Of a DNA stretch of 64,000 nucleotides, positions 1 to 64,000 are shown one piece after another. The stretch is from positions 1 to 64,000 of the IMG/VR virus record IMGVR_UViG_3300036770_007495. One strand, given 5' to 3'. Under the pieces are notes generated by a model. It was not told where the DNA came from, ran no database searches, and worked only from the letters and a program-made list of their open reading frames with translations. The translations under genes were made by a program, and so were the position numbers. Position 1 is the first letter of the stretch; every line of letters begins with the position of its first letter.

Positions 1-63
1 GTACCAACTCGACCTTTTTGTTCGTCAAGGTAGATGCTAATTACATGAGTCCAGTCTTGCATA

Positions 64-726
64 TTAATGTCCAAAAGCTTCAATGGTATACTTGAAAGGA
101 TTGCCTTCAATGTTTTTGACAAGATCAAGCATAGTTGCAGCAATGTCACGAATTTCTTTCTGTGCATCTGGCTTGTTGCGAAGCTCCAAGAAATGATGAA
201 AAGAGCGCCAGTTGAACATCACATCTGCCTGAATCTGAGAATTGTAGGTCTTGAAGAAACGAGCAGATTCTTTTGCGCGTTTGCGACCTAATACAGGTTC
301 AAGGTCTTTGAGACATTTGTGGTAAAGATTGTTGCCTAGTTCTGTATATTTTTTCAGAATATCACGCCAATATTCACAATCCCCTTCTTCCCAAATAGAA
401 GTTGAACTCTCTATACCTTCCCAATCATCAGGAATATAAAACTTATCTTCTTTCAGTTCTTTGTACCTAGCACTTTCGCCATTGATTGAAACGCCAATCC
501 GATGCTTAAGAAGGTGAATGTGAGAAGCAATGTCGCAATCCACAAGGAAATGCAGGCTGCTTTTTTCGAAAGGGGTATGGTGTCCATGTTGTGCTAGCAT
601 TTTGAGCAGCGCAGGAATGCGACTGCGTTTTTCTTCCGTGATGTCTCTGCTGGTGGATGTCCATGCAGAGCATGCATGCACTTCATCATTTCCGTAAAAT
701 CCAATGAGTTCAACTTTGTTTGTCAT
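64..726 (-). CDS. thyX: Flavin-dependent thymidylate synthase
   Basis: H-x-TPFE, HLLKHR...SINGESARY, KESARF, N-W-RS-F-HFLELR...AQKEIR motifs of ThyX. Confidence 0.93.
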   Translation of the reverse strand: MTNKVELIGFYGNDEVHACSAWTSTSRDITEEKRSRIPALLKMLAQHGHHTPFEKSSLHFLVDCDIASHIHLLKHRIGVSINGESARYKELKEDKFYIPDDWEGIESSTSIWEEGDCEYWRDILKKYTELGNNLYHKCLKDLEPVLGRKRAKESARFFKTYNSQIQADVMFNWRSFHHFLELRNKPDAQKEIRDIAATMLDLVKNIEGNPFKYTIEAFGH

Positions 727-729
727 AAA

Positions 730-1326
730 TTAGGTCCACATGTATTCGCGATAGTCAATCATCTGCTTGATGATGTTTGTATCAGTTGCATCAATGAGAG
801 CTTCAATTCGATTGACCTCGCTGTACAATTCATCATAACTTTTGCCGCGAAGGCGTTCAGGAAGAGGATGAGGTGGATAAGCATTCATCATCAGTTCTAC
901 CAAATTGGGACGACCCTCTTTGATCCAAATTGCACTTGTGTCAAGCCAATTTTTGAACTTGCGATGATTATCAGTACCATCCCAATCAACACAAGATTCA
1001 TCAGCTTCTCTCTTAAAAGAAAGAATCATAGCAAAATTGACATCAATGATGAGATTGCTTACATCAGCCCATTGACGAGGAACAGCCTTGCGAATATCAG
1101 AATGATATGGCTTGAAGAAACACTTGATAGCATACTTGGTGTCACGATACATGTGACGGCAAGAGTATTGAAAATCACCAATTAGTTCACGCAAAAAATA
1201 TTGAACAGGGTAGTCCTTCTTTACTTGCTCACGCCAATCATGCCATGCATCCAGAGATGCAACACGAGGAATTTTGTACCAGAGAGGTTTCTTCATAGAA
1301 TCTTTACTATACAGTCTGTTGCTCAT
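730..1326 (-). CDS. Hypothetical phage protein
   Basis: 198-aa ORF tightly packed in a minus-strand operon; ends IDYREYMWT. Confidence 0.7.
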   Translation of the reverse strand: MSNRLYSKDSMKKPLWYKIPRVASLDAWHDWREQVKKDYPVQYFLRELIGDFQYSCRHMYRDTKYAIKCFFKPYHSDIRKAVPRQWADVSNLIIDVNFAMILSFKREADESCVDWDGTDNHRKFKNWLDTSAIWIKEGRPNLVELMMNAYPPHPLPERLRGKSYDELYSEVNRIEALIDATDTNIIKQMIDYREYMWT

Positions 1327-1329
1327 AAA

Positions 1330-1929
1330 TCAACCATGAAGAAACATTCCCCAGTCAGAACGCAAGGCTTCAAACACCATGCCATTGTTTGGCTTTTCAG
1401 GCTTCCACAACAGCCTCAACCCACATTCTTCAGGAGTCTTGTTGTCCTTGAAAGTGTTGACCTTCTTGTCACAAGTAATGAGATTTTCCCAAGTGTTTTT
1501 GCCACCACGGCTTTGCGGAAGAATATGATCAACAGACAGCTCATGCTTCTGAAGCTTTCTTCCAGTATAACCACAAGTGAATTTATCACGCTTGAAGATG
1601 TTTTGCTTGGTGGGAAAGACCACGTTCTTGTAGATGACCTTGTTGAACCGAGCACACACAACCACGCTGGGCAGACGTGCTGGTCCGCTGGTGGTATGAA
1701 CATAGTCATCACAAGTGCGGATTGGCAGTTTGCTCCATTCCTTCCAGTTTTTAACTACAGTGAATCCTTCAACAACATCTTCATTGTGGGTACCATCTTC
1801 ATTCTCTGCATAATAGATGTCCAGAGGATGTGCAGCACCTGAGAAAATGTTGACTACAGTATCTTCCCAGGTGCTAGTGCCAAGAGGGAAGAAGTTAGCG
1901 TTAAGTTTGAGAATGGGTCTCTTGTTCAT
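1330..1929 (-). CDS. HNH endonuclease (McrA-like)
   Basis: N-terminal LKLNANFFPL; RDKFTCGYTG...SVDHILPQSRGGKNTWENLITC...N..K. Confidence 0.9.
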   Translation of the reverse strand: MNKRPILKLNANFFPLGTSTWEDTVVNIFSGAAHPLDIYYAENEDGTHNEDVVEGFTVVKNWKEWSKLPIRTCDDYVHTTSGPARLPSVVVCARFNKVIYKNVVFPTKQNIFKRDKFTCGYTGRKLQKHELSVDHILPQSRGGKNTWENLITCDKKVNTFKDNKTPEECGLRLLWKPEKPNNGMVFEALRSDWGMFLHG

Positions 1930-2458
1930 TCTGCACAATAGAGGTTTCCTGCGTTTGATCAACTACTTTGGGAAAGAATGTTCTTGCATCAGCAAGCCAC
2001 AGCATTTTTGCCTGATACACTTCAGGTGAGTTGTCTTTGTGGCGCAGTGCAATGTCTCTAAACCATCCCATTTGATAATCGTGTTTGCGCATTTTCAGCT
2101 TGGGGCGACTGGCATCATCAAACTTGATGTTGTCTTCTTTGTCGCGAGCAATGATGAGATGATGCAACTCATGATCAATGAGCGCAACGCGCTGCAATTC
2201 GTTCATTGCATTGTAAGCATCTCTGTCAATGGTGATTTCAGCATCCATTGCACCTTTGATGCGATTCTTCAATGAATTGATTTTGATGACAGCAAGTGCT
2301 GGGTAGCCACCAAACTTCACAGGATGATCTCCATTTTCATTGAAAGCAAATACTGCATCCACAGTGACGCCTGCTTCATGCAATTCATCATGGTAATCTT
2401 CCATGGTTTGCTTGATGAGATCCAAAACTTGTTGAGGTACGATGTCGTATGTTGTCAT
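1901..2458 (-). CDS. Putative phage metallopeptidase
   Basis: ALIDHELHH (HExxH) and LKMRKHD motifs; start at MTTYD. Confidence 0.75.
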   Translation of the reverse strand: MTTYDIVPQQVLDLIKQTMEDYHDELHEAGVTVDAVFAFNENGDHPVKFGGYPALAVIKINSLKNRIKGAMDAEITIDRDAYNAMNELQRVALIDHELHHLIIARDKEDNIKFDDASRPKLKMRKHDYQMGWFRDIALRHKDNSPEVYQAKMLWLADARTFFPKVVDQTQETSIVQNEQETHSQT

Positions 2459-2499
2459 AAAATAATGTATATTGAGTTGTTGCTTTTGCAATGCTTCGT

Positions 2500-2904
2500 T
2501 TAAAACAAACCACAATCTGTTGAGATGCATTCAATTTCACCATCAAGATTTTTGATGTGTGCATACAGTTCAGCCTCTCTTTTGTTTGCGCCTACAAAGT
2601 AAGCATCACCAATTTTAAAGAGTTTGTTTGTATGCGTCTCTGGCAGCATAATGGTGTAATAGATGCCTTCTTGCATGAAGCTGTTGGCACAAAAAATGAA
2701 CACAGCAAGCGCCAAGGACATAAAGAAGTATTCTTGTTTGTTGAAATGTCCTACAGCACTAATTCCTGCACACAGCACTCCAATGAAGTTGAATGCAGTT
2801 GCATAACCGTTTATGCGCTTGTATAGCCACAACTCATTGTTGTTTTGCATGTCTGAAACTTGCTTGGCAAGCTCGTTGGAGTCTTCTGCTGGGTTTGTTT
2901 TCAT
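2500..2904 (-). CDS. Hypothetical membrane protein
   Basis: Two hydrophobic segments; overlaps neighbour by 4 nt. Confidence 0.6.
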   Translation of the reverse strand: MKTNPAEDSNELAKQVSDMQNNNELWLYKRINGYATAFNFIGVLCAGISAVGHFNKQEYFFMSLALAVFIFCANSFMQEGIYYTIMLPETHTNKLFKIGDAYFVGANKREAELYAHIKNLDGEIECISTDCGLF

Positions 2905-3701
2905 AGAGGATAATTCTTTCTATACCAATGGACGCTTTCTACAAACTTTGCAATGGCTTCTTCTCTGCTATTTGCCGGGCTGGTTTGACTCTGCAATGCA
3001 CTCTCATCACAATTGTAGCATGTAGTACCTTTGCCTGGATGAGGCACACCGTCTTTGTCTTGAGTAGATACTTCGTAGCGCTTCAATGAATAAGGCTTCT
3101 TGAATCGCTTCCACGTCCAGGTGGAGATGAATTCTTTGCAATTGAGAACATACTCTTTGTCTGCATACTCTTTATTGCCTTTGATTGTTACAGTGTGTTG
3201 AGTAGTTCCATTGTCTTGTTCAGAGTAAGTGGCTCTACCACACAACACAACACGAGGATAGATGCTTGTGCTCAACCATTTTGGATCACTGGATTTCCAA
3301 CAATTGTCATATCGACCCAAATGAATGTTGAGATAACCACCATCAATGCAATCTGTATCTTTAACATATTTGATGCCCCAATCTCGTCCATCATATTTGC
3401 GATCTTCACTCAACCGCAAAATTTTGCGCCATGTATTGGAGTATCCCCATTTGGCTAAGTCAGCATGAACATACAGAGAGAAGAGGAACGGAACATTGAT
3501 GCTGAAGCCGATGGTGTGTTCATCATTAGCCTTGCCATATACATTAAAGCCTGGCATGTCTACATCAGTCCATGGATAGAATTCAATGCCAACATTAACT
3601 CGGTCATGGTGTGAGCCCAAGATGTTGGCGAAGGGATAAATCCAACAACGCCAGCCTTTGTGCTTGCCATAATTTGATTCAATGCAATGAAAGTGTCTCA
3701 T
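2901..3701 (-). CDS. Hypothetical protein
   Basis: 266-aa ORF in operon. Confidence 0.65.
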   Translation of the reverse strand: MRHFHCIESNYGKHKGWRCWIYPFANILGSHHDRVNVGIEFYPWTDVDMPGFNVYGKANDEHTIGFSINVPFLFSLYVHADLAKWGYSNTWRKILRLSEDRKYDGRDWGIKYVKDTDCIDGGYLNIHLGRYDNCWKSSDPKWLSTSIYPRVVLCGRATYSEQDNGTTQHTVTIKGNKEYADKEYVLNCKEFISTWTWKRFKKPYSLKRYEVSTQDKDGVPHPGKGTTCYNCDESALQSQTSPANSREEAIAKFVESVHWYRKNYPL

Positions 3702-3702
3702 A

Positions 3703-4610
3703 TCAGAAATTTCCAGGAGCTACTTGAAGGCACTTGAGGCCGATTTCACGCCACATATCCACAACCTGCTGCCTATCGTCCAGAACAAATTCCACATCGA
3801 ATTTATCCTTGATGAGAGTATCATAGATTTCCTTCTTAACAATGGAGTCTCGACGATGATCACCTTCTTTGCGCATCATGAGATCGTAATAAGGAACCTT
3901 GTGTTTGTCAAGCCATGCAAGAGTCTTTTGACGGCAGACTTCGGTGCCTTCACGACCAGATACAATGAGAATAATATAACCTTTCTTTTGAAAAGCTTCA
4001 ACAATGCCATATACAGCAACATCCAAATGGTCTTGATCAACTTTGTCGTACTCAAACCAGTTGCGATCGCAACGATGCGCAAGAGTACCATCAATGTCTA
4101 CAATGATGGTGTTGCCTTTCTTGTTGACAAGTGGTACATCTTGCAGAGTTGGAAGAATATACCGCTGGTGCATGCCCTTGATGACCTTTTCACCAACAGG
4201 CTTGGCACGCAAAGAGTCGCGATGCAAACACTCGTCAAGAGACACATCCAAGAAGTCCTTGTACTCAACAGAGATGTTGGTGGTAAGATACTTGCACTCA
4301 TGCTTGTATCGCTGATCATCAGCAATCTGCTTCATGCGTTCAAAGTGCTTGTCTTCAAAGTTGGTGTCATCAACAATGATGGTTTCAATGCCACGAGCAA
4401 GCCACATGTCAACAAGAGCATAGCATCACGTGCATCAAGGATTAGCTGCTCATTGATCTTGGACCAAATGCCTGCATCAATCATGTCACGCAAGTCATCC
4501 TTGTTGACACGCTTCACCTTGCCATTGCTCTTGGCAACCTGCTCCTTGCTCCAAGTCGACTTGCCGCTCGCAGGCAGCCCGCGAGTCAAAATGATTTTCT
4601 GCTTCTTCAT
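3703..4610 (-). pseudogene. pseT: Polynucleotide 5'-kinase/3'-phosphatase (T4 PseT-like), split by a 5-bp duplication
   Basis: P-loop GLPASGKST and RVNKDDLR in ORF 4332..4610; VDDTN, DIDGTLA (HAD), SGR, DDRQQV in ORF 3703..4407; removing one AGCAT at 4417-4426 fuses the frames. Confidence 0.88.
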
Positions 4611-4640
4611 GCACTCAGTTTAAGAGCGCATTGCAACAAA

Positions 4641-5417
4641 TCAACTCTTTTTTACAATTTGTTGCAGTTCAGACAAAGGTGCAATTGTTGCTTCTTGTGT
4701 TGCATCATACTTTGCACCTTCAAGCCAATCATTGCCAAAATAATAAAAGCCATCTGAACCTCGCTTGAGCAATGCATAAGCTTCAGAATCAGAATAACCC
4801 TTGTATGTAGTTACATATTTGATGACTGGCTGCATGCTGTTGCTTGCAACTGTTGAGCCGCATGTTGGACATTTGCATTCATTTGGTGCGGGTGTCTCGG
4901 CATTGATGAGTGACAACACCCAATCTTTGGTCACTTTGGTACCAGGGCATGTTTTGCTTGTCTGTGGATCATCTCTGTGAAACAACAAGTTGGAAGCATT
5001 GATGGGAACATTGAGCCATGTGAAAAGAGATTTTGTTACTTTTGCTGCCATCTGCCAGCACTGCAATCCTCTGCCTGTAGCATTGTTTTCACTATCATAA
5101 TCACCCAACACTTCAATGCCTATGGCTGTTGAATTGAAAGATACAGCATGTACACCTCGTTCATTCAAGGGAGTCATGCCCCAAACCTGATCTTCATCAA
5201 TGAACAGGTGCGGACCAGAACTCCAGCCCAAAGACTTGTAATAGTCTCTCATGTTGATGATGTGTTGAACAGTGAAGCCGCTGGGGCGCTGCGCCAGAGA
5301 AGGTGAAGATGTATGATGCAAGCACACTTTGGTGCACCAGCTTGGGCGCTGAAGTGTTTTTAAATATGCATCAAAAGAATCCGAAGTCCAGACTTGACCA
5401 ACATTGTTGTATGACAT
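4641..5417 (-). CDS. Endolysin, N-acetylmuramoyl-L-alanine amidase (Amidase_2-like)
   Basis: LHHT, GPHLFID, HAVSFNS..IGIEV.G, FHRD...KTCPG. Confidence 0.88.
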   Translation of the reverse strand: MSYNNVGQVWTSDSFDAYLKTLQRPSWCTKVCLHHTSSPSLAQRPSGFTVQHIINMRDYYKSLGWSSGPHLFIDEDQVWGMTPLNERGVHAVSFNSTAIGIEVLGDYDSENNATGRGLQCWQMAAKVTKSLFTWLNVPINASNLLFHRDDPQTSKTCPGTKVTKDWVLSLINAETPAPNECKCPTCGSTVASNSMQPVIKYVTTYKGYSDSEAYALLKRGSDGFYYFGNDWLEGAKYDATQEATIAPLSELQQIVKKS

Positions 5418-5456
5418 GCAAATATTTATGCATGAATCATAGACGCTGCAGGTCTA

Positions 5457-5768
5457 TCAGATCTTTTTGTTTCTCAGCTTTGCGTTGTTCTGAGATTTGC
5501 GTGTGGTTTTTTTAGAGCTTGTTTTCTTCTTTGGCTCTTGTGGAGCTTCTTCGTGCTTCACTACTCTTTTGACACATGCATCAGCTGTATCCACTACATC
5601 AACTTCAACGGGAGCATCTGCACCTTCGTCAATGATAGCTTGCTCAGTTGCTTTGAATTCAGGTGGTCTGCAAGATTCAATTTGATCAACAACCTTGTGG
5701 TTGAGATAATGGCTAGCAGCAGCAATTAATGCAAGTGATACAACGGTGATAGCAATGATGGTGTACAT
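5457..5768 (-). CDS. Hypothetical protein, N-terminal TM, basic C-terminus
   Basis: Hydrophobic N-terminus; TAAATA upstream. Confidence 0.6.
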   Translation of the reverse strand: MYTIIAITVVSLALIAAASHYLNHKVVDQIESCRPPEFKATEQAIIDEGADAPVEVDVVDTADACVKRVVKHEEAPQEPKKKTSSKKTTRKSQNNAKLRNKKI

Positions 5769-5776
5769 GCCATTAT

Positions 5777-6028
5777 TTATTTGCCATACACTTGTCTCTC
5801 CAGTTCTCTGAACCTTCTGTCAGAGTGCCACACCTCTTCACCACATTTGTTTTGCGGCACTTTGTAAATGCCATCGCAGGTTTTAATTTCCTGAGAGGGA
5901 AGTAATCGAAGAATAGGTGGTTGCGATATGCTTATAGAATCGCTTTTCTTCGAGCAATTGCATTCGCACGAGGTCAGCATCATCAGTAGCATCAGGGCTG
6001 CGGATAGCGCGAAGCCTTTCAATTTCAT
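5777..6028 (-). CDS. Putative o-spanin (Rz1-like lipoprotein)
   Basis: Lipobox MKLKGFALSAALMLLMMLTS-C; overlaps 3' half of upstream ORF in another frame; lysis cluster. Confidence 0.6.
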   Translation of the reverse strand: MKLKGFALSAALMLLMMLTSCECNCSKKSDSISISQPPILRLLPSQEIKTCDGIYKVPQNKCGEEVWHSDRRFRELERQVYGK

Positions 6029-6152
6029 CAATGTATTGTTTTTGTTGTTGCCTTGATTTGTTGAGTACATCATAGTAGAAGCTTCTGTTTTTGAGTGCAA
6101 AATACAAGCCAATGGCCTTGAACAAGTTGGCTAATACTGCTGCCCAGTTCAT
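5883..6152 (-). CDS. Putative i-spanin (Rz-like)
   Basis: N-terminal hydrophobic helix then coiled-coil-like region; between holin and lipoprotein. Confidence 0.55.
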   Translation of the reverse strand: MNWAAVLANLFKAIGLYFALKNRSFYYDVLNKSRQQQKQYIDEIERLRAIRSPDATDDADLVRMQLLEEKRFYKHIATTYSSITSLSGN

Positions 6153-6373
6153 TGTGCAGCAATCTTAGATGCAAGTTTAGAAAGCAACAATTCCAAACCA
6201 CCAGAAATGCCTGCTGTCAAACCTGCTGCCAATGCAGCTGCACTATCAGGATCATATCCCTTGGCAACAAGCCATGTAGTCAATGCAGCAGATCCCATGG
6301 CAACATACTTGAGAACCTGGCGAACAACCCAACCTCTTTGAGTTGAAATGAGAGAGAATAACAATGATTTCAT
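6149..6373 (-). CDS. Putative holin
   Basis: 74 aa, two TM segments, TAAATA upstream, heads lysis cluster. Confidence 0.6.
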   Translation of the reverse strand: MKSLLFSLISTQRGWVVRQVLKYVAMGSAALTTWLVAKGYDPDSAAALAAGLTAGISGGLELLLSKLASKIAAQ

Positions 6374-6383
6374 ACACAATTAT

Positions 6384-6692
6384 TTATTCATCTGATGATG
6401 ATAACCATGAAATGATCCAAAATGGACCACGATCTTCATCAAAACGTTGATACACAACACTATACCCTTGTGTAATGAGCAAATGCACAATCTCTGGCGT
6501 AACATCAGCATTCACAACAATGGAATTGAGTCCTTTTTTGCATGCTTTGTGAATCTTTTTGTTGATGTAACTGATGATGGTGTCATGCGCTGTATCTGAC
6601 AATGCAGCAGCATCACTAGCATTCATGATGGAGATAAAAGAAGGAGCAGGCATACAACGATTTATGCCTGCTCTTTCAAATGCAATGCACAA
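6384..6692 (-). CDS. Hypothetical protein (paralog of 9777..10022)
   Basis: I..A...G..S.......L...GY.V pattern shared with 9777 ORF; start uncertain. Confidence 0.55.
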   Translation of the reverse strand: MCIAFERAGINRCMPAPSFISIMNASDAAALSDTAHDTIISYINKKIHKACKKGLNSIVVNADVTPEIVHLLITQGYSVVYQRFDEDRGPFWIISWLSSSDE

Positions 6693-6695
6693 CGC

Positions 6696-7442
6696 TTATT
6701 GTGCCATCTCTTGCTCGTTGGGTTCAGGATTCTCTATTGGCATAGGTGCACCTGATGCTTCCCAAATGGCTTTGCGCATTGGATCCAAATCTGTAATCAC
6801 ATAATCTTTGCCATTGATGTTGATTGCAGCAATGCTTGCAAGACTAATTTTACGAATTTGTCTGCCTTCTTGAACTCCCTGGTACAGACCCGGATCAACA
6901 TGCTTGATGTACTGCTGAACCTGCTGCCTATCAAGCACCTCAAAGTTTGTGTCACCACCTGTATTTTTCAGCAGCACTGGCTTGAAAGACTTTGCTACTG
7001 CACGAGGCTTGTAGCGAAGATACATCTGTCCATCCAGCATCACAAAAGCATTTGTGCCTTCCACAGGCTCATAATTGGTCTGCTTTGCAACAAAATCTGC
7101 AACACCGCCTTCGCGCTCACGCTGACGATTTACATCTTCTTCATAATTGTGACCATACATGCCATTCACCTGCGATACTTTGGCAATGTATGATTTGCCG
7201 TGCTTCAATCCAGTCAGTACAAATGGATTAAAGCCTGGAATTTTGTTGGTGTTCTCTTTGGTAATCTGTGTGACACTAAAGAAATTAGTGCCTGGTCCAC
7301 GACGCGCTTGCAGCTGCCTGGTGAGATCAACGAGCTCCTGTTGAGTGATGCGATGTTGACCTTGTGCATCTTTTGCGATTCCGAATGCCATCTCAGTGTA
7401 TAGGTTATAGATGTTGGTGTTGTCTAACAATAACGAGCTCAT
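6696..7442 (-). CDS. Hypothetical late protein
   Basis: TAAATA upstream; N-terminus DNTNIYNLYTE resembles other late genes. Confidence 0.7.
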   Translation of the reverse strand: MSSLLLDNTNIYNLYTEMAFGIAKDAQGQHRITQQELVDLTRQLQARRGPGTNFFSVTQITKENTNKIPGFNPFVLTGLKHGKSYIAKVSQVNGMYGHNYEEDVNRQREREGGVADFVAKQTNYEPVEGTNAFVMLDGQMYLRYKPRAVAKSFKPVLLKNTGGDTNFEVLDRQQVQQYIKHVDPGLYQGVQEGRQIRKISLASIAAININGKDYVITDLDPMRKAIWEASGAPMPIENPEPNEQEMAQ

Positions 7443-7546
7443 ATGCTCTTATTTAATAATGCAAGCTGTTGAATGCAAAATCAACTATATTTTTATCTAA
7501 AAAAACATGTTGCACAAAACCAAAAACCAATGCATTGTGTGGTCTT

Positions 7547-8506
7547 ATGAATCTGCTCGCTGAATTCACTCAACTGTCCCGCGTCTCTGAAATTGATATT
7601 CCTGCTGAATATTACAATCGCATTCGCACCAATCATGCAAATGTTGATGCCATCTTTGGTGATGGTATTCTGCCAGGTAGTGTGTTTACCATTGCTGCTC
7701 CTGGCGGCACTGGCAAGTCTGTGTTCTTGCTGCAATTATGCGAAATGCTTGCCAATGATTATCGCATTGGCTACATGAGCGGCGAAGAAAACATTTACAT
7801 GGTGGCTCTTGCTGCTCGTCGTCTGCAGTGCCGAGATGTGCGCATTGCATCTGAAAGTCGCTTGTCCAAAATTCTTGAAGCCATTCAGGATCACGACTTG
7901 CTGATTCTGGATAGCTTTCCTTGCATTGTGTATGACTTGCCGGATGCTGATGAATACAGCAAACAAAAGCAGAGCACTCGCAATCTTGAGCTCATCATCA
8001 AAGCTGCCAAACAAAGCAAATGCTCCATTGGTTTTGTGCTGCACATGACCAAAGATGGCAAGTTCAAAGGCAGCACTGATCTCAATCATGCTGTGGAGTG
8101 CAATGTGTTCATCAACAAAGATCCAGAAGATGAAAGCATTCGCATCATTGAGACTCGCAAAAATCGACTGGGCCCGTGTGGCGAATGGCGCTTTGCATTT
8201 GGCTTTGCTGGCTACAACTTCAACAATGTGCTCATTAGTGAAGCTGATGCTGCTGCAGATGCTCATCAGACCACTCGCGGCAAAGCTCGCAACAAGCAAC
8301 TGCAGCAGATTATGGAACTGCGCGAGCCTCCGCACATCACTGTGGAGCGAGTGTGTGAGACTCTTGATGTTGATGCACAGCGTGCCAAGTATCTGCTGTG
8401 GCTGCTCACCAGCGAGAACAAGCTTGTCAAGTTTGGCCGCGGCAATGAATGTGTGTGGAAGCACAAAGATGTTGTAAAAAGTAGTTGCGAAACACAACCA
8501 GTCTAA
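7547..8506 (+). CDS. RadA/Sms-like RecA-family ATPase
   Basis: GILPGSV, Walker A APGGTGKS, YMSGEE, LILDS, HMTKDG.FKG...L.H.VE, KNRLG. Confidence 0.85.
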   Translation: MNLLAEFTQLSRVSEIDIPAEYYNRIRTNHANVDAIFGDGILPGSVFTIAAPGGTGKSVFLLQLCEMLANDYRIGYMSGEENIYMVALAARRLQCRDVRIASESRLSKILEAIQDHDLLILDSFPCIVYDLPDADEYSKQKQSTRNLELIIKAAKQSKCSIGFVLHMTKDGKFKGSTDLNHAVECNVFINKDPEDESIRIIETRKNRLGPCGEWRFAFGFAGYNFNNVLISEADAAADAHQTTRGKARNKQLQQIMELREPPHITVERVCETLDVDAQRAKYLLWLLTSENKLVKFGRGNECVWKHKDVVKSSCETQPV

Positions 8507-8530
8507 TACATACCAACATAAATTCACTAT

Positions 8531-8773
8531 ATGAGACTCAGCAAATTGTACACCATTGAGCTTACTGATGGCACATCTGTGGATGTAGAGGTCAATGTGG
8601 ATGTGGATGATAAGTTTTGTGAAAACAATGAACACTCTTACATGTTTGATGATGCAGGTTTGACAGATGAACAAATCTGTGAAGCAGAGAGCATTGTTGA
8701 TAACAGCATTGAAGAGTGGGCTGAAGCAATGTTGTTGGGTGAAGATGATGAAGACAACTTCGATGAAGATTAA
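8531..8773 (+). CDS. Small acidic hypothetical protein
   Basis: 80 aa, D/E-rich. Confidence 0.6.
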   Translation: MRLSKLYTIELTDGTSVDVEVNVDVDDKFCENNEHSYMFDDAGLTDEQICEAESIVDNSIEEWAEAMLLGEDDEDNFDED

Positions 8774-8848
8774 AAGGGTGCGATGCGGTTAGTGACGCAT
8801 ATGAGGCAACTCTGGCTTAGGCAAATTGGTGCAATTCCAATCACCCTT
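8774..8848 (+). ncRNA. Anticodon-less tRNA-like RNA (family member 1)
   Basis: AAGGGTG/CACCCTT acceptor, ATGCG/CGCAT D-stem, ATTGG-TGCAATT-CCAAT T-arm; same architecture as 29425..29566. Confidence 0.6.
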
Positions 8849-8887
8849 TTTAGTTGATTTTGCCAATGTTCTAAGCTAATATGTGTC

Positions 8888-9445
8888 ATGAGCAAAACTC
8901 TCTTCATCCACATCAAAGATCCAACAACTGATTTCTTGGAGCGCATCTACAAAGATGCAAAGAGGTGCACCATTGTGCGCACCATACTTCCCAAAGATGT
9001 GATGAATGATCTCATCAGGAATCATGATCAAGTTGTGATGATGGGACATGGTTGTTCCAATGGTTTGTTTGGCGATTCAACTGCATACATCATTGATGAA
9101 CGCAATGTTGAAGCATTGTCAAGGAAAGACAACAATGTGTTCATTTGGTGTTATGCCAACAAGTTTGTAGAGAATCATCAGCTCAAAGGCTTTTCAACTG
9201 GAATGTTCATCTCTGAAGATGCAGAAGCTCAATGGGCTTTGGGCTCTGCACTCTATAGCAAGAGTGACGAGCACAGCATCATTGAGTCCAATTATTTGTT
9301 TGCTGGGCTTGTGCGCCGAAACTTGAACAAACCCATTGCTGAGTTTGCGCATTGCATCAAAGAAAACTATGCGCCAGAGAATCTGGTTGCAGCAAACAAG
9401 AACGCTCTCATTTACAACAGCGAAAAACTCAAACTCTTTATTTGA
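8888..9445 (+). CDS. Hypothetical protein
   Basis: 185-aa ORF with MGHG motif; leaderless promoter upstream. Confidence 0.7.
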   Translation: MSKTLFIHIKDPTTDFLERIYKDAKRCTIVRTILPKDVMNDLIRNHDQVVMMGHGCSNGLFGDSTAYIIDERNVEALSRKDNNVFIWCYANKFVENHQLKGFSTGMFISEDAEAQWALGSALYSKSDEHSIIESNYLFAGLVRRNLNKPIAEFAHCIKENYAPENLVAANKNALIYNSEKLKLFI

Positions 9446-9446
9446 T

Positions 9447-9623
9447 ATGTCAGCAGGCAAAGGAGACAAACTACGCAAAGGTGCAGACTTACAGGCATAC
9501 TGGAACAATTATGACGAAATCTTTCGCAAGAAAACAGTTGAACAAAGTGCAATTGCCATGCATGATGAGCAACAATCCAACCCTACACCCAATGAAAAAC
9601 CATCCGAAGAATCTAGCCAATGA
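9447..9623 (+). CDS. Small phage protein
   Basis: MSAGKGDKLR...YWNNYDEIFRKK. Confidence 0.6.
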   Translation: MSAGKGDKLRKGADLQAYWNNYDEIFRKKTVEQSAIAMHDEQQSNPTPNEKPSEESSQ

Positions 9624-9776
9624 TGTGACCATGTGGCTTGTCAAGTACATGACGTGCTTGTATGGCTTGCTGTTTGCATTGCATTTCTTTGCAATCACTC
9701 AGCAGCAGGAGCCTGTGCCTCTTGTGATGCCATTTGAGTATGGCAACATCTACATGCTCAACATTACTCGCGTTGC

Positions 9777-10022
9777 TTGATGATGCTTTACCAACTCATT
9801 ACAGCTGCAGGTTGCAGACACATCTTAAAGAGCAATGATGTTGTTCGCAACAAAGTAGCCAAAGCCATCAATGAAGCAGTTGCAATGGGGCATTACAGTG
9901 TATGCCTCAAGATGACTCTGACTCATGATCTCATCAATGAATTGATCCACATGGGATACGATGTATCCACAGATCATGATGAACGAACTCAAACACTGAC
10001 TCACATTTCCTGGAAAGAATAA
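9777..10022 (+). CDS. Hypothetical protein (paralog of 6384..6692)
   Basis: Shared pattern with 6384 ORF. Confidence 0.55.
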   Translation: MMMLYQLITAAGCRHILKSNDVVRNKVAKAINEAVAMGHYSVCLKMTLTHDLINELIHMGYDVSTDHDERTQTLTHISWKE

Positions 10023-10023
10023 C

Positions 10024-11094
10024 ATGGGCGGCAATCTTCTCAAAACCTGGAATCTACCAGAAAAGCGTATTCCTACTTCGGAATACAATCAAATCAAAGA
10101 CGAGCTCTGCAACAAGTTTCAAACAGACTTCTCTTGCAATCGTCCTGTGTGGGGCACGCGTGCGTATGTTGCTCCCAGCATTCGTGACAAAGAGACACAT
10201 GGCGACCTTGACATCATCATGGGTCGTTTCACTGATGTTGATGTTCACATGATGTGGAAAGGTGAGCAGGACTTTGGCAAATATCTTGAACAGGAATTTG
10301 GATACAAGCCATTCAAGAACAGCAATGTATATTCCTTCCCTTATCAAGGCTTTCAAGTGGATGTAACGTTTCATCCAATTGAGCATGTTAAGATGGCCAT
10401 TGATTACTCTTCTTGGGGAGATCTCGGCAACATCATGGGCCGAGTGTTTCACAAAATGGGTCTACATTTTGGTCATACAGGTCTTTCCTTTTGGATTCGT
10501 CAAGGATTGTTTGATGCCAATGTTCAGTGGAGTGATTCTGATCACATCTATCACAAAACTGTGTTGACTACCAACATGGAAGACATTTGTGAAGTTGGTG
10601 GATTTGATTACAAGCGCTGGAGCCAAGGCTTTGATACTGAAAAAGATGCTTTTGATTTTGTCATCAACTCCAAGCATTTCAACAAAGAGTTGTTTGCTTT
10701 GGAGAATCTCAATCACACCAACCGCACGCGCAATCGCAAGCGCGGCATGTACATGCGTTTTGTTGAGTATGTTGCCAATTGTGATAAAGTAGGCATTCCA
10801 TTTCGCAGCAAACATGAATACTCTTTGCTTATGCAATGCAGGTATTCTCAACTGCAGCGCGACATCAACAACTTTAGACTTGTTTATGAAATTGACAAAG
10901 TGGTCAAAGAAAAAGTCAATGGCAAGCTTGTCGCTGAATGGTGCAACTTGTCTGAAAATGATGGACCACTGATTGGCAAAATCATGAGCGAAGTTCGTGA
11001 CGTTGCCAAGTACATTCTTCTTGAAATGAGCCAAGAAGAAATTAAACAGTTTGTTGTTGATATGCATGCAAAATGTGTTAAAGTGAATAACTGA
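10024..11094 (+). CDS. Pol-beta-superfamily nucleotidyltransferase-like protein
   Basis: S..DKETHGDLDII and FQVDV catalytic-type motifs. Confidence 0.6.
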   Translation: MGGNLLKTWNLPEKRIPTSEYNQIKDELCNKFQTDFSCNRPVWGTRAYVAPSIRDKETHGDLDIIMGRFTDVDVHMMWKGEQDFGKYLEQEFGYKPFKNSNVYSFPYQGFQVDVTFHPIEHVKMAIDYSSWGDLGNIMGRVFHKMGLHFGHTGLSFWIRQGLFDANVQWSDSDHIYHKTVLTTNMEDICEVGGFDYKRWSQGFDTEKDAFDFVINSKHFNKELFALENLNHTNRTRNRKRGMYMRFVEYVANCDKVGIPFRSKHEYSLLMQCRYSQLQRDINNFRLVYEIDKVVKEKVNGKLVAEWCNLSENDGPLIGKIMSEVRDVAKYILLEMSQEEIKQFVVDMHAKCVKVNN

Positions 11095-11140
11095 AGACAA
11101 AATATTAAATCTGGCATTTATGCAGCATAATTCACCTAGC

Positions 11141-12238
11141 ATGACACTACCAACACTCTATTCTCGCACCAGCACAGGTGCCATTCAAAAATGGTTCATT
11201 GAAATCTGTGATGATGCATATCGCACCATTTATGGTCAAGTTGATGGCAAGTTGCAGTCAACAGAGTTCACCATTTGCAAGCCCAAGAACGAAGGCAAGG
11301 CAAATGCTACAACTGGTGCAGAGCAGGCTCTCAAAGAAGCCAAGGCTTTGTGGAAGAAAAAGAAAGACAGCGGATGTTTTGAAGACATCAACGACATTGA
11401 CAAAATGTTGTTTACAGAGCCCATGCTTGCCAAGAAGTATGAGGATTATGCAGATGAAATCGAATTTCCTGTCTATTCTCAGCCCAAGCTGGATGGCATT
11501 CGTTGCATTGCTCGCAAGGATGGTCTTTGGAGTCGCAATGGCAAGAAGTTTGTTAGTGTGCCTCACATTGAACAAGCACTCAAGCCAGTGTTTGAATTAC
11601 ATCCCAATCTAGTTTTGGATGGTGAATTGTATTGCGACAAGTTCAGCAATGACTTCAATGCCATTTGTTCTCTGGTCAAAAAGACCAAGCCAACGGAGCA
11701 AGATTTGAAAGACTCTGCAGCAAGCATTCAGTATTGGGTGTATGACTCTGATGTCAAAAACAAATTCCGTCTGCGGTTTTATGATGTTGTGCAAAGCACA
11801 ATTGACATGGTTGCAAGTGACTTTATTCGTGAAGTACCAACCGAGTTTGTGCAGAACAAACCTTATCTTGATTCATTATACGAGAAGTACATCAATGAAG
11901 GCTATGAGGGTCAGATGGTGCGCCTTGACAAGCCATATGAAAACAAACGCAGCAAAAGCCTGCTCAAGCGCAAAGAATTTCAGGACAAGGAATACACTAT
12001 CCTGGATGTCATTGAAGGTGAAGGCAACCGCTCTGGTGGCGCTGGTGCAATGACATTTGAGAACGAGCAAGGCACACGATTCAACAGCAACATCAAAGGC
12101 TCTCGTGAGTATTGTGCACAACTGCTGCGCGAAAAAGATCAGCTCATTGGCAAGCAGGCCACTGTCAAGTTTTTCAATCTGACACCTGACAATGTGCCCC
12201 GCTTCCCGTTTGTAACAGCAATCCGTGACTATGAGTGA
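11141..12238 (+). CDS. ATP-dependent DNA ligase
   Basis: EPMLAK, QPKLDGIRC, LDGELY, YEGQMVR, YENKRS..LLK.K, PRFP. Confidence 0.95.
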   Translation: MTLPTLYSRTSTGAIQKWFIEICDDAYRTIYGQVDGKLQSTEFTICKPKNEGKANATTGAEQALKEAKALWKKKKDSGCFEDINDIDKMLFTEPMLAKKYEDYADEIEFPVYSQPKLDGIRCIARKDGLWSRNGKKFVSVPHIEQALKPVFELHPNLVLDGELYCDKFSNDFNAICSLVKKTKPTEQDLKDSAASIQYWVYDSDVKNKFRLRFYDVVQSTIDMVASDFIREVPTEFVQNKPYLDSLYEKYINEGYEGQMVRLDKPYENKRSKSLLKRKEFQDKEYTILDVIEGEGNRSGGAGAMTFENEQGTRFNSNIKGSREYCAQLLREKDQLIGKQATVKFFNLTPDNVPRFPFVTAIRDYE

Positions 12239-12563
12239 TAACAAAAATATGCAAGACCTCAAACTCGAATACACTGAACCTGACAAGGTCTATGAAACTG
12301 TGGAAACTAAACCACAAGAGCCTCAATATCGTTATTATGAAATTGAGGTGAGTCGCAGACAGACTGCTTTTGTGAATGTGCGAGTGCCACACAATGTGGA
12401 GCTCACTCACCGCAATGCTCTCGGCATTGCTGAAAAAGCAGTTGCTGATCTTATTCGCGGATATGATTGGGAGGAAGACTTCCCCATGGACATTGATGTG
12501 GAGCACTTCAAAGAGGTGACTGAATCAGAAGCAACAGCATACGACGTTTATGAGCACAACTGA
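12231..12563 (+). CDS. Hypothetical protein
   Basis: ORF coupled to ligase. Confidence 0.55.
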   Translation: MSDNKNMQDLKLEYTEPDKVYETVETKPQEPQYRYYEIEVSRRQTAFVNVRVPHNVELTHRNALGIAEKAVADLIRGYDWEEDFPMDIDVEHFKEVTESEATAYDVYEHN

Positions 12564-12858
12564 AACTGATACTCGCTTCTCAACCATTGCGCTCAGCATG
12601 CTTGGTGGTGTTGCATTGTTTATCATCACTGCCTTTTTAAGTTCAGATGCAAAGCCAAAACACAATGCACTGACACCTGAAACAATGGCAGATTATGTCA
12701 TCAATGAAATGCCTGATAGTGTTTTGCGACGCAATCTTCTCATTGTGTTTGGTGCTGAATATGGTGAAGACTCACAAGAGCTCAATGATTTGCTCAGCAT
12801 GTTCTCTCAAATGAAGATTGATCAACTGCAAAAGCAACGTAGCAAAGATTCTCTGTAA
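12550..12858 (+). CDS. Hypothetical membrane-anchored protein
   Basis: One N-terminal TM. Confidence 0.55.
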   Translation: MSTTETDTRFSTIALSMLGGVALFIITAFLSSDAKPKHNALTPETMADYVINEMPDSVLRRNLLIVFGAEYGEDSQELNDLLSMFSQMKIDQLQKQRSKDSL

Positions 12859-12863
12859 AACAG

Positions 12864-12897
12864 TTGACTGTCTGCAGATTTGCATTATAATGAATGC
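12864..12897 (+). promoter_or_regulatory. Sigma70-like early promoter, leaderless
   Basis: TTGACT-N16-TATAAT-N6-ATG. Confidence 0.8.
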
Positions 12898-14082
12898 ATG
12901 AACAATTATCTTGCTCAACACTTTTGGAACTACGAAACCAATTGCATTGATGGTCTGAAGCTGTGGAGTGCTCTGCAGCCGCACATTGCAAAAGGTGAAC
13001 TCATTGTCAACGAAGGCAAAGGTGATCGCGAAGGCCTCAAGCTTGTAACCTATTCCAAGACCTATCAGTACGAACACAATTCTGTTGCATGGGATCCTCT
13101 TGTGCAGCATTGCCGCGGCATCATCTTTGATGCAACTGATGACTACAAGATCGTAGCTCTTCCCTTCTCCAAGTTCTTCAACTATGGTGAAGGCGGCATT
13201 CATTATCCTTCCGCTGGTGCTGAGATTGAACAGGTTTGGACCAAATATGACGGTTCACTGTTCATCATCTTTCATTGGAAAGATAAGTGGCATGGAACTA
13301 CCCGCGGATCACTCAATTCAGATATTGGACAGGTGGGTCAGCAGATTCTGGATAGCTATGTGCACAATGGATTGGTTATGCATCGAGATTACACTTATCT
13401 TGCAGAGTTGATTTACAAGGAAAATCAAATTGTTGTAAATTATGGTGATGATCGCAAGCTTGTGCTGCTTGGTGTGCGTAATCGTTATGCAGGCCATGTT
13501 TATATGCCTGATTGGATCATTGATCGCTTTCATGGTGGATTGACAATTAAGCCGTTTGAAGTTGCTCGTCGTTGGAAATTTGCAAACAAAGAAGAAATGC
13601 TTGCATGGCTCAACCAAACCAAAGGTACTGAGTTTGAAGGCTTTGTGGTGCACTTCTCTGATGAAACTGTTTTCAAGTTCAAGTCTGAAGACTACATGCG
13701 TCTGCATCGCATCATTGCTCAGTTCACGTTCAAGCGTGTGCTGGAAGCTGTGCAGCTGCATCAAGAAGAAGAAATTCGCAAGGCATTGCCAGAAGAGCTC
13801 ATCCCTGAATTCGATCGTTACAAGTGGATGATTGAAGACAAAGTGGACAGCATCATTGCATATGTTGACAAGATTGTGCACAATGCTCCAAAAAGCTCTC
13901 GCAAAGAGTTTGCACTTTATTTGCAACAGTATTACAAAGGTACAGATGCAATGAAGTATGCATTCAAGTACATTGACTTTGAAATGAACGTTGACAAGCT
14001 TGGCGAGCACATTTTGCAAAGCTTGCGCCGCGATGACTTTGAAGTTGCAGAGGACAAAAACAAAGATGATATTGATTCATGA
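12898..14082 (+). CDS. RNA ligase 1 (T4 RnlA-like)
   Basis: CRGIIF, PFSKFFN, KYDGS, TRGS, FEGFVV, KFKS.DY..LHR. Confidence 0.9.
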   Translation: MNNYLAQHFWNYETNCIDGLKLWSALQPHIAKGELIVNEGKGDREGLKLVTYSKTYQYEHNSVAWDPLVQHCRGIIFDATDDYKIVALPFSKFFNYGEGGIHYPSAGAEIEQVWTKYDGSLFIIFHWKDKWHGTTRGSLNSDIGQVGQQILDSYVHNGLVMHRDYTYLAELIYKENQIVVNYGDDRKLVLLGVRNRYAGHVYMPDWIIDRFHGGLTIKPFEVARRWKFANKEEMLAWLNQTKGTEFEGFVVHFSDETVFKFKSEDYMRLHRIIAQFTFKRVLEAVQLHQEEEIRKALPEELIPEFDRYKWMIEDKVDSIIAYVDKIVHNAPKSSRKEFALYLQQYYKGTDAMKYAFKYIDFEMNVDKLGEHILQSLRRDDFEVAEDKNKDDIDS

Positions 14083-14432
14083 GAAACAACAGACCAGAAG
14101 TGTATCGGCTTCCAGCTAACAAAGAAGACTTCTTGCGCAAGTCCATGTCACTTGCATATGATGTTCGTGTCGATGAATTGGATTGCAGCAAAAGCATGTG
14201 CAGGACACAAACAGACCAAACCATTGAGCAGGTGCTGCAACATTGTCTTGCAGACAGCAAAACACATTACACCATGATTTTGCGTGATCGTAGAGATTAT
14301 GGCGGCAATTTGTATTTTGAAGTGGGAGCATCCACAATGATGAATACACCAGATTATTTTCTGTGGATTGACTTGACAGTAGAAAATGGTCGCAAGCTCA
14401 TTGAAGATTTTAATTTGGAACGTCTGCAGTAA
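14079..14432 (+). CDS. Hypothetical protein
   Basis: ATGA overlap with RNA ligase. Confidence 0.6.
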   Translation: MRNNRPEVYRLPANKEDFLRKSMSLAYDVRVDELDCSKSMCRTQTDQTIEQVLQHCLADSKTHYTMILRDRRDYGGNLYFEVGASTMMNTPDYFLWIDLTVENGRKLIEDFNLERLQ

Positions 14433-14470
14433 CTAGTTGCACAACACAAACTTATACACTATAATACAAC

Positions 14471-15331
14471 ATGATCGAAATCATTGCACACAGTACAAAC
14501 AAGCCCATTGCTTACGAACATTTCTTCTTCGGTGGTGGTGAGCAACACATCAAGCTCAATCAGAAGGATCTTGCAGATGCTTATAGTGCAACCATTTGGC
14601 TTCATTATAGCCAGGATTCAGACATTTGGAAGTTGGCATTGATTGTTGATGCGCTGCGTCGTGCTGGTATTCACATTCTGCACCTCAATATTCCTTACTT
14701 CCCTGCTGCTCGTCAGGATCGTGTTTGTGTTGCTGGTGAGCCTCTGTCTGTCAAAGTGTTTGCAGACTTCATCAATGCCATGAAATTCAGCCGTGTGACC
14801 ATTTTTGATCCTCACAGCGAAGTCACTCCTGCTCTGCTTGAAAATGTCAAAGTCGTTGACAATGCGCAGTTTGTGGGTGCAGTCTTGGGTGAGCTCAATG
14901 CACTTGATGGCACTGGCAAAACTGTGCTGGTGTCTCCTGATGCAGGCAGCAACAAGAAAGTCGCCAATGTTGCCAAATACTTGTACAACATCAGCGGCAA
15001 AGAAGTTGCTGTTGTGCGTGCTGACAAGCTGCGCAATGTTGCTACAGGTCAAATCATTGAGACCACAGTTTATGCAGATGATTTGACTGGCAAGAATTGC
15101 TTCATCATTGATGACATTTGCAGCAAGGGCGGAACGTTCTGTGCATTGGCCAAAGTGCTCAAAGCCAAAGGTGCTGCACAAGTGACTCTTGTGGTGTCTC
15201 ACTTTGAAGGTACTGCTGATATGCGCATTCTCAAGGAGTCTGGCATTGATGAAGTCATTACCACTGACAGCAAGCCCTTTGTGACTCGCAACAACAACCT
15301 CATCATCAAGAGCATCAAAGCATTCATGTAA
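14471..15331 (+). CDS. PRPP-synthetase-like protein (Adps-like ADPR-PP synthetase)
   Basis: F.GGE, PYFPAARQDR, DPHS, VSPDAGS, IIDDICSKGGTF. Confidence 0.9.
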   Translation: MIEIIAHSTNKPIAYEHFFFGGGEQHIKLNQKDLADAYSATIWLHYSQDSDIWKLALIVDALRRAGIHILHLNIPYFPAARQDRVCVAGEPLSVKVFADFINAMKFSRVTIFDPHSEVTPALLENVKVVDNAQFVGAVLGELNALDGTGKTVLVSPDAGSNKKVANVAKYLYNISGKEVAVVRADKLRNVATGQIIETTVYADDLTGKNCFIIDDICSKGGTFCALAKVLKAKGAAQVTLVVSHFEGTADMRILKESGIDEVITTDSKPFVTRNNNLIIKSIKAFM

Positions 15332-15388
15332 ATAAGTTGACTTCAATTGGGAAATACTGTATAATAACAACGTAACAGAAAAACAAAC

Positions 15389-16855
15389 ATGAACATCAAT
15401 CCTGCATCTCTCATTGACGGCTACAAAGTCGGCCACATTCATCAGTATCCCAAGAATACTGAAATCATCTTCAGCAATTTGACAGCACGTTCCACCCGCC
15501 GTCTCAACACTGACAAGGTGGTTTTCGCAGGCCTGCAGTACTTCGTCAAAGAGTACCTCATCAAGCAGTGGAATGAAAACTTCTTCCACAAGCCCATTGA
15601 AGAAGTCGTTCACAAGTTCAATCGTCGCATCAACAATTACATTGTACCTAACAATGTTGGTGATCAGCACATTCGCGACCTGCACGAGCTTGGCTATCTG
15701 CCAATTGTAATTCTTGCTCTGCCAGAAGGCACTGAACATCCCATCAAGGTGCCAAGCCTTGTCATCTGGAATACAGATGAGCGCTTTGGTTGGCTCACCA
15801 ATTATCTGGAGACCATTCTGTCCACCAGCATCTGGGGCCCTTGCACCAGCGCCACTACTGCTCACCAGTACAAAAAGTTGCTCATGAAGTATGCTGCAGA
15901 GACTGTTGGTGATACCAGCTTTGTTCAGTGGCAGGGTCATGACTTCAGCTTCCGTGGCATGTATGGTCTTGAAGCTGCTTGCATGAGTGGCGCTACTCAC
16001 CTCTTCAGCTTCACGGGCACTGACACTGTTCCTGCTATCGACTTCCTTGAACAGTACTACAATGCTGACAGCGAGAAGGAACTTGTTGGTGGCAGCGTTG
16101 CTGCAACTGAACACAGCGTCATGTGCGCTGGTGGTGCTGACAATGAGATTGGCACTTTCCGTCGTCTGATTCATGATGTGTATCCGACTGGCATTGTGTC
16201 CATTGTGAGTGACACTTGGGACTACTGGAACACCATCACCAACATTGCTCGCGAGCTCAAGGATGAAATCATGCATCGTGATGGCAAGGTTGTCTTCCGC
16301 CCCGATACTGGGGATCCAGTCAGGGTTGTCATTGGTGATGAAGATGCTGCAAAAGATTCACCTGAATATAAAGGCTCCATTGAATGTCTTTGGGAGGTCT
16401 TTGGCGGCAAGGTGAACGCCAAGGGCTACAAGGAGCTTGATCCGCATGTGGGTCTCATCTATGGTGACAGCATCACGCTGGAACGTGCTCAGCAGATCTG
16501 TGAAGGTCTCAAGCGCAAGGGCTTTGCCAGCACCAACATTGTGTTTGGCGTTGGTAGCTACACTTACCAGTATGTGACTCGTGACACTGATGGCTATGCA
16601 GTCAAGGCAACCTATGCCAAGATTGATGGTCAGGATAAGGAAATCTTCAAGTCTCCCAAGGGTGCTGCATTCAAGAAGAGTGCCAAGGGTCTGACTGCTG
16701 TCTTCAAGGATGCTGATGGTGAGTTCTACCTCAAGGATCAGGCCACTTGGGATGAAGTTCACAACTGCGAATTCGTTGAAGTGTTTGCTGATGGTCATGT
16801 CGTCAAGGATTATACTCTGCAGGAAGTTCGCAACAACCTGGCTCAATACGTCTAA
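15389..16855 (+). CDS. Nicotinamide phosphoribosyltransferase-like protein (Namat-like)
   Basis: DGYK.GH..QYP, HDFSFRG, ATEHSVM, VSDTWD, RPDTGDP, IYGDSIT, KKSAKG. Confidence 0.93.
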   Translation: MNINPASLIDGYKVGHIHQYPKNTEIIFSNLTARSTRRLNTDKVVFAGLQYFVKEYLIKQWNENFFHKPIEEVVHKFNRRINNYIVPNNVGDQHIRDLHELGYLPIVILALPEGTEHPIKVPSLVIWNTDERFGWLTNYLETILSTSIWGPCTSATTAHQYKKLLMKYAAETVGDTSFVQWQGHDFSFRGMYGLEAACMSGATHLFSFTGTDTVPAIDFLEQYYNADSEKELVGGSVAATEHSVMCAGGADNEIGTFRRLIHDVYPTGIVSIVSDTWDYWNTITNIARELKDEIMHRDGKVVFRPDTGDPVRVVIGDEDAAKDSPEYKGSIECLWEVFGGKVNAKGYKELDPHVGLIYGDSITLERAQQICEGLKRKGFASTNIVFGVGSYTYQYVTRDTDGYAVKATYAKIDGQDKEIFKSPKGAAFKKSAKGLTAVFKDADGEFYLKDQATWDEVHNCEFVEVFADGHVVKDYTLQEVRNNLAQYV

Positions 16856-16864
16856 TCAAAACAA

Positions 16865-17113
16865 ATGAAAAACAAAATCCTCAAAACTCTGTTTGTGTTC
16901 GGCTTGTGGAGCATTCCATTTGCATTCATCGAACGCACTGAACAAATCACTCGCAAGTATCTTGCACTGGGTCAAATGGAAAACTCTGAAGTCAATTATC
17001 AGATGTTCCAAATGGCCAGCAACATCAACTACGTCAATTCCTTTGTTGCTGTGTGTGCCATTGTAGCTCTTGTTGCAATCTGGAAACCCAAAAAAGCAGT
17101 TGAAACCAAGTAA
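16865..17113 (+). CDS. Small two-TM membrane protein
   Basis: Two hydrophobic segments; upstream of SPFH gene. Confidence 0.6.
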   Translation: MKNKILKTLFVFGLWSIPFAFIERTEQITRKYLALGQMENSEVNYQMFQMASNINYVNSFVAVCAIVALVAIWKPKKAVETK

Positions 17114-17155
17114 AAATCATCTACAATTAACTCGTTAAAGAAAGAAACAAACAAA

Positions 17156-18217
17156 ATGAAATACACCAAACTCGTTACTCTACTCGCTGTTGCCATCACC
17201 ATGCTGATGAGCTCTTGCCGTCCATACAATGTGCCTGACATTCAGCAGATTGCACCCAATGAAACTGCTTTCCTGGTGCCTCTGGAGGGTGAGCGCGACA
17301 AACAGGTCAAGTTTGACTCTGAAGAATTCCTGGAGAAGAACAAGATCAGCGTGGGCCGAATTGAGATCCCCAAGAAGTGGCGCCAGACTGGCCGACTTTG
17401 GATGGATGGTGAATACATTCCAGAACTGATCCTCATCAAAGTTGATCGTGCTCCTGTGACTGTTCAGTGGCAGAGTTCAGTTGATGCCAATGGCAGGCCC
17501 ATTCGACGTCAAGGTGATGATTCCATCTGGATTGAGAGTCAGGACTCTGTGGGCTTCAGCATTGGATTCAATGTGAGTGCATACATCGAAGCGCAGAATG
17601 CCAGCAAGTTCCTTTACATGTATGCTGGTCGAGCACTCAAGGATGTCATGGATACTGAAGTGCATGGTCGAGTCATGGAAGTGGCACAGACGTTTGCAGC
17701 CAAGCAGAAGATGGACAAGCTGCGTGAAATGAAGGGTGAGATGTCAGAATCCATTCAGACTGATGTCAAGAAGTTCTTCCTGGAGCGAGGCATCACCATC
17801 ACCAACATTGGTATGTTTGGAGGCTTTGTCTACGAGAACGAAGAAATTCAGAAGGCCATTGATGGTGTGTTTGTTGCACAGCAGGAGAAGAACAAGAACC
17901 AGGCTACGTTTGAAGCGCAGGATGCCATCAACCAGAAGATGCTGTCTGAAGCAGAAGCCAAGGCATCTGCCTTCCAGAAAGAAGCTGAAGGCAAGGCTGC
18001 TGCATACAAGCTGGAAGCTGCAGGCAAGGCTGAAGCCATTACACTAGAAGCCAAGGCTCTTCAGGAAGCACAGAGCAATCCACTCTACATTGAGATGCAG
18101 CGCCTGAATGTGACCAAGGAGTTCAATACTCGCTGGGATGGCAAGCTGCCGCAGAGCTACATTGGCACTGACAATGTGACGACTCTCATGGGCATTCCCG
18201 GACTCAAGGTTCAGTAA
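17156..18217 (+). CDS. SPFH/band-7 domain lipoprotein
   Basis: Lipobox LMSSC; IQKAID, EAEGKA coiled-coil repeats, RWDGKLP. Confidence 0.8.
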   Translation: MKYTKLVTLLAVAITMLMSSCRPYNVPDIQQIAPNETAFLVPLEGERDKQVKFDSEEFLEKNKISVGRIEIPKKWRQTGRLWMDGEYIPELILIKVDRAPVTVQWQSSVDANGRPIRRQGDDSIWIESQDSVGFSIGFNVSAYIEAQNASKFLYMYAGRALKDVMDTEVHGRVMEVAQTFAAKQKMDKLREMKGEMSESIQTDVKKFFLERGITITNIGMFGGFVYENEEIQKAIDGVFVAQQEKNKNQATFEAQDAINQKMLSEAEAKASAFQKEAEGKAAAYKLEAAGKAEAITLEAKALQEAQSNPLYIEMQRLNVTKEFNTRWDGKLPQSYIGTDNVTTLMGIPGLKVQ

Positions 18218-18244
18218 TCAACAATGCAACAAGAATAGCAAAAT

Positions 18245-18271
18245 GCAGAGAAGGGGAAACTCTTCTCTGCA
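18245..18271 (+). terminator. Hairpin, putative terminator
   Basis: TGCAGAGAAGGG-GAAA-CTCTTCTCTGCA. Confidence 0.55.
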
Positions 18272-18526
18272 GTTGCATTTGCGTCAACAGGTATTATATT
18301 GTTTTGATATGTACTGCGTAGGAATTCAAGCTGATCATTTTACACACAAACAGATGCATGAACTTGGGCTGAAGACCAATCAGACCATTGTTTATGCAGC
18401 ATGGCACTCTTCACCAGAGTATCGCGTATTTCCAACAGGCAGCCTGTTGAGCCGCAATGAAGAATATCCTTGCGGTCTTGTCATTGTAGACGAAAAAGGA
18501 AAACCAACACCCTGGAAAGACAACTA

Positions 18527-19087
18527 ATGCATACAGATCCATTCACTAGCATCAGCAAATGCGTGCAGCGTTTGCATAAAGAATACAACAAACATCCTCG
18601 TCTCATCATTGCTGTAGACTTTGATGACACCGTTTATGACTTTCACAGCCAAGGTGCAGAGCATAAAAGAGTCATCAACGTTCTCAAGCAGTGCAAAGCA
18701 TTGAACTTCTATGTGGTGCTGTGGACAGCCAGCAAGCCAGAGCGATTTGAGTTCATGCGTGGATACATGCAAGCTCTAGGCATCACTGTAGATGCAATCA
18801 ATGAGAATCCCATTGTTCTCCCCTTTGGCAATCACAACAAGATCTATTACAATATTCTGCTAGACGACAGGGCAGGCTTGGGGCATTCATTGGAGACACT
18901 GGAGATTTTCATCAACGACATTGAACGCAGACAGACGCCGGAGACTAGTGCAGAAAGTGCTGATGTTGTTAATCCCATTGCTGCAAGTGAGCTGATGAAT
19001 TGTTGTGAAGCACTGCGAGTTCAAGGACTTGCATATCCACGCACCTGCCCAACATGCAAATTGGGTCCGTGCAAATATCAACTTTGA
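18527..19087 (+). CDS. HAD-superfamily hydrolase
   Basis: IAVDFDDT, LWTA, LLDDRAG. Confidence 0.75.
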   Translation: MHTDPFTSISKCVQRLHKEYNKHPRLIIAVDFDDTVYDFHSQGAEHKRVINVLKQCKALNFYVVLWTASKPERFEFMRGYMQALGITVDAINENPIVLPFGNHNKIYYNILLDDRAGLGHSLETLEIFINDIERRQTPETSAESADVVNPIAASELMNCCEALRVQGLAYPRTCPTCKLGPCKYQL

Positions 19088-19132
19088 TAAAAAACAGTTG
19101 ACTGAAACGGGAACTGCACTATAATGTCTGCA

Positions 19133-19540
19133 ATGAGCAAGCCATTGATTCACGCACAATCGTCAGCACGCAAGTTTGGTGGAACTTGGGAGGACTACAT
19201 TGACATTCACGAGCTGATGGATTCATCCAAGGCTGTGACTTCTCTTCCCACTCACCGAGCACTCACTCACAACACTTGGTTCGTTGCAAGCATTTTGACT
19301 CGCATCTTTGGTGAAGTGTTTCACCGCAAGAGCGATGGCAAGCCTGTTTCGACCCGAGACATTGGCGAGCAGCACATTGCAGAAGATTATCGAGGATTCA
19401 TTCCAAGTGCTTCTGACTTCATTGACTGCCTCAATGTGGAAGATTGGATGATGAATGGCAAAGGCAAGCCACCTTCTCATGCTCTCATCATCAAGCAACA
19501 GCAAAAAAATCTCAAAGAAAAAACCGCAACTGTAGACTAA
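19133..19540 (+). CDS. DUF6915-like protein
   Basis: P..HA.SSARKFGG...DY..IH..MDSSK...HRALTH...GEQHI.ED.GFIP. Confidence 0.7.
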   Translation: MSKPLIHAQSSARKFGGTWEDYIDIHELMDSSKAVTSLPTHRALTHNTWFVASILTRIFGEVFHRKSDGKPVSTRDIGEQHIAEDYRGFIPSASDFIDCLNVEDWMMNGKGKPPSHALIIKQQQKNLKEKTATVD

Positions 19541-19745
19541 CATGCAAACAGAAACTACATTTACGTTCACCAGACAAGAAGTCATTGACATGCTGCGTGA
19601 TGCGCTCATGCACAAAGAAATTTATGGAGCTACAATTCGTTTCAACATTGGCAATGACCCAACATGGGACGGTCCAGGCACCCTCCCTGTGCTCAGTGGA
19701 ATGACTGTGACTGTCAAAGAATAAATCTAAAAAAAAAACAAACAC

Positions 19746-20270
19746 ATGAAAATCGAACAACTCAAGAACCAAATTCAAGAACACACCAGCAAGATTGCTG
19801 CGCTCAAACAACAAATGATGGAAGAACTGCGCAAGGACTTTCATGGAGCTCTTGTGGAGCTCTTTGATACCTATCCATTTGTGCATGCAGTTCACTTCAC
19901 TGCATACACTCCATACTTCAATGATGGTGATGAATGCACCTTCAGCAGCCACCATGATGATTGCGGCTTCAATGGTTACGATGGTTATGGTGATGACAAA
20001 GACAAAAGTGTGAAGAATGCTTTTGGCAACATTGAAGGTGAAGACATCCTCCACACTTCTCGTGAAACCATTTATGTTAAAGGAGAAAACGGCAAGTGGG
20101 GAAGTGCCATCAACCCCAACTTCAATGCACTGAACAAAAAAGCAGTTGAAGACTTCCGCTCTGCTCTCAATGCAGTGAGTGATGAAGCATGGCAGGAACT
20201 GGTGGGTGATCATTGCATTGTGATGATTGACCGCAAAGGCATTCACGTCGAAGAATACAGCCACGATTGA
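19746..20270 (+). CDS. Hypothetical protein (tandem paralog A)
   Basis: FTAYTPYFNDGDEC...GDH...GI.VEEY.HD. Confidence 0.75.
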   Translation: MKIEQLKNQIQEHTSKIAALKQQMMEELRKDFHGALVELFDTYPFVHAVHFTAYTPYFNDGDECTFSSHHDDCGFNGYDGYGDDKDKSVKNAFGNIEGEDILHTSRETIYVKGENGKWGSAINPNFNALNKKAVEDFRSALNAVSDEAWQELVGDHCIVMIDRKGIHVEEYSHD

Positions 20271-20294
20271 TTCAAACCATCTACACAACAACAC

Positions 20295-20693
20295 ATGACT
20301 CCAAACGATAAACTCAAATTGCTTGTTGAAGAAATTCACAAGCTCAAACAAGAACTGACTCAAAAGGCTCGAGATGGGCTGATGCAATGCCTCAAGGAAT
20401 TGTTTGAGATGCATCCAGAAGTCAAAAAGCTTCAGTTCACTGCCTACACGCCTTACTGGAATGATGGTGAAGAGTGCACTTACTGGTGCAATGCTTCATG
20501 TCCAGACATCAACGTCAGTGATGATGAAGATGAGGATGAAGAATATCCCAAAGTCTCACGAAAGGTTGCCGATGTCTTCAGCAAAGCATTGAGCACGATT
20601 GATGATGATACTTGGTATGACATTGTTGGTGACCATGCATTGGTCATCATCACCCCGCAAGGCATTGATGTGCAGGAATACGAACACGAATAA
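20295..20693 (+). CDS. Hypothetical protein (tandem paralog B)
   Basis: FTAYTPYWNDGEEC...GDH...GIDVQEYEHE. Confidence 0.75.
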   Translation: MTPNDKLKLLVEEIHKLKQELTQKARDGLMQCLKELFEMHPEVKKLQFTAYTPYWNDGEECTYWCNASCPDINVSDDEDEDEEYPKVSRKVADVFSKALSTIDDDTWYDIVGDHALVIITPQGIDVQEYEHE

Positions 20694-20694
20694 T

Positions 20695-21087
20695 ATGAAA
20701 TTTGAACGTAAAATCATTGAAACTGTAGATGTCAAATACCTTGGCATCAATCTGCCAGTTCGCTATGGTGATGAGGACATTCCTTATGATGCTCCTCGGC
20801 GCATTGGAGATACATGGGAAGCTTTCATTGACATTGATGCTGGTGCAGTTCTAGACTGGCCTCAAGGCAAGACTCTTGACATGTACATGAAAGTGGTTGA
20901 TTCTGGCATCTATACACTCTACACAGAGCTGATGCAAGAAGTTGCTTGCCTTGAAGGTGAGTATGTACCACATGGATTGGTGCCTGGTGAATGGGGTGAT
21001 TATGTGCATCTCAAAATTGATGAGAACGGCAAGATCACCAATTGGCCTGCAAAAATTAGTCTTGAAGACTTTGAAGAAGAAGATTAA
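20695..21087 (+). CDS. Hypothetical protein
   Basis: Coupled ORF; YVP..GDY..L.IDENG.I.NW. Confidence 0.65.
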   Translation: MKFERKIIETVDVKYLGINLPVRYGDEDIPYDAPRRIGDTWEAFIDIDAGAVLDWPQGKTLDMYMKVVDSGIYTLYTELMQEVACLEGEYVPHGLVPGEWGDYVHLKIDENGKITNWPAKISLEDFEEED

Positions 21088-21790
21088 CCAGTTGCAAGTT
21101 TTGACGTCTTCATGTATATTGTGTGCATGAAGACGTTCAAACGAACCAATTGGACAACCGAACAAGTAATTGAACTCATCAAAGGACAAAAAATCATCCG
21201 CGGCGATGGCGTTGAATGCGACATCTGCAAACAACACAATGCAGTCATTGACGAAATCACCGATTACTTCTACGATTTCATTCGCCCACTCACTGAACAT
21301 GGGGCGCTGGGCATGCGCAACCAAGACAAAGAGATCTGCCACATTGGCGGCATCCCCGAAGAACATGTAGAGCAGTGGACCAAACAACACATCAACAATG
21401 AATAAAATCAAAGCCTTCCTATTTCATTCAGCAGTGATGCTCATTGCAATTCCAATTGCAAGCATCATTGCAGCTGTACCTGCATCACTCGTCATTTGTT
21501 TTCTCAAAGAGTGGGTGTATGACATCATCCTTTTCAATGATGGTGAATTCACATTTGAGATTCAATCATTTCATTTGATGTTGTCTCGAGTGCTCATGGC
21601 GACGCTCGCCTTTGCATACTTGATGCTCACTACCAAATACAACAAGCAATTCCGCCAATGGCTAATCAAAGGCTTATGAACATTCACCCTCTTTGTTACT
21701 TTGACATGACAGAAGAAGAACTGCAAGAGTTCTTGAAAAATAAAAACGGAAACTAGTTGACTGTTTCAAAAAATCCTATACAATATCAAC

Positions 21791-22069
21791 ATGAACGAAC
21801 AAATTGTCTATTGTGGGTGCGGCAAGTGCGTTGAGAGTGAGCGTGTGACGCTACTCAATAGCCGCATTTGTGCTGCATGTGCTGCAGAGACGCAGAAGAA
21901 TTGGCAGAAGCCGCGCGGCGTCATGGTGTGGGAAGGCAAGACTGCTCCTACCATTCAAGTGCTGTCTGCTGATCAATTCAACAATCATCGCAAGTATAAT
22001 CCTTACGGACGTCATACTGGCCGTGGCTCTGGCTTGCATCGTGTGACCAAGACAACCTCCTGCATGTAA
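21791..22069 (+). CDS. Zinc-finger-like small protein
   Basis: CGCGKC...CAAC; leaderless promoter. Confidence 0.6.
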   Translation: MNEQIVYCGCGKCVESERVTLLNSRICAACAAETQKNWQKPRGVMVWEGKTAPTIQVLSADQFNNHRKYNPYGRHTGRGSGLHRVTKTTSCM

Positions 22070-22073
22070 TTTT

Positions 22074-22469
22074 ATGAAACTACCATTTGAACTCAATCGC
22101 ACATATGCATATGATGAATTGCAAGAGCTTGTTGCAAGCATGTGCACCAGGGAGCCAATTCTCAGCTTCAGCATGTTTAAGACCAAGGAGTGCACCACTA
22201 GTGATGGTGCTTGGATGGTGAATGCACCTGACATTGAATCTTACCACCCAGTCATTGATGGTAAGGTGCAGTTCATGACTGATTACTGGCGTGTGTCCGA
22301 TGAGCCGCTCTACTCTCGTGTTGTTGAAAATCCTACTTGGCGAGTTATCATTGACATCTTCAATACCATGCTGCAAAACGGAGACAGGCAAGGCATTTAC
22401 CTAGAAGGATTGAACGTTGATGAGGTAAAAGATGATGTCAAAATTGTTCGATTCCAAATTGGAAGTTAA
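22074..22469 (+). CDS. Hypothetical protein
   Basis: ORF in operon. Confidence 0.55.
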   Translation: MKLPFELNRTYAYDELQELVASMCTREPILSFSMFKTKECTTSDGAWMVNAPDIESYHPVIDGKVQFMTDYWRVSDEPLYSRVVENPTWRVIIDIFNTMLQNGDRQGIYLEGLNVDEVKDDVKIVRFQIGS

Positions 22470-22472
22470 TTT

Positions 22473-22727
22473 ATGAAACAATACAAACTAGAAATGAGAG
22501 TGATGGGCGGTGAAGATGATATTCGCCAATTCTTAAAGTTTTGCGGTATGCTTCAGTACTGTTGCAACATTGGAGCAAGCCGTGATTTGGTTTGCTCTGT
22601 TGATGGTGATGGTAGTGCAAGACTTGGTTTTGATGTCAAGTGGGGTGATAAAGATGAATATGAGCAATTGAAGTCTACCAAATTTGATACTGGAAAAAAG
22701 CCACCTACCATTTATATTGGAGAGTAG
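22473..22727 (+). CDS. Hypothetical protein
   Basis: IGASR...VDGDG pattern. Confidence 0.55.
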   Translation: MKQYKLEMRVMGGEDDIRQFLKFCGMLQYCCNIGASRDLVCSVDGDGSARLGFDVKWGDKDEYEQLKSTKFDTGKKPPTIYIGE

Positions 22728-23267
22728 TATGAAAAACCTCACAATCTTTATCGACATGGAGCATGTGCCTCTTGAAAAGGCGCTCAAAATCATGACTGAC
22801 GAATGGGTGGATGATGGCAACTATTGCGCTCAAACTGTCATTGATTTGAGAGATGCATTGAAGAAGTGCTTGAAAGAAATCAAAAACCTCAACAAGCAAA
22901 TTGACGCCGACTATTACCCAAACGCATAACACTATGAACCCAATTAGCACTGAAACAAAATTCGCATATCGTCACAAGCCAACAAATCAGTGGTGTTGTT
23001 TTGAAACTCTCGGCTTTAATGTGGAAATGTACTTGCTTGATGAATTTGAATCAGAAATTCTCTACAGTGCTCGAAACATCATTGAAGAAGATTTGCTGCG
23101 TAGCACTATGAATGGCGAACGCTATGCTGCCCAAAACTTTCATGAATTTGAGCTTGTGGAAATTGAAATCGAGTATAAAGTCAAAGAAGACTCAAAGAAT
23201 TTGAGACATGGAATTTAATTCACCTCAAACAGGTTGACAAGTAAAGGAAACTCTCTATAATAAAGAT

Positions 23268-23990
23268 ATGAAATACAAACTTACCGACAATACTAAAACC
23301 ATCGGTAGCACCACTCTTTATCAAATCCAAGCTCTCAAAGACTTCGGAAATGTCAAAAAAGGTGATCTTGGTGGTTGGATTGAAAAAGAAAACAATTTGA
23401 ACCAATATGGCCGTGCATGGGTGAGTGGCAATGCACAAGTGAGTGGTGATGCATGGGTGAGTGGTGATGCACAAGTGAGTGGCAATGCACGGGTGTTAGG
23501 CGCTGCACAAGTGAGTGGCAATGCACGGGTGGGTGATGATGCATGGGTGATTGGCAATGCATGGGTGTTAGGTGATGCACAAGTGAGTGGCAATGCACGG
23601 GTGAGTGATGATGCATGGGTGATTGGCAATGCACAGGTGAGTGGCGATGCACAGTTGAGTGATGACGCACAGGTGAGTGATGATGCACAGGTGAGTGGCA
23701 ATGCACAAGTGTTTGGCTGTGCATGGGTGAGTGATGATGCACAGGTGAGTGGCAATGCACGGGTGTTAGGCGCTGCACAAGTGGGTGGCAATGCACGGGT
23801 GAGTGGTAATTCTCAGGTGCGTGGCAATACACGGGTGGGTGGCAATACACGGGGGTCTGGTGATGTATACACAACCCCCAAAGAAGAAATCTTGCCTGAA
23901 ATCCTCTCCTCTCTTCCGAAAGAAGTTACTGCAATTACCATCGACGGTAAGAATTATAAATTGGAAACAAAGTGGGTGCTGGAAGAGTAA
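23268..23990 (+). CDS. Hexapeptide-repeat (left-handed beta-helix) protein
   Basis: IQALKDFGNVKKGDLGGWIEKE.NL then >20 A-x-V-S-G-[ND] repeats; promoter TTGACA-N16-TATAAT-N6-ATG. Confidence 0.85.
   Translation: MKYKLTDNTKTIGSTTLYQIQALKDFGNVKKGDLGGWIEKENNLNQYGRAWVSGNAQVSGDAWVSGDAQVSGNARVLGAAQVSGNARVGDDAWVIGNAWVLGDAQVSGNARVSDDAWVIGNAQVSGDAQLSDDAQVSDDAQVSGNAQVFGCAWVSDDAQVSGNARVLGAAQVGGNARVSGNSQVRGNTRVGGNTRGSGDVYTTPKEEILPEILSSLPKEVTAITIDGKNYKLETKWVLEE
23414..23860 (+). repeat. 18-bp coding tandem repeat (GCACAGGTGAGTGGCAAT-like)
   Basis: Degenerate tandem array encoding the hexapeptide repeats. Confidence 0.85.
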
Positions 23991-24753
23991 ACAAGTTGGC
24001 TGCATCTGAAAATTCGCTATAGTAACAACATGAATCCAAAACTAATTTTCTTTCAAGATTTTTACATCAACATGAACCATGTGGTTTCTATTCTTTTGAA
24101 ACCCAGCAAGGTGACTCTTGTTTTTGCGGATGGTAGTTCTATGAAATTTGTAGATTTTGATGAGAGTGAATACAAAGACCTTCAAGAAAACCTTCAATCT
24201 CTAATGTAATATGAACGCTGCACAAAAACTTGCATACGAAACTTTTCGAGAGGTTTTAAATCCATATTTTAATCAAAATCCTGGCGCAATGTTTCCAATC
24301 TTTTTCGCCTTTGGAGACGCTATCAAGAAAGCGGGATTTTCGGAAGAGGAAATTCAAGCAGCGCGAAAAATGTACGACGAGAATAAAACTGTATGATTAC
24401 AGGACTACCAGAACATCTTCGCAACTACTCCTTAGCAGTATTTGATTACTTTGCTACTGGTGAAGGAGTTACAGTTGAAGCACAGATTCTAAACGATAAA
24501 GATCATTTGCCAATGGATATTGGTTGGTGGGATAGAAATCTGATTCCTCGATACCCTTGCGTCATTGAGAAAGAATCTCATGGTGAGAAATATCTGGATT
24601 AGAATCCAGAATTCAAAATGCATTTCTATGAGTGCTTTGGAGTGAAGATGTGGAATGCATTTGTGCATTGTTGTGAGAGACGCAAAAGTGTGCTTGACTT
24701 GAAAGTAAAGATGCACTATAATTTGTCGTAAGGAAAGTAGATATAATAATTGT

Positions 24754-25254
24754 ATGAGTGAAATTCTTAGAGCCGCAATGTATGCGCAACAAAAACACGC
24801 TGGCCAGAAGCGCAAAGATGGTAAACCTTACTTTACGCATGTTGAAGCAGTAGCCAACATTGTCAACAGGGAATGGTTCGTGCTCATTCCGCGTGAAGCA
24901 CAAGACAATTGGAACAAATGCAAAGACCAAGTGGTTGCTGCTGCTTACCTGCATGATGTCATTGAAGATTGCGGAGTTACCAAACAGGACCTCATTGATG
25001 CTGGCTTCTCTGTGATGACTGCGGAAATCGTTGATGCTCTTTCCAAGAAGCTTGGTGAAAACTACTTCGACTTCATCATGCGCATTCACAATGGTGATCG
25101 GCCTGTATACGACTCTTGCGGTGCATTTCGAGTTGGCATGGTTGCAGTCAAGCTTGCTGACTTGCAGCACAACATGAGTGATCTTCAAGAGGGTTCACAG
25201 AAAGACAAATATCGTTTGGCGCATTACATCCTCAGTTATTTCAATCCCAAATGA
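24754..25254 (+). CDS. HD-domain small alarmone hydrolase (SpoT/Mesh1-like)
   Basis: HAGQKRKDGKPYFTH, AAYLHDVIED, VKLAD..HN. Confidence 0.82.
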   Translation: MSEILRAAMYAQQKHAGQKRKDGKPYFTHVEAVANIVNREWFVLIPREAQDNWNKCKDQVVAAAYLHDVIEDCGVTKQDLIDAGFSVMTAEIVDALSKKLGENYFDFIMRIHNGDRPVYDSCGAFRVGMVAVKLADLQHNMSDLQEGSQKDKYRLAHYILSYFNPK

Positions 25255-25619
25255 AAGACTCTAAGCATAAAAACTACATTTGGAAAATTGGCGACCACTA
25301 CATTGATTGTGGTTATATTCCACGTGTAGTAGTTGAGGTTCATTATGAAATGAGATATGTTGGTAAGCCAACTCCTGACAATTATGAGAAGTGCCAGCGA
25401 AGGCTGGTGCAAGAAGGGCTTGCAGGACGATCGTTGATTGATGGCACCATTGGAAATTGTTCTATATGGTATTGCGGCGTCAAATGGATGCATCCTGCCA
25501 TGGCAAAGCGTTGGGCTAAATTTGGTCCGTTTGATGATGGCATGCGCAAATATCTGGCTGCATTCTATGCAGGTGAATGGGGCAATGGCAGAAACATTTG
25601 GTGGGAAACAGTTGAATAA
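25251..25619 (+). CDS. Hypothetical protein
   Basis: ATGA-coupled ORF. Confidence 0.55.
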   Translation: MKDSKHKNYIWKIGDHYIDCGYIPRVVVEVHYEMRYVGKPTPDNYEKCQRRLVQEGLAGRSLIDGTIGNCSIWYCGVKWMHPAMAKRWAKFGPFDDGMRKYLAAFYAGEWGNGRNIWWETVE

Positions 25620-25644
25620 ACACAAAACGACATTACTATACAAA

Positions 25645-25905
25645 ATGAAACAAACAATCTTCGCAATCGTCTTTGCACTTGTTGGTGCTTCTTGCACTGA
25701 GAATCAGATGGCCAAACAGTTTGGTGGCACCATGCGAGTGGAGTTGCCAGCCAACACCAAGTTTGTCAATGCCACTTGGAAGAATGATGAACTGTGGTAC
25801 ATCTATCGCAATCGCCGTGCTGATGAGAGCGCAGAGACTGTGACCATGCAAGAAGACTCCAACTTTGGCCTTGTGGAAGGCAAGGTTCTTTTCATCGAAA
25901 AATAA
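25645..25905 (+). CDS. Small lipoprotein
   Basis: Lipobox VGASC; TEN..AKQFGG...NATWK. Confidence 0.7.
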   Translation: MKQTIFAIVFALVGASCTENQMAKQFGGTMRVELPANTKFVNATWKNDELWYIYRNRRADESAETVTMQEDSNFGLVEGKVLFIEK

Positions 25906-26395
25906 TATGAGTGAATCTACCAAACTCATTGCTGTAATCGTCGTCGGCATCGTTGTCGGATACTTCATCAGCTACATGTGATATGATGCAAAAACTCCTC
26001 GATTTCTTCTGCAGCCTGCAGTTCATCTTTCGTCCCAGTTATTGGATCATGCTGGGCAAGTACAACAAAGCATGGGACAAACAGCTGCAACAGCTGGCCA
26101 AAGAACATGATTTTATGCCTATTCATGTCTTTGAAGACAGAGCTGCGCGATGCATGCTGAGTGACCATCACTTGTGGCTTGGCAATTACCCATACAGCTT
26201 CCTGGTGGAGGAAAAAGCTGTCAATGCCACTACTATGAATAGTGGTTGCACATATTTTAATTTTGCAACTCGCGATCTTGATCATCAACCTCGGCCCAGC
26301 CGCCTCACCATCATGCGCCTGCGCAAAAAAATCGTTGATGACTTTGCCAAGCATAACGTCATTCTCGACGACAAATAATACAAACCAACTGAAAT

Positions 26396-26887
26396 ATGAA
26401 CAAGATGTATCTGGTGCTGGGTGATTGGTCTAATGATGGCCATGGAAAGTATGACAAAGTTCTTGTGGAGAGCAACAAGACTGTCAGAGAGATTCAAGAT
26501 GCCTACAAAGCATCCTGCAAGCTGACTGGTGTCTCATTCAATCACAACGATGATTTTACGGGACGCACAAGGGATTACAGGGAAGCGCACAAGTATCACA
26601 TTGCCACAGATTATGAACGGGGGTTTGATGTCACTGATGAAGCAAAACAAGCTCTCAAAGATGCTGGCTTTGATGTAGAAAAGCATTTTGCTTTTGGCAT
26701 GGATCAAGATGGTGAACAAATTGAAGACAATGATGTCATCTTTCTGTATCTGTGGACTGAGTTTGTAAAGCTCAGCTTGCCTGATCTCATCATCAATAAA
26801 ATTCCTGAAGATGAATCCATTCCTGTCATCAATGGTTATTGGAATGGTAACCTCAATGTGCAGTTTGGATATGGTCTTTACTTTTAA
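26396..26887 (+). CDS. Hypothetical protein
   Basis: LGDWSNDGHGK...GYGLY. Confidence 0.65.
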   Translation: MNKMYLVLGDWSNDGHGKYDKVLVESNKTVREIQDAYKASCKLTGVSFNHNDDFTGRTRDYREAHKYHIATDYERGFDVTDEAKQALKDAGFDVEKHFAFGMDQDGEQIEDNDVIFLYLWTEFVKLSLPDLIINKIPEDESIPVINGYWNGNLNVQFGYGLYF

Positions 26888-26895
26888 AAAAAACT

Positions 26896-27312
26896 ATGTA
26901 CTTTCACGATAAAACTCTTGAAAACAAAATTCATGGTGCCAAGTTCCTTGGCTTCACTCGCAAGGATGAAAGCAACATTCTCATCACTACTGATCGTGGC
27001 AACATTAATGTGAATGTTTGTGGTGATTGTTGCTCTCATTCCATCTTCTATGATGTGGTGGTGCCTGAAGAATGCTTTGGTGCTGAAATCACCGGCTTTG
27101 ACACATGGGATCGTGAAAGTCAGGTGCCAACAGAAGAGCAGGTGATTGCAAAAGCAAAAGAAGTTGCAGGCTGGGAAGTTGACACTGCATATGAATGTCT
27201 CAGCATCTGGGATGTCAAGTTTCAAACCACCAATGGCACCATCTACCTGCGCCATGTCAATAGCTCCAATGGCTATTATGATGGCATGGTGAGCATCGAT
27301 TGTGATTTTTGA
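26896..27312 (+). CDS. Hypothetical protein
   Basis: GDCCS...SNGYYDG. Confidence 0.65.
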   Translation: MYFHDKTLENKIHGAKFLGFTRKDESNILITTDRGNINVNVCGDCCSHSIFYDVVVPEECFGAEITGFDTWDRESQVPTEEQVIAKAKEVAGWEVDTAYECLSIWDVKFQTTNGTIYLRHVNSSNGYYDGMVSIDCDF

Positions 27313-27315
27313 TAT

Positions 27316-27669
27316 ATGAAATCGTATAAAATTGAACTACTCATCAACGACCACGATGAGGTGGGTGCAGAAGAAATCAAAACCATTCTGGAGAATCAGA
27401 AGTATCCCAATTGGTGCATTGCTCCTCTTGTTGCTGATGTCAAAGAAGCAGACATTGGTGAATGGAGTGATGATCATCCGTTCAACAAGCGTGATCAATT
27501 CAAAGCACACATGGACAAAGTATTCCCAAATGAATACAAAGAAGAATATGAAAAGCTTCGATCCATTTGCATCGGCATTTATTATGCACGCATTGCAATG
27601 AGAGAAGATCTCATCATCAAAGGTCTTGAAGAGATTGATGCATACTTTCGCGAACCCAACATGAACTAA
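27316..27669 (+). CDS. Hypothetical protein
   Basis: ORF in operon. Confidence 0.55.
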   Translation: MKSYKIELLINDHDEVGAEEIKTILENQKYPNWCIAPLVADVKEADIGEWSDDHPFNKRDQFKAHMDKVFPNEYKEEYEKLRSICIGIYYARIAMREDLIIKGLEEIDAYFREPNMN

Positions 27670-27675
27670 CTTTTT

Positions 27676-27751
27676 GGCTGCATAGACCAACGGCAGAGTC
27701 ATGGGACTTAAAATCCTTGTAGTATGGGTTCGAATCCCATTGCAGCTACCA
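27676..27751 (+). tRNA. tRNA-Leu(TAA), short variable loop
   Basis: GGCTGCA/TGCAGCT acceptor, CT-TAA-AA loop, TTCGAAT T-loop, encoded CCA. Confidence 0.88.
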
Positions 27752-27756
27752 CTTTT

Positions 27757-28020
27757 ATGCTTGAACTCATTGGATGGATTGGCTCAATGCTGTTTGCATT
27801 CTGTGCATTGCCACAGTGCATCATGGTGTGCAAACAGAAACATGCTCAAGGATTGTCTTGGGGCTTTTTGCTCATGTGGATGATGGGTGAGGTGCTGTGC
27901 TTTTTCTATGTTGCACTGCAGCCCATGATTCAGGTGCCATTGTTGGCCAATTATGTTCTCAATTTTATAATGCTCCTCATCATCATTGCATATAAAATCA
28001 CAGGAAACAAGTTGAACTAA
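27757..28020 (+). CDS. PQ-loop / SemiSWEET-like membrane protein
   Basis: IGWIGS..FA.CALPQ...GLS...PLLANY; 3 TMs. Confidence 0.8.
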   Translation: MLELIGWIGSMLFAFCALPQCIMVCKQKHAQGLSWGFLLMWMMGEVLCFFYVALQPMIQVPLLANYVLNFIMLLIIIAYKITGNKLN

Positions 28021-28044
28021 CTGCAAATTACTTTACATTGCAAC

Positions 28045-28356
28045 ATGAACAAAGACCAAATTCAACTGCGCATCAAAAACATTGAAGCTGAAATTCTCAA
28101 GCTGCGAAAAGAGCTTGATGCAATTGAAAAGGCTGAAAATCTTTTTGAAGATCGAGGCGCCGACGCCGACTACACATTTGAAGAAGTTAATGACATTGTG
28201 ACTGACCGCTTTCACCCTGCAGAGTTTGCAGTGCGCACTGGCGGCAAATATGCTTACAATGGCATCTTTTTGGGCGGTGTCGGCGGTGAATGTCCTTGGA
28301 AAATCATCAGAGATGAAGAAGACGCATGGGTGCTTGTATTGACATGCAACAAATAA
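28045..28356 (+). CDS. Hypothetical protein
   Basis: Leaderless early gene. Confidence 0.55.
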   Translation: MNKDQIQLRIKNIEAEILKLRKELDAIEKAENLFEDRGADADYTFEEVNDIVTDRFHPAEFAVRTGGKYAYNGIFLGGVGGECPWKIIRDEEDAWVLVLTCNK

Positions 28357-29011
28357 GTTGCATTCATCTCAAACAACATTACATTACAACATATGGCAAA
28401 CAACAAAAACGAACTCGCAATTGATGCTGAATTGGAGCCTTATCATCGTCGCTGGAGCGGCAATGGCTTTCACATGCACAGCAACCGCATTGGTGGTGCA
28501 TTTGGCTTGTCCAAGAAAGAATGGCATCGCATGATTGAAACGCGCAATCGCATCAACAAGCAGCGCAAACTCAAACAGAAAAACAACAACCGATAAACAA
28601 TATGCACCGCATTGCTGTATTCATTGCTGCCCTAGCAACAGCCATCATTGGCCATGAGATTCATAACTCCATCTTCTGGAGCATCATTGACTTCTTCTTC
28701 TGGCCATTTGCATGGATCAAATGGGCAATCTTTCACGAAGTCAATGTGAGCATCATCAAGAGTGCTTTTGAATTCTTTCTGCAATAGTCATGGACATTCC
28801 TTTTTGGTTTTGGACCAGCATCATCACCAGCATCATTGTTCTTATTGTTGCTGTTGTAAATCTTGTGACATCACTTGATGGCATTGGCAGGCTCCAACTG
28901 TGGCGCGTCTGGGTGCACATTGCATGCTGCATTGCATGGTTGCTTTCAGTTTGGAGTACCATTGGCTTTGGCATTGCATGGATTGTGACAGTACTTAAAT
29001 CTTAAACATTT

Positions 29012-29418
29012 GCGCGGTTAGCTCAATGGTCAGAGCAGGGAACTCGATAGGGTCGGTGCATTGGAAACGATGCATTTGTAAGGTGTAAATTCGGTGAACG
29101 GTTTAATCTCCCAACGCCGAGCGAAGCGGGCACTGTAAAGGAATGAGAATCGTCGGGTAAGCCAAACTCGAAAGAGTGGAACCCCTGACAGCCCGAACGT
29201 GTAGAGACTATAATCACCTGCCTAAGTTTTGCGGATAAGTCTCACCTAACTGTGAACGTAAAATAAGGCAAAGGCATAGTCCAGACCACAAACAGAGTGA
29301 GAGACGTTGAAACGGAACGGTGCGTATTCTCATAAGTTATTCCGTAACTCTGGTAGTGAAAACTATAGTGGTAAGCATAATTCCTTGGTTGGGGGTTCGA
29401 ATCCCTCACTGCGCACCA
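29012..29418 (+). tRNA. tRNA(CAT) (elongator Met or Ile2) interrupted by a group I intron
   Basis: Exon 1 29012-29044 ends GGGAACT; exon 2 29376-29418 CATAATTCCT...TTCGAAT...ACCA; G1-C72 paired so not initiator. Confidence 0.88.
29045..29375 (+). mobile_element. ORF-less group I intron (331 nt)
   Basis: Exon ends in U, intron ends in G; P1 ACT|C-GATA-GGGT with U.G pair; P AATTCGGTGAA, Q AACGCCGAGC, R GTAGAGACTA, S AAGGCATAGTCC. Confidence 0.88.
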
Positions 29419-29424
29419 ATTTTT

Positions 29425-29566
29425 GACTCAGCGGCGTGGACAGTGACACGCGATGAAATGACTGGCCTGAATAAGATCGCAACTTATAACAGGAAAGAGT
29501 CCCAGCCTGAAAAGGTAATAGTAGTCTAATCCTAGGCAGCTGGTGCAATTCCAGCCTGAGTCATCA
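29425..29566 (+). ncRNA. tRNA-like RNA with ~80-nt insert replacing anticodon arm (family member 2)
   Basis: GACTCAG/CTGAGTC, GCGTG-GACAGTGA-CACGC, GCTGG-TGCAATT-CCAGC. Confidence 0.65.
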
Positions 29567-29569
29567 AAC

Positions 29570-29662
29570 GGGAGGATAGTTTAACATGCGAAAAACCAGA
29601 GTTGTATTGGCAACCGCCTTGAGTGGCATCTGATGCAGGTTCAAGGTCTGCTCCTCCTTCCA
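29570..29662 (+). ncRNA. tRNA-like RNA with branched anticodon arm and encoded CCA
   Basis: GGGAGGA/TCCTCCT-T-CCA; D-arm GTTT/AAAC; CAGA/TCTG enclosing two hairpins; T-arm GCAGG-TTCAAGG-TCTGC. Confidence 0.65.
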
Positions 29663-30081
29663 ATTTTATGAACGTCAAAGAAAAACTTCAAAAGCTCATT
29701 GAACTATATGAGCAAGACATTGAGCATTTGCAGAAAGGTAGTTATTACTTTCAAGAATGTGAATATGAATGCGACTACGCCAAAGCCTACAAGCTTGAAG
29801 AAGTTGTATCAGACTTGAAGGCAATTGTGGAAACCATTTGATTAAAGCTTATCTTGTTGTATAGTGTTGTATGAGTATTGAAAAAACCTACGAAGCCGTT
29901 GCACAGGCTCATGCCATTCACAAAATGCATTTGCAAGCCATTGGTACTCTGGTTGTAAGACAGCTAGTGAAAGACAATGCCATCAACATTGAAAAGCTTC
30001 AAGATGCATGCATGGACTTGCGCCTTGTTGATGTAGACGATGATGGCAAATTCACAGCACTCCCCATTACAATCAAATAAT

Positions 30082-30345
30082 ATGATCACAGCAAAAGAAG
30101 CAAGAGAACTAGCAGGTCCGACCATTGAAGAGATGGCGGAATTTTTTGACAAGCCAATCCGCGAAGCTGCTGCCAAGAAAGAAAGAAGCATTACTGTTTA
30201 TCATGGCGCTTTAGAGAGTGAAGCATATAGCAATACCAAACGCTGGAAAGAATTTGTCGCCTATATGGCTAAGCTCGGCTTTGGTGCTGAGCTTTACTAC
30301 TACGAAGGCCAGTTTGTTGACATGAGAATCACAATCAAGTGGTAA
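30082..30345 (+). CDS. Hypothetical protein
   Basis: MITAKEARELA... Confidence 0.6.
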   Translation: MITAKEARELAGPTIEEMAEFFDKPIREAAAKKERSITVYHGALESEAYSNTKRWKEFVAYMAKLGFGAELYYYEGQFVDMRITIKW

Positions 30346-30675
30346 TTGTGTATGTGGCAGCAAGGCAGACAACAAGCAACCAAGCAATTGAGTAAATTGC
30401 TGCTTGCACATGGTAGCAATTGGGATTGCTATCTCATTCACATGCCAAAAGATTGCAACATTGATTGGCATTTGGATCCTGTTGAGAATAAACAGCATCA
30501 TCGCATCAACATTACACTCTGGGGACTGTGGAGATTTTGGCGAAAGAATGATGCTGGCACTGAACATTTTCTTTGGCAGTTTCCTTTTCATTGGACAAAA
30601 TTTCGTCCAGATATTGAACTGCACAAAGCAGAAACCTTTAAAAATACATTGATTCTTTCTATAGGCTGGGTATAA
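30346..30675 (+). CDS. Possible 2OG-Fe(II) oxygenase / cupin-like protein
   Basis: H-x-D (WHLDP) and distal His (FRPDIELH); start uncertain. Confidence 0.5.
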   Translation: MCMWQQGRQQATKQLSKLLLAHGSNWDCYLIHMPKDCNIDWHLDPVENKQHHRINITLWGLWRFWRKNDAGTEHFLWQFPFHWTKFRPDIELHKAETFKNTLILSIGWV

Positions 30676-30682
30676 TAACAAC

Positions 30683-31282
30683 ATGAAAATTTTCTTTACA
30701 TCCGACACCCATTTTGGGCATGCCAACATCATCAAGTATTGCGATAGGCCTTTTGCTGATGCCAATGACATGAATGAGCAGCTCATTGCCAATTGGAACA
30801 ATGTTGTCTCTCCTGATGATGTTGTTTACCATCTTGGTGACTTTGCATTTGGTAGCATCTCTGATGTCAATCGTGTGATGCATCGTCTCAACTTTGCTCA
30901 CATGCACTTCATCAAAGGCAATCATGACAAGCCTTTTCTCAATTGGTACAATGATTATAAGTGCGGCAATGATGCGACCGCGCGGAAAGTGACCATCTAT
31001 CCTCACTTCCTGGAGACCAACATCAACAAGCAGAAGTTTGTGCTGTGCCATTACGCCATGCGTGTTTGGGATCAGAGCCATCGCGGAGCACTGCACCTGT
31101 ATGGACATTCTCATGGCACTCTGCCAGATGACCCCAACTCCAAGAGCTTTGATGTTGGTGTGGATTGCCACAACTATCACCCCATCAGCCTGGAACGTGT
31201 GCTGAAGATCATGGACAAGAAGAAGGTGGAGACTAATTTTGAGAATCTGCCTGGCGTCAAAGCTGGCATCATTCGAGAATAA
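30683..31282 (+). CDS. Calcineurin-like metallophosphoesterase
   Basis: SDTHFGH, HLGDF, GNHD, HLYGHSH, DVGVD. Confidence 0.9.
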   Translation: MKIFFTSDTHFGHANIIKYCDRPFADANDMNEQLIANWNNVVSPDDVVYHLGDFAFGSISDVNRVMHRLNFAHMHFIKGNHDKPFLNWYNDYKCGNDATARKVTIYPHFLETNINKQKFVLCHYAMRVWDQSHRGALHLYGHSHGTLPDDPNSKSFDVGVDCHNYHPISLERVLKIMDKKKVETNFENLPGVKAGIIRE

Positions 31283-31319
31283 CAGTTGACTGAATTAGAA
31301 ACCGCATTATAGTGATTGC

Positions 31320-31577
31320 ATGTCACAGACAACCACTAACAAGTCAGAATATTACATCAAAGGCAATCCACAAGTCATCAAGCTGCTTGAGAAGATTGCC
31401 AAAGAGGAATGCAACGTTGAAACGCTGCAGACTCGTTTCAGTGATGGTTTGGATTTCCATGACATTGGCGTAGCAAGCTTGCTGTCTGCTTTGCACGCTG
31501 CTTATTATGCAGGACTCAACAAAGGAATGCAAATCAGCCACAATCATTATGATGCAAGTTTCAACGATGACAACTGA
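31320..31577 (+). CDS. DUF6900-like protein
   Basis: IA......ETL.TR.SD.LDFHD..V..L..AL.AAY.AG. Confidence 0.7.
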   Translation: MSQTTTNKSEYYIKGNPQVIKLLEKIAKEECNVETLQTRFSDGLDFHDIGVASLLSALHAAYYAGLNKGMQISHNHYDASFNDDN

Positions 31578-31760
31578 ACAAGCAAACCCCAAATCTGGTT
31601 CTCTTTGGCTGGTTGTTGTTGAATGCCGCTACAATGTAATTGCAGTATGTGCTTCTGGTCAAGGATTTTATATTCCTGGTCAGGAGCCTTGCTGGCATTT
31701 TAGCCACGTTGATGAGTGGATCAAAGAGATTGTTCCAGAAGAATGGGACACAGAAAACAG

Positions 31761-31794
31761 TTGACTAGATTAGGAACCTCGCTATAATAATTGC
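31761..31794 (+). promoter_or_regulatory. Sigma70-like leaderless promoter with GGAACC in spacer
   Basis: TTGACT-AGATTAGGAACCTCGC-TATAAT-N6-ATG. Confidence 0.8.
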
Positions 31795-32256
31795 ATGAAC
31801 GATCTTTCTAATCCGCTCAATCCGTTGAGCCCTCTCAATCCAATCTGGAGAGATGTATATTTTCCACAGCAAGAGACTGTCAATCACGTTTCTATTCAAG
31901 GTGATGGGCGTGCGTTTATTGTCATCTTGTTCATCTTGTTTCTTTGCTTTTGTGGCATGGTTGTAAATTCACAGAACTCTTGATCAAATGAACAAAGTTT
32001 ATCTGCTGCAATTTTTCTGCTACAGCTATTACGATTTGATCGTCATTGGAGTGTATAGCAGCGTTGAAAACATTCTGCAAATTGATACAGAAAAAGAATT
32101 TGAATTCTCTGATGGTGAATATCGCATTGTGGAATTTGAGATCAACAGCATACAATCCAAAACATTGAAAAATAAAATTGTTTGGAGCACCGGAAAGACT
32201 GACGGTTGGCAAGATAAAGTTGTTGATTGAGTTAGGAAACTCGCTATAATAATTGT

Positions 32257-33249
32257 ATGAAATTAGCTTCTATTGAACTCATCTCTGACATTCAGCCTCA
32301 TCCCAATGCTGACAAACTGGACCTAGCCAAAGTGCTGGGCTACACATGCATCATTGAAAAGGGTAAATACAAAGTTGGTGATGCTGTTGTGCTCATTCAG
32401 CCTGATACTGTGCTGCCTGATGAATCTTGGGCTGAAGTCTTTAAGAAGAAGTCCAATAGGGTGAAGGCAATTCGCTTGCGTGGTTGTTGGTCATTTGGTA
32501 TTGTTATGCCTGTAGCCACATTCTTTGATGATGTGAAGTCTGTAATGGATTTTGCACCAGGCACTGAAGTATCTCATCTCATTGGCGTTACCAAGTACGA
32601 AGCTCCTCAGCCTCAGCAGCTGGACGCCAAAGGTCACTTGCCTTTTGGTCTGGGCAAGACTGATGAAGAACGTTATCAGAACATTCTTGACTTGCCATTT
32701 GGTGAGGTGGTTGATGTGACTCTCAAGATTGATGGTCAGAGTGCCACCTACTACTGCCACAAAGACAGGCAGACTGGTGAATGGACTACTGGCATCTGTT
32801 CTCGTTCCCTTGAAATGAAGCCAGAGTGCAGCAACAACTATACTAACATTGATCGCAAGTATGGTATTCTCAACAACCTGCAAGACTACTGCAAGTTCCA
32901 TGATGTGAGTTTGGCTCTGCGTGGTGAAATCTACGGCAATGGCATTCAGGGTCATGGCAACAACCCTCATGCCAAGATGCCTCTGAACTTCGCAGCGTTC
33001 AGTGTTTACAACTTTGATACCTTCCAGTATGAAAATGCTGGCGATGAACATTATTATGCCAATGTGTGCCATCGAATTGGCATTCCTGTTGTGGACCATG
33101 TTGAAAAGGCAGTTCTAACTCCAGAGCTCATCAAGCACTATGCTGAAGACATCTCTGAAATCAATGGTCGTGCCTTTGAAGGTGTGGTCATCAAGCACAG
33201 CACAGGGTCGTTTAAAATTATCAATATGAGCTACGATGAACGCAAATAA
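32257..33249 (+). CDS. RNA ligase, DRB0094-like family (N-terminal OB domain)
   Basis: KLASI..I..I.PHPNADKL, KTDEER.QN, KIDGQS, GEIYG.GIQ, FEGVVIK, SFKII. Confidence 0.85.
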   Translation: MKLASIELISDIQPHPNADKLDLAKVLGYTCIIEKGKYKVGDAVVLIQPDTVLPDESWAEVFKKKSNRVKAIRLRGCWSFGIVMPVATFFDDVKSVMDFAPGTEVSHLIGVTKYEAPQPQQLDAKGHLPFGLGKTDEERYQNILDLPFGEVVDVTLKIDGQSATYYCHKDRQTGEWTTGICSRSLEMKPECSNNYTNIDRKYGILNNLQDYCKFHDVSLALRGEIYGNGIQGHGNNPHAKMPLNFAAFSVYNFDTFQYENAGDEHYYANVCHRIGIPVVDHVEKAVLTPELIKHYAEDISEINGRAFEGVVIKHSTGSFKIINMSYDERK

Positions 33250-33450
33250 CAACAATACCACGACAAAAGAAAAAGCCATTGAAATGCTCAGGCAGGAGCA
33301 GCAGAACTTTGATACAGAAGTTGCACATGCTAATGCAGATGCCATTCTCTGCAAACTACTCATTTCACTTGGATATACAGATGTGGTGGATGAATACAAC
33401 AAGGTGAAAAAATGGTATGCATAACATCCTTGAGCAAATAAAAGACAACA

Positions 33451-33852
33451 ATGTTTGACAAAACCTATCACACAGACAACAGCGTCAACTTCCCTGATGA
33501 AGTTCGCATTGTGCATGAACGCCCCACCACCACCAAGCAGATCAAACTGCTGCGTGAAATGGAAGAGGACTTGCGCAAAGACATTTTGAGTCATGTCAGA
33601 ATTGACAACAATGATGTCAAGTTCAACTGCTTTCTTCGTCACAAATGTTTTGATGATTATGAGCTGGTAGCAGTGCTCAAGCTCAACAACAAAGAGCTGA
33701 CTGTTAAGCACGACATATACAGATTCAAATCATTCAAAGAGCAAACTCAAATGTTCTTTCGCAAAATTGCTGATCAAATTGTGCATGAAGTTTTGATTGC
33801 AAACTATCAAGAAGTTGAAAAGGTGTTCAAGTCATTAAAATCAGTTGTCTAA
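33451..33852 (+). CDS. Hypothetical protein
   Basis: 133-aa ORF. Confidence 0.55.
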   Translation: MFDKTYHTDNSVNFPDEVRIVHERPTTTKQIKLLREMEEDLRKDILSHVRIDNNDVKFNCFLRHKCFDDYELVAVLKLNNKELTVKHDIYRFKSFKEQTQMFFRKIADQIVHEVLIANYQEVEKVFKSLKSVV

Positions 33853-34453
33853 ATTAGGAACCACTACATAATACCAGCATGAACGTTCTTCTTGTAATCT
33901 TTTTTGCCTATCTCTCAGGTGTCATCATCATGGCAATCATCACCCGATATGCCAATGCCAAAGAAAAAAGCAAACATGCATGCTTGGAACCTAGCTTCAG
34001 CTTGCTGTCTTGGCTTGGTGTTGTTTTGTACTTTATTTGTTCTTTGGATGAATCTGCCAAAGATGGCTTCATTGCCAAGTTGCTCAACTACACCAACAAA
34101 GAGTAATGCAGGTGTGCATCATCATTGCATGCTGGCTCATTTTGAGCATGCTTGCGCTTTGTTTGTTTAATACCAAACCAGACAAAGATAACAGTTGATT
34201 TGATAGAAGATCTACTCTACAATGACAACATGAATGCGCCACAATACAGTCTGAAACCTGAATACAAAGTCTGGGACGAAGAAAACAAAGAACACATCAG
34301 CATCAGCATTGATGCTGGAGGTTATAGTTGTGTTTGTGTTACTCAAAAAAGTTGCAGCATCACTGATCAAATTAGCATGCCACCTCAAATGGCTCTGCTG
34401 GTTGCTGAAGCCATCAAGCATGTTGCTGAACATCTGATCAAGGAATCTAGCCA

Positions 34454-35038
34454 ATGAAATCCTCTGCGTATCAACGGTTGGACGACATTGACACTGTCAA
34501 CATCAATTGGCAGGAGTTCTATGCAGTTGCTCATGAAGCTCTCATGAATCTCGCACGTGCACAGTTTAATCTGTCACTGCATGATGCACAAGATGTGGTG
34601 CAGGAAGTGATCATTGCAATGCACAATCACATCATCTCCAATAGGTTTGATGCAAGCAAAGGCAAACTCAAAAGCTGGATGATTCATTTTGGCAAATGGC
34701 GCATCATTGACATCATTCGCCGCAACAAAAATCGCAATGCCCGCTTTGATGCACTTGAAGATGCACATGTTGAGTGTTGTGCAAGCAAAGATGCAGGTGT
34801 TGTGCATCATCTCATTGAGCAAGAAGATCATCAGCATCGCATGCAAGTGATCAAGCTTGCTCTCAAAGCAGTTCCTTCCAAGAAGTATCAAGCAATTTTT
34901 CTGGATTGGATTACAACTGGTGACTCACCGCAACAGTTGGCAGCAAAACATAAAGTTCCAATTTCACAGATTTATCTTGCAAAACACCGAGCCAAAGCCA
35001 TTGTACAACATCAAATTCAACAAATGAATCATGGCTAA
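34454..35038 (+). CDS. ECF-type sigma factor
   Basis: WQEFY, DAQDVVQEV, FD..KG.LKSW...W.IID..R, C-terminal HTH ending IYLAKHR. Confidence 0.85.
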   Translation: MKSSAYQRLDDIDTVNINWQEFYAVAHEALMNLARAQFNLSLHDAQDVVQEVIIAMHNHIISNRFDASKGKLKSWMIHFGKWRIIDIIRRNKNRNARFDALEDAHVECCASKDAGVVHHLIEQEDHQHRMQVIKLALKAVPSKKYQAIFLDWITTGDSPQQLAAKHKVPISQIYLAKHRAKAIVQHQIQQMNHG

Positions 35039-35369
35039 GATTACACCCATCACACGCAAAAGCAATTTTCGCATCACCATTGAACCCAAAGGTCTTGGCA
35101 ACTATGGCTTTGCAACCATTTCACCTCGACTCATCTATGGAGATGGACCAGAAGCAGAAAAGCGCATGGAACGCGACATCCGCGAGAGGTGCGAAGAAAT
35201 CATTGAACAAGCCAAACGCCATGTAGACAACATTGGCTGGATGGGCATTGAATGTGATGAAGAACAGTTGTGTCCATTCTGTGGATGGAACTGGGAAAAT
35301 GCCTGCGATGGGACTGGCGCACCAGGATGCTGCCAGGCTGCAATTGACGAATACGAAAAACCAGAATAA
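35031..35369 (+). CDS. Hypothetical protein with C-terminal Cys cluster
   Basis: CPFCG...CC. Confidence 0.6.
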   Translation: MAKITPITRKSNFRITIEPKGLGNYGFATISPRLIYGDGPEAEKRMERDIRERCEEIIEQAKRHVDNIGWMGIECDEEQLCPFCGWNWENACDGTGAPGCCQAAIDEYEKPE

Positions 35370-35389
35370 ATTCTCAATCAAAAAAACAT

Positions 35390-35866
35390 ATGGGACTCGA
35401 CATGTACATCTTCCACACCAATCGCACCAGTCATAGCATTGATGCATTGAATAAAATTGATTCAATTCGAGAGCTGAGTGCTGAAACGCCAGAAGCACAG
35501 CCGTTTCTGCCGCTGCGTGAATACAAACACCTCAAAGGAGTGTTCTCCATTTTCCATGAAGGTGCTTATTGGCGCAAAGCCAATGCCATTCATGGCTGGT
35601 TTGTTGACAAGGTGCAGAAAGGTGTCGATGATTGCGGATACTATGAACTAACCCGCAAGCATCTTGAACGGCTTCGCAAGGCTTGTGCAACCTCTTTCAG
35701 AACCAAGAAAGCTGGTTCGCTCAAGCCTCGCGGCGGGTTCTTCTTTGGTTCTACTGTGATCGATGAATGGTATTGGCGTGACATGTGCGACACCATCAAA
35801 CAGCTCGATGATCTGCTTGCAATGGATTGGGATGCTCGCCGCTTCTTCTATCATTCTTCTTGGTGA
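35390..35866 (+). CDS. Conserved phage hypothetical protein
   Basis: MGLDMY...YWRKANAIHGWF...GFFFGS...YHSSW. Confidence 0.7.
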   Translation: MGLDMYIFHTNRTSHSIDALNKIDSIRELSAETPEAQPFLPLREYKHLKGVFSIFHEGAYWRKANAIHGWFVDKVQKGVDDCGYYELTRKHLERLRKACATSFRTKKAGSLKPRGGFFFGSTVIDEWYWRDMCDTIKQLDDLLAMDWDARRFFYHSSW

Positions 35867-36578
35867 TATGAGACATTTGCTGCATCATATCGTTCGTGGC
35901 TGTGGTGAGTTGCCCACTTTTGGACACCACCCAGGCACACCCATTGTAATAATGTTCATCATTGCATTCACCATTGCAACGGGATGGCATGGCTTGTTGG
36001 TGAGTTGTTTGCTGTTCTTGCCCATTTATTTGTGGGGTGCCTATCATCGCTCCATTGACGATCCTGAAAAATAATGGTTGATTGTTGATGGAAACACTGC
36101 ATATTACAACATGAACGACAAAAATGAATTCATTGATGATGCACATGCATTGCGATTGATTCTTGCAGGCTTCTCTCTCATGGGCATTCGCTGCAATTCT
36201 CCAAATGCAAATGCAGAAACGGCAGCATCCATTGCACTTGATGATGCAGATGCAATTCTGCGCATGAGCAAGCAAAAGAACAAAAAGATCAAACAAAAAA
36301 ACAATGAATCTAAAGCTGATCAATGAAGTGGCAACACTTGCCAAACACATGCAAGTGAAATATCCGCATTTGCGTCAAGGGCAGGCTCTCATGAATGCAT
36401 TGCACGAAGTTGATGCCAACATGTACAAGCAAATTGATCAAACTGATGCAGACTGCTTCTATCAAGATGCACGCATTGAGAAGTTCTGGAACATCATTGC
36501 ACATGCTGAGACTCAAGCTTTGAATCAATAATTTGCTTCATCATCAATGCAGCATCCATGTGTACAATAAATATCCAC

Positions 36579-37715
36579 ATGGATGTTGTTGTATTAAATG
36601 AAATGAGCCGCACAGGAGAAATCATCAAAATGTGGCAAAGCACTGGTGCATGGGACCGCCTCAAAGAGCCCAAGCGTCAAGCAATTTTGGCATCACTCAA
36701 AAAAGTGATGCAAGCCACCAACAACAACCACAACATTGTCATGTGGATGGCACGTTGTGTGCAGAGAGGATTGCTGTTTGCCACCAACAAGACCACCAAG
36801 GTGAAGCAAATGCTCAATGATGAAAATCCTGCCAACAGAGTTTACAGCGATTTCAACTTCTTTGTGGGCAATGAAGCAGGTGCATTTGCTCAAATGTATC
36901 AAGACATTTTGCAAACAGCCAAAGAGCTGCAAAATGATCCAGTGTTTGTGGAGGTTCCTGACATCAGAAATGGTGAACAGCAAATGAATGCTGATGGAAC
37001 CCCCAAAATGAGACGTGAAAAGGTGGACTTGATCAAGTTGCTCAACAATGTTCAGTACACCAAAGATGTCAAGACAATGCAAGGCAGCAGGCAAATTGAT
37101 CGTTCCACATCAGATGTGTATCATGACATCAACAATGTGATGAAAAGCATTGGCGATGCTACAAAATTGCCCAGAGGAGAGCGCATTGTAGACATGAGCA
37201 AAGATGAACACTGGACATATGTGAGTGCAGGCAAATGCAAGATTGAAGGATCCATGATGGGCCATTGCGGCAATGCCACTCCCAAGCCAGGTGATGCCAT
37301 TGTTTCCTTGCGCATCAAATCATCTGGAATGTTTTTTGAACCAGTGGCAACATTCATCTACAACAAAAACAGCAATGCATTTGGTGAAATGAAAGGCCGC
37401 CACAATCAGAAGCCATCTGATTATCATGAACAAATTGTTGCATTGCTGTCTGCTCCAATGTATAATACATCAGAAGGTGAATTCAAGTTGCAATTGCTGC
37501 AAGGTGGTGGTTATGCTCCTGCCAGAAACTTTGCACTCAATGACTTGTCTGAACCATTGTTCAAGCAATTGTGTGATGCAAATGGTGAATTGATTAAAAA
37601 TCAAATGAAAAATGCAAACAAGGTGAGTCAGGAACAAAAACTTGATGAGCAACATCTCAAATGGGCAAATGAAGTTCTAGATGGTGGCACCATTAAATAC
37701 ATGCAACATCAATGA
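36579..37715 (+). CDS. Late protein with PcfJ-like C-terminal domain
   Basis: TAAATA upstream; EGSMMGHCG...SLR...EMKGRHNQKP. Confidence 0.6.
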   Translation: MDVVVLNEMSRTGEIIKMWQSTGAWDRLKEPKRQAILASLKKVMQATNNNHNIVMWMARCVQRGLLFATNKTTKVKQMLNDENPANRVYSDFNFFVGNEAGAFAQMYQDILQTAKELQNDPVFVEVPDIRNGEQQMNADGTPKMRREKVDLIKLLNNVQYTKDVKTMQGSRQIDRSTSDVYHDINNVMKSIGDATKLPRGERIVDMSKDEHWTYVSAGKCKIEGSMMGHCGNATPKPGDAIVSLRIKSSGMFFEPVATFIYNKNSNAFGEMKGRHNQKPSDYHEQIVALLSAPMYNTSEGEFKLQLLQGGGYAPARNFALNDLSEPLFKQLCDANGELIKNQMKNANKVSQEQKLDEQHLKWANEVLDGGTIKYMQHQ

Positions 37716-37972
37716 AAACAAGTGACTTACAACAAATGATGCAGCAATATCAATTGATTGCAGAAAACAATGGCGAGCAGCAAGATGGTTTGAATCTTGA
37801 AGCAAGATATGATGAGATTACTGAAAGAGTAAATGAAGCATATGGCCAACTAGCTGCAGCAATTGAGCAAATGCGTCAATTTCTTGCATATGCAGAAAAC
37901 TTTGACTTTGAAATAGATTTTGTTGCCTGGGCTGAAAACATGGAGGATGCATGCAGAGATTTGTTGAGATGA
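37712..37972 (+). CDS. Small acidic late protein
   Basis: TAAATA upstream; N-terminal ...LIAE. Confidence 0.55.
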   Translation: MKTSDLQQMMQQYQLIAENNGEQQDGLNLEARYDEITERVNEAYGQLAAAIEQMRQFLAYAENFDFEIDFVAWAENMEDACRDLLR

Positions 37973-38220
37973 ATGATGCAAAACACATTTACAAATTGTA
38001 TGCAGAGAATGCTGAACAAGCATCTCCCATTCAGCAAACTTATGACAAATTCATGGATTTGCACATGGATTTGATGAATGCACATGATGAAATGAAGCAA
38101 TTCATGGAGTCTGATGAATTCAAATTTGCCATCAACAATGATTGGATGGGCTTGGAAGATGAAGATGCTGAAATGATTCCAAGTGACTTTCAATCTTACA
38201 AACACAGTTTGTTTGGCTAA
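37969..38220 (+). CDS. Small acidic late protein
   Basis: MNDAKHIYKLYAE. Confidence 0.55.
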   Translation: MNDAKHIYKLYAENAEQASPIQQTYDKFMDLHMDLMNAHDEMKQFMESDEFKFAINNDWMGLEDEDAEMIPSDFQSYKHSLFG

Positions 38221-38224
38221 TTTC

Positions 38225-38683
38225 ATGGATTCCATTGACATCAACAACATTCAATGGTTGGTGGCAGAAAATGCCATCAAACAAAATGATGATGAGCAAG
38301 GTGTGGAACAACCTTCTCCCATTGCAGGTGCAAGAGCATAGAAAGATTCACAAGGGCGATACCATCGCATCGGAGGACCTGCTTTTGTTGCATCTGATGG
38401 TTCACAGCAGTGGATTGTTCATGGTGTGACGCACAGAGAAGATGGACCTGCTTTGATATATGATGATGGTTCAATATGGTACTTGAATGGACAACGCCAT
38501 CGCATCAATGGACCTGCTGTACAACAGAAAAATGGTGAACAACACTGGTACATCAAGGGCAATAGATACAGCAACATCAATGCATGGGCCAAGGCAGCAT
38601 TGGAATTTGAAGGCAAGGAACCTACTCATGAAATGATTGAGCAAAAGGTTCAGCAAGTGATGCAGCAAGATCTTTTTGATTAA
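38225..38683 (+). pseudogene. HRxDGPA-repeat protein with in-frame TAG at 38339
   Basis: Frame from ATG 38225 continues past TAG into YHRIGGPA/HREDGPA repeats; paralog has Trp there. Confidence 0.7.
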
Positions 38684-38691
38684 ATACAAAG

Positions 38692-39144
38692 ATGAATGAT
38701 GATGTCAACATCTTTGAATTGTATAAAGAGAATACTTCAAAAACTGCTGATGGTGGCAAGGTTCGTGCCATAGTTGATGAACATGGCAATAAACGATGGT
38801 ATGATGAGTATAATAGAATACACCGCGAAGATGGACCTGCTGTGGAATATGCATGTGGCGAAAAATACTGGATGAAACATGGCAAACTGCATCGCATTGG
38901 TGCACCAGCCATTGAATATGCTGATGGCAGCACTGAGTGGTTTTATAATGGTAGAATACATCGTGTTGATGGACCTGCTGGTGAGTATAGTGATGGCAGC
39001 AAATCATGGTATGTTAGCGGTATAATTTATACAGACATCAACAAATGGGCTGCAGCAGCGTTAAAATATGAAGGCAAAGAGCCCACAAAAGAGATGATTG
39101 AGCAAAAGATTCAAAGTGTGATGCAACAAGATCTTTTCAGTTGA
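38692..39144 (+). CDS. HRxDGPA-repeat protein
   Basis: Three HR..GPA repeats; TAAATA upstream; ends QQDLFS. Confidence 0.8.
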   Translation: MNDDVNIFELYKENTSKTADGGKVRAIVDEHGNKRWYDEYNRIHREDGPAVEYACGEKYWMKHGKLHRIGAPAIEYADGSTEWFYNGRIHRVDGPAGEYSDGSKSWYVSGIIYTDINKWAAAALKYEGKEPTKEMIEQKIQSVMQQDLFS

Positions 39145-39178
39145 TTGTGTTGCAAAAGCATGCACATTGCATGCACAC

Positions 39179-39478
39179 ATGGATGCAAAAGATTTGATGC
39201 AACTGTCAACATTGTATGATGATGTGCACTTGCGAGAGCCTCAAGTGCATCGTGATGAAAATGGCAATGTAGTGCACAAATTGTGGGGCAAACGTCATTG
39301 CACCAATGGTGCTGCTGTGCAATGGAATGATGGTGCAAAAGAGTTCTGGGTTAATGGCCGTAGATTTCGTGATGTTGATGCATGGGCACGAGCAGCATTG
39401 GCATGGGAATTCAAATGCATAAATCAAGAGAGCATCAATGAAAAGATTCAATGTGCGATGCAATGTGATCTGTTTTGA
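39179..39478 (+). CDS. HRxDGPA-repeat paralog (single repeat)
   Basis: Shared C-terminal WA.AAL..E...I..K.Q..MQ.DLF. Confidence 0.7.
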   Translation: MDAKDLMQLSTLYDDVHLREPQVHRDENGNVVHKLWGKRHCTNGAAVQWNDGAKEFWVNGRRFRDVDAWARAALAWEFKCINQESINEKIQCAMQCDLF

Positions 39479-40014
39479 TGATGCACAATGATGTGGTGGA
39501 GATGTAGGATGAAAATGATGTAAAAACATGTGAAAATCATGAAAAAGCAGCAGAATATGCATTGGCAAGCAAGTGCTGATTGTTGATGAATGTGCATGCA
39601 TAATGCATTGAGAATCAATGAAGTATGTTATGCATTGAATGTGAACGAGTTACATTGAAATGTTGAAATGTACGCCTCAATGGGGGTGCGAGTGTAGAAG
39701 GGGTTGGCAATGTGGGTATGAGGGTGAATGAAGGTGAATGGTTTGGAAATGAGTTGTGTGTTGCGCGCTCCTTACTCGGCACTTGCTGCCTTTGCGCACA
39801 CAATTTAGACATCGCTTACTTCAGTGCGAACATCAGATCACCACATCGAGAATATCCCCTTGTGGATCTGAGATGCGCACATCAAAACGAGAAGCGCATT
39901 TGCTCAATGCATGTCCCCGCGCCGCCATGCATGCGTTTCCAATGCCATTCAACAATTTTAAAAAACATTCATTTTGTGCATTGCAATACACGTTGTAGAG
40001 TCCACATTGCATAT

Positions 40015-40239
40015 ATGACAAAAAACAAACGACTCAATATCAATCGCAACTGGTACTCCAACAAGAATGTGCGCCCCAAGCTGTTCAATGTGACGCTGGC
40101 TCGCGATTCTGATGGCACTTACCGCATTGTGGAAGGTGTGGTGGAAGCAGTGGTGAACCAGCATGAAGCTCGCATTCAGCGCGTGGATGCTCGTGACCTT
40201 GCTCGCGATCTCAATCGCGGCCGAGTCAAGGCTCTGTAA
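40015..40239 (+). CDS. Small basic early protein
   Basis: Leaderless start MTKNKRLNIN; hairpin at 40275-40312 downstream. Confidence 0.6.
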   Translation: MTKNKRLNINRNWYSNKNVRPKLFNVTLARDSDGTYRIVEGVVEAVVNQHEARIQRVDARDLARDLNRGRVKAL

Positions 40240-40486
40240 TGCACAAGCACAGAGCATAAAGACTGAGCATACAGTGAACGGAACTCATGGCTAATGTGCT
40301 GTGAGTTCCGTTCTCATTTTTATAGCATTTATAAGATAAAATGGCGCTTTTTGCAATCAACTGTATAATTGTGAGAGTGCTAGCGCGGCACGGGTTCACT
40401 TAGAATTTGTCGGCTGCTGAAGCATTGCTCCTATTTGGATGCTCCCATCGATGCATGCACATTACCCCTCTTTTGCATTTGTGCCA

Positions 40487-40921
40487 CTATTCTTTGAGAC
40501 GTTGGTACCAATAAACTTTGGCATTGCGCCACATGTTGCAAAAGGGAATGCGGGTTCCGTGATTGTTGACATCATACAGTCGGCCATTGCAAATGATGAT
40601 GATGTGTTGCGGCACCATCACAATGGCCCATTCATTGCGCTTCAATCGATGGCTCAATTCAAGCACCGTTGTTTTGCGTTGAGGATAGATGCAGCGAGTT
40701 TTGCACAGCCATTTGCGCAGTTCAAATCGAATCTCACTATCCCACATCATTTGAGTCTCACGCTGGGCGCGGCATGGTTTCCATTTGTTGACTTCAATGC
40801 GACGGCGCATCACACGCAAAGTGATTTGTTCATCTGGCTCACCGGTGAGCATGCTGATGACGCGGCTGGCACAGCTATACATGTGAAAAGGGGCTTGGCA
40901 GGTGGTGAGATGCAGTTTCAT
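40487..40921 (-). CDS. Hypothetical basic protein
   Basis: Leaderless promoter (TATAAT-N8-ATG) on minus strand. Confidence 0.5.
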   Translation of the reverse strand: MKLHLTTCQAPFHMYSCASRVISMLTGEPDEQITLRVMRRRIEVNKWKPCRAQRETQMMWDSEIRFELRKWLCKTRCIYPQRKTTVLELSHRLKRNEWAIVMVPQHIIIICNGRLYDVNNHGTRIPFCNMWRNAKVYWYQRLKE

Positions 40922-41118
40922 TGCAACGCCATTATAATGATCAATGCAAATGCATCAACTAAAATGTGCACAAATGCATCTTGGTTCCCTTTGAAACAAA
41001 AAATTCAAAAAAAGCATGGTGCAGAGTTGCACTAATTCAAAATGCATATACAATGAGGGTGTAAGGCAATTACGCCTTGTTAATCAAACTCAACAAACAC
41101 ACAAAAAGGACCAAACAT

Positions 41119-41529
41119 ATGCCCAACGAAAAGAATACCAAGTTCACCGCCGCCATGACCTTCAACACCGACAAGGTGGTGATTCAGGACCTGCGCGACA
41201 AGTGCAACCTCGGCGAGAAGGAGATGATGCGCGTCATCCTCAGCGTCGTCAACAACCATGAAGCGGAACTCATCGAGGCCGCCGCCAAGTTCATCGCTGA
41301 TGAGAAGGCTGGCATCGAGGCCGCCAAGCAGGCCAAGAAGGCGGAACGCGAGGCTGAGAAGCTCGAAGCCAAGCAGAAGCGCGAGGCTGAGCGTCTGGCC
41401 AAGAAGGCAGAACGCGAGCAGGAGAAGGCGCAGAAGGCTGCTGCCAAGGCCGCTGCCAAGGCGGAGAAGGAAGCTGCCAAGGCTGCGGAACTGGCTGCCA
41501 AGGCCAATGCTGAACCGGTGGAAGCCTAA
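41119..41529 (+). CDS. Ala/Lys/Glu-rich protein (histone-H1/TolA-like tail)
   Basis: AAKAAAKAEKEAAK repeats; GC-rich codons; AAAGGA RBS; own promoter and terminator. Confidence 0.75.
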   Translation: MPNEKNTKFTAAMTFNTDKVVIQDLRDKCNLGEKEMMRVILSVVNNHEAELIEAAAKFIADEKAGIEAAKQAKKAEREAEKLEAKQKREAERLAKKAEREQEKAQKAAAKAAAKAEKEAAKAAELAAKANAEPVEA

Positions 41530-41552
41530 TCCACAACCAACACCAACCATTG

Positions 41553-41583
41553 AAGGCTCCAAGGCAACTTGGAGCTTTCTTTG
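41553..41583 (+). terminator. Rho-independent terminator
   Basis: AAGGCTCCAAG-GCAA-CTTGGAGCTTT + T tract. Confidence 0.7.
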
Positions 41584-41626
41584 TGTTTCTATTTGCATTC
41601 AAGTGCTTTTGCATGTATATTGTGTT

Positions 41627-42109
41627 ATGAATAAACCACTTAAGACGGCTTCTTTGGCTCAAGCACTTGAAGCTTATGCATCTGGAACCTTTGTTTACAA
41701 CAATCCATGCAGCATCTGCGGCAAGCAATGTTCCACACCCACCATGGAAATTTGGCTGCGACGCATTCGCGAGTTTCATGGCATTGAGCAAATGTATCGT
41801 GAATACAAATGTCGCAACTGCCGCAAAACGGAACCTTTGAACATCAAAGCTGCAGAGCCCATGCACAATGTTGCAGTGGAACCTCTCAAGGATGCTTGTG
41901 TGCCGGTGTTGCAGATGCAGGCCAAAAAGAAGCCACAACAGCCAACACCAGTGCATCAGGAACCGCCGCAACCCATTAAACGCACTCCTCGCCCCGGTGA
42001 TGCAGTCAAGCACCCCCCTGGTTGTGTGGGCATTTCCGTTTGGGAAACCAACATCAATGGTGAATTGGAATATCGTGGCACTCAATGGACAAAAATTTTG
42101 AAAGATTGA
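41627..42109 (+). CDS. Zinc-finger-containing hypothetical protein
   Basis: CSIC...CRNC; leaderless. Confidence 0.55.
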   Translation: MNKPLKTASLAQALEAYASGTFVYNNPCSICGKQCSTPTMEIWLRRIREFHGIEQMYREYKCRNCRKTEPLNIKAAEPMHNVAVEPLKDACVPVLQMQAKKKPQQPTPVHQEPPQPIKRTPRPGDAVKHPPGCVGISVWETNINGELEYRGTQWTKILKD

Positions 42110-42145
42110 GTTGCACAAAACACAAAAAGCATCCATGATACACAC

Positions 42146-42463
42146 ATGAACGTCCAAGACATCATCACCGAAATTGAGGCTGGCCATCACGATTCCCACC
42201 TCAATGACATGCTGCAGTGCATCACTCAGCGCATGCGCAACAAAAATCGTGAAGCTCAAATGCCACGCACTGGCATGAACTTCAATGTTGGAACGCCTGT
42301 GCGCTTCAACAACATGGCCAGCACCAGCTACATTCGTGGCCAGCGCGGCATCATTGTGGAAAAGCGTCGCAGTCGTGTGACTGTGCAGATGGATGCTGGT
42401 CCCATGGGTCGCTTCCAGACTGGCCGCATCACCTGCCCCACCAGCATCCTGGAAATCATCTAA
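42146..42463 (+). CDS. Hypothetical protein (SH3/KOW-like C-terminus)
   Basis: FNVGTPVRF...G.RG.IVEK. Confidence 0.6.
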   Translation: MNVQDIITEIEAGHHDSHLNDMLQCITQRMRNKNREAQMPRTGMNFNVGTPVRFNNMASTSYIRGQRGIIVEKRRSRVTVQMDAGPMGRFQTGRITCPTSILEII

Positions 42464-42891
42464 CTGATTACACCGCTACAGCAGGTGGCCCTGCAACCTT
42501 TTTAGTTGAACTCTTTGCAAAAACATCTAATATGATGACAATGAATCAATTCTTTGCCACAATGAAAGCAGGCTTCTATGATCTGCTCATGAAGCCCAGA
42601 ACAGCACAACAAGACAATGATCGTGCAGTTTCTCCAGCAACAACTCGTGCTCTGCGCGCCGTGGCCTACCATCGGTGCAATGGCTACAACCCTGTGGTAA
42701 CTTATCAACGTCGCTTTGGATGAACAAGTGGTGGCGCATTTGGTGCCGCACCATGGGGCACAAAATATCTGATGACAATGCAGAAGCTGATGCTGCAGCC
42801 ATCATCAGAACCATTTTTTGGGTGGTGAACCTAATCACGTGCTTGTTCATCATTGCTGGCATCATTCGACACTGGAACGACTAAACAATTT

Positions 42892-43000
42892 TGAGTGCAT
42901 GGTGAAATGGTAAACACAGCCGTTGGCGAGGAGGTCGCCATTACGCGGGGCCGCTGATTTAATCACAGCTTGTGGGTTCAAATCCTGCTGCACTCAATCA
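42892..43000 (+). ncRNA. tRNA-Leu-like RNA with extended anticodon arm
   Basis: GAGTGCA/TGCACTC; GTGAAATGGTAAACAC D-arm; long variable arm; GTGGG-TTCAAAT-CCTGC; TGGCGA-GGAGG-TCGCCA apex. Confidence 0.6.
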
Positions 43001-43254
43001 CCTTTCTTTTAATCATGAACATCTCATTCGAACAGTTTATGCGCATGTGGGACAAACACTGCGAGCGTGTGTTTGGCATTGACGCTAGTTCCTTGCCAGA
43101 CATTTTGTGCATTGATGACTATTGGTATGAAGACATGAGCCAGCAAGAGGCAAAAGATGCTTTGTTGGACATGGAACAGGAACTGCGTGAGGAGTTGCAT
43201 TTTGATGCATAAAGTTGTTGCACCATCACCAAAATGCGCCTATAATGACGTCCT

Positions 43255-43677
43255 ATGAGCAACCTGCTTAAATCAACCAATCGCGGCATCATTGCCCGCG
43301 GCCACAAGTCCCGCAACATCGGCCTTCGCGCCCAACTGCTTCATCTCAAAGTGGGTGAAGTGTTGGTGTCTCGCGACAAAGATGCCAAAGGGCTGGCCAA
43401 TTCATTGAGCCGAACCACCAAGCGCACCTCTGGCACCCGCTTTGCTGTGAGTGACTTGGGCAATGGCGAAGTGGAAATCCAACTCGTTCGCCACATTGAA
43501 CGCAAGCGCATGACGCAGATGACGTTGCCCATGCCTGAGGTCAAAGTGGAAATCCTGCCCCCACCTGCGGCTCCTGTGAGCATCAAGCTCGATGACTCTG
43601 ATGTTGTTGAGCTCAATGCTCTGCGCGAGCTGTTCAACGGGTTCATGCAGCGCCTGGAAATGAAGAACGGCAAGTAA
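43255..43677 (+). CDS. Hypothetical early protein
   Basis: Own promoter and terminator. Confidence 0.65.
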   Translation: MSNLLKSTNRGIIARGHKSRNIGLRAQLLHLKVGEVLVSRDKDAKGLANSLSRTTKRTSGTRFAVSDLGNGEVEIQLVRHIERKRMTQMTLPMPEVKVEILPPPAAPVSIKLDDSDVVELNALRELFNGFMQRLEMKNGK

Positions 43678-43695
43678 CATCTCCTGCATGCCATT

Positions 43696-43731
43696 GGCGG
43701 TGCCATTCTTTTGAGTGGCACCGCTTTTTTT
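43696..43731 (+). terminator. Rho-independent terminator
   Basis: GCGGTGCCATTC-TTTT-GAGTGGCACCGC + T8. Confidence 0.8.
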
Positions 43732-43765
43732 GTTGCTTTGATCGCAAATGCTGCCATAATGCAAT

Positions 43766-44074
43766 ATGGACAAACAACAAATCAAAGCACTGCTTAGCAT
43801 CAAAAGCATTGATGACATCAAATCGCTCGACATCACCCATGAGTATACAGATGATCATCAGCCGTGTGCGGAAGTGCAAATCAATGGCATCGCCGTTGAA
43901 TTCCTTTGGTATGATGATTTGGGCTTTCTGCAGTATTACGATGAATCGCCCAAAGCTGCTGCAAAGCTTCTGCAGAGCATCAAATTCGTTGCTTTTGCAG
44001 CTTTGGAAGAGTTGAGCGATGAATGGGATGAAGAAATGAAGCAGATGCATTCGGAACTCAGCAAAGAGTTTTAA
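43766..44074 (+). CDS. Acidic hypothetical protein (paralog of 45507..45932)
   Basis: DDHQ.CA.V.INGI..E.LWYDDLGFLQY.DESPKA shared. Confidence 0.75.
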   Translation: MDKQQIKALLSIKSIDDIKSLDITHEYTDDHQPCAEVQINGIAVEFLWYDDLGFLQYYDESPKAAAKLLQSIKFVAFAALEELSDEWDEEMKQMHSELSKEF

Positions 44075-44199
44075 TCGCACAACAATGCATGGGGGCAGCA
44101 GAAATGCTGCCCTTTTTTTGTGCACATGTGGAACCAAATGCCGAAGCATATATGCAAAAATAGACTATAGACTGAGATAGACCGAGGTAGACTGACAAG

Positions 44200-44445
44200 T
44201 GCATGGTTCCAATTCTAATGGAACCCATTGATAGTCAATGCATTATGCACATTACAAAATAAAGATCTATATACAGACCTCTCGTGTACCCAGGTGACAC
44301 GAGCCGGCATCGGTTCCTAATGCAGATGGAACCGTTGAGACTCAATGACTTATGTCAAAATGTACACTAAAAGATGTCTATTAGATGTCTTGTGTCACCT
44401 GGGTACACGAGCCGGTATCGGTTCCTAGTGCAGTTGGAACCATGG
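44200..44445. repeat. Three ~107-108-bp tandem units with palindromes
   Basis: GGTTCC-N9/10-GGAACC at 44205, 44312, 44420; CTCGTGT/ACACGAG hairpin at 44281 and 44389. Confidence 0.8.
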
Positions 44446-45049
44446 TGATGAGATCATCGTGTGGTGATCATGAATGCATCATCTTGAGTTCCCCTTGTTG
44501 ATTTGAGAAGTTTGCAAAGAGATGTTGATGTTGCGCGCGGAGCATGTATTGTATCAACATGGATAAGATCAAACTCGCCGCTGCTCTCTTGAAGTTCTTT
44601 GCAACGCAAGAGTGTGAGGAACTCTCCGACTTGGTTGGCTACTGCAATGCCAATTTTGATCCTGCAAGTCTCGATTACAAGGAACAGATGCAGGACCTGC
44701 AGCATCGGTTTGAGTTTGTGGCACAAGACATCATCAAAGAAATCTCATGAGCGCTCCCATCATCAAGATCCCTGTGCATGGAATGCACATTCACGAGTTG
44801 CTGCAGCGGCTTGGCGACCCTGCAGAGGGGTTCAAGTTTACGCTCAAGATCAAACGCAACAAGCGCTACAAGCTGCGTTCGTTCCGCATGCTGTCGACGT
44901 CGCAGCGGCATTGCGAATGCTGCGGCAATTATGTGATGACCGGCTTCAGGAACTCTCGTCGAAGCTTTCACTTTGATACACATTTTGGCATTGGCTACGT
45001 GAACCCACAAAGCATTTGCTAATTTGCAGGAACCTGTTACATTGATGCT

Positions 45050-45331
45050 ATGCCCCTTGACAACGAATATCTGCCGGTGAAGTTGGAATACAGATACATG
45101 CGTGATGGCTGGTATCAGCTGCCGCTGTTTGATTGGGTTCAATCTCATGCTATTTATGGTCTTACTGTGTATGACTTGGATAGCGTAAAGAAAGAACTCA
45201 AAAGCAAAGGAGCTACCCATTTCCGAGTGGTTGGCAAGGCCAAGCATGGCGATGGTCGCATTCTTTGCTATCGCGGAACTCCCAACCCTGAATTCAAACA
45301 TCCTCACCCCAAGAAAAAGAAAAAGAAATGA
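45050..45331 (+). CDS. Small basic hypothetical protein
   Basis: Leaderless promoter; poly-Lys C-terminus. Confidence 0.55.
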   Translation: MPLDNEYLPVKLEYRYMRDGWYQLPLFDWVQSHAIYGLTVYDLDSVKKELKSKGATHFRVVGKAKHGDGRILCYRGTPNPEFKHPHPKKKKKK

Positions 45332-45506
45332 GCACTCTGTTCACCATTCGTCTGAGCAATGCCGCAATCAATGCCAAGGTTCGCCGCGGCGCTTGCGGAA
45401 AAGGCCGCACTGGCTTTGCGATGCGCGATCGCACCAAGTATGTGCGGCACAACAAGCACAAGAACAAAATGGTTGACTGATTCAGGAACTGCTGCACATT
45501 GCTGCC

Positions 45507-45932
45507 ATGAGTGCTAATGCAAACTATCGCAAGCTCAACGATCGCAGCTGCAACAGCTCCACCTACCACAAAAAGGATGGAACTGCTGTGCGCGCCAAGC
45601 TCAAGCAGCAGATGAATGATGATGTTGATGCTTGCACCAAAGAGGAACTGCTGCAGATCAAAAGTGCTGAGGACATCAAATCGGTGGAAATCGAAAATGA
45701 ATACATCGACGACCACCAACAATGCGCTGATGTCAAAATCAATGGCATCAAAATGGAAATGCTGTGGTATGATGATTTGGGCTTCCTTCAATATTGGGAT
45801 GAATCACCCAAAGCACTCAAGCGCCTCATCAAAGCCATTCGCCATTGCTGCTTTGTGGCAATGGATGATAGGGAAGATGCTGCATTTGAAGAAGTGGCTG
45901 AAATGCATGCGGAACTTGCAAAAGAGTTCTAA
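45507..45932 (+). CDS. Hypothetical protein (paralog of 43766..44074 with N-terminal extension)
   Basis: Direct similarity; terminator at 45948-45982. Confidence 0.75.
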   Translation: MSANANYRKLNDRSCNSSTYHKKDGTAVRAKLKQQMNDDVDACTKEELLQIKSAEDIKSVEIENEYIDDHQQCADVKINGIKMEMLWYDDLGFLQYWDESPKALKRLIKAIRHCCFVAMDDREDAAFEEVAEMHAELAKEF

Positions 45933-46042
45933 GTCAAAATCTTCATAAGAAGGCTGCACTCAAAAGGTGCAGCTTTCTTTTTTAATTGATGGTTAACAGA
46001 TTTTCCTGTTGCACACTTGAGAGAATCATTGTATAATCTACT

Positions 46043-46354
46043 ATGATCAACACCAAGGCGTTTTGGGAAATTGTCAGAGATGAATATGAGCACCACAGCT
46101 CATGGGGCATATACATGTGTCTTGCATCTGAAGCATTCAAGAGTGCATGGAACAATTCACGCACCACATTGCAGCAATTGGGTGCAGAATTTCTTGCCGC
46201 AGTGCCTGAGTTTAATTTCATGCACACCACCAATGATGAAGATGGTGCAAGCGTGCTGTTCAAGCCCTCAAAAGATACACTCTACATCACCGACGAACAG
46301 CGCATTGAGGTGCGCAAAGCTTTCATCAACTGGAACCTTGAACGCTGCAAATAA
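46043..46354 (+). CDS. Hypothetical early protein
   Basis: TTGCAC-N17-TATAAT-N5-ATG. Confidence 0.6.
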   Translation: MINTKAFWEIVRDEYEHHSSWGIYMCLASEAFKSAWNNSRTTLQQLGAEFLAAVPEFNFMHTTNDEDGASVLFKPSKDTLYITDEQRIEVRKAFINWNLERCK

Positions 46355-46660
46355 CATCATGACTACTGCCATCATCCTCTGCATCTTGTGGGTTGTATCC
46401 ATGGGAACCATTCTCAACATCGCCCTGCAACCCGCCAACTATACGTTTCCTCAATGGCGCAAGCGCATGCGCACCTGCTTTGCCATGTGCCTCATCATCA
46501 CATTGTTGTATGCTTGGGTCATTGTGCGCCTGAGCTCATCACAAGAACATCCCCATGAGGAACTGATCTTGCCACCAGCTTCTGATGAGCTCATTGGCTC
46601 AACATGTTTCCTCAATCAAACAATTGTTGATGTTTGAGCAAATGAATGCATAATAACGTC

Positions 46661-46927
46661 ATGAAAAAGAAATACGACCTTATCATCTATTCTCGTCAGC
46701 AATTTGAATGCACATCCATGCAAGTGGAAGCCGCCAACAAAGAGGAGGCTGCTAGCATGATGGATGATGCTCTCATGAGGTATCATCTGGAACTTCTCGA
46801 AGGAGAGGATCCTGCTGACTACGATGCCGACACCCTTGAAGAGGTTGCGGAAGAGCAAATCGAAAACGAAGAATACTACCTCGTTTGTGTGGTGGCTTCT
46901 GATTCCGACTACGACTTGGTTTGGTAA
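46661..46927 (+). CDS. Small acidic protein
   Basis: D/E-rich; leaderless. Confidence 0.55.
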   Translation: MKKKYDLIIYSRQQFECTSMQVEAANKEEAASMMDDALMRYHLELLEGEDPADYDADTLEEVAEEQIENEEYYLVCVVASDSDYDLVW

Positions 46928-47175
46928 CATCATGCACCAATTGCAATACAAATGCCCTCTTTCACATCAATGGATGGTGTTCAAGCGATTCAAATGCAAT
47001 GCGGAAGCAAATGAATACTTTCGGACATATCCTAAAAGAGGGCATTTGTTGTCGCAACTGATGCGAGAGGGGAAATGCCGAATTGCACCAACGCGCGTTT
47101 CCTAAAAAGAAGGCCGCAAAAAATATTTTAAGTTCCAGTTGATGCATCCTAAAATCCGCCTATATTGAGTTCGTT

Positions 47176-47370
47176 ATGAGAAAGCCATATTTCAACAATA
47201 CCGAAATTAAAAAAGGCGACATTCTGGATTTCACCATTCATAAAGTGGCGGAAGATGGAGTGGTTGTCAACATCAATTACGAATCGGAAGAAATCGATTT
47301 GTATGATGATGGAGAGGGGTGGACGATTAGCGCCAAAACGGAAAGTTTGGGGCTTATCGAGTGGAAATAA
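47176..47370 (+). CDS. Small hypothetical protein
   Basis: Promoter upstream, GC hairpin terminator at 47376-47404. Confidence 0.55.
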   Translation: MRKPYFNNTEIKKGDILDFTIHKVAEDGVVVNINYESEEIDLYDDGEGWTISAKTESLGLIEWK

Positions 47371-47451
47371 ATTGGGAGGGGCGGCCAAAAAAAGGCCGCC
47401 CTTTCCTTTCTTTTTAGTTGATGATTTGTTGGAACCAGCCACAGTACTCAC

Positions 47452-47889
47452 ATGCCCCACTCACAATATTCTCTCAAAGACCAATTGGAAGCCTTCAGCA
47501 AAGGCGAATGGCTTGATCGCTGCTTCTACTTCTATGATTGGTTCTGCAAAGATGCTTCTCTGGAACGCAAGGCTCGAGCATTGATGAGCAAAGTCAAGAA
47601 GTTCATCAAAGTTATGAAGGTGGATGTGGAGACAACTTACGTCTTCTTCAAAAACAACTGCCCTCTGCATGGAAGCCTGTATGATGACTTTCGCATTTGT
47701 GATGTGGAAACTGGTGATGTGCTGTGGACAGTGACGCCTGCATGCGGCCACAATTGCACCAAAGGAACTGCAGATGCATGGAGCCCATTGAATCAATTCA
47801 AAGAGCCACTCTACTCAGCACGCAACTGGAAAGCATTGCTGCAACATCTTCAAGAGTTTGAGTTGCAAAAGTCGCAAAAGCAGCCATGA
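47452..47889 (+). CDS. Conserved phage hypothetical protein
   Basis: FYDWFCKD.SL...YVFFKNNCP..G.LYDDFRICD. Confidence 0.7.
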   Translation: MPHSQYSLKDQLEAFSKGEWLDRCFYFYDWFCKDASLERKARALMSKVKKFIKVMKVDVETTYVFFKNNCPLHGSLYDDFRICDVETGDVLWTVTPACGHNCTKGTADAWSPLNQFKEPLYSARNWKALLQHLQEFELQKSQKQP

Positions 47890-48244
47890 TGTTGCATGAC
47901 TGACGAACAATGCCCCACATGCGGATGCACCATTGGTGGTGGGTGCCCACAAAGCACTCAAGAGGAAATTGAAGCATACAAGCAACGCCATCCTGAAGAG
48001 CAAGATGATGAGGAACTCATTCTCTCTCATTAATCTGAATGATGATTTGAGAGACACTACCAAACATATTGGAAGGTAGAAGAGGAGCTCAAAATGAGCA
48101 GATGAGGTTGTGCATCTCATCTGCTCACCTCTTCAACATCCCCTTCTGGAAATGAGGAATGCATTTTGAGATGATGGCGCAAAATGGCGAGCTGGTTCCT
48201 TCTTTTTTAGTTGAATACTTCAAAATTGATGCTATTATAAGAGC

Positions 48245-48481
48245 ATGAAAGAAAAGATTATTGCATTCATTTTTGGGGATGGTGAGGTTGAAAGCAAGAT
48301 TTTTGGGCAGGAAGATGTGGAAGTGTGGGAGAGGGGTATGGGATGGGGATGTGTGAGTTTGGATGATGTGGAATTTCGAATTGTGGATGATGTGGTGATG
48401 GTAATGGGAGAGAGTGTGGAGAAGGTGAAGGAAGGGGTGAAGAAGGTGAAAGTGTATGATGCGGAACAAGATTATGGATGA
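48245..48481 (+). CDS. C-depleted small acidic protein
   Basis: 7 C in 237 nt; leaderless promoter; starts MKEK. Confidence 0.55.
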   Translation: MKEKIIAFIFGDGEVESKIFGQEDVEVWERGMGWGCVSLDDVEFRIVDDVVMVMGESVEKVKEGVKKVKVYDAEQDYG

Positions 48482-48939
48482 TGTGGCAAAATAGGAGCAT
48501 TAATGTGATGCATTAAGTGCATGAATGGAGTGAGTTTCCCATTCATGGGAAATGCATAATGCAGGCACACTCATCTTCATCATCACCCTTCATACTTCAA
48601 GTGGAACCTTTTTTGTGATGCTGGCATCTTGCTCGTTTCCGGCAGCATAAAATATTTTATTTTTAAGTTGATGATTCTCTATCAGCATCTATAATGTTGG
48701 TATGGAGAACGAACTCAAAAATAAATTGAAAGAAGTGGAGCAACAAATTCAAAATGTCCAAAATTTTGGATATTGCCGGGAATGTCTCGACATTTTGGTG
48801 CAACAAAAAGAGTGGCTGGAGGGTCTGATCGCCAATTTTTGCGAATAAAACTTGAAAGGGAAAGGCAGCTAAAAGGCTGCCTTTCCCCCCCCCCCTTTTT
48901 TTTATTTGATTAATTAGTGGGGTGAGGTATAGTGTGAGT

Positions 48940-49269
48940 ATGAAAGAAAAATTTAATTTTGAAGAGGATATGGATTTGGTGAAAGTGGAATTGATGGATG
49001 ATGGTGATTGGGAGTATTTGAGAATGGGAATTGGAGAGTGTGAGGGTAGGGTGTTTGTGGTTGATTTGGATGATAGTGGAGAAGAAGAAAGGGAAATGAA
49101 ATATGTGAAAGAAGGATTGAGTGTTGAGGATGTTTGTAAGATTGGAATTGAAGTGGGAGTGTTTGTTGATAGTAGTGAGTGGGGGTATGATGAAAGAGAT
49201 AAGGTGAGGGTGAAGATGGAGTGTGAGGAGAAGGATTGGGAGGAATTTTTTAGGAGGTTGAAGGAGTGA
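48940..49269 (+). CDS. Cytosine-free gene encoding a 109-aa acidic protein
   Basis: TTGATT-N16-TATAGT-N6-ATG; open 109 codons; no C on coding strand; no A/P/T/H/Q residues. Confidence 0.65.
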   Translation: MKEKFNFEEDMDLVKVELMDDGDWEYLRMGIGECEGRVFVVDLDDSGEEEREMKYVKEGLSVEDVCKIGIEVGVFVDSSEWGYDERDKVRVKMECEEKDWEEFFRRLKE

Positions 49270-49451
49270 AGGTGTGGTGGAACCTTCAAAAGAAGATGAG
49301 GAGGTGGTGATGAGAGTGTGAGGTTGGGAGGATGAGTGTGTGGTGATGATGGGGTGGTGTGGAAATGATGGGGGGAAGTGGTGATGGTGGCTGCATTTGC
49401 AGTTCCGCCTTTTTTTAGTTGATTACATCTCAAAAGAAGTTATGATGTTGT

Positions 49452-49652
49452 ATGGACATTAAATCTTATGACATCAACAAACAAGAATGTATCATCAACT
49501 TTCTTAATGTGGACAGAAAGGTGAGTTTTAGTGATAATGGGGATATTGATGTGGAACCCATTAATGATTTGAATGAACAGGAAGAGAAAGATTTGTTTGA
49601 TGAGATTTTGAATAGTGAAGAAATCAACAAACTCTTTCCTTACGACTCTTAA
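49452..49652 (+). CDS. Small acidic protein
   Basis: Leaderless promoter TTGATT...TATGAT-N5-ATG. Confidence 0.55.
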   Translation: MDIKSYDINKQECIINFLNVDRKVSFSDNGDIDVEPINDLNEQEEKDLFDEILNSEEINKLFPYDS

Positions 49653-49699
49653 AGAAGAGTAAGAGATGAGATGAGAGGACATCTTAATGATGTCCTTTC

Positions 49700-50420
49700 T
49701 TTTTGTTTGCAAATGGAACCAAATAGAATGAATGAGTGAGTGATGGAGTGGTGAGGAGGAGTGATGTAGAGGTGAGGTGAATGTGGAACCAAAAATGGAG
49801 GAGTGAAGGAGTGAATAGAGTGAATAAATGAAGGAGTGAATGAAGATGTTTCCTTTTGCAATTGGAACCAAAAATGTATGAGTGAATGAATGAATGAATG
49901 AATGAATGAATGAAGGAGAGGTGAGGAGGAGTGATGGAGTGAATGAAGATGTTTCCTTTTGCAATTGGAACCAAAAATGTATGAGTGAAGCTTTATGCTC
50001 AAATTATGCATAATGCAGATTAGATGTTGATGAGGATATGAGAAGCATTTATATTCATTCATGCACTCATTTCTGGAACATCTTTATGCCATCTGCTCAT
50101 CACTCATTATGTTGATGATGATGCTGGTGGAACAAATGAAGAGCATTAAGGTGAGCATTATGCTCATCATTCTCTTTTGCATCTGGAACCTTTCTTATCC
50201 TCTCTTTATCTCAATTGATGGTGAGGTGTGGATGAATGTTGTGATGAATGATGTGATGAATGATGAAATGGAACTCATGAATGATGGAGTGGTGATGAGT
50301 GAATGTGGTGAGGTGTGGATGAGTGATGTGATGAATGATGAAATGGAACTCATGAATGATGATGAGGTGATGAGTGGGAGGGTGAGTGGGAGGGTGAGTG
50401 AATGGCGTTCCGGATGAAGA
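49700..50420. repeat. G/A-rich non-coding repeat tract (candidate origin or genome end)
   Basis: 54-bp exact repeat at 49833 and 49936; (GAAT)7; duplicated GATGTGATGAATGATGAAATGGAACTCATGAATGATG; recurring TGGAAC. Confidence 0.75.
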
Positions 50421-50759
50421 GGAATTGATTAGACCATTTCTGAATATGAGGTGTGATTTCTAGACTACATCATGTCTAGAAACATCATCATGTCTAGAAT
50501 TATTAACACATCTTAAATTTTGTATTGTTTTGGATTTTGAGTGGTTCCATAGAAACACAAGCGTGAAAAAACGGAACTAACAAAACTTTTTTGGTCTATC
50601 TTTTAGACCGCATGCCAAAATTTTTTTGCGCAATTCACCACAGTTCTGTATATGGGTTTTCTTCACCACAGTTCTATATATGGCTCATTTTCAAAAATTT
50701 TTTTTGCGCAAAATTTCACCATTTCATATATGGCCCTGATGCATTAAATAATTGCACTT

Positions 50760-51386
50760 ATGTCTTATCTTAACAAAGATGCACAAAGCATTTCATTGTT
50801 GTATGAACAGCTTGCACAAGCCCCAGCTCCTGTTGCTGCACCTGTTGCTGCACCTCCATCCATGGTGCAACAGCAACAACCGGCTGCTCCGCAGCAACAA
50901 CAACCAGTTGCCAATGCTGCCAAAGTACCAGCATTTGCTTTGCGTACTTTTGGAGACATCAAAGCCATCATCAACAGAGTCAAAAACAAACAGAAAGTTG
51001 CCGGCGTTGCTGCTGCAGGTGCAGATGCTGCCATTGATGCTGCATTGAATATGATTCCTGGGCTTGGTGCAGCCAAGTCTGCATTTGCATTTTTTAAAGC
51101 AGCCACCTCTCGCCCTGATACTCAAAAGACCAACACCTTCATCGATCAATTGGATGTGGATGATTCCATGAGCAAAATTGTGGATGATACTGTGGAGAAT
51201 GAATTTTTGCAAAACATTGAATCCATCATCAGCAAATATCCTGACAAAGAACCATTGCCAGCCAATTGGAACATGACCAATGAACTGGTGAAGTTTTTGC
51301 GCAACAAGTACAAAAACTCACCTGCAGTGCTGCAGCATCTCACAGACATTACCGCTCGCATGCAGCCTGCAGCACCCATCAGATGA
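50760..51386 (+). CDS. Late protein, putative virion internal protein
   Basis: TAAATA upstream; KDAQSISLLYE; Pro/Ala/Gln linker. Confidence 0.7.
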   Translation: MSYLNKDAQSISLLYEQLAQAPAPVAAPVAAPPSMVQQQQPAAPQQQQPVANAAKVPAFALRTFGDIKAIINRVKNKQKVAGVAAAGADAAIDAALNMIPGLGAAKSAFAFFKAATSRPDTQKTNTFIDQLDVDDSMSKIVDDTVENEFLQNIESIISKYPDKEPLPANWNMTNELVKFLRNKYKNSPAVLQHLTDITARMQPAAPIR

Positions 51387-51390
51387 CTAT

Positions 51391-53799
51391 TCACTCATTA
51401 TGGTGAATGTGATACAATGCATCTGTTGTTGACTGCTGCACACCAGTTGTTGCATTTATCAAGAATGACTGACCTGCACCTTGCGCATTGAATTCTTTGC
51501 GGCAATAGTAGATGGTTTCATCATCATCATTTTTGCCTTCAATGAAAAAGCTAAATGCCACACGAGTCAGCAATGGCTGAATAAAAATTCTGCTCCATGC
51601 AACATCCCATGCTTGTGCTATCTGTGTCAAGTTGTTCAATGTGGGCGTGGACAATACAGCAGATGTATCTGCAAAATTGCCAATGAACACTGCATTGTTG
51701 TTGATGATGGTTTTTCTGCCCACTTTGATTTCATTCTGCACTCCATGCTCTTGAATGTATGCATGATATTCTTGTGGATCCACTTCATCATTTCTGCCCA
51801 AGGCTTTGAGATGCAAATAATGTTTGGCAGCATCGCTCAATTCAGATGCTTTCATCTTTTTGCGATCTGATACATTGAGGCGCTTTTGTCTCAAATTTTC
51901 CACCACATCTGCCGCATCAAAGATTTGTTGCTTGCGCACACCAGCCCAATGAATTCTGATGTATTCTGGCACTGCATCATCATCCTGCATGCGTTTAAAA
52001 ACTGGCACATGTGGACTAAAACCAAATACTTTGCTCATATGTTTGTATTCAGCCAATGCTTTACCATTTGCATCAAATGCATACATGCTTTGTTTGAATG
52101 TTTCATCATCATACAAAGTTACCAAGTATGTTTGCGGCACTTGCATGAATGGCTTCAACATCAAAGGTGCTTTGTCAGGACGTTGCAGCAATTGTTTGAA
52201 CAACTGTGACTGTTGCAATTTTTTGAGTGCAGCATCAAAAGATTGTTTTGGCAGACGCAAATCTCCTGCATTTGCTGCCATGCGTTTCATGAATTTTTTG
52301 AAATGAGCATTTTTAATTTCTACATCATCAATGATGCAACGAGCAAACAAATTTGGTGCATATTCTGTCATTGCATCTTCCGACAATGCTTTAAACAATT
52401 GCGGCAATTTTTTATTCAATTCAACAGCATCATATGTTCCAAGCAATTGCACCATCTTTTGCATCTCATCAATGTTGGTGCCAAAATGCATGTTTGCATT
52501 GTGCCCAATTGCAAATTTAATGCTGCAGTTTTTTAATTCATCACCATTGAAGTTAAAATTCAAAAACACAGCTTTGTATTTGAACTGCAACTTAAATTCT
52601 TGCAACATCATGGTTTGTGCATTATACATGGCAATGAGCTGCCCCACGTTCAGTGCTTGATCCAATGGCATTGACACCACATGATCAATGGCCTGTCGCA
52701 CTTGTTCAGACAATCCATCCACAAGGTTTCTGGCCACTTCACCCCAATACAAGTCAAATTCATACACCTCTATACCATCAGCTGTTCTAATTGTGTTCTT
52801 GCCTTGTTCTTGATAATTCTCAGCAGCTCTTTTGGCATATCTTGCGGCCTCTTGTGGCAGATGCTGTTGCAACACCCGCACTGGGTCCATGTACGGCATA
52901 TTGAACTGCGGAGGATAGGCAAAAAAGTGATACACCGTTCTTGGTGCAGCAACATCTGCATATGTCTTTTTAAGATCACGCGGCAAATCCAACCAACTGT
53001 CCATGTAAATTGTTTTGCCCATGGCAATGTATGCTACTTTTTTCTCGTAGCTCAGCTCATCAAAAGTTTCAGCATCTGCATGCGCCAAATCTGCTTGCAT
53101 TTTTTCTTTGGCACTAAATTCATGATACTCAAACAAATGCTGCAGTCCTTGCAACTTGGGCTGCATCTTTACAACTTGCTGCCAATTCATTTGCTTTTGA
53201 AAATCATTGGTGGCATTGGTAACAATGTAATCATCATTTTGTACACCTGCTTGAATCACAAGCAAGTGGCGGGTATTGCTCTGCGGCAATGATTCATCAT
53301 ACACAAAATAGAACGAACGTTTTTTGAATCTGTATGAATCATACATGTTGCCACCCATGGGTCTTGACACACAAAATGTGTATGATTTGCCAAACTGATG
53401 ATGCCCCAGATGAATGCATGCTTGCTTGCTGGGTGCATCATAAATCTTCAATTGATTTTCATCATAAATGAGTCGTGATTCTGGTGGTGGTTCATCCACA
53501 TGCTCTCTCTTTGGTCGTGTTTCTGGTGCAGGCAATTGATCCACTGTGGTCTCCAATTGACTCCATGAATAGTTGAAAATGTCTGTGGGCTGACTAATTT
53601 TGTAAATGCGGCGCACAAAATTGATGATGCGCGGTGAATCTTTGATGGCATTGAAGCGATTGATGTACCACTCCATGACTTCATCAGTCAATGCAGCATC
53701 TTGTTTTTTGAATTTTTGTTTGAGCTGTTCAACGACGTTGGGCGCATATGCCTCAGCATACATCATGTACATTTCATGAAAGAGAGATGATTTCATCAT
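51391..53799 (-). CDS. Large late protein (shares domain with 54615..55787)
   Basis: TAAATA upstream; IY.A.....C..LG..YTFC.SR...NM...Y. Confidence 0.75.
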   Translation of the reverse strand: MMKSSLFHEMYMMYAEAYAPNVVEQLKQKFKKQDAALTDEVMEWYINRFNAIKDSPRIINFVRRIYKISQPTDIFNYSWSQLETTVDQLPAPETRPKREHVDEPPPESRLIYDENQLKIYDAPSKQACIHLGHHQFGKSYTFCVSRPMGGNMYDSYRFKKRSFYFVYDESLPQSNTRHLLVIQAGVQNDDYIVTNATNDFQKQMNWQQVVKMQPKLQGLQHLFEYHEFSAKEKMQADLAHADAETFDELSYEKKVAYIAMGKTIYMDSWLDLPRDLKKTYADVAAPRTVYHFFAYPPQFNMPYMDPVRVLQQHLPQEAARYAKRAAENYQEQGKNTIRTADGIEVYEFDLYWGEVARNLVDGLSEQVRQAIDHVVSMPLDQALNVGQLIAMYNAQTMMLQEFKLQFKYKAVFLNFNFNGDELKNCSIKFAIGHNANMHFGTNIDEMQKMVQLLGTYDAVELNKKLPQLFKALSEDAMTEYAPNLFARCIIDDVEIKNAHFKKFMKRMAANAGDLRLPKQSFDAALKKLQQSQLFKQLLQRPDKAPLMLKPFMQVPQTYLVTLYDDETFKQSMYAFDANGKALAEYKHMSKVFGFSPHVPVFKRMQDDDAVPEYIRIHWAGVRKQQIFDAADVVENLRQKRLNVSDRKKMKASELSDAAKHYLHLKALGRNDEVDPQEYHAYIQEHGVQNEIKVGRKTIINNNAVFIGNFADTSAVLSTPTLNNLTQIAQAWDVAWSRIFIQPLLTRVAFSFFIEGKNDDDETIYYCRKEFNAQGAGQSFLINATTGVQQSTTDALYHIHHNE

Positions 53800-53811
53800 G
53801 GCTTTATTTAA

Positions 53812-54618
53812 TTACACTTCATACTCTGGCAGCTCTTTGCCACAAACTCGGCGCCAAAATGCACCCAAAGAATACATGTTTCGTTGCTCTGCTGGTGCAA
53901 CACCTTCACGTGGCCAAGAAATTCTTCTGAAAATTTTGAGTGCTATTTCTCTTGGAGCATTGCATATGATTTCATCAATCCATGCACATGGCTTGTGCAT
54001 GGTTCTAACATAGTATGTGTAATATGCATTCAGCAATTCTATTGATGCATCATCAATGCTTTCAATTGCGGGCATAGTTTTTTTGATCAGAGGTTCAAAC
54101 TGGCCATCAAATTCTTTTAAACTTGACAAATATTTGTTGATGGAGGCGCTGGCAGCATCCCACTTATCAATCTTTTTAAATGCTTCAACGTTGTTGCTCT
54201 GCAACAATTGCAAAACAAGATGTTCAATGATGACTGGTTTTTTGTTGAAGCGTTTGCAATACTGCAAGTACTTTTCAACTGTTCCACTGTAGCCCCACCA
54301 GCTGATGAACTTGTTGTCAGCGCCTTCCTTCAAGCTATCAAGAGCTTTTTGAAAAACATCTTGAGCAGCAACATCAATGTTTTTGTATACTCTGAGTGCA
54401 TAGTTGCATGCATATTCCACTGTTGTGGTTGACATGTATGTTGATTCTGGCAGAGGTTCATCAGACAGCAATGCCAAAATGTCTGATGAATATCTATAAA
54501 ATATCCTGTTGACATTGTCCAAATTATCAACCATGGCCTGTTTGACATCATCAGGAATGCTTGCAGCTTCATTCAGCACTTGTTGCTGATAAATTTGTGT
54601 GAGGTAATGTGAGATCAT
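53812..54618 (-). CDS. Late protein
   Basis: N-terminal ...QVLNEA. Confidence 0.65.
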   Translation of the reverse strand: MISHYLTQIYQQQVLNEAASIPDDVKQAMVDNLDNVNRIFYRYSSDILALLSDEPLPESTYMSTTTVEYACNYALRVYKNIDVAAQDVFQKALDSLKEGADNKFISWWGYSGTVEKYLQYCKRFNKKPVIIEHLVLQLLQSNNVEAFKKIDKWDAASASINKYLSSLKEFDGQFEPLIKKTMPAIESIDDASIELLNAYYTYYVRTMHKPCAWIDEIICNAPREIALKIFRRISWPREGVAPAEQRNMYSLGAFWRRVCGKELPEYEV

Positions 54619-55787
54619 TGTGCGTCGTAGAATAAAATGGATAAGATGAGATTGCCATTGTCTGCTTCATCGCGCAAATGCAAATGCGGCAATGCAGTTA
54701 TTTTGGCCAACTTCAGGCGATCAGCAGGCTGCATGATGCTCCACAAAGATGCATCTACATTTCTGATGCGCTTGAACAATTCATTGCGCAGTGCACCATT
54801 GAGGTGTGGATATGTCTCCAATTCAAAAGGAATGCTGCCATTGGTTTTGATGTACAGCTCTTTTTGTTCTTTTGTTGCAGCATTGAATGCTTCTGCACTT
54901 TGCTTCAAATCATTGAGTGTGCGGTGCACAAAAATCTCTCGTTCTGAAAATGAAGATGCAGCAATGCCTTTGAAGTTGCCGCTGCCATTGAACACAGGAG
55001 CAAACTCTGGAAACTGCTCAAGCACTTGCTGCTGAGTTACTGATTCAGTGCCATGTCCTTGTGCACCATTGTCTGCCCAAGTCCATTTGAGACCCCCATC
55101 TTTGTCAATGTGCAGAACAATGAGATGCTCTGGTTGCTCCCATTTGTCTCCCTGTTTGGCATTGGATACAATGTCACCATTAAGGCGCTTCTTCAAACGA
55201 ATGAACCACGTTCCTACTGCAACATCTCCCGGCTTGGTGTATGGGCCAACCCTGCCCTTGTAGTTGTAAAACATGTTGGATGAACCTCTGCGAGAAATGC
55301 AGAAGGTGTAATCTTTGCCAAGCTCACATGCTTCTGCTGGGGTTTTGGCTTCATAAATGGCAATGTAGTCGTTCTCAAAAACTGGATCCACATGATCCAA
55401 TGTTTCATCATCAGCAACAGATTTCTTTGCCTCTTGACGAGCATCCACTTCATTTTCAAATTGCTGAAATGTTGCAAATGCATTGATTTGTGGGTTGATG
55501 CGACCACGTGTGCGCAAATTAACAAATGATGTATAGTAGTGTTGCAATTGCTGCATTGCTTCTTGTTGCGGTGCATCAATCTCTTTGTAGAATTTTGCAA
55601 GCTGCAATGCATCAGATTTGGATGGCGTCTGATCCATTTGAATGATTGATCGTGCAACATCTTCAGTGATGTCACGGGTTTGCATCAACTGCTGCACAGA
55701 AATAGCCTCAGCAAGAACGATGCGCTTGCTGTATACATTTGCAAGCTCATTCATTGCATTGTTACAAGTGAATATCATATGATGCAT
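54615..55787 (-). CDS. Late protein (paralogous domain to 51391..53799)
   Basis: YTFCISR..NMFYNY; start may be 55778 or 55754. Confidence 0.7.
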   Translation of the reverse strand: MHHMIFTCNNAMNELANVYSKRIVLAEAISVQQLMQTRDITEDVARSIIQMDQTPSKSDALQLAKFYKEIDAPQQEAMQQLQHYYTSFVNLRTRGRINPQINAFATFQQFENEVDARQEAKKSVADDETLDHVDPVFENDYIAIYEAKTPAEACELGKDYTFCISRRGSSNMFYNYKGRVGPYTKPGDVAVGTWFIRLKKRLNGDIVSNAKQGDKWEQPEHLIVLHIDKDGGLKWTWADNGAQGHGTESVTQQQVLEQFPEFAPVFNGSGNFKGIAASSFSEREIFVHRTLNDLKQSAEAFNAATKEQKELYIKTNGSIPFELETYPHLNGALRNELFKRIRNVDASLWSIMQPADRLKLAKITALPHLHLRDEADNGNLILSILFYDAQ

Positions 55788-55835
55788 TTATTTATCAACA
55801 TCAATACGTTGCATCAATGCATAAATAAAAATCAT

Positions 55836-56444
55836 ATGATGCATTTTGAAACAATGTTGCTTGCACTAGAGGCAAGATTGCAACACAATGAACAAACCAA
55901 AGGATTGGATGCATTCATGAGCCAATTGAATGATGCATTTCCAGACAAGTGGCAATCATTTGCTGCATTGAGAAACATCATTCTTCAATCCAAGTGTCCA
56001 GAGATTCGATTTGAAAGCATTCGTGCACTAGGAATATCCATGGGCGACAAATGCATCATCAGCAACAGTGTATTGCGATCTTCTTTTGCACATGCTGTGT
56101 ATGTGATTTTGCATGAGATTGCTCATCAGATGCAATATACAAAATATGGCGAGGATTTTGCTGCGGCCATTTTTATGCATGATATACCAGATGCACAAAT
56201 GGTTCAAATGCTCAGAAAAATTGAATTGACTGCTGATCGTTATGCCATTGCCAAAGGCAAGCAGGTTCTTCGCAATGCAGGTGCAACAGATGTACCAGTG
56301 ACGCGCAGCATGTACAAATCAATGAGCGATGCATCTTTGCTCAGTCACATTCACAATGTGCGTGCAAATGCAAAGAAGCACAATCTCAACACCGTCATGG
56401 ACATCAATGAATGGATTTACAACTCCATCAAAAACGCTTTGTAA
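55836..56444 (+). CDS. HExxH zinc metallopeptidase-like late protein
   Basis: ILHEIAH...E..AD; TAAATA upstream. Confidence 0.65.
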   Translation: MMHFETMLLALEARLQHNEQTKGLDAFMSQLNDAFPDKWQSFAALRNIILQSKCPEIRFESIRALGISMGDKCIISNSVLRSSFAHAVYVILHEIAHQMQYTKYGEDFAAAIFMHDIPDAQMVQMLRKIELTADRYAIAKGKQVLRNAGATDVPVTRSMYKSMSDASLLSHIHNVRANAKKHNLNTVMDINEWIYNSIKNAL

Positions 56445-58146
56445 TTTTATATATTCTATTACTACTATCTTTATACACTTGTAGTGTAGATAAATTGATG
56501 TTTATTCCTTTGTCTCTCAACCTGTTTATTGCTGTATAGAGTGTTTGCACGTGATATGGACTGTTTGAAAAATCGCCCACATCACCTTCTTTTGCATTTA
56601 CAAGAAAATTAGTTAGCGACTTCCATGCAACTTTTAATTGATCATCGGTCTTTCTTGTGATTGATGACACAATGTAGCTGTTGCTTTTATCACGATTTAT
56701 AGTAAACTTTTTGATAAAATCATTCTCACCAGCAAGCTTCATTGCAATTTTTAAATTTGCCATATTCATTGGGGTACCGCGGCTTGTAATATAATTTGTT
56801 AAATCAATGCTTTCTCCTGGCTTTAAGCTACGGATGCGATCTGTTAGTGTTTTTCTCTCTTCACCTTGTTTCAACTTTCTAATAGAAGTTACAAGTGTTT
56901 TTTCTTTGTTTGCAAATTGTATGTCGTATGAATTGAGGGGCTGCTTCAATCTAAAAATATTAGCCTCAAGAGAGGATCTCTTTGTAGGTGGATTAAACAC
57001 ATAAGCATCTCCACCAGGTTCAAGATTTATAACTATATCGCGAAGTGTGTGCAATTTGCGTCTATTAATTACATGCTCTTGTTGACCGAGTCGCCTAATT
57101 GCTGATATATGCATTTTATCGCTATCAACATATTTAAAATCAAATTGATTGATGCTCGTGCCCAGTCTGCTTGTGAATTGTCGAATAGAACTACGTTTTA
57201 TCGGGGATTTAAAAACATGCCAATCATCTCCCGGCTGTAAATTTGCAATAACGTTATATAGGTTTTGTATATAGGGTGTCTTTTTAAAGATAATGCGCAT
57301 CATCTCCACCGCTTGCGACTTATCACCACCTTTATAGGGGTTGACGTATATTGGCACCAGACCAAGGCCCTTCCCGAAATCATTTGCAATATAATCTGCG
57401 ACATTTGCTGCATAAGCAACGTATTTTTGTCGTTTTCGCATATTTAAACCATAGCTAACTTTAGGTGTGCTGCTATCTTCAGCTGGAGCAAGCTCATTAT
57501 ATGCTGGATTATTGAACACCGCCTCGTCTTTAGGATTAAAAGGTGGTATTATTCGCTCATCTGTTTTATATCCTGTCTTCTGTGTTCTAAAAGCTACTGT
57601 TACAAACAGCAGACCCTCCGCGCTCAAGAGTTTACTTGCAAGGTAAATATCCGTGAGCTTACTTTCATCAAGAACACCAATATAATCAAGGTCAATTACA
57701 TTAACAGATGCATCTTTGATGTTCTTTAATTCATTTGTTTTTATATTTTTTAGAGCTTGCTTGCCGTCAAGAACTCTGCTTATTGTACTTGTAACATACC
57801 TTTTGAATTTTTTACTATATGGCATCCAAACATTTACTTGTTGTTCTTTGATGAGATCAAATGCAGCAGGTAGTACCTCTTGTTTCAAGACATCCAACTT
57901 AAACTCAGCGCCGTATATATCTGTAACAGCAAAATTACGCTCTAAGAGTAATTTTTCAAAAGAAAATATATGCGGAAGTGATAAAATTTTCAAACCACCA
58001 CTATTACTCAATCTATCAAGTGATTGCTTGACACGGCCAACTGATAAATATGTATGCCTGTCATGTATTTTGTTGGCAAACTTATTAAAGCTATATCTTG
58101 TACTAGCCTCTACTGTCAATTTGAAATATTCATCAAACGTAATCAT
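56428..58146 (-). CDS. Putative SAM-dependent methyltransferase-fold protein with C-terminal repeats
   Basis: KILSLP...IYGAE...VIDLDYIG...EGLLFVT; four L.PG[DE]-type repeats; atypical AT-rich codons. Confidence 0.5.
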   Translation of the reverse strand: MITFDEYFKLTVEASTRYSFNKFANKIHDRHTYLSVGRVKQSLDRLSNSGGLKILSLPHIFSFEKLLLERNFAVTDIYGAEFKLDVLKQEVLPAAFDLIKEQQVNVWMPYSKKFKRYVTSTISRVLDGKQALKNIKTNELKNIKDASVNVIDLDYIGVLDESKLTDIYLASKLLSAEGLLFVTVAFRTQKTGYKTDERIIPPFNPKDEAVFNNPAYNELAPAEDSSTPKVSYGLNMRKRQKYVAYAANVADYIANDFGKGLGLVPIYVNPYKGGDKSQAVEMMRIIFKKTPYIQNLYNVIANLQPGDDWHVFKSPIKRSSIRQFTSRLGTSINQFDFKYVDSDKMHISAIRRLGQQEHVINRRKLHTLRDIVINLEPGGDAYVFNPPTKRSSLEANIFRLKQPLNSYDIQFANKEKTLVTSIRKLKQGEERKTLTDRIRSLKPGESIDLTNYITSRGTPMNMANLKIAMKLAGENDFIKKFTINRDKSNSYIVSSITRKTDDQLKVAWKSLTNFLVNAKEGDVGDFSNSPYHVQTLYTAINRLRDKGININLSTLQVYKDSSNRIYKITKRF

Positions 58147-58154
58147 ATGATTAT

Positions 58155-58508
58155 TTACTGCATTTTGATGATGAGCTCGCCCAGCACTTCAATGAGTCCC
58201 ACTTTCTTCTGAAACTCAATTTGCTGCATTTTTACAGAAGAATTGATGCTTGAATTCAACTCTTTGGTGAGTTGTTTGAGCTGTTTTTTTGCTGCATCAA
58301 CATCAAATTTACCATTTGCGGCCTTTTTGTAATGCGGCAATTTAACATTGAAGTGATGATATGTAAGCATTGCTGCACCACCTTTTTCTTTGGCTGCTTT
58401 GGCAATTTTTTCAGCACCAATGAGTCTTTTGTTTGCAAACTCCTCAAAAGAAGTTGATGATGTTGCTTGTTCATACAAGAGAAATATTTTTTCACTATCG
58501 TGCTGCAT
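58155..58508 (-). CDS. Late protein
   Basis: TAAATA upstream; DSEKIFLLYEQ. Confidence 0.65.
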   Translation of the reverse strand: MQHDSEKIFLLYEQATSSTSFEEFANKRLIGAEKIAKAAKEKGGAAMLTYHHFNVKLPHYKKAANGKFDVDAAKKQLKQLTKELNSSINSSVKMQQIEFQKKVGLIEVLGELIIKMQ

Positions 58509-58559
58509 ATCATTTATTTACTTAAATTCAGTTGATTTGCATCTTTATGATGTTATTAT

Positions 58560-58567
58560 TATAAATA
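58560..58567 (+). promoter_or_regulatory. T4-type late promoter TATAAATA upstream of tmRNA
   Basis: Exact consensus; TAAATA core also precedes ~15 genes in the window. Confidence 0.6.
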
Positions 58568-58612
58568 AACAGCTGATGAATCAGCAAAATTTGATCTTTG
58601 ATATTTATAAAT

Positions 58613-59056
58613 GGGGGCGAACTGGCTTCGACTCAATTGGTTGATTCAGATTCGCATGCAGAGGTAGACTAGCTGGCCTCTATAAAAGCAAGTCAAAAAA
58701 CATAAACGCAGAAGACACTGAAGTCGATGCCCTCTTGGCGCAAGCTGAGTACATCTTCAACAATGCTGACGAATTCCTCGTCAACGAAGTTGAAATGGCA
58801 CTCGCTGCCTAAGCAAAAACAATGTTGGATCCTATTAAAAACATTGAGGCAAGCAATAGGTGGAGCTGAACAATGTATGCTCTTAAATCAAACATTGGGG
58901 TGATGTCAGACTCTTCACTGACATAGGTAGGCTCTAAAACTCAGGTTGATGCGCCATGCAAACCTTTTGCCAATGAAATTGCAAATGCATCCAAGCATGT
59001 AGACGGTTTGATGATGTTGATTGAACACAGGGGTTCGACTCCCCTCGCCTCCACCA
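58613..59056 (+). ncRNA. ssrA: tmRNA
   Basis: GGGGGCGAACTGGCTTCGAC 5' end; GGTTCGACTCCCCTCGCCTCCACCA 3' end; G3.U70; tag ORF 58708-58812 ending ALAA*. Confidence 0.95.
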
Positions 59057-59067
59057 TAAATAACAAG

Positions 59068-60084
59068 ATGATTGCATTTGAAAAATTTTACAATATTCGC
59101 GTCGTAAATGAATCAACAAGACGCAGCTTTTTAAAACAGTTAATGGGTACTGTTGCTGCAGCAATAGGGTCACCAGCTACAGCAACAAAAGCATTGGCTG
59201 CGCAGCCTTCTAAATTTTCTTATGATTTGACTAATGCAATGAGCATTGACTCCATTGCAAATTACATTGTTGACTTCGGAAACGGTAGCAGGCTTTCTGA
59301 GGAAGCACTGCTTAAAAAAGCAAAAAAAATACATGATGAATTTGCTGCAGGTAAAATAAATGCTAAAACTATCAAACAACTGATTGCATATGATAATAGT
59401 TGGATTGATGTTTTACAAACAGTTGAGCGTGAAGCATTAGAAAACTTTATAGAACAGAACCAACAAAAGCTATCACCATACATGGGCGATGAGAACAATG
59501 GGCTGTTCTTGGATGCGTTGCATGGTGTGTTGGACGATTTATCTAACACAGACGCATTGGAGGAGTTGCGACAAGGATTTTTGGCAGGTGACAGCCACGA
59601 TGTTTTTAAATATATCGTACCCGGCGACATAAAAATAAATGGTAAAGTTATCATGACGCAGCAGCAAGCCATTGACAAGGGCATCTTTGAGACAATGAAT
59701 AATGTCATTTCAGCTACTGTTGAGTATGTTAACGAAACTGCTGATTATTTCATGGAAACAAATCTTGATAATAAATCTGTAGATGATGCAGATGAATATG
59801 CGGATGAATATGCAATCGATGATGCTGGTCATCAAGATATTGAGTACTCACCAGCAGATTACAAAGGTAGTTGGGAAAATGATCCTGATTATCAATCATT
59901 GTCCATGGGCGAGAGCATTGTTGCTGAAAAAAGCATTCACGATCCAGTGAGACCCGGCATTCTCAAACGTCAAGTCAAGGGCAAAATGACTTGCAGCAAA
60001 GCCCGCTCACTCAAATCCAAACAAAAGAACAAGGGCAACAACACAGCAAAAGCTGCACAGCGGTATCTAAATTATCACTGCTGA
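59068..60084 (+). CDS. Late protein with internal twin-arginine motif
   Basis: TAAATA upstream; MIAFEKFY..VVNE-STRRSFLK + hydrophobic stretch + ALA. Confidence 0.7.
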   Translation: MIAFEKFYNIRVVNESTRRSFLKQLMGTVAAAIGSPATATKALAAQPSKFSYDLTNAMSIDSIANYIVDFGNGSRLSEEALLKKAKKIHDEFAAGKINAKTIKQLIAYDNSWIDVLQTVEREALENFIEQNQQKLSPYMGDENNGLFLDALHGVLDDLSNTDALEELRQGFLAGDSHDVFKYIVPGDIKINGKVIMTQQQAIDKGIFETMNNVISATVEYVNETADYFMETNLDNKSVDDADEYADEYAIDDAGHQDIEYSPADYKGSWENDPDYQSLSMGESIVAEKSIHDPVRPGILKRQVKGKMTCSKARSLKSKQKNKGNNTAKAAQRYLNYHC

Positions 60085-60098
60085 ACATAAATAAACAT

Positions 60099-60371
60099 AT
60101 GCAATTTGATGATTTGTTTCAAAAAATCTTGGAAGCTCCTGCTACAGCACCAGTGCGAACACCAGCACCTGTAAGAACACCAGCACCAGCCAGACCAACA
60201 CCTGCAAAACCAAGTCGTCCAAGTTGGTTGCCAGATCCAGGCACCAAAACTCGTCCCAAGGCAATGCGTGATGAAGAAAATGAGGATGTTGCAATTGATC
60301 CAAGCATTGAACAACATGATAAAAAGGTTCTTCAAAAGAGACTTGAACGCCGCCGCAACTTTTTAAAATAA
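60099..60371 (+). CDS. Pro-rich late protein
   Basis: MQFDDLFQKILEA; PVRTPA repeats. Confidence 0.65.
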   Translation: MQFDDLFQKILEAPATAPVRTPAPVRTPAPARPTPAKPSRPSWLPDPGTKTRPKAMRDEENEDVAIDPSIEQHDKKVLQKRLERRRNFLK

Positions 60372-61585
60372 TGAATCCCATTGTACAACTCGCCCTGGAA
60401 GCACTCAACACTGGTGATGTGCCCAAGAAATATTTTGATGCATCCAAGCAACAACTTGCAACTGGAGAGCATCCTGTGGAAGAAATTTTACCATCATCTG
60501 GTGAGCAGGATCGATTCATTGAGCAAATCACAAGCGAAGGATACAAGCTGGTGGTCACAAAGCTTGCATCTTATCTCAACATGCCCATTGCAGACATGAT
60601 GCGCAGATATCCAAATGCATATTCATTTTCTGCTGTTGTAATGCAGACATTGACTGAAGTGATGCAGTTGGAAGCTAACAACAAGCAAATGCTTGAGCAA
60701 CTTGCACTTGATGCTGTTTTTAAATTGCCTGAATTTGCACAATTCAAGAAGCTTCATGAAAGAGGCATTCTCAAGCTTGACATCAAACTTGGTCCGCCTG
60801 AACTGGGTAATGCCAAAACCAAAGATGACATTGAAGAGGAAATTGAAGAAGATCAGGAAAACATCATTGAAGAAATTGAACCTCTCATTGAAGACAACAC
60901 TGATGCCAAGCTCAAGAGAGTTCTTCACAATTACATCACACAAGGCAATGCTGTTCACAAGAGCTTTTTGTTCAACATGGTGAATGAAGAATTGGAGACC
61001 ATTGATGAAAAATTGCCGGTCAAATATGGTTTGATCATGTCCATTGTACACATGCTGTATTATGGAACACCTTACATGAGTGGATCAATTCTCAAAAGTC
61101 CTCAAGCTGGGTTGGGAAGTGCAGAAGCAGGTGCAGATGATACCATCATTGTGCGCGGCTTGGTATTTCCTGTGCTTGTGCACGAACTTGTCAAGGGATT
61201 GTTTGAATATCTTGGCAAAGACATCTCACCAGAAGGTGCTGAAGGAGAAACTCTTGAAGATGAATACATGCAACTCATGGCTGGTCCAGAGTTGTACAAA
61301 AAGCTCAATTCAATGATTCCAAACAACAAAATTGAATTGCTGCCCATCATTTATAGACTTCTCATGAAGCGTGATGTTGAAGAAATCAAACAAGTAATTG
61401 CACGTACACCTCAAGGCAGACAAGTCATTGATGAACTTGCAATTGAAGCTCAGCGCTTGGCCGATGAAATGGATCAAGAACCAGAAGATGATTTTGGTGG
61501 TGAAGAAGACTTCGACTTTGGCGGAGAAGATGAAGGTGATGATGGCGAAGGTGCTGATCCATACAACCTCTACAGCGGCTTCTAA
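60371..61585 (+). CDS. Conserved large-phage protein with acidic tail
   Basis: FPVLVHELVKGLFE; coupled to upstream ORF. Confidence 0.7.
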   Translation: MNPIVQLALEALNTGDVPKKYFDASKQQLATGEHPVEEILPSSGEQDRFIEQITSEGYKLVVTKLASYLNMPIADMMRRYPNAYSFSAVVMQTLTEVMQLEANNKQMLEQLALDAVFKLPEFAQFKKLHERGILKLDIKLGPPELGNAKTKDDIEEEIEEDQENIIEEIEPLIEDNTDAKLKRVLHNYITQGNAVHKSFLFNMVNEELETIDEKLPVKYGLIMSIVHMLYYGTPYMSGSILKSPQAGLGSAEAGADDTIIVRGLVFPVLVHELVKGLFEYLGKDISPEGAEGETLEDEYMQLMAGPELYKKLNSMIPNNKIELLPIIYRLLMKRDVEEIKQVIARTPQGRQVIDELAIEAQRLADEMDQEPEDDFGGEEDFDFGGEDEGDDGEGADPYNLYSGF

Positions 61586-61983
61586 AAAAGCAAAAAAAAG
61601 TTGTTGAATAACAGTTGAGTGTACATAAATAGACTGTACATTCAAAAAACATGAACGTTGATCTCACATGCAGCAAACCAATTAGCGAGGGGCACCAAGT
61701 GTCCGCGCTCGGTTGCATGTGGCCTGATTATCCGTCCTTGCAACGAAATCGATTTTCAAGATAATTGAAAAAAGAAGTTGAAGGAACAGAGATAGAGGGT
61801 ATTGTAGATACATAACAACAACGGTTCATGACGAGGGATGACCACAACAGCCCAAGAGTTCGCAGAATGCGACGTTCAGCCAAAAGCTGCCAGTGTAGTA
61901 AAGTATTGAAATGAAGCAAAGTGGGTTAGTAGTGCACAAGCACGAGGCTTCCCGGGTAGCCCCAAAAGCCACGATTTTCAAAA

Positions 61984-62058
61984 GGCTGCTTAGCTGAGAT
62001 AGATTAGCGTCTGCCTGAAGAGCAGAAAAGACTGGAGCGTTACCAGTAGCAGCCACCA
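61984..62058 (+). tRNA. tRNA-Phe(GAA), non-canonical T-loop
   Basis: Full cloverleaf, CT-GAA-GA, T-loop AGCGTTA, CCA. Confidence 0.85.
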
Positions 62059-62062
62059 TTTC

Positions 62063-62151
62063 GGGACCTGCCCCCATCAGCGGACTGTAAATCCGTTGCC
62101 ATTAATAAGATGGGAAGTTGGCAAGTGGTGCGTTACCACCAGGGCCCACCA
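62063..62151 (+). tRNA. tRNA-Tyr(GTA) lacking a D-arm
   Basis: GCGGA-CT-GTA-AA-TCCGT; long variable arm; T-loop TGCGTTA; ACCA. Confidence 0.75.
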
Positions 62152-62306
62152 TTTCAAGTTGGAGATGACGCGCTGTGTTGTCTTTAAAACGCTAACCAAC
62201 AAGAACAAACTAGTAATGCCGCTAGTATATACAAAGGCAGTCCTCATCACCTTATGGTGCTGATATGGCTTCTTTTTCCGTGAGCCCGTTAATCACGGAA
62301 TATTTT

Positions 62307-62397
62307 GGAGAGAGCCCGGCTAGACGAGGAGCAATCTTGGAAAGATTGTAACACTTCGAAAGAGGTGTTAAGGGTGCGAGTCCCTTTCTCTCCTCCA
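62307..62397 (+). tRNA. tRNA-Ser(GGA)
   Basis: CAATC-TT-GGA-AA-GATTG; long variable arm; T-loop TGCGAGT; CCA. Confidence 0.8.
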
Positions 62398-62403
62398 TTT
62401 TAT

Positions 62404-62493
62404 GGGCAGTTAACTAGACAAGCGCGCTGGGACCGACTTGAAATCGGATCGAGGTCGAAAGGCCTTGGGGTGCAAGCCCTCAGCTGCCCGCCA
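62404..62493 (+). tRNA. tRNA-Ser(TGA)
   Basis: CCGA-CT-TGA-AA-TCGG; long variable arm; T-loop TGCAAGC; GCCA. Confidence 0.82.
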
Positions 62494-62499
62494 TTTTAT

Positions 62500-62574
62500 G
62501 CGGATATAATTCAGTGGTAGAATATCTCGTTGCCAACGAGAGTGTCGTCGGTTCAAATCCGACTATCCGCTCCA
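62500..62574 (+). tRNA. tRNA-Gly(GCC)
   Basis: Canonical cloverleaf, TCCA. Confidence 0.95.
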
Positions 62575-62655
62575 ATTAACCGTAGTGGAGAATCTACGGC
62601 ATAACAAAATCTCTTAGATTGCAGAAACCTAACAAAACGCTGCGCCTATTTCAAA

Positions 62656-62732
62656 CGGGATGTAGCTCAGCCTGGTAGAGCGCTTGCTTTGGGAGCAAGA
62701 TGTCGTCGGTTCGAATCCGGCTATCCCGACCA
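62656..62732 (+). tRNA. tRNA-Pro(TGG)
   Basis: Canonical cloverleaf, ACCA. Confidence 0.95.
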
Positions 62733-62934
62733 ATTTTGCGGAGCAGAAATGCTAGTGTGCGGCCGAAAGACTGATGATGCGGCGTTTCGGGTAAAACCTC
62801 GCGATCATCTCGCAAATTTAGATGTGGGTGAAAGTCCCAGAAGCATCACAGATGCTTGTTCCACGACGGGCTCTAAAGACTTGAACTGACAAGTGCAAGG
62901 GTGAGTGTAAAGGTACTCCCCACAAATTTCAAAT

Positions 62935-63009
62935 GCGGTGTAGATGTTAATGGCTGCACACCTGACTTCCAATCAGAAGGAGGGGGTTCGATTCCCCCAC
63001 ACCGCACCA
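62935..63009 (+). tRNA. tRNA-Gly(TCC)
   Basis: CTGA-CT-TCC-AA-TCAG; TTCGATT; ACCA. Confidence 0.88.
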
Positions 63010-63013
63010 ATTT

Positions 63014-63234
63014 TATCAGAAGGAAGTTGGCTTAGAAGCAGCCATCTATAATGAGTGAAGCGAAGTACGAGTCTCCAACATCAACGGCCTAGTAAGGTGA
63101 CTGTGATAATGCATGATGTATCAGAGTCAGATATTGGCTCATGCGTTGGATATCGTCTGACTGCGGATAGTAAAAGAGCACCCCGTAAATGGTAAGGCTT
63201 AATTCTTCTTAGGCGTAACAGCACACCTCTGATA
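63014..63234 (+). ncRNA. 23S rRNA GTPase-associated-centre (H43/H44) mimic with internal insertion
   Basis: GTTGGCTTAGAAGCAGCCATC and GCGTAACAGCACAC match the L11-binding domain; closed by TATCAGA/TCTGATA. Confidence 0.75.
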
Positions 63235-63242
63235 TATTTTAA

Positions 63243-63336
63243 GGATCCATGACAGAGCCTGGTATTGTACGTCCCTGCTAAGGACAGGTCAGCCCCTAAA
63301 AAGGCTGCGTAGGTTCAAATCCTACTGGATCCGCCA
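63243..63336 (+). tRNA. tRNA-Ser(GCT)
   Basis: GTCC-CT-GCT-AA-GGAC; long variable arm; TTCAAAT; GCCA. Confidence 0.92.
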
Positions 63337-63374
63337 TTTTGTTGCTTTAAATCGTTCATGAGATAAATCACGTT

Positions 63375-63800
63375 ATGAATGAAATTGAACAACTTAAATC
63401 AGAGTTTGAAGAACTCAAAAATGCACAACAAGAAACAATCTTTGAAGACCACAACATTGTGGGTGATGCAGAATCATATGTTGGTTCATTGAACAGTGGT
63501 CTAAAAGAGCTAGTTAATCACTACGTGATGGATTATCTCATCATCATGAATGCGTTAAAGTTCATGACTGGCCCAGTTGCTTGCTATCAAGGCAAAGCAA
63601 TTGAGGCACAAACAATCAAGTTTGAAACAATGAAAGAGTTGAGAGACTTTCTCAAAGACAAACAATATTTGCTGTATGTAATTGTTGCACATGCAAGTGT
63701 TACATATGAAGAAGTGGAATGGACTAAAACAATGGCACCTAATGCTAAAACAATTGGTGCAAAAATTTCATACCTCTTTAGAGGTCATATTCTAGAGTAA
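63375..63800 (+). CDS. Hypothetical protein
   Basis: 141-aa ORF within tRNA cluster. Confidence 0.6.
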   Translation: MNEIEQLKSEFEELKNAQQETIFEDHNIVGDAESYVGSLNSGLKELVNHYVMDYLIIMNALKFMTGPVACYQGKAIEAQTIKFETMKELRDFLKDKQYLLYVIVAHASVTYEEVEWTKTMAPNAKTIGAKISYLFRGHILE

Positions 63801-63808
63801 TTTCAATT

Positions 63809-63885
63809 CGGGTGGTGTCTGGACAAGTAAACGAACTCGGTTTGGAGTCGAGTAAATGTGGGAGCGTTACCCACTCACCCGACCA
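63809..63885 (+). tRNA. Second, divergent tRNA-Pro(TGG)
   Basis: CGGGTGG/TCACCCG-ACCA; TT-TGG-AG loop (A37); T-loop AGCGTTA. Confidence 0.75.
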
Positions 63886-63889
63886 ATTT

Positions 63890-64000
63890 ATGAGTACAAA
63901 GCATCAAGGGGATATCTCTGAAGCTTATGCAATAGCAAAATTCTTAGAGTTAGGATTTGTAGTAGCAAAGCCAGTAGGAGACAATCAGAGATATGATCTT
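63890..64000 (+). CDS. PD-(D/E)XK homing endonuclease, I-Ssp6803I-like (partial)
   Basis: MSTKHQGDISEAYAIAKFLELGFVVAKPVGDNQRYDL resembles the N-terminus of this family. Confidence 0.75.
   Translation, partial: MSTKHQGDISEAYAIAKFLELGFVVAKPVGDNQRYDL

Follow-up and report, generated by a model that had tools for sequence, protein, structure and literature searches.

A cytosine-free gene and its surroundings

The stretch of DNA analysed here (the window) comprises 64,000 nucleotides, positions 1 to 64,000 of IMG/VR record IMGVR_UViG_3300036770_007495, and belongs to a 224.7 kb contig (Ga0310126_0000060) of an uncultured T4-like jumbo phage. On its + strand, positions 48896-49282 contain no C, and these 387 nt cover a promoter, a complete ORF and 13 nt after the stop codon. 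This is the longest C-free run in the window; the next longest, 103 nt, starts only five bases later (49288-49390), while no run lacking A, G or T exceeds 42 nt. At the C frequency of the window (0.206) the chance of such a run at a given start is 1.5e-39. The sequence-only reading, which had pointed to a complete gene and its promoter with zero cytosines on the coding strand, was therefore correct in what it observed.

The upstream border of the C-free unit (48854-48903) is formed by the terminator hairpin of the preceding gene (scored on the - strand, but the same palindrome on +), followed by a run of 11 C (48885-48895) and a run of 8 T (48896-48903). The promoter is sigma-70-like, with TTGATT (48906-48911), a spacer of 16 nt and TATAGT (48928-48933), and the ATG at 48940 lies 6 nt after the -10 hexamer, within the spacing of about 6-7 nt that marks leaderless bacterial mRNAs. 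The start site thus probably falls on the A of the ATG, giving a leaderless mRNA, as is inferred from this geometry alone. The same geometry recurs at 48211-48238, 48668-48695 and 49419-49446, and in 80 of 96 promoters of related loci. The ORF (48940-49269) has 109 codons plus TGA. At its composition the stop probability per codon is 0.10, so that the chance of the frame staying open is 9e-6; only 1 of 200,000 shuffles stayed open, and the other two frames hold 10 and 21 stops.

The first C's after the ORF are found in GGAACCTTC (49279-49287). GGAAC is the upstream element of the promoter class GGAA(C/A)-N5-TATAAT seen in related phages, so here it is probably the relic of a downstream promoter; the idea that GGAACC is a nuclease site was rejected because of this role in relatives. 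The C-free, G-rich tail that follows (49288-49390) has no credible ORF and leads into a terminator hairpin and T-run (49389-49413); it is probably the remnant of a former C-free gene and now serves as the 3' UTR. A comparison of this 3' UTR with that of L013, a related locus, involved two sequences too similar to each other to be informative.

A second gene is in nearly the same state: promoter TTGAAT, 16 nt, TATTAT (48211-48238), then 6 nt and an ORF of 78 aa (48245-48481) with 7 C in 237 nt (3%), 41% G and C at 0.03 of third codon positions (C3). Further downstream, 49653-50417 is a C-poor, repeat-rich stretch with several TGGAACC motifs, which includes (AATG)10 at 49873-49914, the C-poor second half of ORF 50061-50417 and a 75-nt tandem repeat at 50243-50401. 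It looks like a decayed or rearranged part of a former C-free island, and across 49653-50060 none of the 23 differences from L013 involves C. An Rfam search of 47.5-51 kb returned nothing. Depletion of C on the + strand is confined to about 48250-50400, with nothing comparable elsewhere in the 64 kb or in the next 10 kb of the contig. A gradual genome-wide avoidance of C is not seen in this phage, since its ordinary genes actually prefer C at third codon positions (C3 0.2-0.35), against 0.00 in the C-free gene.

The encoded protein

The protein lacks Ala, Pro, Thr, His and Gln and so is built from 15 amino-acid types. It is strongly acidic, with 35 D+E against 17 K+R and a pI of 4.3. Acidity is not a mere by-product of recoding, as C-containing homologues are acidic too. 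AlphaFold predicts an alpha/beta fold with confidence (pLDDT 92, pTM 0.84), but Foldseek searches with this model found no match with E below 0.5 in the PDB or in BFVD, and ESM Atlas gave only unnamed low-score look-alikes. Pfam and PHROGs searches with the protein, with C-containing and longer homologues and with 28 island proteins returned no meaningful hit, one protein giving a weak DUF1292 hit. A DNA search of the region and a tblastn search with the protein against 50,697 phage records found no match, single-sequence and alignment scans of IMG/VR returned only the contig itself, and a scan of 185,579 genomes found nothing. The suggestions of the sequence-only reading that this is an anti-defence gene, possibly a DNA mimic, remain guesses: the acidic character fits anti-restriction proteins of the Ocr, ArdA and Arn type, but sequence or fold similarity to a known mimic was not detected.

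C-free genes and islands in related phages

Homologues were found as more than 50 protein clusters from JGI, ENA, NCBI and Logan assemblies and one AACY contig, which excludes an artefact of a single assembly. Conservation of the ORF and of its C content had been named by the sequence-only reading as a test. Thirteen C-free orthologues differ at 227 nucleotide columns, needing at least 291 changes, and only one change creates a C. The window and L013 differ at 63 of 327 ORF positions, none involving C. Distant homologues, in contrast, have 11-18% C and normal amino acids. A tree of 63 family members needs 9 changes between the two states, of which at least 5 are forced by well-supported branches. 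A second family is free of A/P/T/H/Q in 24 of 26 clusters, down to 45% identity.

While the sequence-only reading saw one gene, the phenomenon is a class of genes and islands. Related phages carry C-free islands of up to 1.9-2.4 kb with 5-10 genes from about 27 unrelated families of small, mostly acidic proteins, each gene with its own promoter. The C fraction of genes is bimodal, with 48 genes below 1% and a sharp peak at 0%, and the bulk at 10-25%. In 63 unique low-C ORFs (picked as at most 2% C) synonymous choice is absolute: TTT 250 / TTC 2, GAT 501 / GAC 3, AAT 346 / AAC 1, TAT 264 / TAC 0 and ATT 311 / ATC 0, with Leu using only TTR, Arg only AGR and Ser almost only AGT (222, against 2 AGC and 2 TCA). 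Of the 38 residual C's, 26 sit at first or second codon positions, mostly in Thr, His, Gln or Ala codons. The set of C-free families differs between phages, and the same family can be C-free in one phage and normal in another while its neighbour is C-free (loci L029 and L035).

The constraint has the shape of the transcript. In the best-read island, that of the related locus L017 (1.7 kb), all spacers and 5' leaders are C-free as well, and the only C's sit in the GGAAC promoter element about 18 nt upstream of each start site. Runs end 4-29 nt after stop codons, and in L017 the last island gene has its first C only 4 nt after the stop codon. Island-gene promoters keep the C of this element as often (15 of 29) as promoters of normal genes (43 of 96). 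Promoter positions -17 to -13 are, however, also nearly C-free in island promoters (2 of 116 against 109 of 384), although they should not be transcribed from that promoter; this may reflect a separate promoter subclass, and the copies are few and not independent, so these positions do not fix where the avoidance of C starts.

Selection rather than strand bias or mutation

The alternative offered by the sequence-only reading, regional strand bias from ssDNA deamination or an R-loop origin, is not supported. It is true that the flanks within 48250-50400 are also C-poor. However, in orthologous loci the run stops at the gene borders, and neighbouring genes with the same promoter type have normal C. 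The missing C is replaced mainly by G, which rises by 19 points in the gene of the window, while T rises by 1.5 points there and by about 5 in L017. Where C-containing homologues have Q, P, H or A, the C-free members mostly have D, E, K, G or V rather than the products of C-to-T change, and the ORFs remain open. The footprint of an APOBEC-like deaminase or of transcription-associated hypermutation is thus absent. An R-loop replication origin of the T4 oriF/oriG type, in which a promoter is followed by a non-coding unwinding element, does not fit either, since the skewed stretch is a conserved open ORF, predicted to fold well, with homologues of normal composition. With this sequence variation seen in many independent assemblies, mutational bias or a sequencing or assembly artefact, such as converted reads, is already contradicted by these results and we regard it as very improbable.

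A different DNA-level cause has more in its favour but is still unlikely. A GC skew of 1.0 strongly favours R-loops, and a C-free displaced strand could not be attacked by a deaminase or a dC-specific nuclease acting on single-stranded DNA. Alternatively, a strand without C has no CpG, no GpC and no G/C-containing palindrome on either strand, so that restriction or modification sites would be removed from a segment that must work first. The avoidance of C at promoter positions -17 to -13, and in the window across the whole promoter, is consistent with such a view. On the other hand, the C at -18 inside islands is not avoided, although read-through polymerases would expose it, and the complementary strand is 25-40% C. 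The rest of the genome (224 kb) has normal composition, so that freeing 0.4-2 kb of sites gives little protection, the island lies at 49 kb of 224.7 kb and not at a contig end, and the conserved ORFs show that the region is not merely an origin. Cytosine hypermodification, hinted at by a 'thymidylate synthase' hit, was rejected because the gene is ThyX and not a dCMP hydroxymethylase.

What could make cytidine costly?

We consider it shown by the analysis that the gene is genuine, that natural selection has recoded the whole transcription unit so that the sense strand, and therefore the mRNA, contains no cytidine, and that it is one member of a patchwork class of such early genes; the constraint is on the nucleotide and not on codons or amino acids, as it covers synonymous sites, non-synonymous sites and untranslated parts from about the -10 box to just past the stop codon. 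The mechanism, the identity of the agent and the function of the 109-aa protein are matters of inference only, as are start sites, expression and timing, which are read here from sequence alone. The interpretation given by the sequence-only reading is, in this light, partly supported: the complete gene with its own promoter stands, but the proposed causes fare less well.

The main idea of that reading was that the mRNA could be made without CTP and so would resist CTP depletion or ddhCTP, the chain-terminating product of viperins. Such a hazard acts on single nucleotides, one hit at a time, which naturally explains the loss of every C from the start site to the stop codon and the bimodality, and these phages invest in nucleotide supply (PRPP synthetase, RNR, ThyX). 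The idea is weakened, however, by several features. The promoters have a consensus -10 TATAAT and, in the window, a -35 as well, which implies host RNA polymerase, and phages that rely on the host polymerase are given in the literature as a possible reason why viperins are less common in prokaryotes than in eukaryotes. Most prokaryotic viperins also make ddhGTP/ddhUTP, whereas the transcript is 40% G and the gene itself is 39% G and 30% U; the idea presumes a polymerase sensitive to ddhCTP and a host that carries a CTP-specific viperin. Most internal island promoters outside the group of related loci L019-L022 keep a C at -18 (for example 4 of 5 in L017 and 5 of 6 in the related locus L018); a CTP-starved or chain-terminated polymerase would stall there on the next promoter, and since A works equally well in normal promoters, A should have been selected. 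The first C only 4 nt after the stop codon of the last island gene in L017 also counts against it. No CTP-depleting defence was found in our literature search. We therefore regard CTP-independent synthesis as possible but rather unlikely.

Two further claims of the sequence-only reading can be dealt with briefly. Escape from endoribonucleases of the MazF type, which cut at ACA, does not account for the loss of every C whatever its context, and ACA is not depleted in neighbouring early genes (observed/expected 0.9-1.1). Independence from five tRNA families fails as an argument because non-coding spacers are C-free too.

Escape from Rho is another possibility, though a doubtful one. Rho loads on C-rich, G-poor naked RNA, its primary binding clefts bind 5'-YC and rut sites are C>G-biased, so that a C-free, G-rich transcript could not be loaded and would never be terminated prematurely. 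Isolated C's between cistrons would be harmless, as observed, islands lack intrinsic terminators, a G-free, C-rich 95-nt element that looks like a rut site lies just upstream of the island of locus L021, and phages fight Rho, for example through P4 Psu. However, escape should be complete once C falls to a few percent, yet selection clearly continues to the last C and gives up five amino acids. Normal genes in these phages already have C at or below G, and the proposal presumes a host that carries Rho.

A structure-free message appears still less likely. C is the only base that a coding sequence can drop, because ATG and all three stop codons lack it, and without G-C pairs the mRNA would be almost unfolded, which could allow faster leaderless initiation and translation (for example in the cold), avoid cryptic terminators and offer no double-stranded or structured RNA to RNase III or RNA sensors. 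The predicted folding energy is indeed -19 kcal/mol for the C-free ORF, against -80 to -88 for neighbouring genes of the same length and -74 when half of the G's are turned into C, and the leaderless design is widespread in these phages. But one or a few C's change folding very little, which cannot explain the purging of the last C's at the cost of Ala, Pro, Thr, His and Gln nor the sharp peak at 0%, and neighbouring leaderless genes with the same promoters are normally structured.

Our preferred reading, still tentative, is that every cytidine in these messages carries a risk after the RNA is made, through cleavage or base modification directed at C by a host abortive-infection or toxin enzyme or by a host-shutoff enzyme of the phage itself. 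A message with no C could not be hit, so that these proteins, presumably host-takeover or counter-defence factors, could still be made in a cell where C-containing messages are being destroyed. That a C lying between cistrons seems to cost nothing fits damage to finished RNA, and does not fit polymerase stalling or exposure of the displaced DNA strand. The genes sit in an early-type region of many one-gene units, and the phage carries an RNA-repair set (PNKP and two RNA ligases) and NAD salvage genes, which suggests an arms race with RNA-cutting and abortive-infection defences. On the other hand, no enzyme that cuts or modifies RNA at any C, whatever its neighbours, is known in bacteria or phages; known mRNA interferases read 3-7-nt motifs, some of which lack C. 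No C-containing trinucleotide is notably depleted in the ordinary early genes of these phages, so the hazard would have to spare them, or they are not needed while it acts. The variable membership of the C-free set between phages is also odd for a dedicated fail-safe set.

A broader form of this proposal, about as likely as not in our view, leaves open whether the process acts on C in RNA or on CTP. In it, three-letter messages encoding proteins of a 15-amino-acid alphabet would be a previously unrecognised expression strategy of phages, staying expressible while a cytidine-directed process, a still unknown host defence or a phage host-shutoff enzyme, disables all ordinary RNA; the islands would then mark both a new class of immediate-early or counter-defence genes and the existence of that process.

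Relation to known systems

Total, conserved and repeatedly evolved absence of one nucleotide from natural protein-coding genes has, as far as our searches show, not been described. It implies a strong agent that acts on single cytidines in phage-infected cells, and finding it could reveal a new defence or host-shutoff mechanism. C-free ORFs behind a promoter also give a simple compositional filter for finding a class of early phage genes in metagenomes. The genes show that proteins predicted to be well folded can be kept for long periods with only 15 amino-acid types, and they offer natural 'C-less cassettes' and a design rule for messages nearly free of secondary structure.

In the avoidance of restriction sites and palindromes by phages, the CpG or UpA depletion of viruses and the depletion of APOBEC targets in animal viruses, selection likewise shapes composition so that a host factor finds no target, at synonymous and sometimes non-synonymous sites, but those cases are statistical depletions of specific 2-8-nt motifs across a genome, while here one nucleotide is absolutely absent from selected transcription units only, at the cost of five amino acids. 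ACA-less mRNAs, as in the 'single protein production' system, stay translatable while MazF cuts all others, and a link of MazF to leaderless translation has been claimed, though it is disputed; such recoding keeps all amino acids and most C's. In element sparing, enzymes for assimilating an element are depleted in that element, so that a product can be made when one building block is scarce, but the shift is modest and statistical, whereas here depletion is total and confined to particular genes, and scarcity of CTP would be an assumption. The earliest-expressed phage genes that disarm the host, such as T7 gene 0.3 (Ocr), T5 pre-early genes and T4 dmd or arn, also encode small, often acidic proteins from their own strong promoters in fast-evolving mosaic blocks, but our searches found no sequence, family or fold similarity to any of them and none of those genes is known to lack a nucleotide. 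The C-less and G-less cassettes used for in vitro transcription let RNA polymerase work with only three NTPs and halt at the first occurrence of the fourth; those are artificial, short and non-coding, while the present one is natural, protein-coding, conserved and recurrent.

Confirmation of a cytosine-free transcription unit

The stretch 48896-49282 contains no C and, at 387 nt, is by far the longest single-base-free run in the window. The next longest, of 103 nt, begins five bases later, and runs lacking A, G or T never exceed 42 nt. At the window's C frequency of 0.206 the chance of such a run at a given start is about 1e-39. Within it we find TTGATT, a 16 nt spacer and TATAGT, followed after 6 nt by ATG, and then an ORF at 48940-49269 (109 codons plus TGA). 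At its composition a codon is a stop with probability 0.10, so that the ORF would stay open by chance with probability 9e-6; one of 200,000 shuffles stayed open, and the other frames hold 10 and 21 stops. The predicted protein has no Ala, Pro, Thr, His or Gln and a pI of 4.3. Low C on the + strand is limited to about 48250-50400, and ordinary genes of this phage prefer C at third codon positions (C3 0.2-0.35), while this gene has C3 = 0 and G3 = 0.42. The observation made in the sequence-only reading, a complete gene and its promoter without a single C on the coding strand, is thus confirmed in every detail.

The gene is flanked upstream by an 11-C run directly followed by an 8-T run (48885-48903), which lies between the upstream terminator hairpin and the C-free promoter. 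A similar C-run (CGCCCCCCTCC) closes the C-free islands of the related loci L017 and L018, described below.

Genomic context

The window is the first 64 kb of IMG/VR contig UViG_3300036770_007495 (224.7 kb), which belongs to a large T4-like phage with no close cultured relative. Its annotated genes include ThyX and a full RNA-repair kit, that is a polynucleotide kinase-phosphatase and two RNA ligases (one Rnl1-like, one Rnl2-like), together with an ATP-dependent DNA ligase (these four at 3703-4407 on the - strand and 12880-14082, 32257-33249 and 11120-12238 on the + strand). In T4 this combination counters host anticodon nucleases. PRPP synthetase and NAMPT sit side by side (14471-15331, 15389-16855), and a cytidylyltransferase-like gene, possibly NMNAT, lies just outside the window (locus L036 17436-17891, contig about 70.8 kb), which looks like an NAD-rebuilding pathway of the kind phages use against NAD-depleting defences. 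A Gp23-family fragment is also found just outside the window. A tRNA cluster is present at 62309-63336, and next to it ARAGORN calls a tmRNA (58613-59056) with tag peptide GAEQCMLLNQTLG, although this call may be spurious. An ORF at 41258-42109 with long T-free runs (41316-41438) encodes a repetitive Ala/Lys/Glu-rich protein.

The region 20-50 kb is a typical early region, with many small + strand genes, each with its own promoter and often a terminator. The -10 box sits exactly 6 nt before the ATG, as in the promoters at 48211-48238, 48668-48695, 48906-48933 and 49419-49446, which implies, from sequence geometry, leaderless mRNAs. The same arrangement is found in the related loci L003, L005, L008, L017 and others, and a phage early region that is almost wholly leaderless is unusual in itself. 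The motif TGGAACC occurs 21 times at 29177-50190 against 6.4 expected, and 19 of the 21 are on the + strand. At 44.2-44.45 kb (44275-44448) it forms GGTTCC-N9/10-GGAACC hairpins inside 108-nt direct repeats, together with a 23-nt inverted repeat, and this may be a structured RNA or a regulatory element.

Selection against cytosine in related loci

The 109-aa protein has 26 relatives in the 90% clusters and 50 in the 50% representatives. Of 72 family proteins, 27 have no A/P/T/H/Q, 11 have almost none and 34 are normal. DNA for 30 loci from independent assemblies (numbered with the prefix L) showed that orthologues of 44-85% identity have 0-1 C in 330-378 nt, while homologues of 38-56% identity (L007, L027-L030, L032, L033, L035) have 11-18% C. 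In L003 and L005 the C-free run (367 and 387 nt) coincides with the gene, and no other run in L003 exceeds 46 nt. Among 13 C-free orthologues, 227 nucleotide columns vary and at least 291 changes are needed, yet only one creates a C, which has a probability below 1e-13 even if only 10% of changes went to C. A tree of 63 family members needs 9 switches between the two states, at least 5 of them forced by well-supported branches, and in L029 and L035 the homologue is normal but the adjacent gene is C-free. The C-free ORF differs by 19% between the window (48940-49269) and L013 (676-1023), while the flanking 1.1 kb differs by only 2-6%, indicating allele exchange or fast diversification at this gene.

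The lost C is made up mainly by G (0.39-0.41 in the window gene against 0.22), with T up by only 1.5 points, and where C-containing homologues have Q, P, H or A, the C-free members mostly have D, E, K, G or V. This rules out simple C-to-T decay, and the regional strand bias offered as an alternative in the sequence-only reading is rejected. Mutational bias or an artefact appears very unlikely on this evidence.

Cytosine-free islands

The phenomenon is larger than one gene, since related phages carry C-free islands of 1929 nt (L021), 2362 nt with 5 C's (L018), 1686 nt with 5 consecutive genes (L017) and 1440 nt (L020), while L025 and L026 have two islands with about ten genes. The 63 unique low-C ORFs fall into 29 groups, of which about 27 look real and are unrelated to each other, and none hits a known family apart from one weak DUF1292 match. 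Synonymous choice in these ORFs is absolute, with TTT 250 / TTC 2, GAT 501 / GAC 3, AAT 346 / AAC 1, TAT 264 / TAC 0 and ATT 311 / ATC 0, no CTN, CGN or GTC codons and only two TCN codons. Of the 38 residual C's, 26 sit at first or second codon positions, mostly in Thr, His, Gln or Ala codons. A second family (L016 1144-1476) is free of the five amino acids in 24 of 26 clusters, down to 45% identity. The C fraction of genes in these loci is bimodal, with 48 genes below 1%, few between 1 and 9% and the bulk at 10-25%; since the loci were chosen around the homologue the proportions are biased, but the gap is real. No ORF lacks A, G or T, and C-free ORFs are always on the sense strand. The genetic code itself explains why only C can be dropped, as ATG and the three stop codons contain no C, and so this specificity does not prove that the agent is C-specific.

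The window itself contains a second gene in nearly this state, at 48245-48481, with 7 C in 237 nt. Downstream of the C-free gene lies a C-poor, repeat-rich stretch (49288-49390 and 49653-50417) that looks like the decayed rest of an island. The segment 49653-50417 contains (AATG)10 at 49873-49914, duplicated units of about 100 nt holding TTGCAATTGGAACCAAAAATG, and a 75-nt tandem repeat at 50243-50401 inside ORF 50061-50417. It is 89% identical to L013, and the 23 differences in 49653-50060 include none that involve C.

Promoter anatomy and possible mechanisms

In relatives almost every early gene is preceded by AAGGAA(A/C)-N5-TATAAT with no -35 element, whereas the window's phage uses TTGAYN-16-TATAAT. 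In 80 of 96 promoters in related loci the ATG follows 6 nt after the -10. In the L017 island all spacers, 5' leaders and 3' ends are C-free and the only C's are the C of GGAAC, about 18 nt upstream of each start site (inferred from the promoter geometry). That C is kept as often before C-free genes (15 of 29) as before normal genes (43 of 96), although A serves equally well. A C that lies between cistrons therefore seems to cost nothing, even though polymerases reading through from the upstream gene must cross it. No terminator hairpin can form inside an island. However, promoter positions -17 to -13 are also nearly C-free in island promoters (2 of 116 against 109 of 384), and these promoters may form a separate subclass, all 29 with a perfect TATAAT, many being copies of one another. 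The retained C fits a hazard that acts on finished RNA, where a hit between ORFs would be harmless, and it also fits Rho. It fits poorly with polymerase stalling or chain termination, because a stalled polymerase at -18 would cover the next promoter, and poorly with attack on the displaced DNA strand. DNA-level explanations, therefore, appear unlikely and rank lowest together with mutational bias or artefact.

Any mechanism has to explain why selection continues down to the last C and overrides amino-acid preference, why the constraint covers untranslated parts of the unit, why only some early genes are affected, with a set that differs between phages, and why lone C's upstream of start sites are tolerated. 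A post-transcriptional hazard on each cytidine, that is cleavage or modification of RNA at C by a host toxin or abortive-infection enzyme or by a phage shutoff enzyme, explains these four facts best, and it would also suit a phage that carries RNA-repair and NAD-salvage genes. We propose it only tentatively, as no such enzyme is known and neighbouring genes show no motif depletion. CTP-free synthesis, including escape from ddhCTP, would explain the total purge but is a less likely possibility, being weakened by the host-type promoter, by the 39% G content given that most prokaryotic viperins are promiscuous, and by the retained C at -18. Evasion of Rho is mechanistically sound, since Rho binds YC, and a 95-nt G-free, C-rich element with repeated CTTACTCAACT, its composition resembling a Rho loading site, lies directly upstream of a C-free island (L021 327-421; L022 about 740-830). 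However, evasion should already be satisfied at a few percent C, which makes this reading doubtful. Lack of mRNA structure is a real physical consequence of the missing C, with predicted folding energies of -19 against about -85 kcal/mol, but a single C matters too little to explain the purge and this explanation is also unlikely. The remaining probability belongs to something not yet thought of.

The interpretation in the sequence-only reading is thus supported in part. Its core inference, that the message is selected to lack C, is supported, while the agents that it named (CTP depletion or ddhCTP, and endoribonucleases such as MazF) and the suggested anti-defence and DNA-mimic roles are still only conjectures, the ddhCTP version being weakened. 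We regard the absence of C, its conservation and recurrence in relatives and the selection behind it as shown by the sequence comparisons, and the hazard on cytidine, the leaderless mRNAs and any role of the product as inferred.

The nearest concepts are viral motif avoidance (restriction sites, CpG, APOBEC targets), ACA-less messages resistant to MazF, laboratory C-less cassettes, and earliest-expressed anti-host genes such as T7 ocr. The present case differs from each of these in that a whole nucleotide is absent, absolutely, from selected natural coding units, across many families and repeatedly in evolution. Full-text literature searches found no description of natural cytosine-free phage genes, and one methods paper states that natural nucleic acids are mostly devoid of long stretches lacking one nucleotide (PMC6526412). 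The gene in the window is the visible tip of a wider phenomenon that, as far as we can find, has not been described.

Predicted structure of the 109-aa protein

AlphaFold2 on the family alignment gives a model with pLDDT 92 and pTM 0.84, with three helices and a sheet. A structure search found nothing in the PDB or BFVD that matches below E = 0.5, and there is no Pfam or PHROG family, including for longer homologues. The family is acidic in C-containing members too, and a role as a DNA mimic is neither supported nor excluded.

What the first reader, a model, noticed from the sequence alone, without database searches (positions are those of the whole stretch)
59068..60084. Cryptic Tat signal behind a putative prohead-protease site
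Seen: MIAFEKFYNIRVVNE|STRRSFLKQLMGTVAAAIGSPATATKALA|AQP. Known: T4 internal proteins have an N-terminal capsid-targeting peptide removed after (I/L)xE; the Tat consensus is S/T-R-R-x-F-L-K + h-region + AxA. Inference: the protein is packaged, trimmed, injected, then exported by the new host's Tat system (or jams it). A second IVAE site precedes a basic C-terminal mini-domain, suggesting a polyprotein.
Basis: partly seen in the sequence, partly recalled or inferred. Interest (0 to 1): 0.68.

Follow-up and report, generated by a model that had tools for sequence, protein, structure and literature searches.

The report
Phage head protein with Tat signal
A T4-like phage gene encodes what looks like a capsid-packaged, protease-trimmed polyprotein whose cargo begins with a strictly conserved twin-arginine export signal, which suggests (untested) that the virion delivers a ready-made protein that the newly infected cell exports to its own periplasm.

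Summary
The window belongs to a complete 224.7-kb T4-like phage that has a gp21-type prohead protease. The protein has four parts. First is a 15-aa leader of the T4 capsid-targeting (CTS) type, ending V-N-E. Second is a Tat-type signal, STRRSFLK plus an uncharged h-region and ALA|A. Third is a helical cargo domain with no known relatives. Fourth is a 51-aa basic module that follows a second h-x-E site (IVAE|K). In all 18 family members, M1, E15, T17, R18, R19 and F21 are invariant. The C-terminal module is a single-copy, extremely conserved gene of T4-like phages. Its minimal form is a 61-67 aa ORF made of a 10-aa T4-like CTS (such as MKTFKDYIVE|K) plus the module, which is what a small internal head protein looks like. 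The gene also carries the same NATAAATA-N5-ATG late element as the head and tail genes. The CTS and polyprotein reading is therefore well supported by comparison. The Tat motif is under selection, but it is not "cryptic", because RR at residues 18-19 would also work untrimmed. Export after injection is plausible, new and untested. No tool here can show packaging, cleavage or export.

The parts
59055..59062 (+). CATAAATA, a T4-type late-promoter-like element exactly 5 nt before the ATG. It implies late and probably leaderless expression.
   Evidence: The same NATAAATA-N5-start occurs before gp15, the gp21 protease, tail genes and other ORFs, 38 in all. It also occurs before the homologues in L007, L008 and L174; L175 has a one-mismatch variant.
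59068..59112 (+). Residues 1-15, MIAFEKFYNIRVVNE: a CTS-like leader with a predicted prohead-protease cut after E15.
   Evidence: T4 IPII and IPIII start MKTYQEFIAE|A; IPI starts MKTFKEF...ITE|A. F4 is invariant among the 12 full-length members and M1 and E15 among all 18; Y8 is nearly invariant. The phage's own major capsid protein has WCLNE|S at its likely maturation site.
59113..59199 (+). Residues 16-44: a Tat-type signal with STRRSFLK, an uncharged h-region and A-L-A|A.
59215..59766 (+). Residues 50-233: helical cargo domain with one beta-hairpin; function unknown.
   Evidence: AlphaFold2 pLDDT is about 70-93, dipping to 52-60 around residues 131-160. No convincing fold match. Only 11 representative relatives among 1.84 billion proteins.
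59767..59916 (+). Residues 234-283: acidic, disordered linker with the conserved stretch IEYSPADYKGxWxxDPDYQSLSMGES.
59917..59928 (+). Residues 284-287, IVAE: the second predicted protease site, with the cut before K288.
   Evidence: Nearly all of about 70 carriers have E one to three residues before the (I/V)HDPVRPG core, mostly as h-x-E|K. In minimal genes this E is the last residue of the 10-aa CTS.
59929..60084 (+). Residues 288-338 plus the stop codon: a conserved basic module (KSIHDPVRPGILK...NYHC), interpreted as a small internal head protein.
58613..59056 (+). Phage-encoded tmRNA that ends 12 nt before the ATG (context only).
60099..60371 (+). Neighbouring 90-aa proline-rich basic protein with leader MQFDDLFQKILE|A and its own CATAAATA-N5-ATG; a likely second internal protein.
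56428..58146 (-). Neighbouring 572-aa protein that starts MITFDEYFKLTVE|A (CTS-like). It has a weak methyltransferase-like match and internal repeats.

Best explanation
The gene encodes a late-expressed internal head polyprotein of the T4 kind. Its order is a capsid-targeting leader (1-15), a cargo (a Tat-type signal at 16-44, a helical domain at 50-233 and an acidic linker), and then a conserved basic internal-protein module (288-338). The inferred course is as follows. The leader takes the precursor into the prohead core. The phage's gp21-type protease cuts after E15 and after E287. Cargo and module then stay in the head and leave with the DNA at the next infection. The trimmed cargo starts S-T-R-R-S-F-L-K, which has the same short n-region as this phage's ordinary Tat proteins (MNRREFL..., MNTLTRRNFV...). 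The new host's Tat system would then export it to the periplasm before any phage gene is expressed. What is shown: the motifs, their conservation, the modular architecture, the T4-like protease, the late-gene element and the single-copy module. What is inferred: packaging, both cuts, ejection and Tat export. My estimates are about 0.7 that the leader is a working CTS, about 0.7 that the RR motif is a working Tat signal, and about 0.4 for the whole chain including export after injection.
For: The genome is T4-like: gp15, gp20 portal, Peptidase_S77 (E 9e-36) and gp23. The T4 leaders were read from NC_000866. In the T4 CTS, residues 4 and 7 target and residues 8 and 10 govern processing, and ip genes are recognised by this leader (PMC9026906; PMC12373910). 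In the family, E15, T17, R18, R19 and F21 are invariant in 18 members, including module-less ones. The module is present once per genome in G000 and in 5 of 5 large IMG/VR phages, all of which encode Peptidase_S77, and also in the cultured Flavobacterium phage immuto. The minimal genes are a 10-aa leader (MKTFKDYIVE, MATFKEYFEE, MQTFKQYLLE) placed directly before the module. Selection on the module acts on the protein: codon position 3 differs 50-64% against 13% at positions 1 and 2. The late element NATAAATA-N5-ATG is shared with structural genes. Only 6 of the 38 late-element genes match the CTS pattern, so the leader is not a by-product of leaderless starts. The likely MCP maturation site WC[LIF]xE|[SAG] is conserved in five of six related phages. 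Synteny next to the tRNA array resembles that of the T4 ip genes. Because the only copy of the module is fused behind the Tat cargo, the precursor must reach the prohead rather than be lost to the periplasm.
Against: There is no experimental evidence of any kind and no cultured relative of the cargo-bearing phage. A simple regular expression for CTS-like N-termini is not specific: it gives 5 hits in 132 T4 ORFs (3 true, 2 false) and 8 in 318 here. Some module carriers (NT5C fusions and the MILKESPDYL family) have no CTS-like start. RR at 18-19 would be a normal Tat signal without trimming, so export in the producing cell is not excluded. The genome's only PF00959 lysozyme has the same leader followed by a membrane segment. 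If that lysozyme is merely the endolysin, the leader may have a role other than packaging. The window's own protein scores just below the TIGR01409 cut-off.
Confidence: 0.4

Rival explanations
1. It is an ordinary Tat-exported late phage protein. The precursor is made in the infected cell and exported there to the periplasm, for example for superinfection exclusion or envelope remodelling. The first 15 residues are only a long n-region and the h-x-E is never cut.
For: RR at residues 18-19 lies within the usual range, and the uncharged stretch of 15 or more residues and the A-x-A site are standard. The phage already uses host Tat for two DUF1501 proteins that have plain signals. The late element also precedes one of those genes.
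Against: This does not explain why F4, Y8 and E15 are as conserved as the RR motif across cargo domains that are 18-30% identical. It does not explain why the same leader heads non-exported proteins such as the minimal module gene. It does not explain why the genome's only copy of a highly constrained, non-exported-looking basic module is fused to the C-terminus.
Confidence: 0.22
2. It is a packaged internal protein, but the RR and hydrophobic stretch is not used for Tat export. It may act as a membrane-insertion or membrane-tethering segment when the protein is ejected at the cell envelope, as with the leader plus TM lysozyme. Alternatively it may hold the precursor at the inner membrane, where T4-type proheads start to assemble.
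For: A second late protein, the genome's only lysozyme, combines the same leader with a plain hydrophobic segment, and this is conserved in about 20 homologues. Ejection proteins of podophages are membrane-active without using export signals (established knowledge).
Against: The full S/T-R-R-x-F-L-K consensus is invariant, which is far more specific than a membrane anchor requires. The h-regions are Ala/Gly/Thr/Pro-rich and only weakly hydrophobic, as in Tat signals and unlike transmembrane helices.
Confidence: 0.25
3. The motifs are a chance combination or a relic: a host Tat protein was captured into an internal-protein locus and its signal is now functionless.
For: The cargo domain is accessory: it is absent from five related complete phages.
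Against: No bacterial homologue of the cargo exists among 1.84 billion representatives. The motif has stayed invariant through deep divergence. The chance expectation is about 7e-4.
Confidence: 0.03

Closest known systems
Phage T4 internal proteins IPI, IPII, IPIII (CTS-bearing, gp21-processed, injected)
   Same: An N-terminal leader of 10-19 aa with an aromatic residue at positions 4 and 7 and an h-x-E cut site. The products are small and basic. The genes are non-core and variable, lie next to the tRNA genes, and the genome has a gp21-family protease.
   Different: There is no sequence similarity beyond the leader. Here a large cargo with an export signal sits between the leader and the basic module. 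The module is single-copy and far more conserved (77-96% identity) than the T4 internal proteins, which are hypervariable.
T4 Alt (packaged ADP-ribosyltransferase cut by gp21 at both ends)
   Same: A functional cargo carried in the head and predicted to be trimmed at an N-terminal and a C-terminal site.
   Different: Alt acts in the cytoplasm and has no export signal. Its C-terminal propeptide is not a conserved independent protein.
Bacterial and phage Tat substrates (for example the DUF1501 proteins of this same phage)
   Same: The S/T-R-R-x-F-L-K motif, a weakly hydrophobic h-region and an A-x-A site.
   Different: A conserved 13-16-aa leader ending in an invariant Glu sits directly before the S/T-R-R. 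A non-exported-type basic module is fused at the C-terminus.
Ejection proteins of T7 (gp14/15/16), P22 (gp7/16/20) and SPN3US/phiKZ-like phages
   Same: Virion-stored proteins that act at or in the envelope of the newly infected cell. In the giant phages they are trimmed by the prohead protease.
   Different: Those proteins reach the envelope directly on ejection. None is known to use a host export signal.

Membership tests
T4-type internal head proteins (CTS-bearing) | N-terminal leader with aromatic residues at positions 4 and 7 that ends in a hydrophobic-x-Glu processing site | tested here: met
   MIAFEKFYNIRVVNE has F4, F7 and V13-N-E15. F4 and E15 are invariant in the family alignments. 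It was compared with the T4 leaders read and with the rule given in PMC9026906.
T4-type internal head proteins (CTS-bearing) | Encoded by a phage with the T4 head-assembly set, including the gp21 (Peptidase_S77) protease | tested here: met
T4-type internal head proteins (CTS-bearing) | Expressed with the late (head) genes | tested here: inconclusive
   It shares the NATAAATA-N5-ATG element with the gp15, gp21 and tail genes.
T4-type internal head proteins (CTS-bearing) | Physically present in the mature head, with the leader removed, and injected with the DNA | not testable with these tools
   This needs virion proteomics or N-terminomics.
Tat (twin-arginine) substrates | S/T-R-R-x-F-L-K motif within the first ~35 residues | tested here: met
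   S16-T-R-R-S-F-L-K23. It is invariant or nearly so in 18 members. TIGR01409 matches 12 of 12 members, with the window's protein at 14.8 bits against a cut-off of 16.7.
Tat (twin-arginine) substrates | An uncharged h-region of at least 13 residues and a signal-peptidase site | tested here: met
   There are 15-36 uncharged residues in the 12 full-length members. P0001 has A-L-A|A; the sites in relatives are plausible but variable.
Tat (twin-arginine) substrates | The host has a Tat system and export depends on it | not testable with these tools
   The host is unknown. Indirect support: the phage carries two DUF1501 genes with plain Tat signals.
Pfam, PHROG or PDB families for the cargo or the module | A significant profile or fold match | tested here: not met
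   Nothing in Pfam or PHROGs. Nothing by PDB sequence profile. Nothing from Foldseek, VIA-align or the Atlas.

The most novel reading that the evidence does not exclude
A clade of T4-like phages pre-loads its capsid with envelope-addressed effectors, placing a capsid-targeting leader directly in front of a host export signal. The prohead protease removes the leader and exposes a minimal Tat signal (here), or a membrane anchor in the case of the lysozyme. The first event of infection, before any transcription, is then that the host's own Tat or Sec machinery places phage proteins in the periplasm. This would be a two-address protein: first the capsid, then the next cell's periplasm.
Probability: 0.3. 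Interest if true: 0.85.

Novelty: new variant of a known kind. Interest (0 to 1): 0.72.

Why it matters
Injected phage proteins are known to act in the cytoplasm (anti-restriction, ADP-ribosylation) or, in podophages, to build a channel. A virion-delivered protein that is then routed by a host export pathway would add a new compartment to the reach of injected effectors. It would be an immediate periplasmic action, such as exclusion of competing phages, envelope repair or inhibition of periplasmic defences. Independently of that, the work identifies a previously undescribed, single-copy, very highly conserved 52-aa basic protein of aquatic T4-like phages. That protein behaves as a fusion platform for diverse cargo (GNAT, NT5C, DUF5661, the Tat cargo). 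It also gives a sequence rule, leader plus h-x-E, for finding packaged proteins in uncultured T4-like phages. The leader-cargo design can be tested directly with the established T4 CTS packaging system.

Tried and rejected
1. Pfam, PHROGs and NCBIfam gave no family for the cargo or the module; only the Tat-signal models matched.
2. Fold searches of the full model and of the module alone gave only weak helical-bundle rows, with Z at most 6.2 and Foldseek E above 0.4. The PDB sequence profile found nothing.
3. A regular-expression enrichment test for CTS-like N-termini first looked strong: 8 hits against 0.8 expected from internal Met positions. The T4 control showed about 1.5% false positives at real N-termini, so I do not rely on it.
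4. I tested whether the leader is a by-product of A/T-rich leaderless starts. This is rejected: only 6 of the 38 genes with the late element match the CTS pattern.
5. I tested whether the leader is a general feature of membrane or exported proteins. This is rejected: the DUF1501 proteins and several late proteins that start with a transmembrane segment lack it, and soluble proteins have it.
6. I tested whether the module is conserved as DNA, through a mobile element or recent transfer. This is rejected, because third codon positions are near saturation.
7. I looked for the cargo as a separate gene in five related complete phages and did not find it.
8. megablast against cultured phages found no near relative.
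10. Complex prediction was not used, because a TatC-peptide model would not separate the rival explanations.
11. Searches were input slips of mine and returned errors.

Full report
**Observation.** It starts 12 nt after a bona fide tmRNA gene at 58613-59056 (ARAGORN; Rfam 98 bits). It lies about 2.2 kb upstream of a tRNA array at 62309-63336. There is no other in-frame start before M26. The ATG is preceded by CATAAATA at a spacing of exactly 5 nt (59055-59062).

**What genome this is.** The window is the first 64 kb of a 224,703-bp IMG/VR virus record with direct terminal repeats. The record encodes a T4-type morphogenetic set:
- gp15;
- the gp20 portal;
- a Peptidase_S77 (gp21) prohead protease (E 9e-36);
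- a scaffold-sized ORF;
- the gp23 major capsid protein.

No cultured phage is close at the DNA level. The T4 processing rule, hydrophobic-x-Glu, is therefore a fair hypothesis to bring to this protein. The phage's own capsid protein has WCLNE|S near the position of the T4 gp23 LTE|A site. Five of six related phages keep WC[LIF]xE followed by a hypervariable Gly/Ser-rich stretch, which is what a maturation junction looks like.

**The family.** The word search found about 12 full-length metagenomic homologues at 36-73% identity. An exhaustive profile search with the cargo domain alone found only 11 representatives among 1.84 billion proteins, and none is bacterial. The remote members (P0092, P0094-P0098) lack the C-terminal module. 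They still keep the N-terminal design, for example MNIFNKTYHELME|ATRR, MKLFNELYCFYIE|STRR and MTEFDLIIE|ATRR.

In an alignment of the 18 N-termini, the only invariant columns are M1, E15, T17, R18, R19 and F21. L22, K23 and P36 are nearly invariant. F4 is invariant and Y8 nearly so among the 12 full-length members. The cargo domains behind them share only 18-69% identity. The Glu before the S/T-R-R is therefore as constrained as the twin arginines.

**The Tat part.**
- All 12 full-length members have S/T/A/G/V-T-R-R-x-F-(L/I)-(K/G) followed by 15-36 uncharged, Ala/Gly/Thr/Pro-rich residues.
- P0001 has A-L-A|A.
- TIGR01409 matches 12 of 12 members, with a best E of 1.5e-4. The window's protein scores 14.8 bits against a cut-off of 16.7.
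- The same phage encodes two DUF1501 proteins with ordinary Tat signals at the extreme N-terminus (MNRREFLRV..., MNTLTRRNFVLN...), so its host evidently has Tat.

After a cut at E15 the cargo would start ST-RR. That n-region is as short as those two. The signal is not cryptic, however. RR at 18-19 is within the range of natural Tat signals (established knowledge), so trimming is not required for recognition.

**The leader.** I read the T4 leaders from NC_000866. IPII and IPIII start MKTYQEFIAE|A, and IPI starts MKTFKEF...ITE|A. According to the review PMC9026906, residues 4 and 7 carry the targeting and residues 8 and 10 the processing. The leaders are 10-19 residues long. Internal-protein genes of T-even phages are recognised by this leader (PMC12373910). 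P0001 has F4 and F7 and ends V-N-E at 13-15. Relatives end in IIE, LME, YIE, VSE and FNE.

**The C-terminal mini-domain decided the case.** It is not in Pfam or the PDB. It occurs at the end of dozens of otherwise unrelated proteins, including GNAT, NT5C, DUF5661 and ParB-like domains. Alignment A3 shows 83% mean column identity across 20 architectures, with invariant H, C and terminal C and a near-invariant His before the last Cys.
- In IMG/VR, 101 loci encode the module.
- All five large records tested have a Peptidase_S77 protease and exactly one copy of the module, as does G000.
- The cultured T4-like Flavobacterium phage immuto also has it.
- It is more conserved (77-96% identity) than the capsid protein (67-76%).
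- Third codon positions differ 50-64% against 13% at positions 1 and 2, so the constraint is on the protein.
- Its minimal form is a 61-67-aa ORF consisting of a 10-residue T4-like leader set directly against the module. Examples are MKTFKDYIVE|KGIHDPVRPG, MATFKEYFEE|KSIHD, MITFKEYITE|KKSIHE and MQTFKQYLLE|KNIND.

That is the anatomy of a small basic internal head protein. In nearly all the longer carriers a Glu lies one to three residues before the module's (I/V)HDPVRPG core, most often as h-x-E|K. P0001 has IVAE|K at that junction. The most economical reading is that cargo domains have been inserted between the leader and the internal-protein module, and that a protease site is kept on each side.

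**Expression.** NATAAATA occurs 59 times in the genome. Thirty-eight copies sit 4-7 nt, mostly exactly 5 nt, before the start of an ORF. These ORFs include gp15, the protease, tail genes, P0001, its downstream neighbour and the lysozyme. The element is also before the homologues in L007, L008 and L174, with a one-mismatch variant in L175. It precedes 27 of 75 module genes elsewhere. This is the T4-type late promoter consensus, placed so that late mRNAs would be leaderless. It supports late expression but is motif evidence only.

**Context.** In G000, L007 and L008 the gene is followed by three features:
- a proline-rich basic 90-106-aa protein with leader MQFDDLFQKILE|A;
- a 404-aa acidic protein;
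- a tRNA array.

Upstream on the other strand, a 572-aa protein begins MITFDEYFKLTVE|A. In T4, ipI, ipII and ipIII likewise flank the tRNA genes.

**Controls and caveats.**
- A regular expression for CTS-like starts hits 8 of 318 ORFs here, but also 5 of 132 in T4, of which only 3 are true. Counting alone proves little.
- The leader is not a side effect of leaderless, A/T-rich starts: only 6 of the 38 late-element genes match the pattern.
- It is not a general mark of membrane proteins either.
- Some module carriers lack such a leader.
- The genome's only PF00959 lysozyme has the design leader (MQDFKTFYRQHLIE|E), transmembrane segment, linker, lysozyme, and this is conserved in about 20 homologues. 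This is either a second case of 'capsid address followed by envelope address', or a warning that the 15-residue leader has another role.

**Structure.** In the AlphaFold2 model, residues 1-48 and 234-297 have low confidence. Residues 50-233 form a helical domain with one hairpin, at pLDDT mostly 70-93 with a dip to 52-60 around residues 131-160. The module folds as three short helices, with mean pLDDT 79 when modelled alone. No fold match rises above the background for helical proteins. The cargo's biochemical function remains unknown.

**Mechanism and rivals.** My best explanation has three steps: packaging through the leader, cuts at E15 and E287, and ejection followed by Tat export in the newly infected cell. 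The main argument against export in the producing cell is that the sole copy of a strongly constrained head-type module is fused behind the Tat cargo. The precursor must therefore reach the prohead. The rivals are as follows:
- ordinary export in the producing cell, with an uncut n-region;
- a packaged protein whose RR and hydrophobic stretch acts as a membrane segment or assembly tether rather than as a Tat signal;
- a functionless relic.

I put the full chain at about 0.4 and the rivals at 0.22, 0.25 and 0.03.

**Literature.** The held literature has no paper that links capsid-targeting sequences or injected phage proteins with twin-arginine signals. That is absence in one library, not proof of novelty.

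**Verdict.** It is a new variant of a known kind, the T4 internal proteins, with an unusual and testable twist.

Noticed in passing
G000-wide; in the window e.g. 59055-59067, 60086-60098, 5417-5430(-), 36566-36578: NATAAATA lies exactly 5 nt (range 4-7) before the start codon of 38 ORFs, including the gp15, gp21 protease and tail genes. The T4-type late promoter is positioned so that late mRNAs would be leaderless. The same arrangement is seen in related metagenomic phages.
   Followed up: partly
window 58613-59056 (+): A phage-encoded tmRNA (Rfam RF00023, 98 bits) with an atypical tag region. It ends 12 nt before the studied gene.
   Followed up: partly
G000 72465-77873 (L005 2465-7873): Two DUF1501 genes with plain Tat signals flank a PSCyt2/PSD1 (DUF1549/DUF1553) gene, just upstream of gp15 and gp20. 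These are Planctomycetes/Verrucomicrobia-type auxiliary genes. The nearest bacterial homologues are Verrucomicrobiales MAGs at 42-45% identity. A 73%-identical fragment sits on a 2.6-kb contig binned as Crocinitomicaceae. This is only a hint about the host.
   Followed up: partly
G000 184636-185523 (L011 1137-2024): The only PF00959 lysozyme of the genome carries a CTS-like leader (MQDFKTFYRQHLIE|E), then a transmembrane segment, a linker and the lysozyme domain. The design is conserved in about 20 homologues. It may be a packaged, membrane-anchored lysozyme or an unusual SAR-type endolysin.
   Followed up: partly
IMG/VR loci L014-L093; window 59929-60081: A 52-aa basic module with conserved H, C, H and C is a single-copy gene of aquatic T4-like phages and is more conserved than the capsid protein. 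It occurs alone behind a 10-aa leader, or fused to GNAT, NT5C, DUF5661, ParB-like and other domains. It is not in Pfam.
   Followed up: yes
window 48000-50400: A C-poor, G/A/T-rich stretch (GC skew 0.52 over 2 kb) with imperfect GTGATGAATGATG-type tandem repeats, and a C-run followed by a T-run at about 48885-48904. Unexplained.
   Followed up: partly
window 56428-58146 (-): A 572-aa protein with a CTS-like start, a weak methyltransferase-like match (PF20553, E 0.03) and four internal repeats of about 45 aa. It may be an injected enzyme analogous to T4 Alt.
   Followed up: no
L007 7392-8102: In one relative, a GIY-YIG homing-endonuclease-like ORF is inserted between the homologue of the studied gene and the proline-rich gene.
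   Followed up: no
window 10024-18217 and 32257-33249: A nucleotide and RNA-repair gene set: ATP-dependent DNA ligase, T4 Rnl1-type and Rnl2-type RNA ligases, NAMPT, and an SPFH/Band 7 protein.
   Followed up: no

What the first reader, a model, noticed from the sequence alone, without database searches (positions are those of the whole stretch)
61984..63885. Coordinated re-wiring of the tRNA elbow: D-loop AG co-occurring with T-loop G55
Seen: Phe (D-loop GAGATAGATT, T-loop AGCGTTA), Ser-GGA (GCTAGAC / TGCGAGT), Ser-TGA (ACAAGCG / TGCAAGC) and Pro2 (ACAAGTA / AGCGTTA) replace the near-universal G18G19 with AG and U55 with G. Gly-GCC, Gly-TCC, Pro1, Ser-GCT, Leu and the CAT tRNA keep GG with TTC. 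The tRNA-like RNAs at 8774 and 29425 follow the AG/G55 rule too. Known: G18-Psi55 and G19-C56 form the elbow. Inference: a compensatory A18-G55 elbow that bypasses TruB/TrmA modification or evades elbow-recognising host nucleases or sensors.
Basis: partly seen in the sequence, partly recalled or inferred. Interest (0 to 1): 0.72.

Follow-up and report, generated by a model that had tools for sequence, protein, structure and literature searches.

The report
Alternative A18-G55 elbow in phage tRNAs
About half of the tRNAs of this 225-kb phage replace the "universal" G18-U55 contact at the tRNA elbow with an A18-G55 contact. The swap recurs in hundreds of phage tRNAs and in one bacterial lineage, seems undescribed in the papers I could search, and hides these tRNAs from standard gene finders.

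Summary
The window holds the start of a 10-kb tRNA array of a distant T4-like jumbo phage. In the whole genome, 18 tRNAs and 2 tRNA-like RNAs pair D-loop A18-G19 with T-loop G55-C56. Another 21 keep G18-G19 with U55-C56. None is mixed. G19, C56, R57 and G53-C61 are kept in both classes.

In IMG/VR, the same 16-nt tRNA-Phe D arm gives 110 of 110 U55 when it reads GG, and 54 of 56 G55 when it reads AG. In IMG/VR loci the table is 490 G/U, 94 A/G, 6 A/U and 0 G/G.

Structurally this is the generic T-loop solution (YGNRA plus an intercalating adenosine) known from riboswitches and rRNA.

The tRNAs look functional:
- Seven amino acids in this phage are served only by them.
- Cultured Acinetobacter and Streptomyces phages carry them.
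- The only tRNA-Cys found in a Saccharibacteria genome has this elbow.

Loss of Psi55 (and usually m5U54) follows directly from the sequence. Nuclease or sensor evasion is untested, and known anti-phage tRNases cut the anticodon arm. I rate this a new variant of a known kind. The adaptive reason remains open.

The parts
61984..62058 (+). tRNA-Phe(GAA), alternative elbow: D loop agatAGat, T loop AGCGTTA, encoded CCA
   Evidence: Rfam tRNA 44.6 bits; cloverleaf parse. Same D arm as T5 tRNA-Phe except GG to AG.
62063..62151 (+). tRNA-Tyr(GTA)-like gene, T loop TGCGTTA (G55), no D hairpin at the usual place, encoded CCA
   Evidence: Missed by ARAGORN and Rfam. The secondary structure of its core is unresolved.
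62307..62397 (+). tRNA-Ser(GGA), alternative elbow: gctAGacga / TGCGAGT
   Evidence: ARAGORN; parse.
62404..62493 (+). tRNA-Ser(TGA), alternative elbow: agacAAGcgcgc / TGCAAGC
   Evidence: Structure scan. Missed by ARAGORN and Rfam.
62500..62574 (+). tRNA-Gly(GCC), canonical elbow: agtGGta / TTCAAAT
62656..62732 (+). tRNA-Pro(TGG), canonical elbow: agcctGGta / TTCGAAT
   Evidence: 85-91% identical to tRNA-Pro of many cultured phages.
62935..63009 (+). tRNA-Gly(TCC), canonical elbow: taatGGct / TTCGATT
63243..63336 (+). tRNA-Ser(GCT), canonical elbow: agcctGGta / TTCAAAT
63809..63885 (+). second tRNA-Pro(TGG), alternative elbow: ggacAAGtaaa / AGCGTTA
   Evidence: Structure scan. Missed by ARAGORN and Rfam.
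8774..8849 (+). 76-nt tRNA-like RNA without CCA: 7-bp acceptor-like stem, 5-bp D-like stem with loop gttAGtga, T arm with TGCAATT
29425..29563 (+). tRNA-like RNA with a large insert in place of the anticodon arm: D-like loop gacAGtga, T loop TGCAATT
   Evidence: Homologues in other viral contigs L449 and L519.
27676..27751 (+). tRNA-Leu(TAA), canonical elbow (control)
29012..29418 (+). tRNA with CAT anticodon split by an insertion of about 335 nt in the anticodon loop, canonical elbow: aatGGtca / TTCGAAT
58613..59056 (+). phage tmRNA, canonical T loop TTCGACT (control for T-loop type)
   Evidence: Rfam 98.3 bits; sequence.

Best explanation
These are working tRNA genes that build the tRNA elbow in a second way. 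In ordinary tRNAs, D-loop residue G18 slots between T-loop residues 57 and 58 and hydrogen-bonds to U/Psi55, while G19 pairs with C56. Here residue 18 is A and residue 55 is G. G19-C56, purine 57 and G53-C61 are unchanged.

This is the combination used by T-loops outside tRNA: a consensus (U/C)GNRA loop whose G at position 2 is contacted by an intercalating adenosine. The outer face of the elbow (G19-C56), which ribosome, RNase P and T-boxes read, is therefore preserved. The inner G18-Psi55 contact is exchanged for A18-G55.

Shown: the covariation, its recurrence in tRNAs for all 20 amino acids, its presence in cultured phages, and its presence in a bacterial tRNA-Cys that is the only one found in its genome.

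Direct consequence of the sequence: no Psi55, no modification of G18, and in about 60% of cases no U54 to methylate.

Inferred: the 3D geometry, and that the alternative elbow folds and functions without these host modifications. That independence would explain why it is tolerated or favoured in phage tRNAs that are made in bulk late in infection.

The confidence given covers the structural reading and the claim that these are functional tRNAs. It does not cover the adaptive reason, which I rate at about 0.3.
For: Own genome: 18 A18/G55 tRNAs, 21 G18/U55, 0 mixed.

IMG/VR loci, with the D-loop register chosen without using position 55: 490 G/U, 94 A/G, 6 A/U, 0 G/G, Fisher 1e-102.

Matched control: the exact D arm GCTGAGATGGATTAGC gives 110/110 U55, and GCTGAGATAGATTAGC gives 54/56 G55. 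The T-loop backgrounds are the same (ATCGTTA/AGCGTTA, CTCGATA/CGCGATA, TTCGATA/TGCGATA).

In the closest AG/GG pair, all 8 differences are paired changes: acceptor, anticodon stem and 18/55.

G19 94-95%, C56 94-96% and G53-C61 99% in both classes. In MAG arrays, 19-56 itself co-varies (AC+G56, AT+A56) while G55 stays.

Literature:
- Residue 18 intercalates between T-loop positions 4 and 5 and contacts Psi55; the G19-C56 face is the recognition surface (PMC4810234).
- Non-tRNA T-loops are UGNRA 88.7% and CGNRA 10.9%. The intercalating base is almost always A and bonds the sugar edge of G at position 2. rRNA has a GGAAG loop.

Function:
- Phe, Tyr, Thr, Gln, Asp, His and Arg-ACG are supplied only by this class in the phage.
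- An annotated tRNA-Phe of Acinetobacter phage Kimel has it, and the surrounding 5.8-kb region matches 65 Acinetobacter phage records.
- Phe and His of Streptomyces phage Mildred21 have it.
- The one tRNA-Cys found in a 1.0-Mb Saccharibacteria genome has it. It recurs in 13/201 sampled genomes with compensated anticodon stems.
- Metatranscriptome contigs cover these tRNAs at word depths up to 1377, against 0-8 over the ORF-containing stretches between tRNAs in the same four runs.
Against: There is no structure, charging or modification data, so the A18-G55 geometry is inferred by analogy. The RNA-library coverage comes from assembled contigs of relatives, and DNA carry-over cannot be excluded.

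About 47% of the alternative loops (A54/U58, G54/G58) fall outside the YGNRA consensus. A few G55 tRNAs in MAG arrays lack A18, for example tRNA-Gln with aatCGta.

The benefit of modification independence is not demonstrated. The phage keeps 21 canonical tRNAs, and in the Saccharibacteria genome only tRNA-Cys is changed.
Confidence: 0.75

Rival explanations
1. Defence or discrimination device. The changed elbow makes phage tRNAs invisible or resistant to a host (or phage-encoded) nuclease, toxin or sensor that reads the G18/T54-Psi55 signature or cuts uridines in the D and T loops. The phage therefore keeps translating when host-type tRNAs are attacked.
For: - Phage tRNAs are known to escape tRNases through sequence changes (PMC10264068, PMC11555353, PMC12445682).
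- A T-loop-cutting tRNase exists, CdiA-CT E479. Cas13 collateral cleavage hits D loops, T loops and CCA tails.
- The trait clusters by genome: 27% of the other tRNAs are G55 in loci with an AG tRNA-Phe, against 2.6% in loci with a GG tRNA-Phe.
- Canonical and alternative copies of the same isoacceptor coexist: Pro-TGG, Ile-GAT and Glu-TTC here, Phe and His in Mildred21.
- Exposed uridines are depleted: U17 31% vs 68%, U60 40% vs 76%, D-loop U 17% vs 26%.
- The phage carries a T4 Rnl1-like RNA ligase, the family that repairs cleaved tRNA in T4 (the repair role is my own knowledge).
Against: - Every anti-phage tRNase named in the papers read cuts the anticodon arm, not the elbow.
- 21 of the phage's own tRNAs remain canonical.
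- The same elbow is fixed in a chromosomal bacterial tRNA-Cys.
- The neighbourhood association test gave no nuclease or immunity candidate.
Confidence: 0.2
2. Nearly neutral compensated drift. Phage tRNAs are under relaxed constraint because they are short-lived and need not depend on TruB, TrmA or TrmH. The A/G state is an equally workable alternative, reached through the rare A18/U55 intermediate and then spread within lineages by descent, duplication or recombination.
For: - The A18/U55 intermediate exists at about 1%, while G18/G55 was not seen in IMG/VR.
- The alternative class also shows relaxed 54-58 pairing and other loosened positions.
- Genome-level clustering and the HNH homing endonuclease association fit shared ancestry or recombination.
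- Alternative tRNAs are more diverged, with no BLAST relatives among cultured phages. The canonical tRNA-Pro is 85-91% identical to many.
Against: - It does not explain why 18 isoacceptors in one genome moved in the same direction.
- It does not explain why some MAG-binned arrays are almost entirely G55.
- The state is stably conserved: the tRNA-Phe region matches 65 Acinetobacter phage records, and the tRNA-Cys recurs in 13 Saccharibacteria genomes.
Confidence: 0.3
3. The A18/G55 genes are decaying pseudogenes or non-translational tRNA mimics (decoys).
For: - ARAGORN and Rfam both miss 9 of the 18.
- Two clearly non-tRNA elements (8774, 29425) share the elbow.
- The tRNA-Tyr-like gene lacks a D hairpin.
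Against: - They have intact 7-bp acceptor stems, 5-bp T stems, 7-nt anticodon loops with U33 and purine 37, and encoded CCA.
- Compensatory changes occur in all stems.
- They are needed for 7 amino acids of an otherwise complete set.
- A tRNA-Cys with this elbow is the only one found in a cellular genome.
Confidence: 0.04

Closest known systems
Canonical tRNA elbow (G18-Psi55, G19-C56, T54-A58, purine 57)
   Same: Same cloverleaf, same G19-C56 outer pair, same purine 57, same G53-C61, same 7-nt T loop and same D-loop position of the contact.
   Different: Residue 18 is A and residue 55 is G. The 54-58 pair is U.A in only 39%, with A.U 29%, G.G 18% and C.A 8%. Residue 60 is mostly A. Psi55 and G18 modification are impossible.
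Generic T-loop with intercalating adenosine (FMN and cobalamin riboswitches, RNase P, rRNA; consensus YGNRA, rRNA GGAAG)
   Same: G at T-loop position 2 together with an adenosine as the base inserted between positions 4 and 5. U or C at position 1, with G-G also known.
   Different: Here it sits in a tRNA and also keeps a Watson-Crick pair from position 3 (C56) to G19. The A54/U58 loops (AGCGU, AGCAU) are outside the published consensus. The 3D equivalence is inferred, not shown.
tRNAPyl and mammalian mitochondrial tRNA-Ser(UGA): functional tRNAs without G18G19 / T-Psi-C
   Same: A working tRNA can lack the 'universal' elbow sequences. D. hafniense tRNAPyl has G55 (PMC1851642).
   Different: tRNAPyl has a 5-nt D loop, one nucleotide between acceptor and D stems, a 6-bp anticodon stem and a 3-nt variable loop, and lacks the canonical D- to T-loop contact. 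The phage tRNAs have ordinary dimensions and keep G19-C56.
Phage tRNAs that escape anti-phage tRNases (PrrC, PARIS AriB, retron PtuAB, P2-OLD)
   Same: Phage copies of tRNAs differ from host tRNAs at conserved positions and can coexist with host-like ones.
   Different: Those changes are in the anticodon loop or stem and have a demonstrated nuclease. Here the change is at the elbow and no cognate nuclease is known.

Membership tests
tRNA (Rfam RF00005 / cloverleaf) | 7-bp acceptor stem, 5-bp T stem with 7-nt loop, 5-bp anticodon stem with 7-nt loop (U33, purine 37), D arm, discriminator plus CCA | tested here: met
   Structure-only parse of Phe, Ser-GGA, Ser-TGA and Pro2, and of 13 further genes beyond the window. 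Tyr 62063 lacks a D hairpin.
tRNA (Rfam RF00005 / cloverleaf) | Covariance-model score at or above the 29-bit gathering threshold | tested here: inconclusive
   Phe scores 44.6 bits. Ser-GGA scores 18.4 bits over a partial alignment. Ser-TGA, Pro2 and Tyr are not reported even at E<=10. Genome-wide, both tools miss 9 of 18. The model penalises exactly the changed positions.
Canonical tRNA elbow | G18 and U(Psi)55 | tested here: not met
   A18 and G55 in 18 tRNAs of the genome.
Canonical tRNA elbow | G19-C56 tertiary Watson-Crick pair, purine 57, G53-C61 | tested here: met
   All 18 have G19, C56 and R57. Across 336 alternative tRNAs: G19 94%, C56 94%, G53-C61 99%.
Generic T-loop motif (YGNRA plus intercalating A) | Position 2 = G, position 4 = purine, positions 1-5 able to pair (U.A or C.A), inserted base = A | tested here: met
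   Met at sequence level for the U54/A58 and C54/A58 loops, 47% of the class. G.G loops (18%) match the rRNA GGAAG type. A.U loops (29%) are outside the consensus.
Generic T-loop motif (YGNRA plus intercalating A) | 3D: the adenosine stacks between positions 4 and 5 and hydrogen-bonds the sugar edge of G2 | not testable with these tools
   No RNA 3D prediction or structure is available. Inferred from the covariation alone.
tRNAPyl-type compact tRNA | 5-nt D loop, single nucleotide between acceptor and D stem, 6-bp anticodon stem, 3-nt variable loop | tested here: not met
   D loops are 6-12 nt, there are two nucleotides at positions 8-9, anticodon stems are 5 bp and variable loops are 4 nt or longer. 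tRNAPyl features are.
tRNA pseudogene / decoy | Broken stems, aberrant anticodon loop, no conservation or compensation | tested here: not met
   Stems are intact. Compensatory changes are seen among homologues. The tRNA-Phe region matches 65 Acinetobacter phage records.

The most novel reading that the evidence does not exclude
The A18-G55 elbow is a molecular 'flag' that lets some protein tell phage-type from host-type tRNAs. The protein could be a phage enzyme that destroys or disables host tRNAs while sparing its own. It could also be a host elbow-directed defence that these tRNAs escape. Either would make the elbow, not only the anticodon loop, a front line of the phage-host tRNA arms race. 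It would also provide a natural orthogonal tRNA scaffold.
Probability: 0.15. Interest if true: 0.88.

Novelty: new variant of a known kind. Interest (0 to 1): 0.74.

Why it matters
Psi55 and G18 are described as universally conserved. Here a second, internally consistent elbow appears in tRNAs for all 20 amino acids. It makes up 27% of the other tRNAs in loci that hold an A18 tRNA-Phe, against 2.6% in loci that hold the G18 version. It occurs in cultured phages of Acinetobacter and Streptomyces and in a bacterial lineage.

Practical consequences:
- Standard tRNA finders missed 9 of the 18 in this phage, so phage tRNA repertoires and 'codon compensation' analyses are biased.
- These tRNAs necessarily lack the most widespread elbow modifications. 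This gives a natural test of what TruB, TrmA and TrmH are for.
- The 18-55 toggle is a clean natural double-mutant cycle for T-loop structural biology and a possible scaffold for engineered tRNAs.
- If a discriminating protein exists, it opens a new axis of phage-host conflict.

Tried and rejected
- BLAST of four alternative tRNAs against cultured phages found nothing useful. The wider array query only hit canonical tRNA-Leu.
- An ORF inside the array (63375-63797) has no relatives in IMG/VR.
- A search for gene families enriched beside G55-rich arrays (44 vs 101 loci) gave only an HNH homing endonuclease, a metallophosphoesterase, a GT4 glycosyltransferase and an SPFH protein. This is most likely shared ancestry, with no mechanistic lead.
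- Ro-like RNA-binding protein and RtcB lie next to some G55 arrays. This phage has no TROVE, RtcB or CCA-adding enzyme, so they are not required.
- A tree of the tRNA-Phe family gives 21-22 switches on the best tree but only 3 on supported branches. A 73-nt gene is too short for a rigorous count.
- A GNRA-tetraloop reading of G55-C56-R57-A58 is rejected, because residue 58 is A in only 48%.
- Restriction-site (TCGA/TTCGAA) avoidance is rejected, because half the tRNAs keep TTCGA and residue 18 co-varies at the RNA level.
- Chance is rejected.
- Literature searches for G55/A18/U55G in tRNA or phage context found no description of this elbow. The library lacks most subscription journals, so prior description cannot be excluded.
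Full report
**What the window is.** The window is the first 64 kb of a 224,703-bp IMG/VR virus record with direct terminal repeats and 41% G+C. Portal, tail sheath, gp43-type DNA polymerase (about 30% identical to those of Pelagibacter phage HTVC008M, Methylophilales phage Melnitz and cyanomyophages), ribonucleotide reductase and an SbcC-like protein mark it as a deep-branching T4-like jumbo myovirus. The best DNA holder is a subsurface metagenome. The finding's coordinates are the first 1.9 kb of a tRNA array that runs from 61984 to 71668, beyond the window.

**Checking the observation.** ARAGORN and Rfam report only part of the array. I therefore used a scanner that demands only stems, U33, purine 37 and CCA.

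A fifth gene (62063-62151, Tyr anticodon loop, T loop TGCGTTA) was missed.
- Genome-wide, 18 tRNAs combine A18-G19 with N-G55-C56-R57, and 21 combine G18-G19 with U55-C56. None is mixed.
- The initiator-like tRNA-Met at 67163 also belongs to the G55 class.
- Fisher tests on bracketing counts give 1.4e-10 and 4e-12.
- C56, purine 57 and G19 are invariant in both classes.

**Generality of the covariation.**

- An IMG/VR scan for one G55 T arm returned 119 loci. Among all cloverleaf tRNAs in them, with the D-loop register set without using position 55, the 18/55 table is 490 G/U, 94 A/G, 6 A/U and 0 G/G.
- The cleanest test selects on the D arm only. The exact 16-mer GCTGAGATAGATTAGC (A18) gives 56 cloverleaf tRNA-Phe genes, 54 with G55. 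The same 16-mer with GG gives 110, all with U55.
- The T-loop backgrounds are shared and differ only at position 55: ATCGTTA/AGCGTTA, CTCGATA/CGCGATA and TTCGATA/TGCGATA.
- In the closest AG/GG pair all eight differences are paired changes: two acceptor pairs, one anticodon-stem pair and 18/55. The contact behaves like a base pair.
- Alternative elbows occur in tRNAs for all 20 amino acids. With the anticodon masked, their nearest canonical relative has the same amino-acid identity in 131 of 346 cases, against 19 expected. The state therefore arose, or is maintained, inside many isoacceptor families.
- On a tree of the tRNA-Phe family the best topology needs 21-22 switches, but only three lie on supported branches. 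All three are concordant.

**How it most likely works.** In tRNA, residue 18 intercalates between T-loop positions 4 and 5 (57/58) and makes a single hydrogen-bond pair with the 'universally conserved' Psi55. The exposed G19-C56 face is what ribosome, RNase P and T-boxes recognise. In T-loops outside tRNA the consensus is UGNRA (88.7%) or CGNRA (10.9%). The inserted base is almost always adenosine, and it bonds the sugar edge of the G at position 2. A GGAAG loop occurs in rRNA.

The phage loops are UGCRA, CGCAA and GGCAG, plus AGCGU and AGCAU, which are not in that consensus. They sit opposite an adenosine at position 18. The simplest reading is that these tRNAs use the generic T-loop solution while keeping the outer recognition face. 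This is inference from sequence and precedent. No structure exists.

**Signature of the class (336 versus 1241 unique tRNAs).**

| Position | Alternative | Canonical |
|---|---|---|
| U54 | 41% | 90% |
| 54/58 pair | U.A 39%, A.U 29%, G.G 18%, C.A 8% | U.A 90% |
| A57 | 44% | 19% |
| A60 | 55% | 10% |
| U17 | 31% | 68% |
| U8 | 75% | 91% |

These tRNAs cannot carry Psi55 or a modified G18, and mostly cannot carry m5U54. They also expose fewer uridines.

**Are they functional?**

- All stems and anticodon loops are intact and CCA is encoded.
- Phe, Tyr, Thr, Gln, Asp, His and Arg-ACG are supplied only by this class, so the phage has a 20-amino-acid set only if they work.
- Cultured phages carry them. 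The annotated tRNA-Phe of Acinetobacter phage vB_AbaM_Kimel reads agatAGat / TGCAATT, and the surrounding 5.8-kb region matches 65 Acinetobacter phage records. Streptomyces phage Mildred21 has an A18/G55 Phe and His beside canonical paralogues.
- The same pattern scan of bacterial genomes found a chromosomal tRNA-Cys(GCA) with gagAAGtta / AGCGTTA in many Saccharibacteria. In one 1.0-Mb genome it is the only tRNA-Cys among 42 tRNAs, and the only one with G55. It recurs in 13 of 201 sampled genomes of the class, with compensated anticodon stems.
- Freshwater and wastewater metatranscriptome contigs cover the alternative tRNAs. One reaches word depth 1377, while the ORF-containing stretches between tRNAs in the same four runs show 0-8. 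This is suggestive only, because the contigs come from relatives and DNA carry-over is possible.

**Why phages have it.** This remains open.

- The trait clusters by genome. Where the tRNA-Phe is A18/G55, 27% of the other tRNAs are G55, against 2.6% where it is canonical (odds ratio 13.7). Some contigs binned with Verrucomicrobia or Planctomycete MAGs carry arrays that are almost entirely G55, with Ro-like protein or RtcB genes nearby.
- Modification-independent folding, defence evasion and nearly neutral compensated drift all fit parts of the data.
- For evasion: phage tRNAs do escape tRNases, a T-loop-cutting toxin exists, Cas13 collateral cleavage hits D and T loops, and this phage has a T4 Rnl1-like ligase.
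- Against evasion: every anti-phage tRNase in the papers read cuts the anticodon arm, half of this phage's tRNAs are canonical, and a cellular lineage uses the same elbow.
- A neighbour-gene association test found nothing mechanistic.

**Comparison and novelty.** The nearest known things are the canonical elbow, the generic T-loop with intercalating adenosine, and the compact non-canonical tRNAPyl, which has G55 but a different architecture and no D- to T-loop contact. Full-text searches found no description of an A18-G55 elbow, with the caveat that subscription literature is not covered. I rate it a new variant of a known kind.

Noticed in passing
L001:3706-3785 (genome 64706-64785) and L001:7857-7939 (genome 68857-68939); also L047, L057, L030, L085, L108, L067, L080, L371, L069, L418, L250, L265, L088, and L431:20232-20307 and L431:15244-15318: A recurrent phage tRNA-Arg family (ACG, TCG, TCT, CCT) has no D hairpin. 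The order is acceptor, TA, 4-5 nt, anticodon arm, a short strand, a D-loop-like TAAYTGGA and then the T arm. The 2-3 nt after TA co-vary with the 2-3 nt just before TAAYTGGA, which suggests a three-way-junction tRNA. The copy at 64706 is the A18/G55 version (TAATTAGA with TGCAACT). In Streptomyces phage Mildred21 such genes are annotated 'tRNA-Phe' and 'tRNA-OTHER'.
   Followed up: partly
window 62063-62151: A tRNA-Tyr(GTA)-like gene has an encoded CCA, a G55 T loop, a 7-bp anticodon stem and no D hairpin. Its core fold is unresolved, and neither gene finder reports it.
   Followed up: partly
window 8774-8849 and 29425-29563; L449 and L519: A family of tRNA-like RNAs has a 5-bp D-like stem, loop gNNAGTGA, T loop TGCAATT and no anticodon arm or a variable insert in its place. 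One lies directly after a stop codon. The other lies between a tRNA and the next ORF. Homologues exist in other viral contigs, and one of them ends in ACCA. Function unknown.
   Followed up: partly
window 58613-59056: The phage encodes a tmRNA (Rfam 98.3 bits) with predicted tag peptide GAEQCMLLNQTLG and a canonical T loop.
   Followed up: no
window 29012-29418 and 42893-42996: Two tRNA genes carry insertions. A CAT-anticodon tRNA is split by about 335 nt inside the anticodon loop (probably an intron, though no Rfam intron family matched the stretch searched, which begins about 110 nt upstream of the gene). A 104-nt tRNA scores 37 bits with extra sequence after the anticodon region.
   Followed up: partly
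window 62152-62306, 62733-62934, 63010-63242; genome 65864-65963: Non-coding spacers of 100-230 nt between tRNAs have low predicted folding energies (no shuffle control was run). They recall the stable RNAs of unknown function annotated in the T5 tRNA region. Most tRNAs are followed by an (A)TTTYAAA or ATTTTATG motif right after CCA.
   Followed up: no
window 12880-14079 and 15389-16852: A T4 Rnl1-like RNA ligase (phrog_562, 1.3e-55) and a nicotinamide phosphoribosyltransferase (phrog_448, 1.9e-197) are encoded here. In other phages these gene types are linked to tRNA repair and NAD salvage.
   Followed up: no
L001:8370-8457 (genome 69370-69457) and L001:9706-9801 (genome 70706-70801): One tRNA has a long variable arm (class II body) but a TGT (Thr) anticodon. 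An Ile-TAT tRNA has a 25-nt variable region. Both have canonical elbows.
   Followed up: no
L125, L138, L139, L146, L162, L166, L196, L204, L223, L227 (contigs binned in Verrucomicrobia or Planctomycete MAGs): tRNA arrays in which nearly every tRNA has G55. In some, the 19-56 pair itself is swapped (AC with G56, AT with A56) while A18 and G55 stay. Ro-like RNA-binding protein (phrog_850) or RtcB genes lie next to them. These are probably phage DNA binned with the MAGs.
   Followed up: partly
L556 (G002:C3:11975-12060) and 12 further genomes: A Saccharibacteria chromosomal tRNA-Cys(GCA) has A18/G55 (gagAAGtta / AGCGTTA). It is the only tRNA-Cys found in one 1.0-Mb genome. CPR tRNA-His genes with aaaAGta / AGCGTTA were also seen (L195, L234).
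   Followed up: partly
L121 (T5 28210-28286) and several IMG/VR loci: There is a separate compensated elbow change, G19-C56 to A19-U56 (D loop GA with T loop TTT). Examples are T5 tRNA-Ile1 and about ten IMG/VR tRNAs. The outer elbow pair therefore also co-varies in phage tRNAs.
   Followed up: partly
L430:8296-8370 (Acinetobacter phage Kimel 77896-77970): A phage tRNA with a CTA anticodon (amber-reading) is annotated 'tRNA-Pyl' and has a canonical elbow.
   Followed up: no
genome 66614-66695 (L001:5614-5695): A tRNA-like gene has a 5-nt loop where the anticodon loop should be, a canonical elbow and an encoded CCA. It may be a degenerate tRNA.
   Followed up: no

Follow-up and report, generated by a model that had tools for sequence, protein, structure and literature searches.

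Does a phage locus in which only 9 nt separate the acceptor and anticodon stems, with no D hairpin, encode a tyrosine tRNA in use, and by what pairing is the missing D-arm replaced? The locus is at 62063-62151 (+) of IMG/VR virus record IMGVR_UViG_3300036770_007495. The window analysed is the first 64,000 nt of this record. Sequence-only reading of the locus had proposed a D-armless tRNA-Tyr in which the variable loop supplies the 3' strand of the D-stem and the elbow contacts, giving a pseudoknot. All elements of that description are present at exactly these positions, and the proposed pairing is supported by comparative data. One correction: the flanking variable stem, given there as 4 bp, can be 5 bp (TGCCA/TGGCA).

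Tyrosine tRNA gene, 89 nt in length. Located after a tRNA-Phe gene, with a 4-nt spacer. Like its neighbours, ends in CCA followed by TTT. The segment between the acceptor and anticodon stems, C9-A17, is CCCCCATCA. The elements, with their conservation in the relatives described below, are as follows.

62063-62070 (+), acceptor stem 5' strand, 8 nt (GGGACCTG), pairing with 62140-62147, with an A4.G mismatch; 98.0% paired over 68 sequences, all 8 pairs showing changes on both sides.
62071-62072 (+), two-nt linker CC from the acceptor stem to the elbow-side end of helix H1; CC in 58 of 66 family members.
62073-62078 (+), 5' strand of H1, CCCATC (nt 11-16), the D-stem equivalent, continuing directly through A17 into the anticodon stem.
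62079 (+), single spacer nucleotide A17, position-26-like; G in 42, A in 23 and C in 1 of the family.
62080-62096 (+), anticodon arm, stem GCGGA/TCCGT, loop CTGTAAA, anticodon GTA (Tyr) at 62087-62089; stem 99.4% paired.
62097-62101 (+), 5' strand of helix H2, TGCCA (nt 35-39), the variable-arm stem.
62102-62108 (+), loop L2, TTAATAA, an A-rich connector from the H2 tip to the anticodon-side end of H1; 4-10 nt and 51% A across the family.
62109-62114 (+), 3' strand of H1, GATGGG (nt 47-52), the exact complement of CCCATC, crossing H2.
62115-62118 (+), AAGT, the D-loop equivalent; AG is proposed to meet G55 and C56 of the T loop.
62119-62123 (+), 3' strand of H2, TGGCA (nt 57-61).
62124 (+), one-nt connector A to the T stem, position-48-like.
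62125-62139 (+), T arm, 4-bp stem GTGG/CCAC with the non-canonical loop TGCGTTA (G55, C56); stem 100% paired, loop AGCGTTA in 57 and TGCGTTA in 9 members.
62140-62147 (+), acceptor stem 3' strand (CAGGGCCC).
62148-62151 (+), discriminator A73 and encoded CCA end; A73 in 66/66 members.

Not detected by ARAGORN. Not matched by the Rfam tRNA model RF00005 (gathering threshold 29 bits) even at E<=10, although the neighbouring tRNA-Phe scores 44.6 bits. Folding by energy alone is uninformative: the minimum-free-energy structure (-29.0 kcal/mol, z = -0.63) is nested, and H1 is not favoured by nearest-neighbour energies (core alone -21.5 kcal/mol, core plus H1 -17.9 kcal/mol). The 6-nt complement in this one sequence is only moderately unlikely, occurring in about 1% of shuffles of the 28-nt variable region. 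The single sequence could not settle the matter.

Relatives were collected by pattern scans. A pattern fixing only the top of the anticodon arm and part of the T loop returned 90 viral contigs, of two classes: a normal cloverleaf tRNA-Tyr with the same G55 T loop and a D loop TAAAGAC, and a long class with exactly the architecture of the window. A second pattern and a scan of bacterial and archaeal genomes raised the long class to 66 distinct sequences on 123 metagenomic contigs. The anticodon loop CTGTAAA, A73, CCA and the 8/4 division of the acceptor/T branch are found in every member. Pair 1-72 is GC in 62 and AU in 4. The anticodon loop was fixed in the first scan, but a later scan in which it was not fixed returned no true member with another anticodon, three unrelated matches aside. 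The patterns fixed the T loop and, in some scans, the AAGT motif, so that the diversity and the counts are lower bounds. No match to the tRNA was found by blastn in 50,697 GenBank phage records; it is known only from uncultured sequences.

H1 is paired throughout the family. In a gapless alignment of 19 89-mers, used because a MAFFT alignment misaligned one subgroup in the variable region, H1 is 100% paired and three pairs change on both sides. With the 3' strand anchored on the invariant AAGT rather than on pairing, 366 of 366 cells in 61 distinct sequences are paired, with 22 strand combinations, against 24-50% when the register is slid and 279 cells in the best of 1,000 partner shuffles. 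In a 68-sequence alignment made with a covariance model that contained only the acceptor, anticodon and T pairs, H1 is 99.0% paired, with compensatory changes at 5 of 6 pairs. This is as good as the acceptor and anticodon stems. An ordinary class-II tRNA-Tyr with a decayed D-arm, in which the match arose by chance, is refuted by this covariation, although one relative (L050) is truncated at its 3' end; purifying selection acts on all helices. The nested energy fold, in which G8-C10 would pair with GGC of the variable region to give one long irregular helix without a pseudoknot, is likewise excluded by the family comparison: nt 8-10 stay GCC in nearly all members, while the supposed partner changes to GCC, GAG, AGG, GAC and others without compensation, whereas nt 35-39 do compensate.

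H2 is shorter, 3-5 bp, and its register differs between subgroups. Its three core pairs (36-38 core) are 100% paired in the gapless alignment, and the middle pair, 37-59, is GC in 12, UA in 4 and CG in 3. At least three consecutive Watson-Crick pairs between the first six nt after the anticodon stem and the segment after AAGT are present in 66/66 members, with a mean of 3.64 against 2.1-2.3 in two controls, and about ten different complementary cores occur. The strands follow in the order H1 5', H2 5', H1 3', H2 3'; the helices therefore cross, and the comparative data indicate a pseudoknot. A D-armless tRNA with only an extended anticodon helix, as in animal mitochondrial tRNA-Ser(AGY), with H2 as an alternative or precursor-state pairing, is unlikely but not excluded: H2 is only 68.9% paired in the structure-blind alignment, and the 4-6 nt between H1 and H2 may strain the fold. 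Against this, H2 also covaries in the tRNA-Arg families described below (GAC/GTC, AGC/GCT, GGC/GCC, ACG/CGT), and conservation of both helices in three isoacceptor families is most simply explained by coexistence. The tRNA is not truly D-armless, because a D-stem equivalent exists but is topologically inverted.

The nucleotides just after the 3' strand of H1 follow the type of the T loop. In 1,122 distinct ordinary cloverleaf tRNAs from the same loci, U55 goes with GG in the D loop (1,019 of 1,020), and G55 goes with AG and no GG (71 of 74). The permuted tRNAs obey the same rule, with AG in 63 of 63 with G55 and GG in 42 of 42 with U55. The rule holds inside the Tyr family, where five members with canonical T loops carry GG. 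One of these, L403, is a close relative of a G55 subgroup and has TGGT plus TTCGATT in place of AAGT plus AGCGTTA. This covariation is consistent with an elbow contact equivalent to D-loop 18/19 with T-loop 55/56, and is the strongest support for elbow contacts being supplied by the variable loop.

The architecture is not restricted to Tyr. Two tRNA-Arg(UCU) genes with the same layout were picked up by the covariance model, and targeted scans gave about 40 distinct tRNA-Arg(UCU) genes and one tRNA-Arg(ACG). A 14-base pattern for the Arg type returned mostly chance matches, 6 true members remaining after filtering; a better pattern followed. These genes have an 8-bp acceptor stem, a two-nt linker, an H1 of 5 or 6 bp, one spacer, the anticodon arm, the H2 5' strand, an A-rich loop, the H1 3' strand, NNGGA, the H2 3' strand and a 4-bp T stem. 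H1 is perfect in 34 of 37 in the anchored register, the other three pairing with a one-nt offset, and 16 strand combinations occur. In a gapless 10-sequence alignment H1 is 100% paired, with 3 of 5 compensatory pairs. No such arrangement was found by a structural scanner in shuffled loci. Arg is not a class-II tRNA, so the fold is not merely a modified long variable arm.

The record is 224,703 bp in length, with direct terminal repeats. A tRNA cluster of about 34 genes runs from about 61.98 to 71.7 kb, with a few more tRNA genes elsewhere in the genome. Together these tRNAs cover 19 amino acids; the only gene with a Tyr anticodon is the one under study. No second copy was found in a model search of this phage. 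No TyrRS gene was found. An Rnl1-like RNA ligase, a NAMPT and a DNA ligase are encoded. The only matches to cultured phages are below 30% identity (DNA polymerase). In 124 loci carrying the permuted tRNA-Tyr (1.11 Mb, 1,852 ARAGORN tRNAs), every other amino acid is represented 56-159 times and Tyr only 7 times: the odd form replaces the normal one. Four Verrucomicrobiales MAG contigs and one Crocinitomicaceae MAG contig carry it, always inside tRNA arrays. One of these arrays lies about 85 kb from the end of a 1.28-Mb contig, flanked by ordinary PVC chromosomal genes and a DDE transposase; six canonical tRNA-Tyr genes are present elsewhere in that genome. The permuted tRNA is therefore a trait of arrays and phages, not of the core set of the host. 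Contigs assembled from four freshwater RNA libraries cover the gene in relatives, for example a 140-nt contig over 62075-62214 at word depth 226, although DNA carry-over cannot be excluded.

A tRNA-like RNA not used in translation (a decoy or inhibitor for a tRNA-targeting nuclease or modification enzyme, or a regulatory RNA that only mimics tRNA-Tyr) is improbable. Standard tRNA models reject the gene, phage tRNA arrays may act against tRNA-directed defence, and some irregular tRNAs are charged but not used in translation (Mukai et al. 2017, PMC5389517). However, the 7-nt anticodon loop with U33, a purine at 37 and GUA is invariant, A73, CCA and a 12-bp acceptor/T branch are present, and the gene takes the place of the normal tRNA-Tyr in arrays that otherwise cover all amino acids; a decoy would not need to displace the real tRNA. 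The sequence features likely to confer bacterial-type tRNA-Tyr identity are present (G1-C72, A73, G34 U35, an extra arm; PMC9976931).

On comparative evidence alone, without probing or charging data, the locus probably encodes the tyrosine tRNA (anticodon GUA) of the phage, functional and with a topologically inverted D-stem; this explanation is held with good confidence. The 5' strand of H1 runs straight into the anticodon stem, and H1 is inferred to stack on that stem, its 6 bp standing in for the 4-bp D-stem plus the 8-14 and 15-48 layers. The chain is inferred to enter H1 from the elbow side through the two-nt linker, the 8/4 split placing the exit of the acceptor strand one pair closer to the elbow. 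The variable-region strand probably stands where the canonical 5' D-strand (10-13) stands, since the D-loop-like nucleotides follow it, and is followed by a minimal D loop (AAGT here, NNGGA in the U55 forms), the AG of which would take the place of G18 G19 and dock on G55 and C56. H2 would be the stub of the variable arm, bridging the top of the anticodon stem to the start of the T stem. The A-rich L2 may line a groove of H1. Compared with a cloverleaf, the block made of the 5' D-strand and the D loop would have moved from before the anticodon arm to after it. Release from the array by RNase P, charging by a host bacterial-type TyrRS and use in translation in place of a normal tRNA-Tyr are inferred.

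No description of this fold was found in the searchable literature. Shares with bacterial class-II tRNA-Tyr the GUA anticodon in a CUGUAAA loop, G1-C72, A73, encoded CCA, an extra arm between the anticodon and T arms, a 12-bp branch and the tRNA-Tyr slot of the array; differs in the absence of a D hairpin, the D-stem equivalent formed with the loop of the variable arm, the 8/4 rather than 7/5 split, G55 and non-detection by ARAGORN and the Rfam model. Shares with the 8/4 and 9/3 allo-tRNAs and the phage (8/4) tRNA-Ser and tRNA-His (PMC5389517) the 8/4 split, a long extra arm and occurrence in phage tRNA clusters and metagenomes; as described in the text of that paper, allo-tRNAs keep a D hairpin (a long stem with a tetraloop) and carry serine identity or diverse anticodons, and no Tyr member or pseudoknot is mentioned there. 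Resembles D-arm-lacking mitochondrial tRNAs (mammalian mt tRNA-Ser(AGY), nematode and mite tRNAs) in the short connector and, apparently, in extra pairs stacked on the anticodon stem; those are truncated (about 55-65 nt), mitochondrial and without the D-loop/T-loop contact, whereas this tRNA is 89 nt, from a phage, and keeps an elbow dinucleotide that covaries with the T loop. No pseudoknotted or permuted-core tRNA is included in a 2020 review of non-canonical tRNAs (PMC7609411). Resembles tRNA-Sec in the extended acceptor stem (apparently 8 bp in bacteria), 6-bp D-stem and long extra arm; tRNA-Sec appears to have a local D hairpin with a 4-nt loop, a 13-bp branch (8/5 or 9/4), anticodon UCA and G73. 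In the tRNA-like structures of plant viral RNAs (e.g. TYMV), which appear to be L-shaped tRNA mimics built with a pseudoknot and able to engage tRNA enzymes, the pseudoknot probably forms the acceptor stem of a genomic RNA end that does not decode; here it forms the D-stem of a free-standing gene with an anticodon loop inside a tRNA array. In circularly permuted and split tRNA genes (Cyanidioschyzon, Nanoarchaeum; PMC4033280) the order of segments also differs from the canonical one, but processing appears to restore a normal cloverleaf; here the mature chain itself would keep the rearranged order.

It is possible, though only tentatively proposed, that this is a third general architecture for working elongator tRNAs, beside the cloverleaf and the truncated mitochondrial forms, which has arisen or spread across Tyr, Arg(UCU) and Arg(ACG) tRNAs. 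It would be maintained in phage genomes and bacterial tRNA-array islands because it is still accepted by synthetases, EF-Tu and the ribosome but no longer recognised by a host nuclease or modification enzyme that reads the D-arm or elbow; if so, it is a natural orthogonal tRNA scaffold and an immune-evasion device. Escape from such a host factor acting on tRNA-Tyr and tRNA-Arg is the preferred guess as to why the design is kept.

Outside mitochondria, tRNAs are taken to be cloverleaves, and gene finders are built on that assumption. Here a tRNA with every sequence sign of being in use has its D-stem strands in a different order, by comparative evidence held by a pseudoknot, and selection has kept this in more than 100 distinct genes for three anticodons. 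Phage and tRNA-array repertoires appear to lack Tyr and some Arg tRNAs when they do not. The fold shows which features of the L shape are really required, those kept being the 12-bp branch, the helix length on the anticodon side and, as far as sequence covariation indicates, the 18/19-55/56 elbow pair. As a candidate orthogonal scaffold it could be useful for genetic-code engineering. If the design is an escape from tRNA-directed defence, it points to host factors that read the D-arm.

About half of the tRNAs of this phage possess non-canonical T loops with G55 (NGCNNNN, for example AGCGTTA, TGCAAGT, GGCAGCA) and D loops carrying AG instead of GG. They are encoded at the following positions of the window and of the complete phage genome (G000):
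window 61984-62058, 62307-62397, 62404-62493 and 63809-63885, tRNAs with G55 T loops
G000 64399-69882, tRNAs with G55 T loops

Over 1,122 tRNAs of related loci the coupling is nearly absolute: GG with U55 in 1,019/1,020 and AG with G55 in 71/74. Several of these tRNAs are missed by ARAGORN or Rfam. The A4.G mismatch in the acceptor stem of the tRNA-Tyr (window 62066 with 62144) is shared by all seven members of the window's subgroup (GGGACCTG/CAGGGCCC) and is therefore conserved rather than a sequencing error.

The inverted-D-stem pseudoknot layout and the 8/4 branch are also found in tRNA-Arg(UCU), in about 40 distinct sequences, and in one tRNA-Arg(ACG). Most have canonical T loops and NNGGA after the H1 3' strand. 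Members occur in the following loci (L, sequence loci fetched for comparison):
L160:2254-2341
L158:4885-4971, minus strand
L205:11230-11318 and 11586-11673
L288-L338

The phage's own tRNA-Arg(TCT) (G000 68857-68939; L282:4857-4939) also lacks a normal D arm. Only 7 nt (TAGCGGA) lie before the anticodon stem; the 24-nt variable region contains CCGT followed by AATTGGA. Possibly a divergent 7/5 member of the same class. Scored by Rfam at only 33 bits. The tRNA-His (G000 68951-69027) has no G-1 and has A73. This type is associated with alphaproteobacteria and their phages (PMC5389517), a possible hint to the host.

A tRNA array carrying both the permuted tRNA-Tyr and the permuted tRNA-Arg (L160 with L339:18687-19814; contig C14 of genome G001, about 1,190,700-1,200,000) is located inside a 1.28-Mb Verrucomicrobiales contig, next to a Rhodopirellula-type DDE transposase and among ordinary chromosomal genes. 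Six canonical tRNA-Tyr genes are present elsewhere in the same genome.

Non-coding stretches without a tRNA call and further RNA elements are present in the window:
61640-61983 and 62152-62306, non-coding stretches inside the tRNA cluster
58613-59056, tmRNA
42893-42996, tRNA match with a long insertion
29322-29418 and 29570-29662, elements with unrecognisable middle regions

Two of the non-coding stretches end in CGATTTTCAA. RNA-library contigs of relatives cover 61722-61904 at word depths as high as over the tRNAs, and the stretches may hold further unrecognised structured RNAs. The tmRNA is 444 nt in length (Rfam 98.3 bits), with large insertions relative to the model; the tag peptide predicted by ARAGORN is unusual. 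The tRNA match with the long insertion is 104 nt in length (Rfam 37.2 bits). The two further elements, 93–97 nt in length, have a T arm, a paired acceptor and CCA.

An Rnl1-like RNA ligase (T4 tRNA-repair type), a nicotinamide phosphoribosyltransferase and an ATP-dependent DNA ligase are encoded in the window (12880-14082, 15389-16855, 11120-12238). The RNA ligase fits a phage that faces tRNA-cleaving defence.
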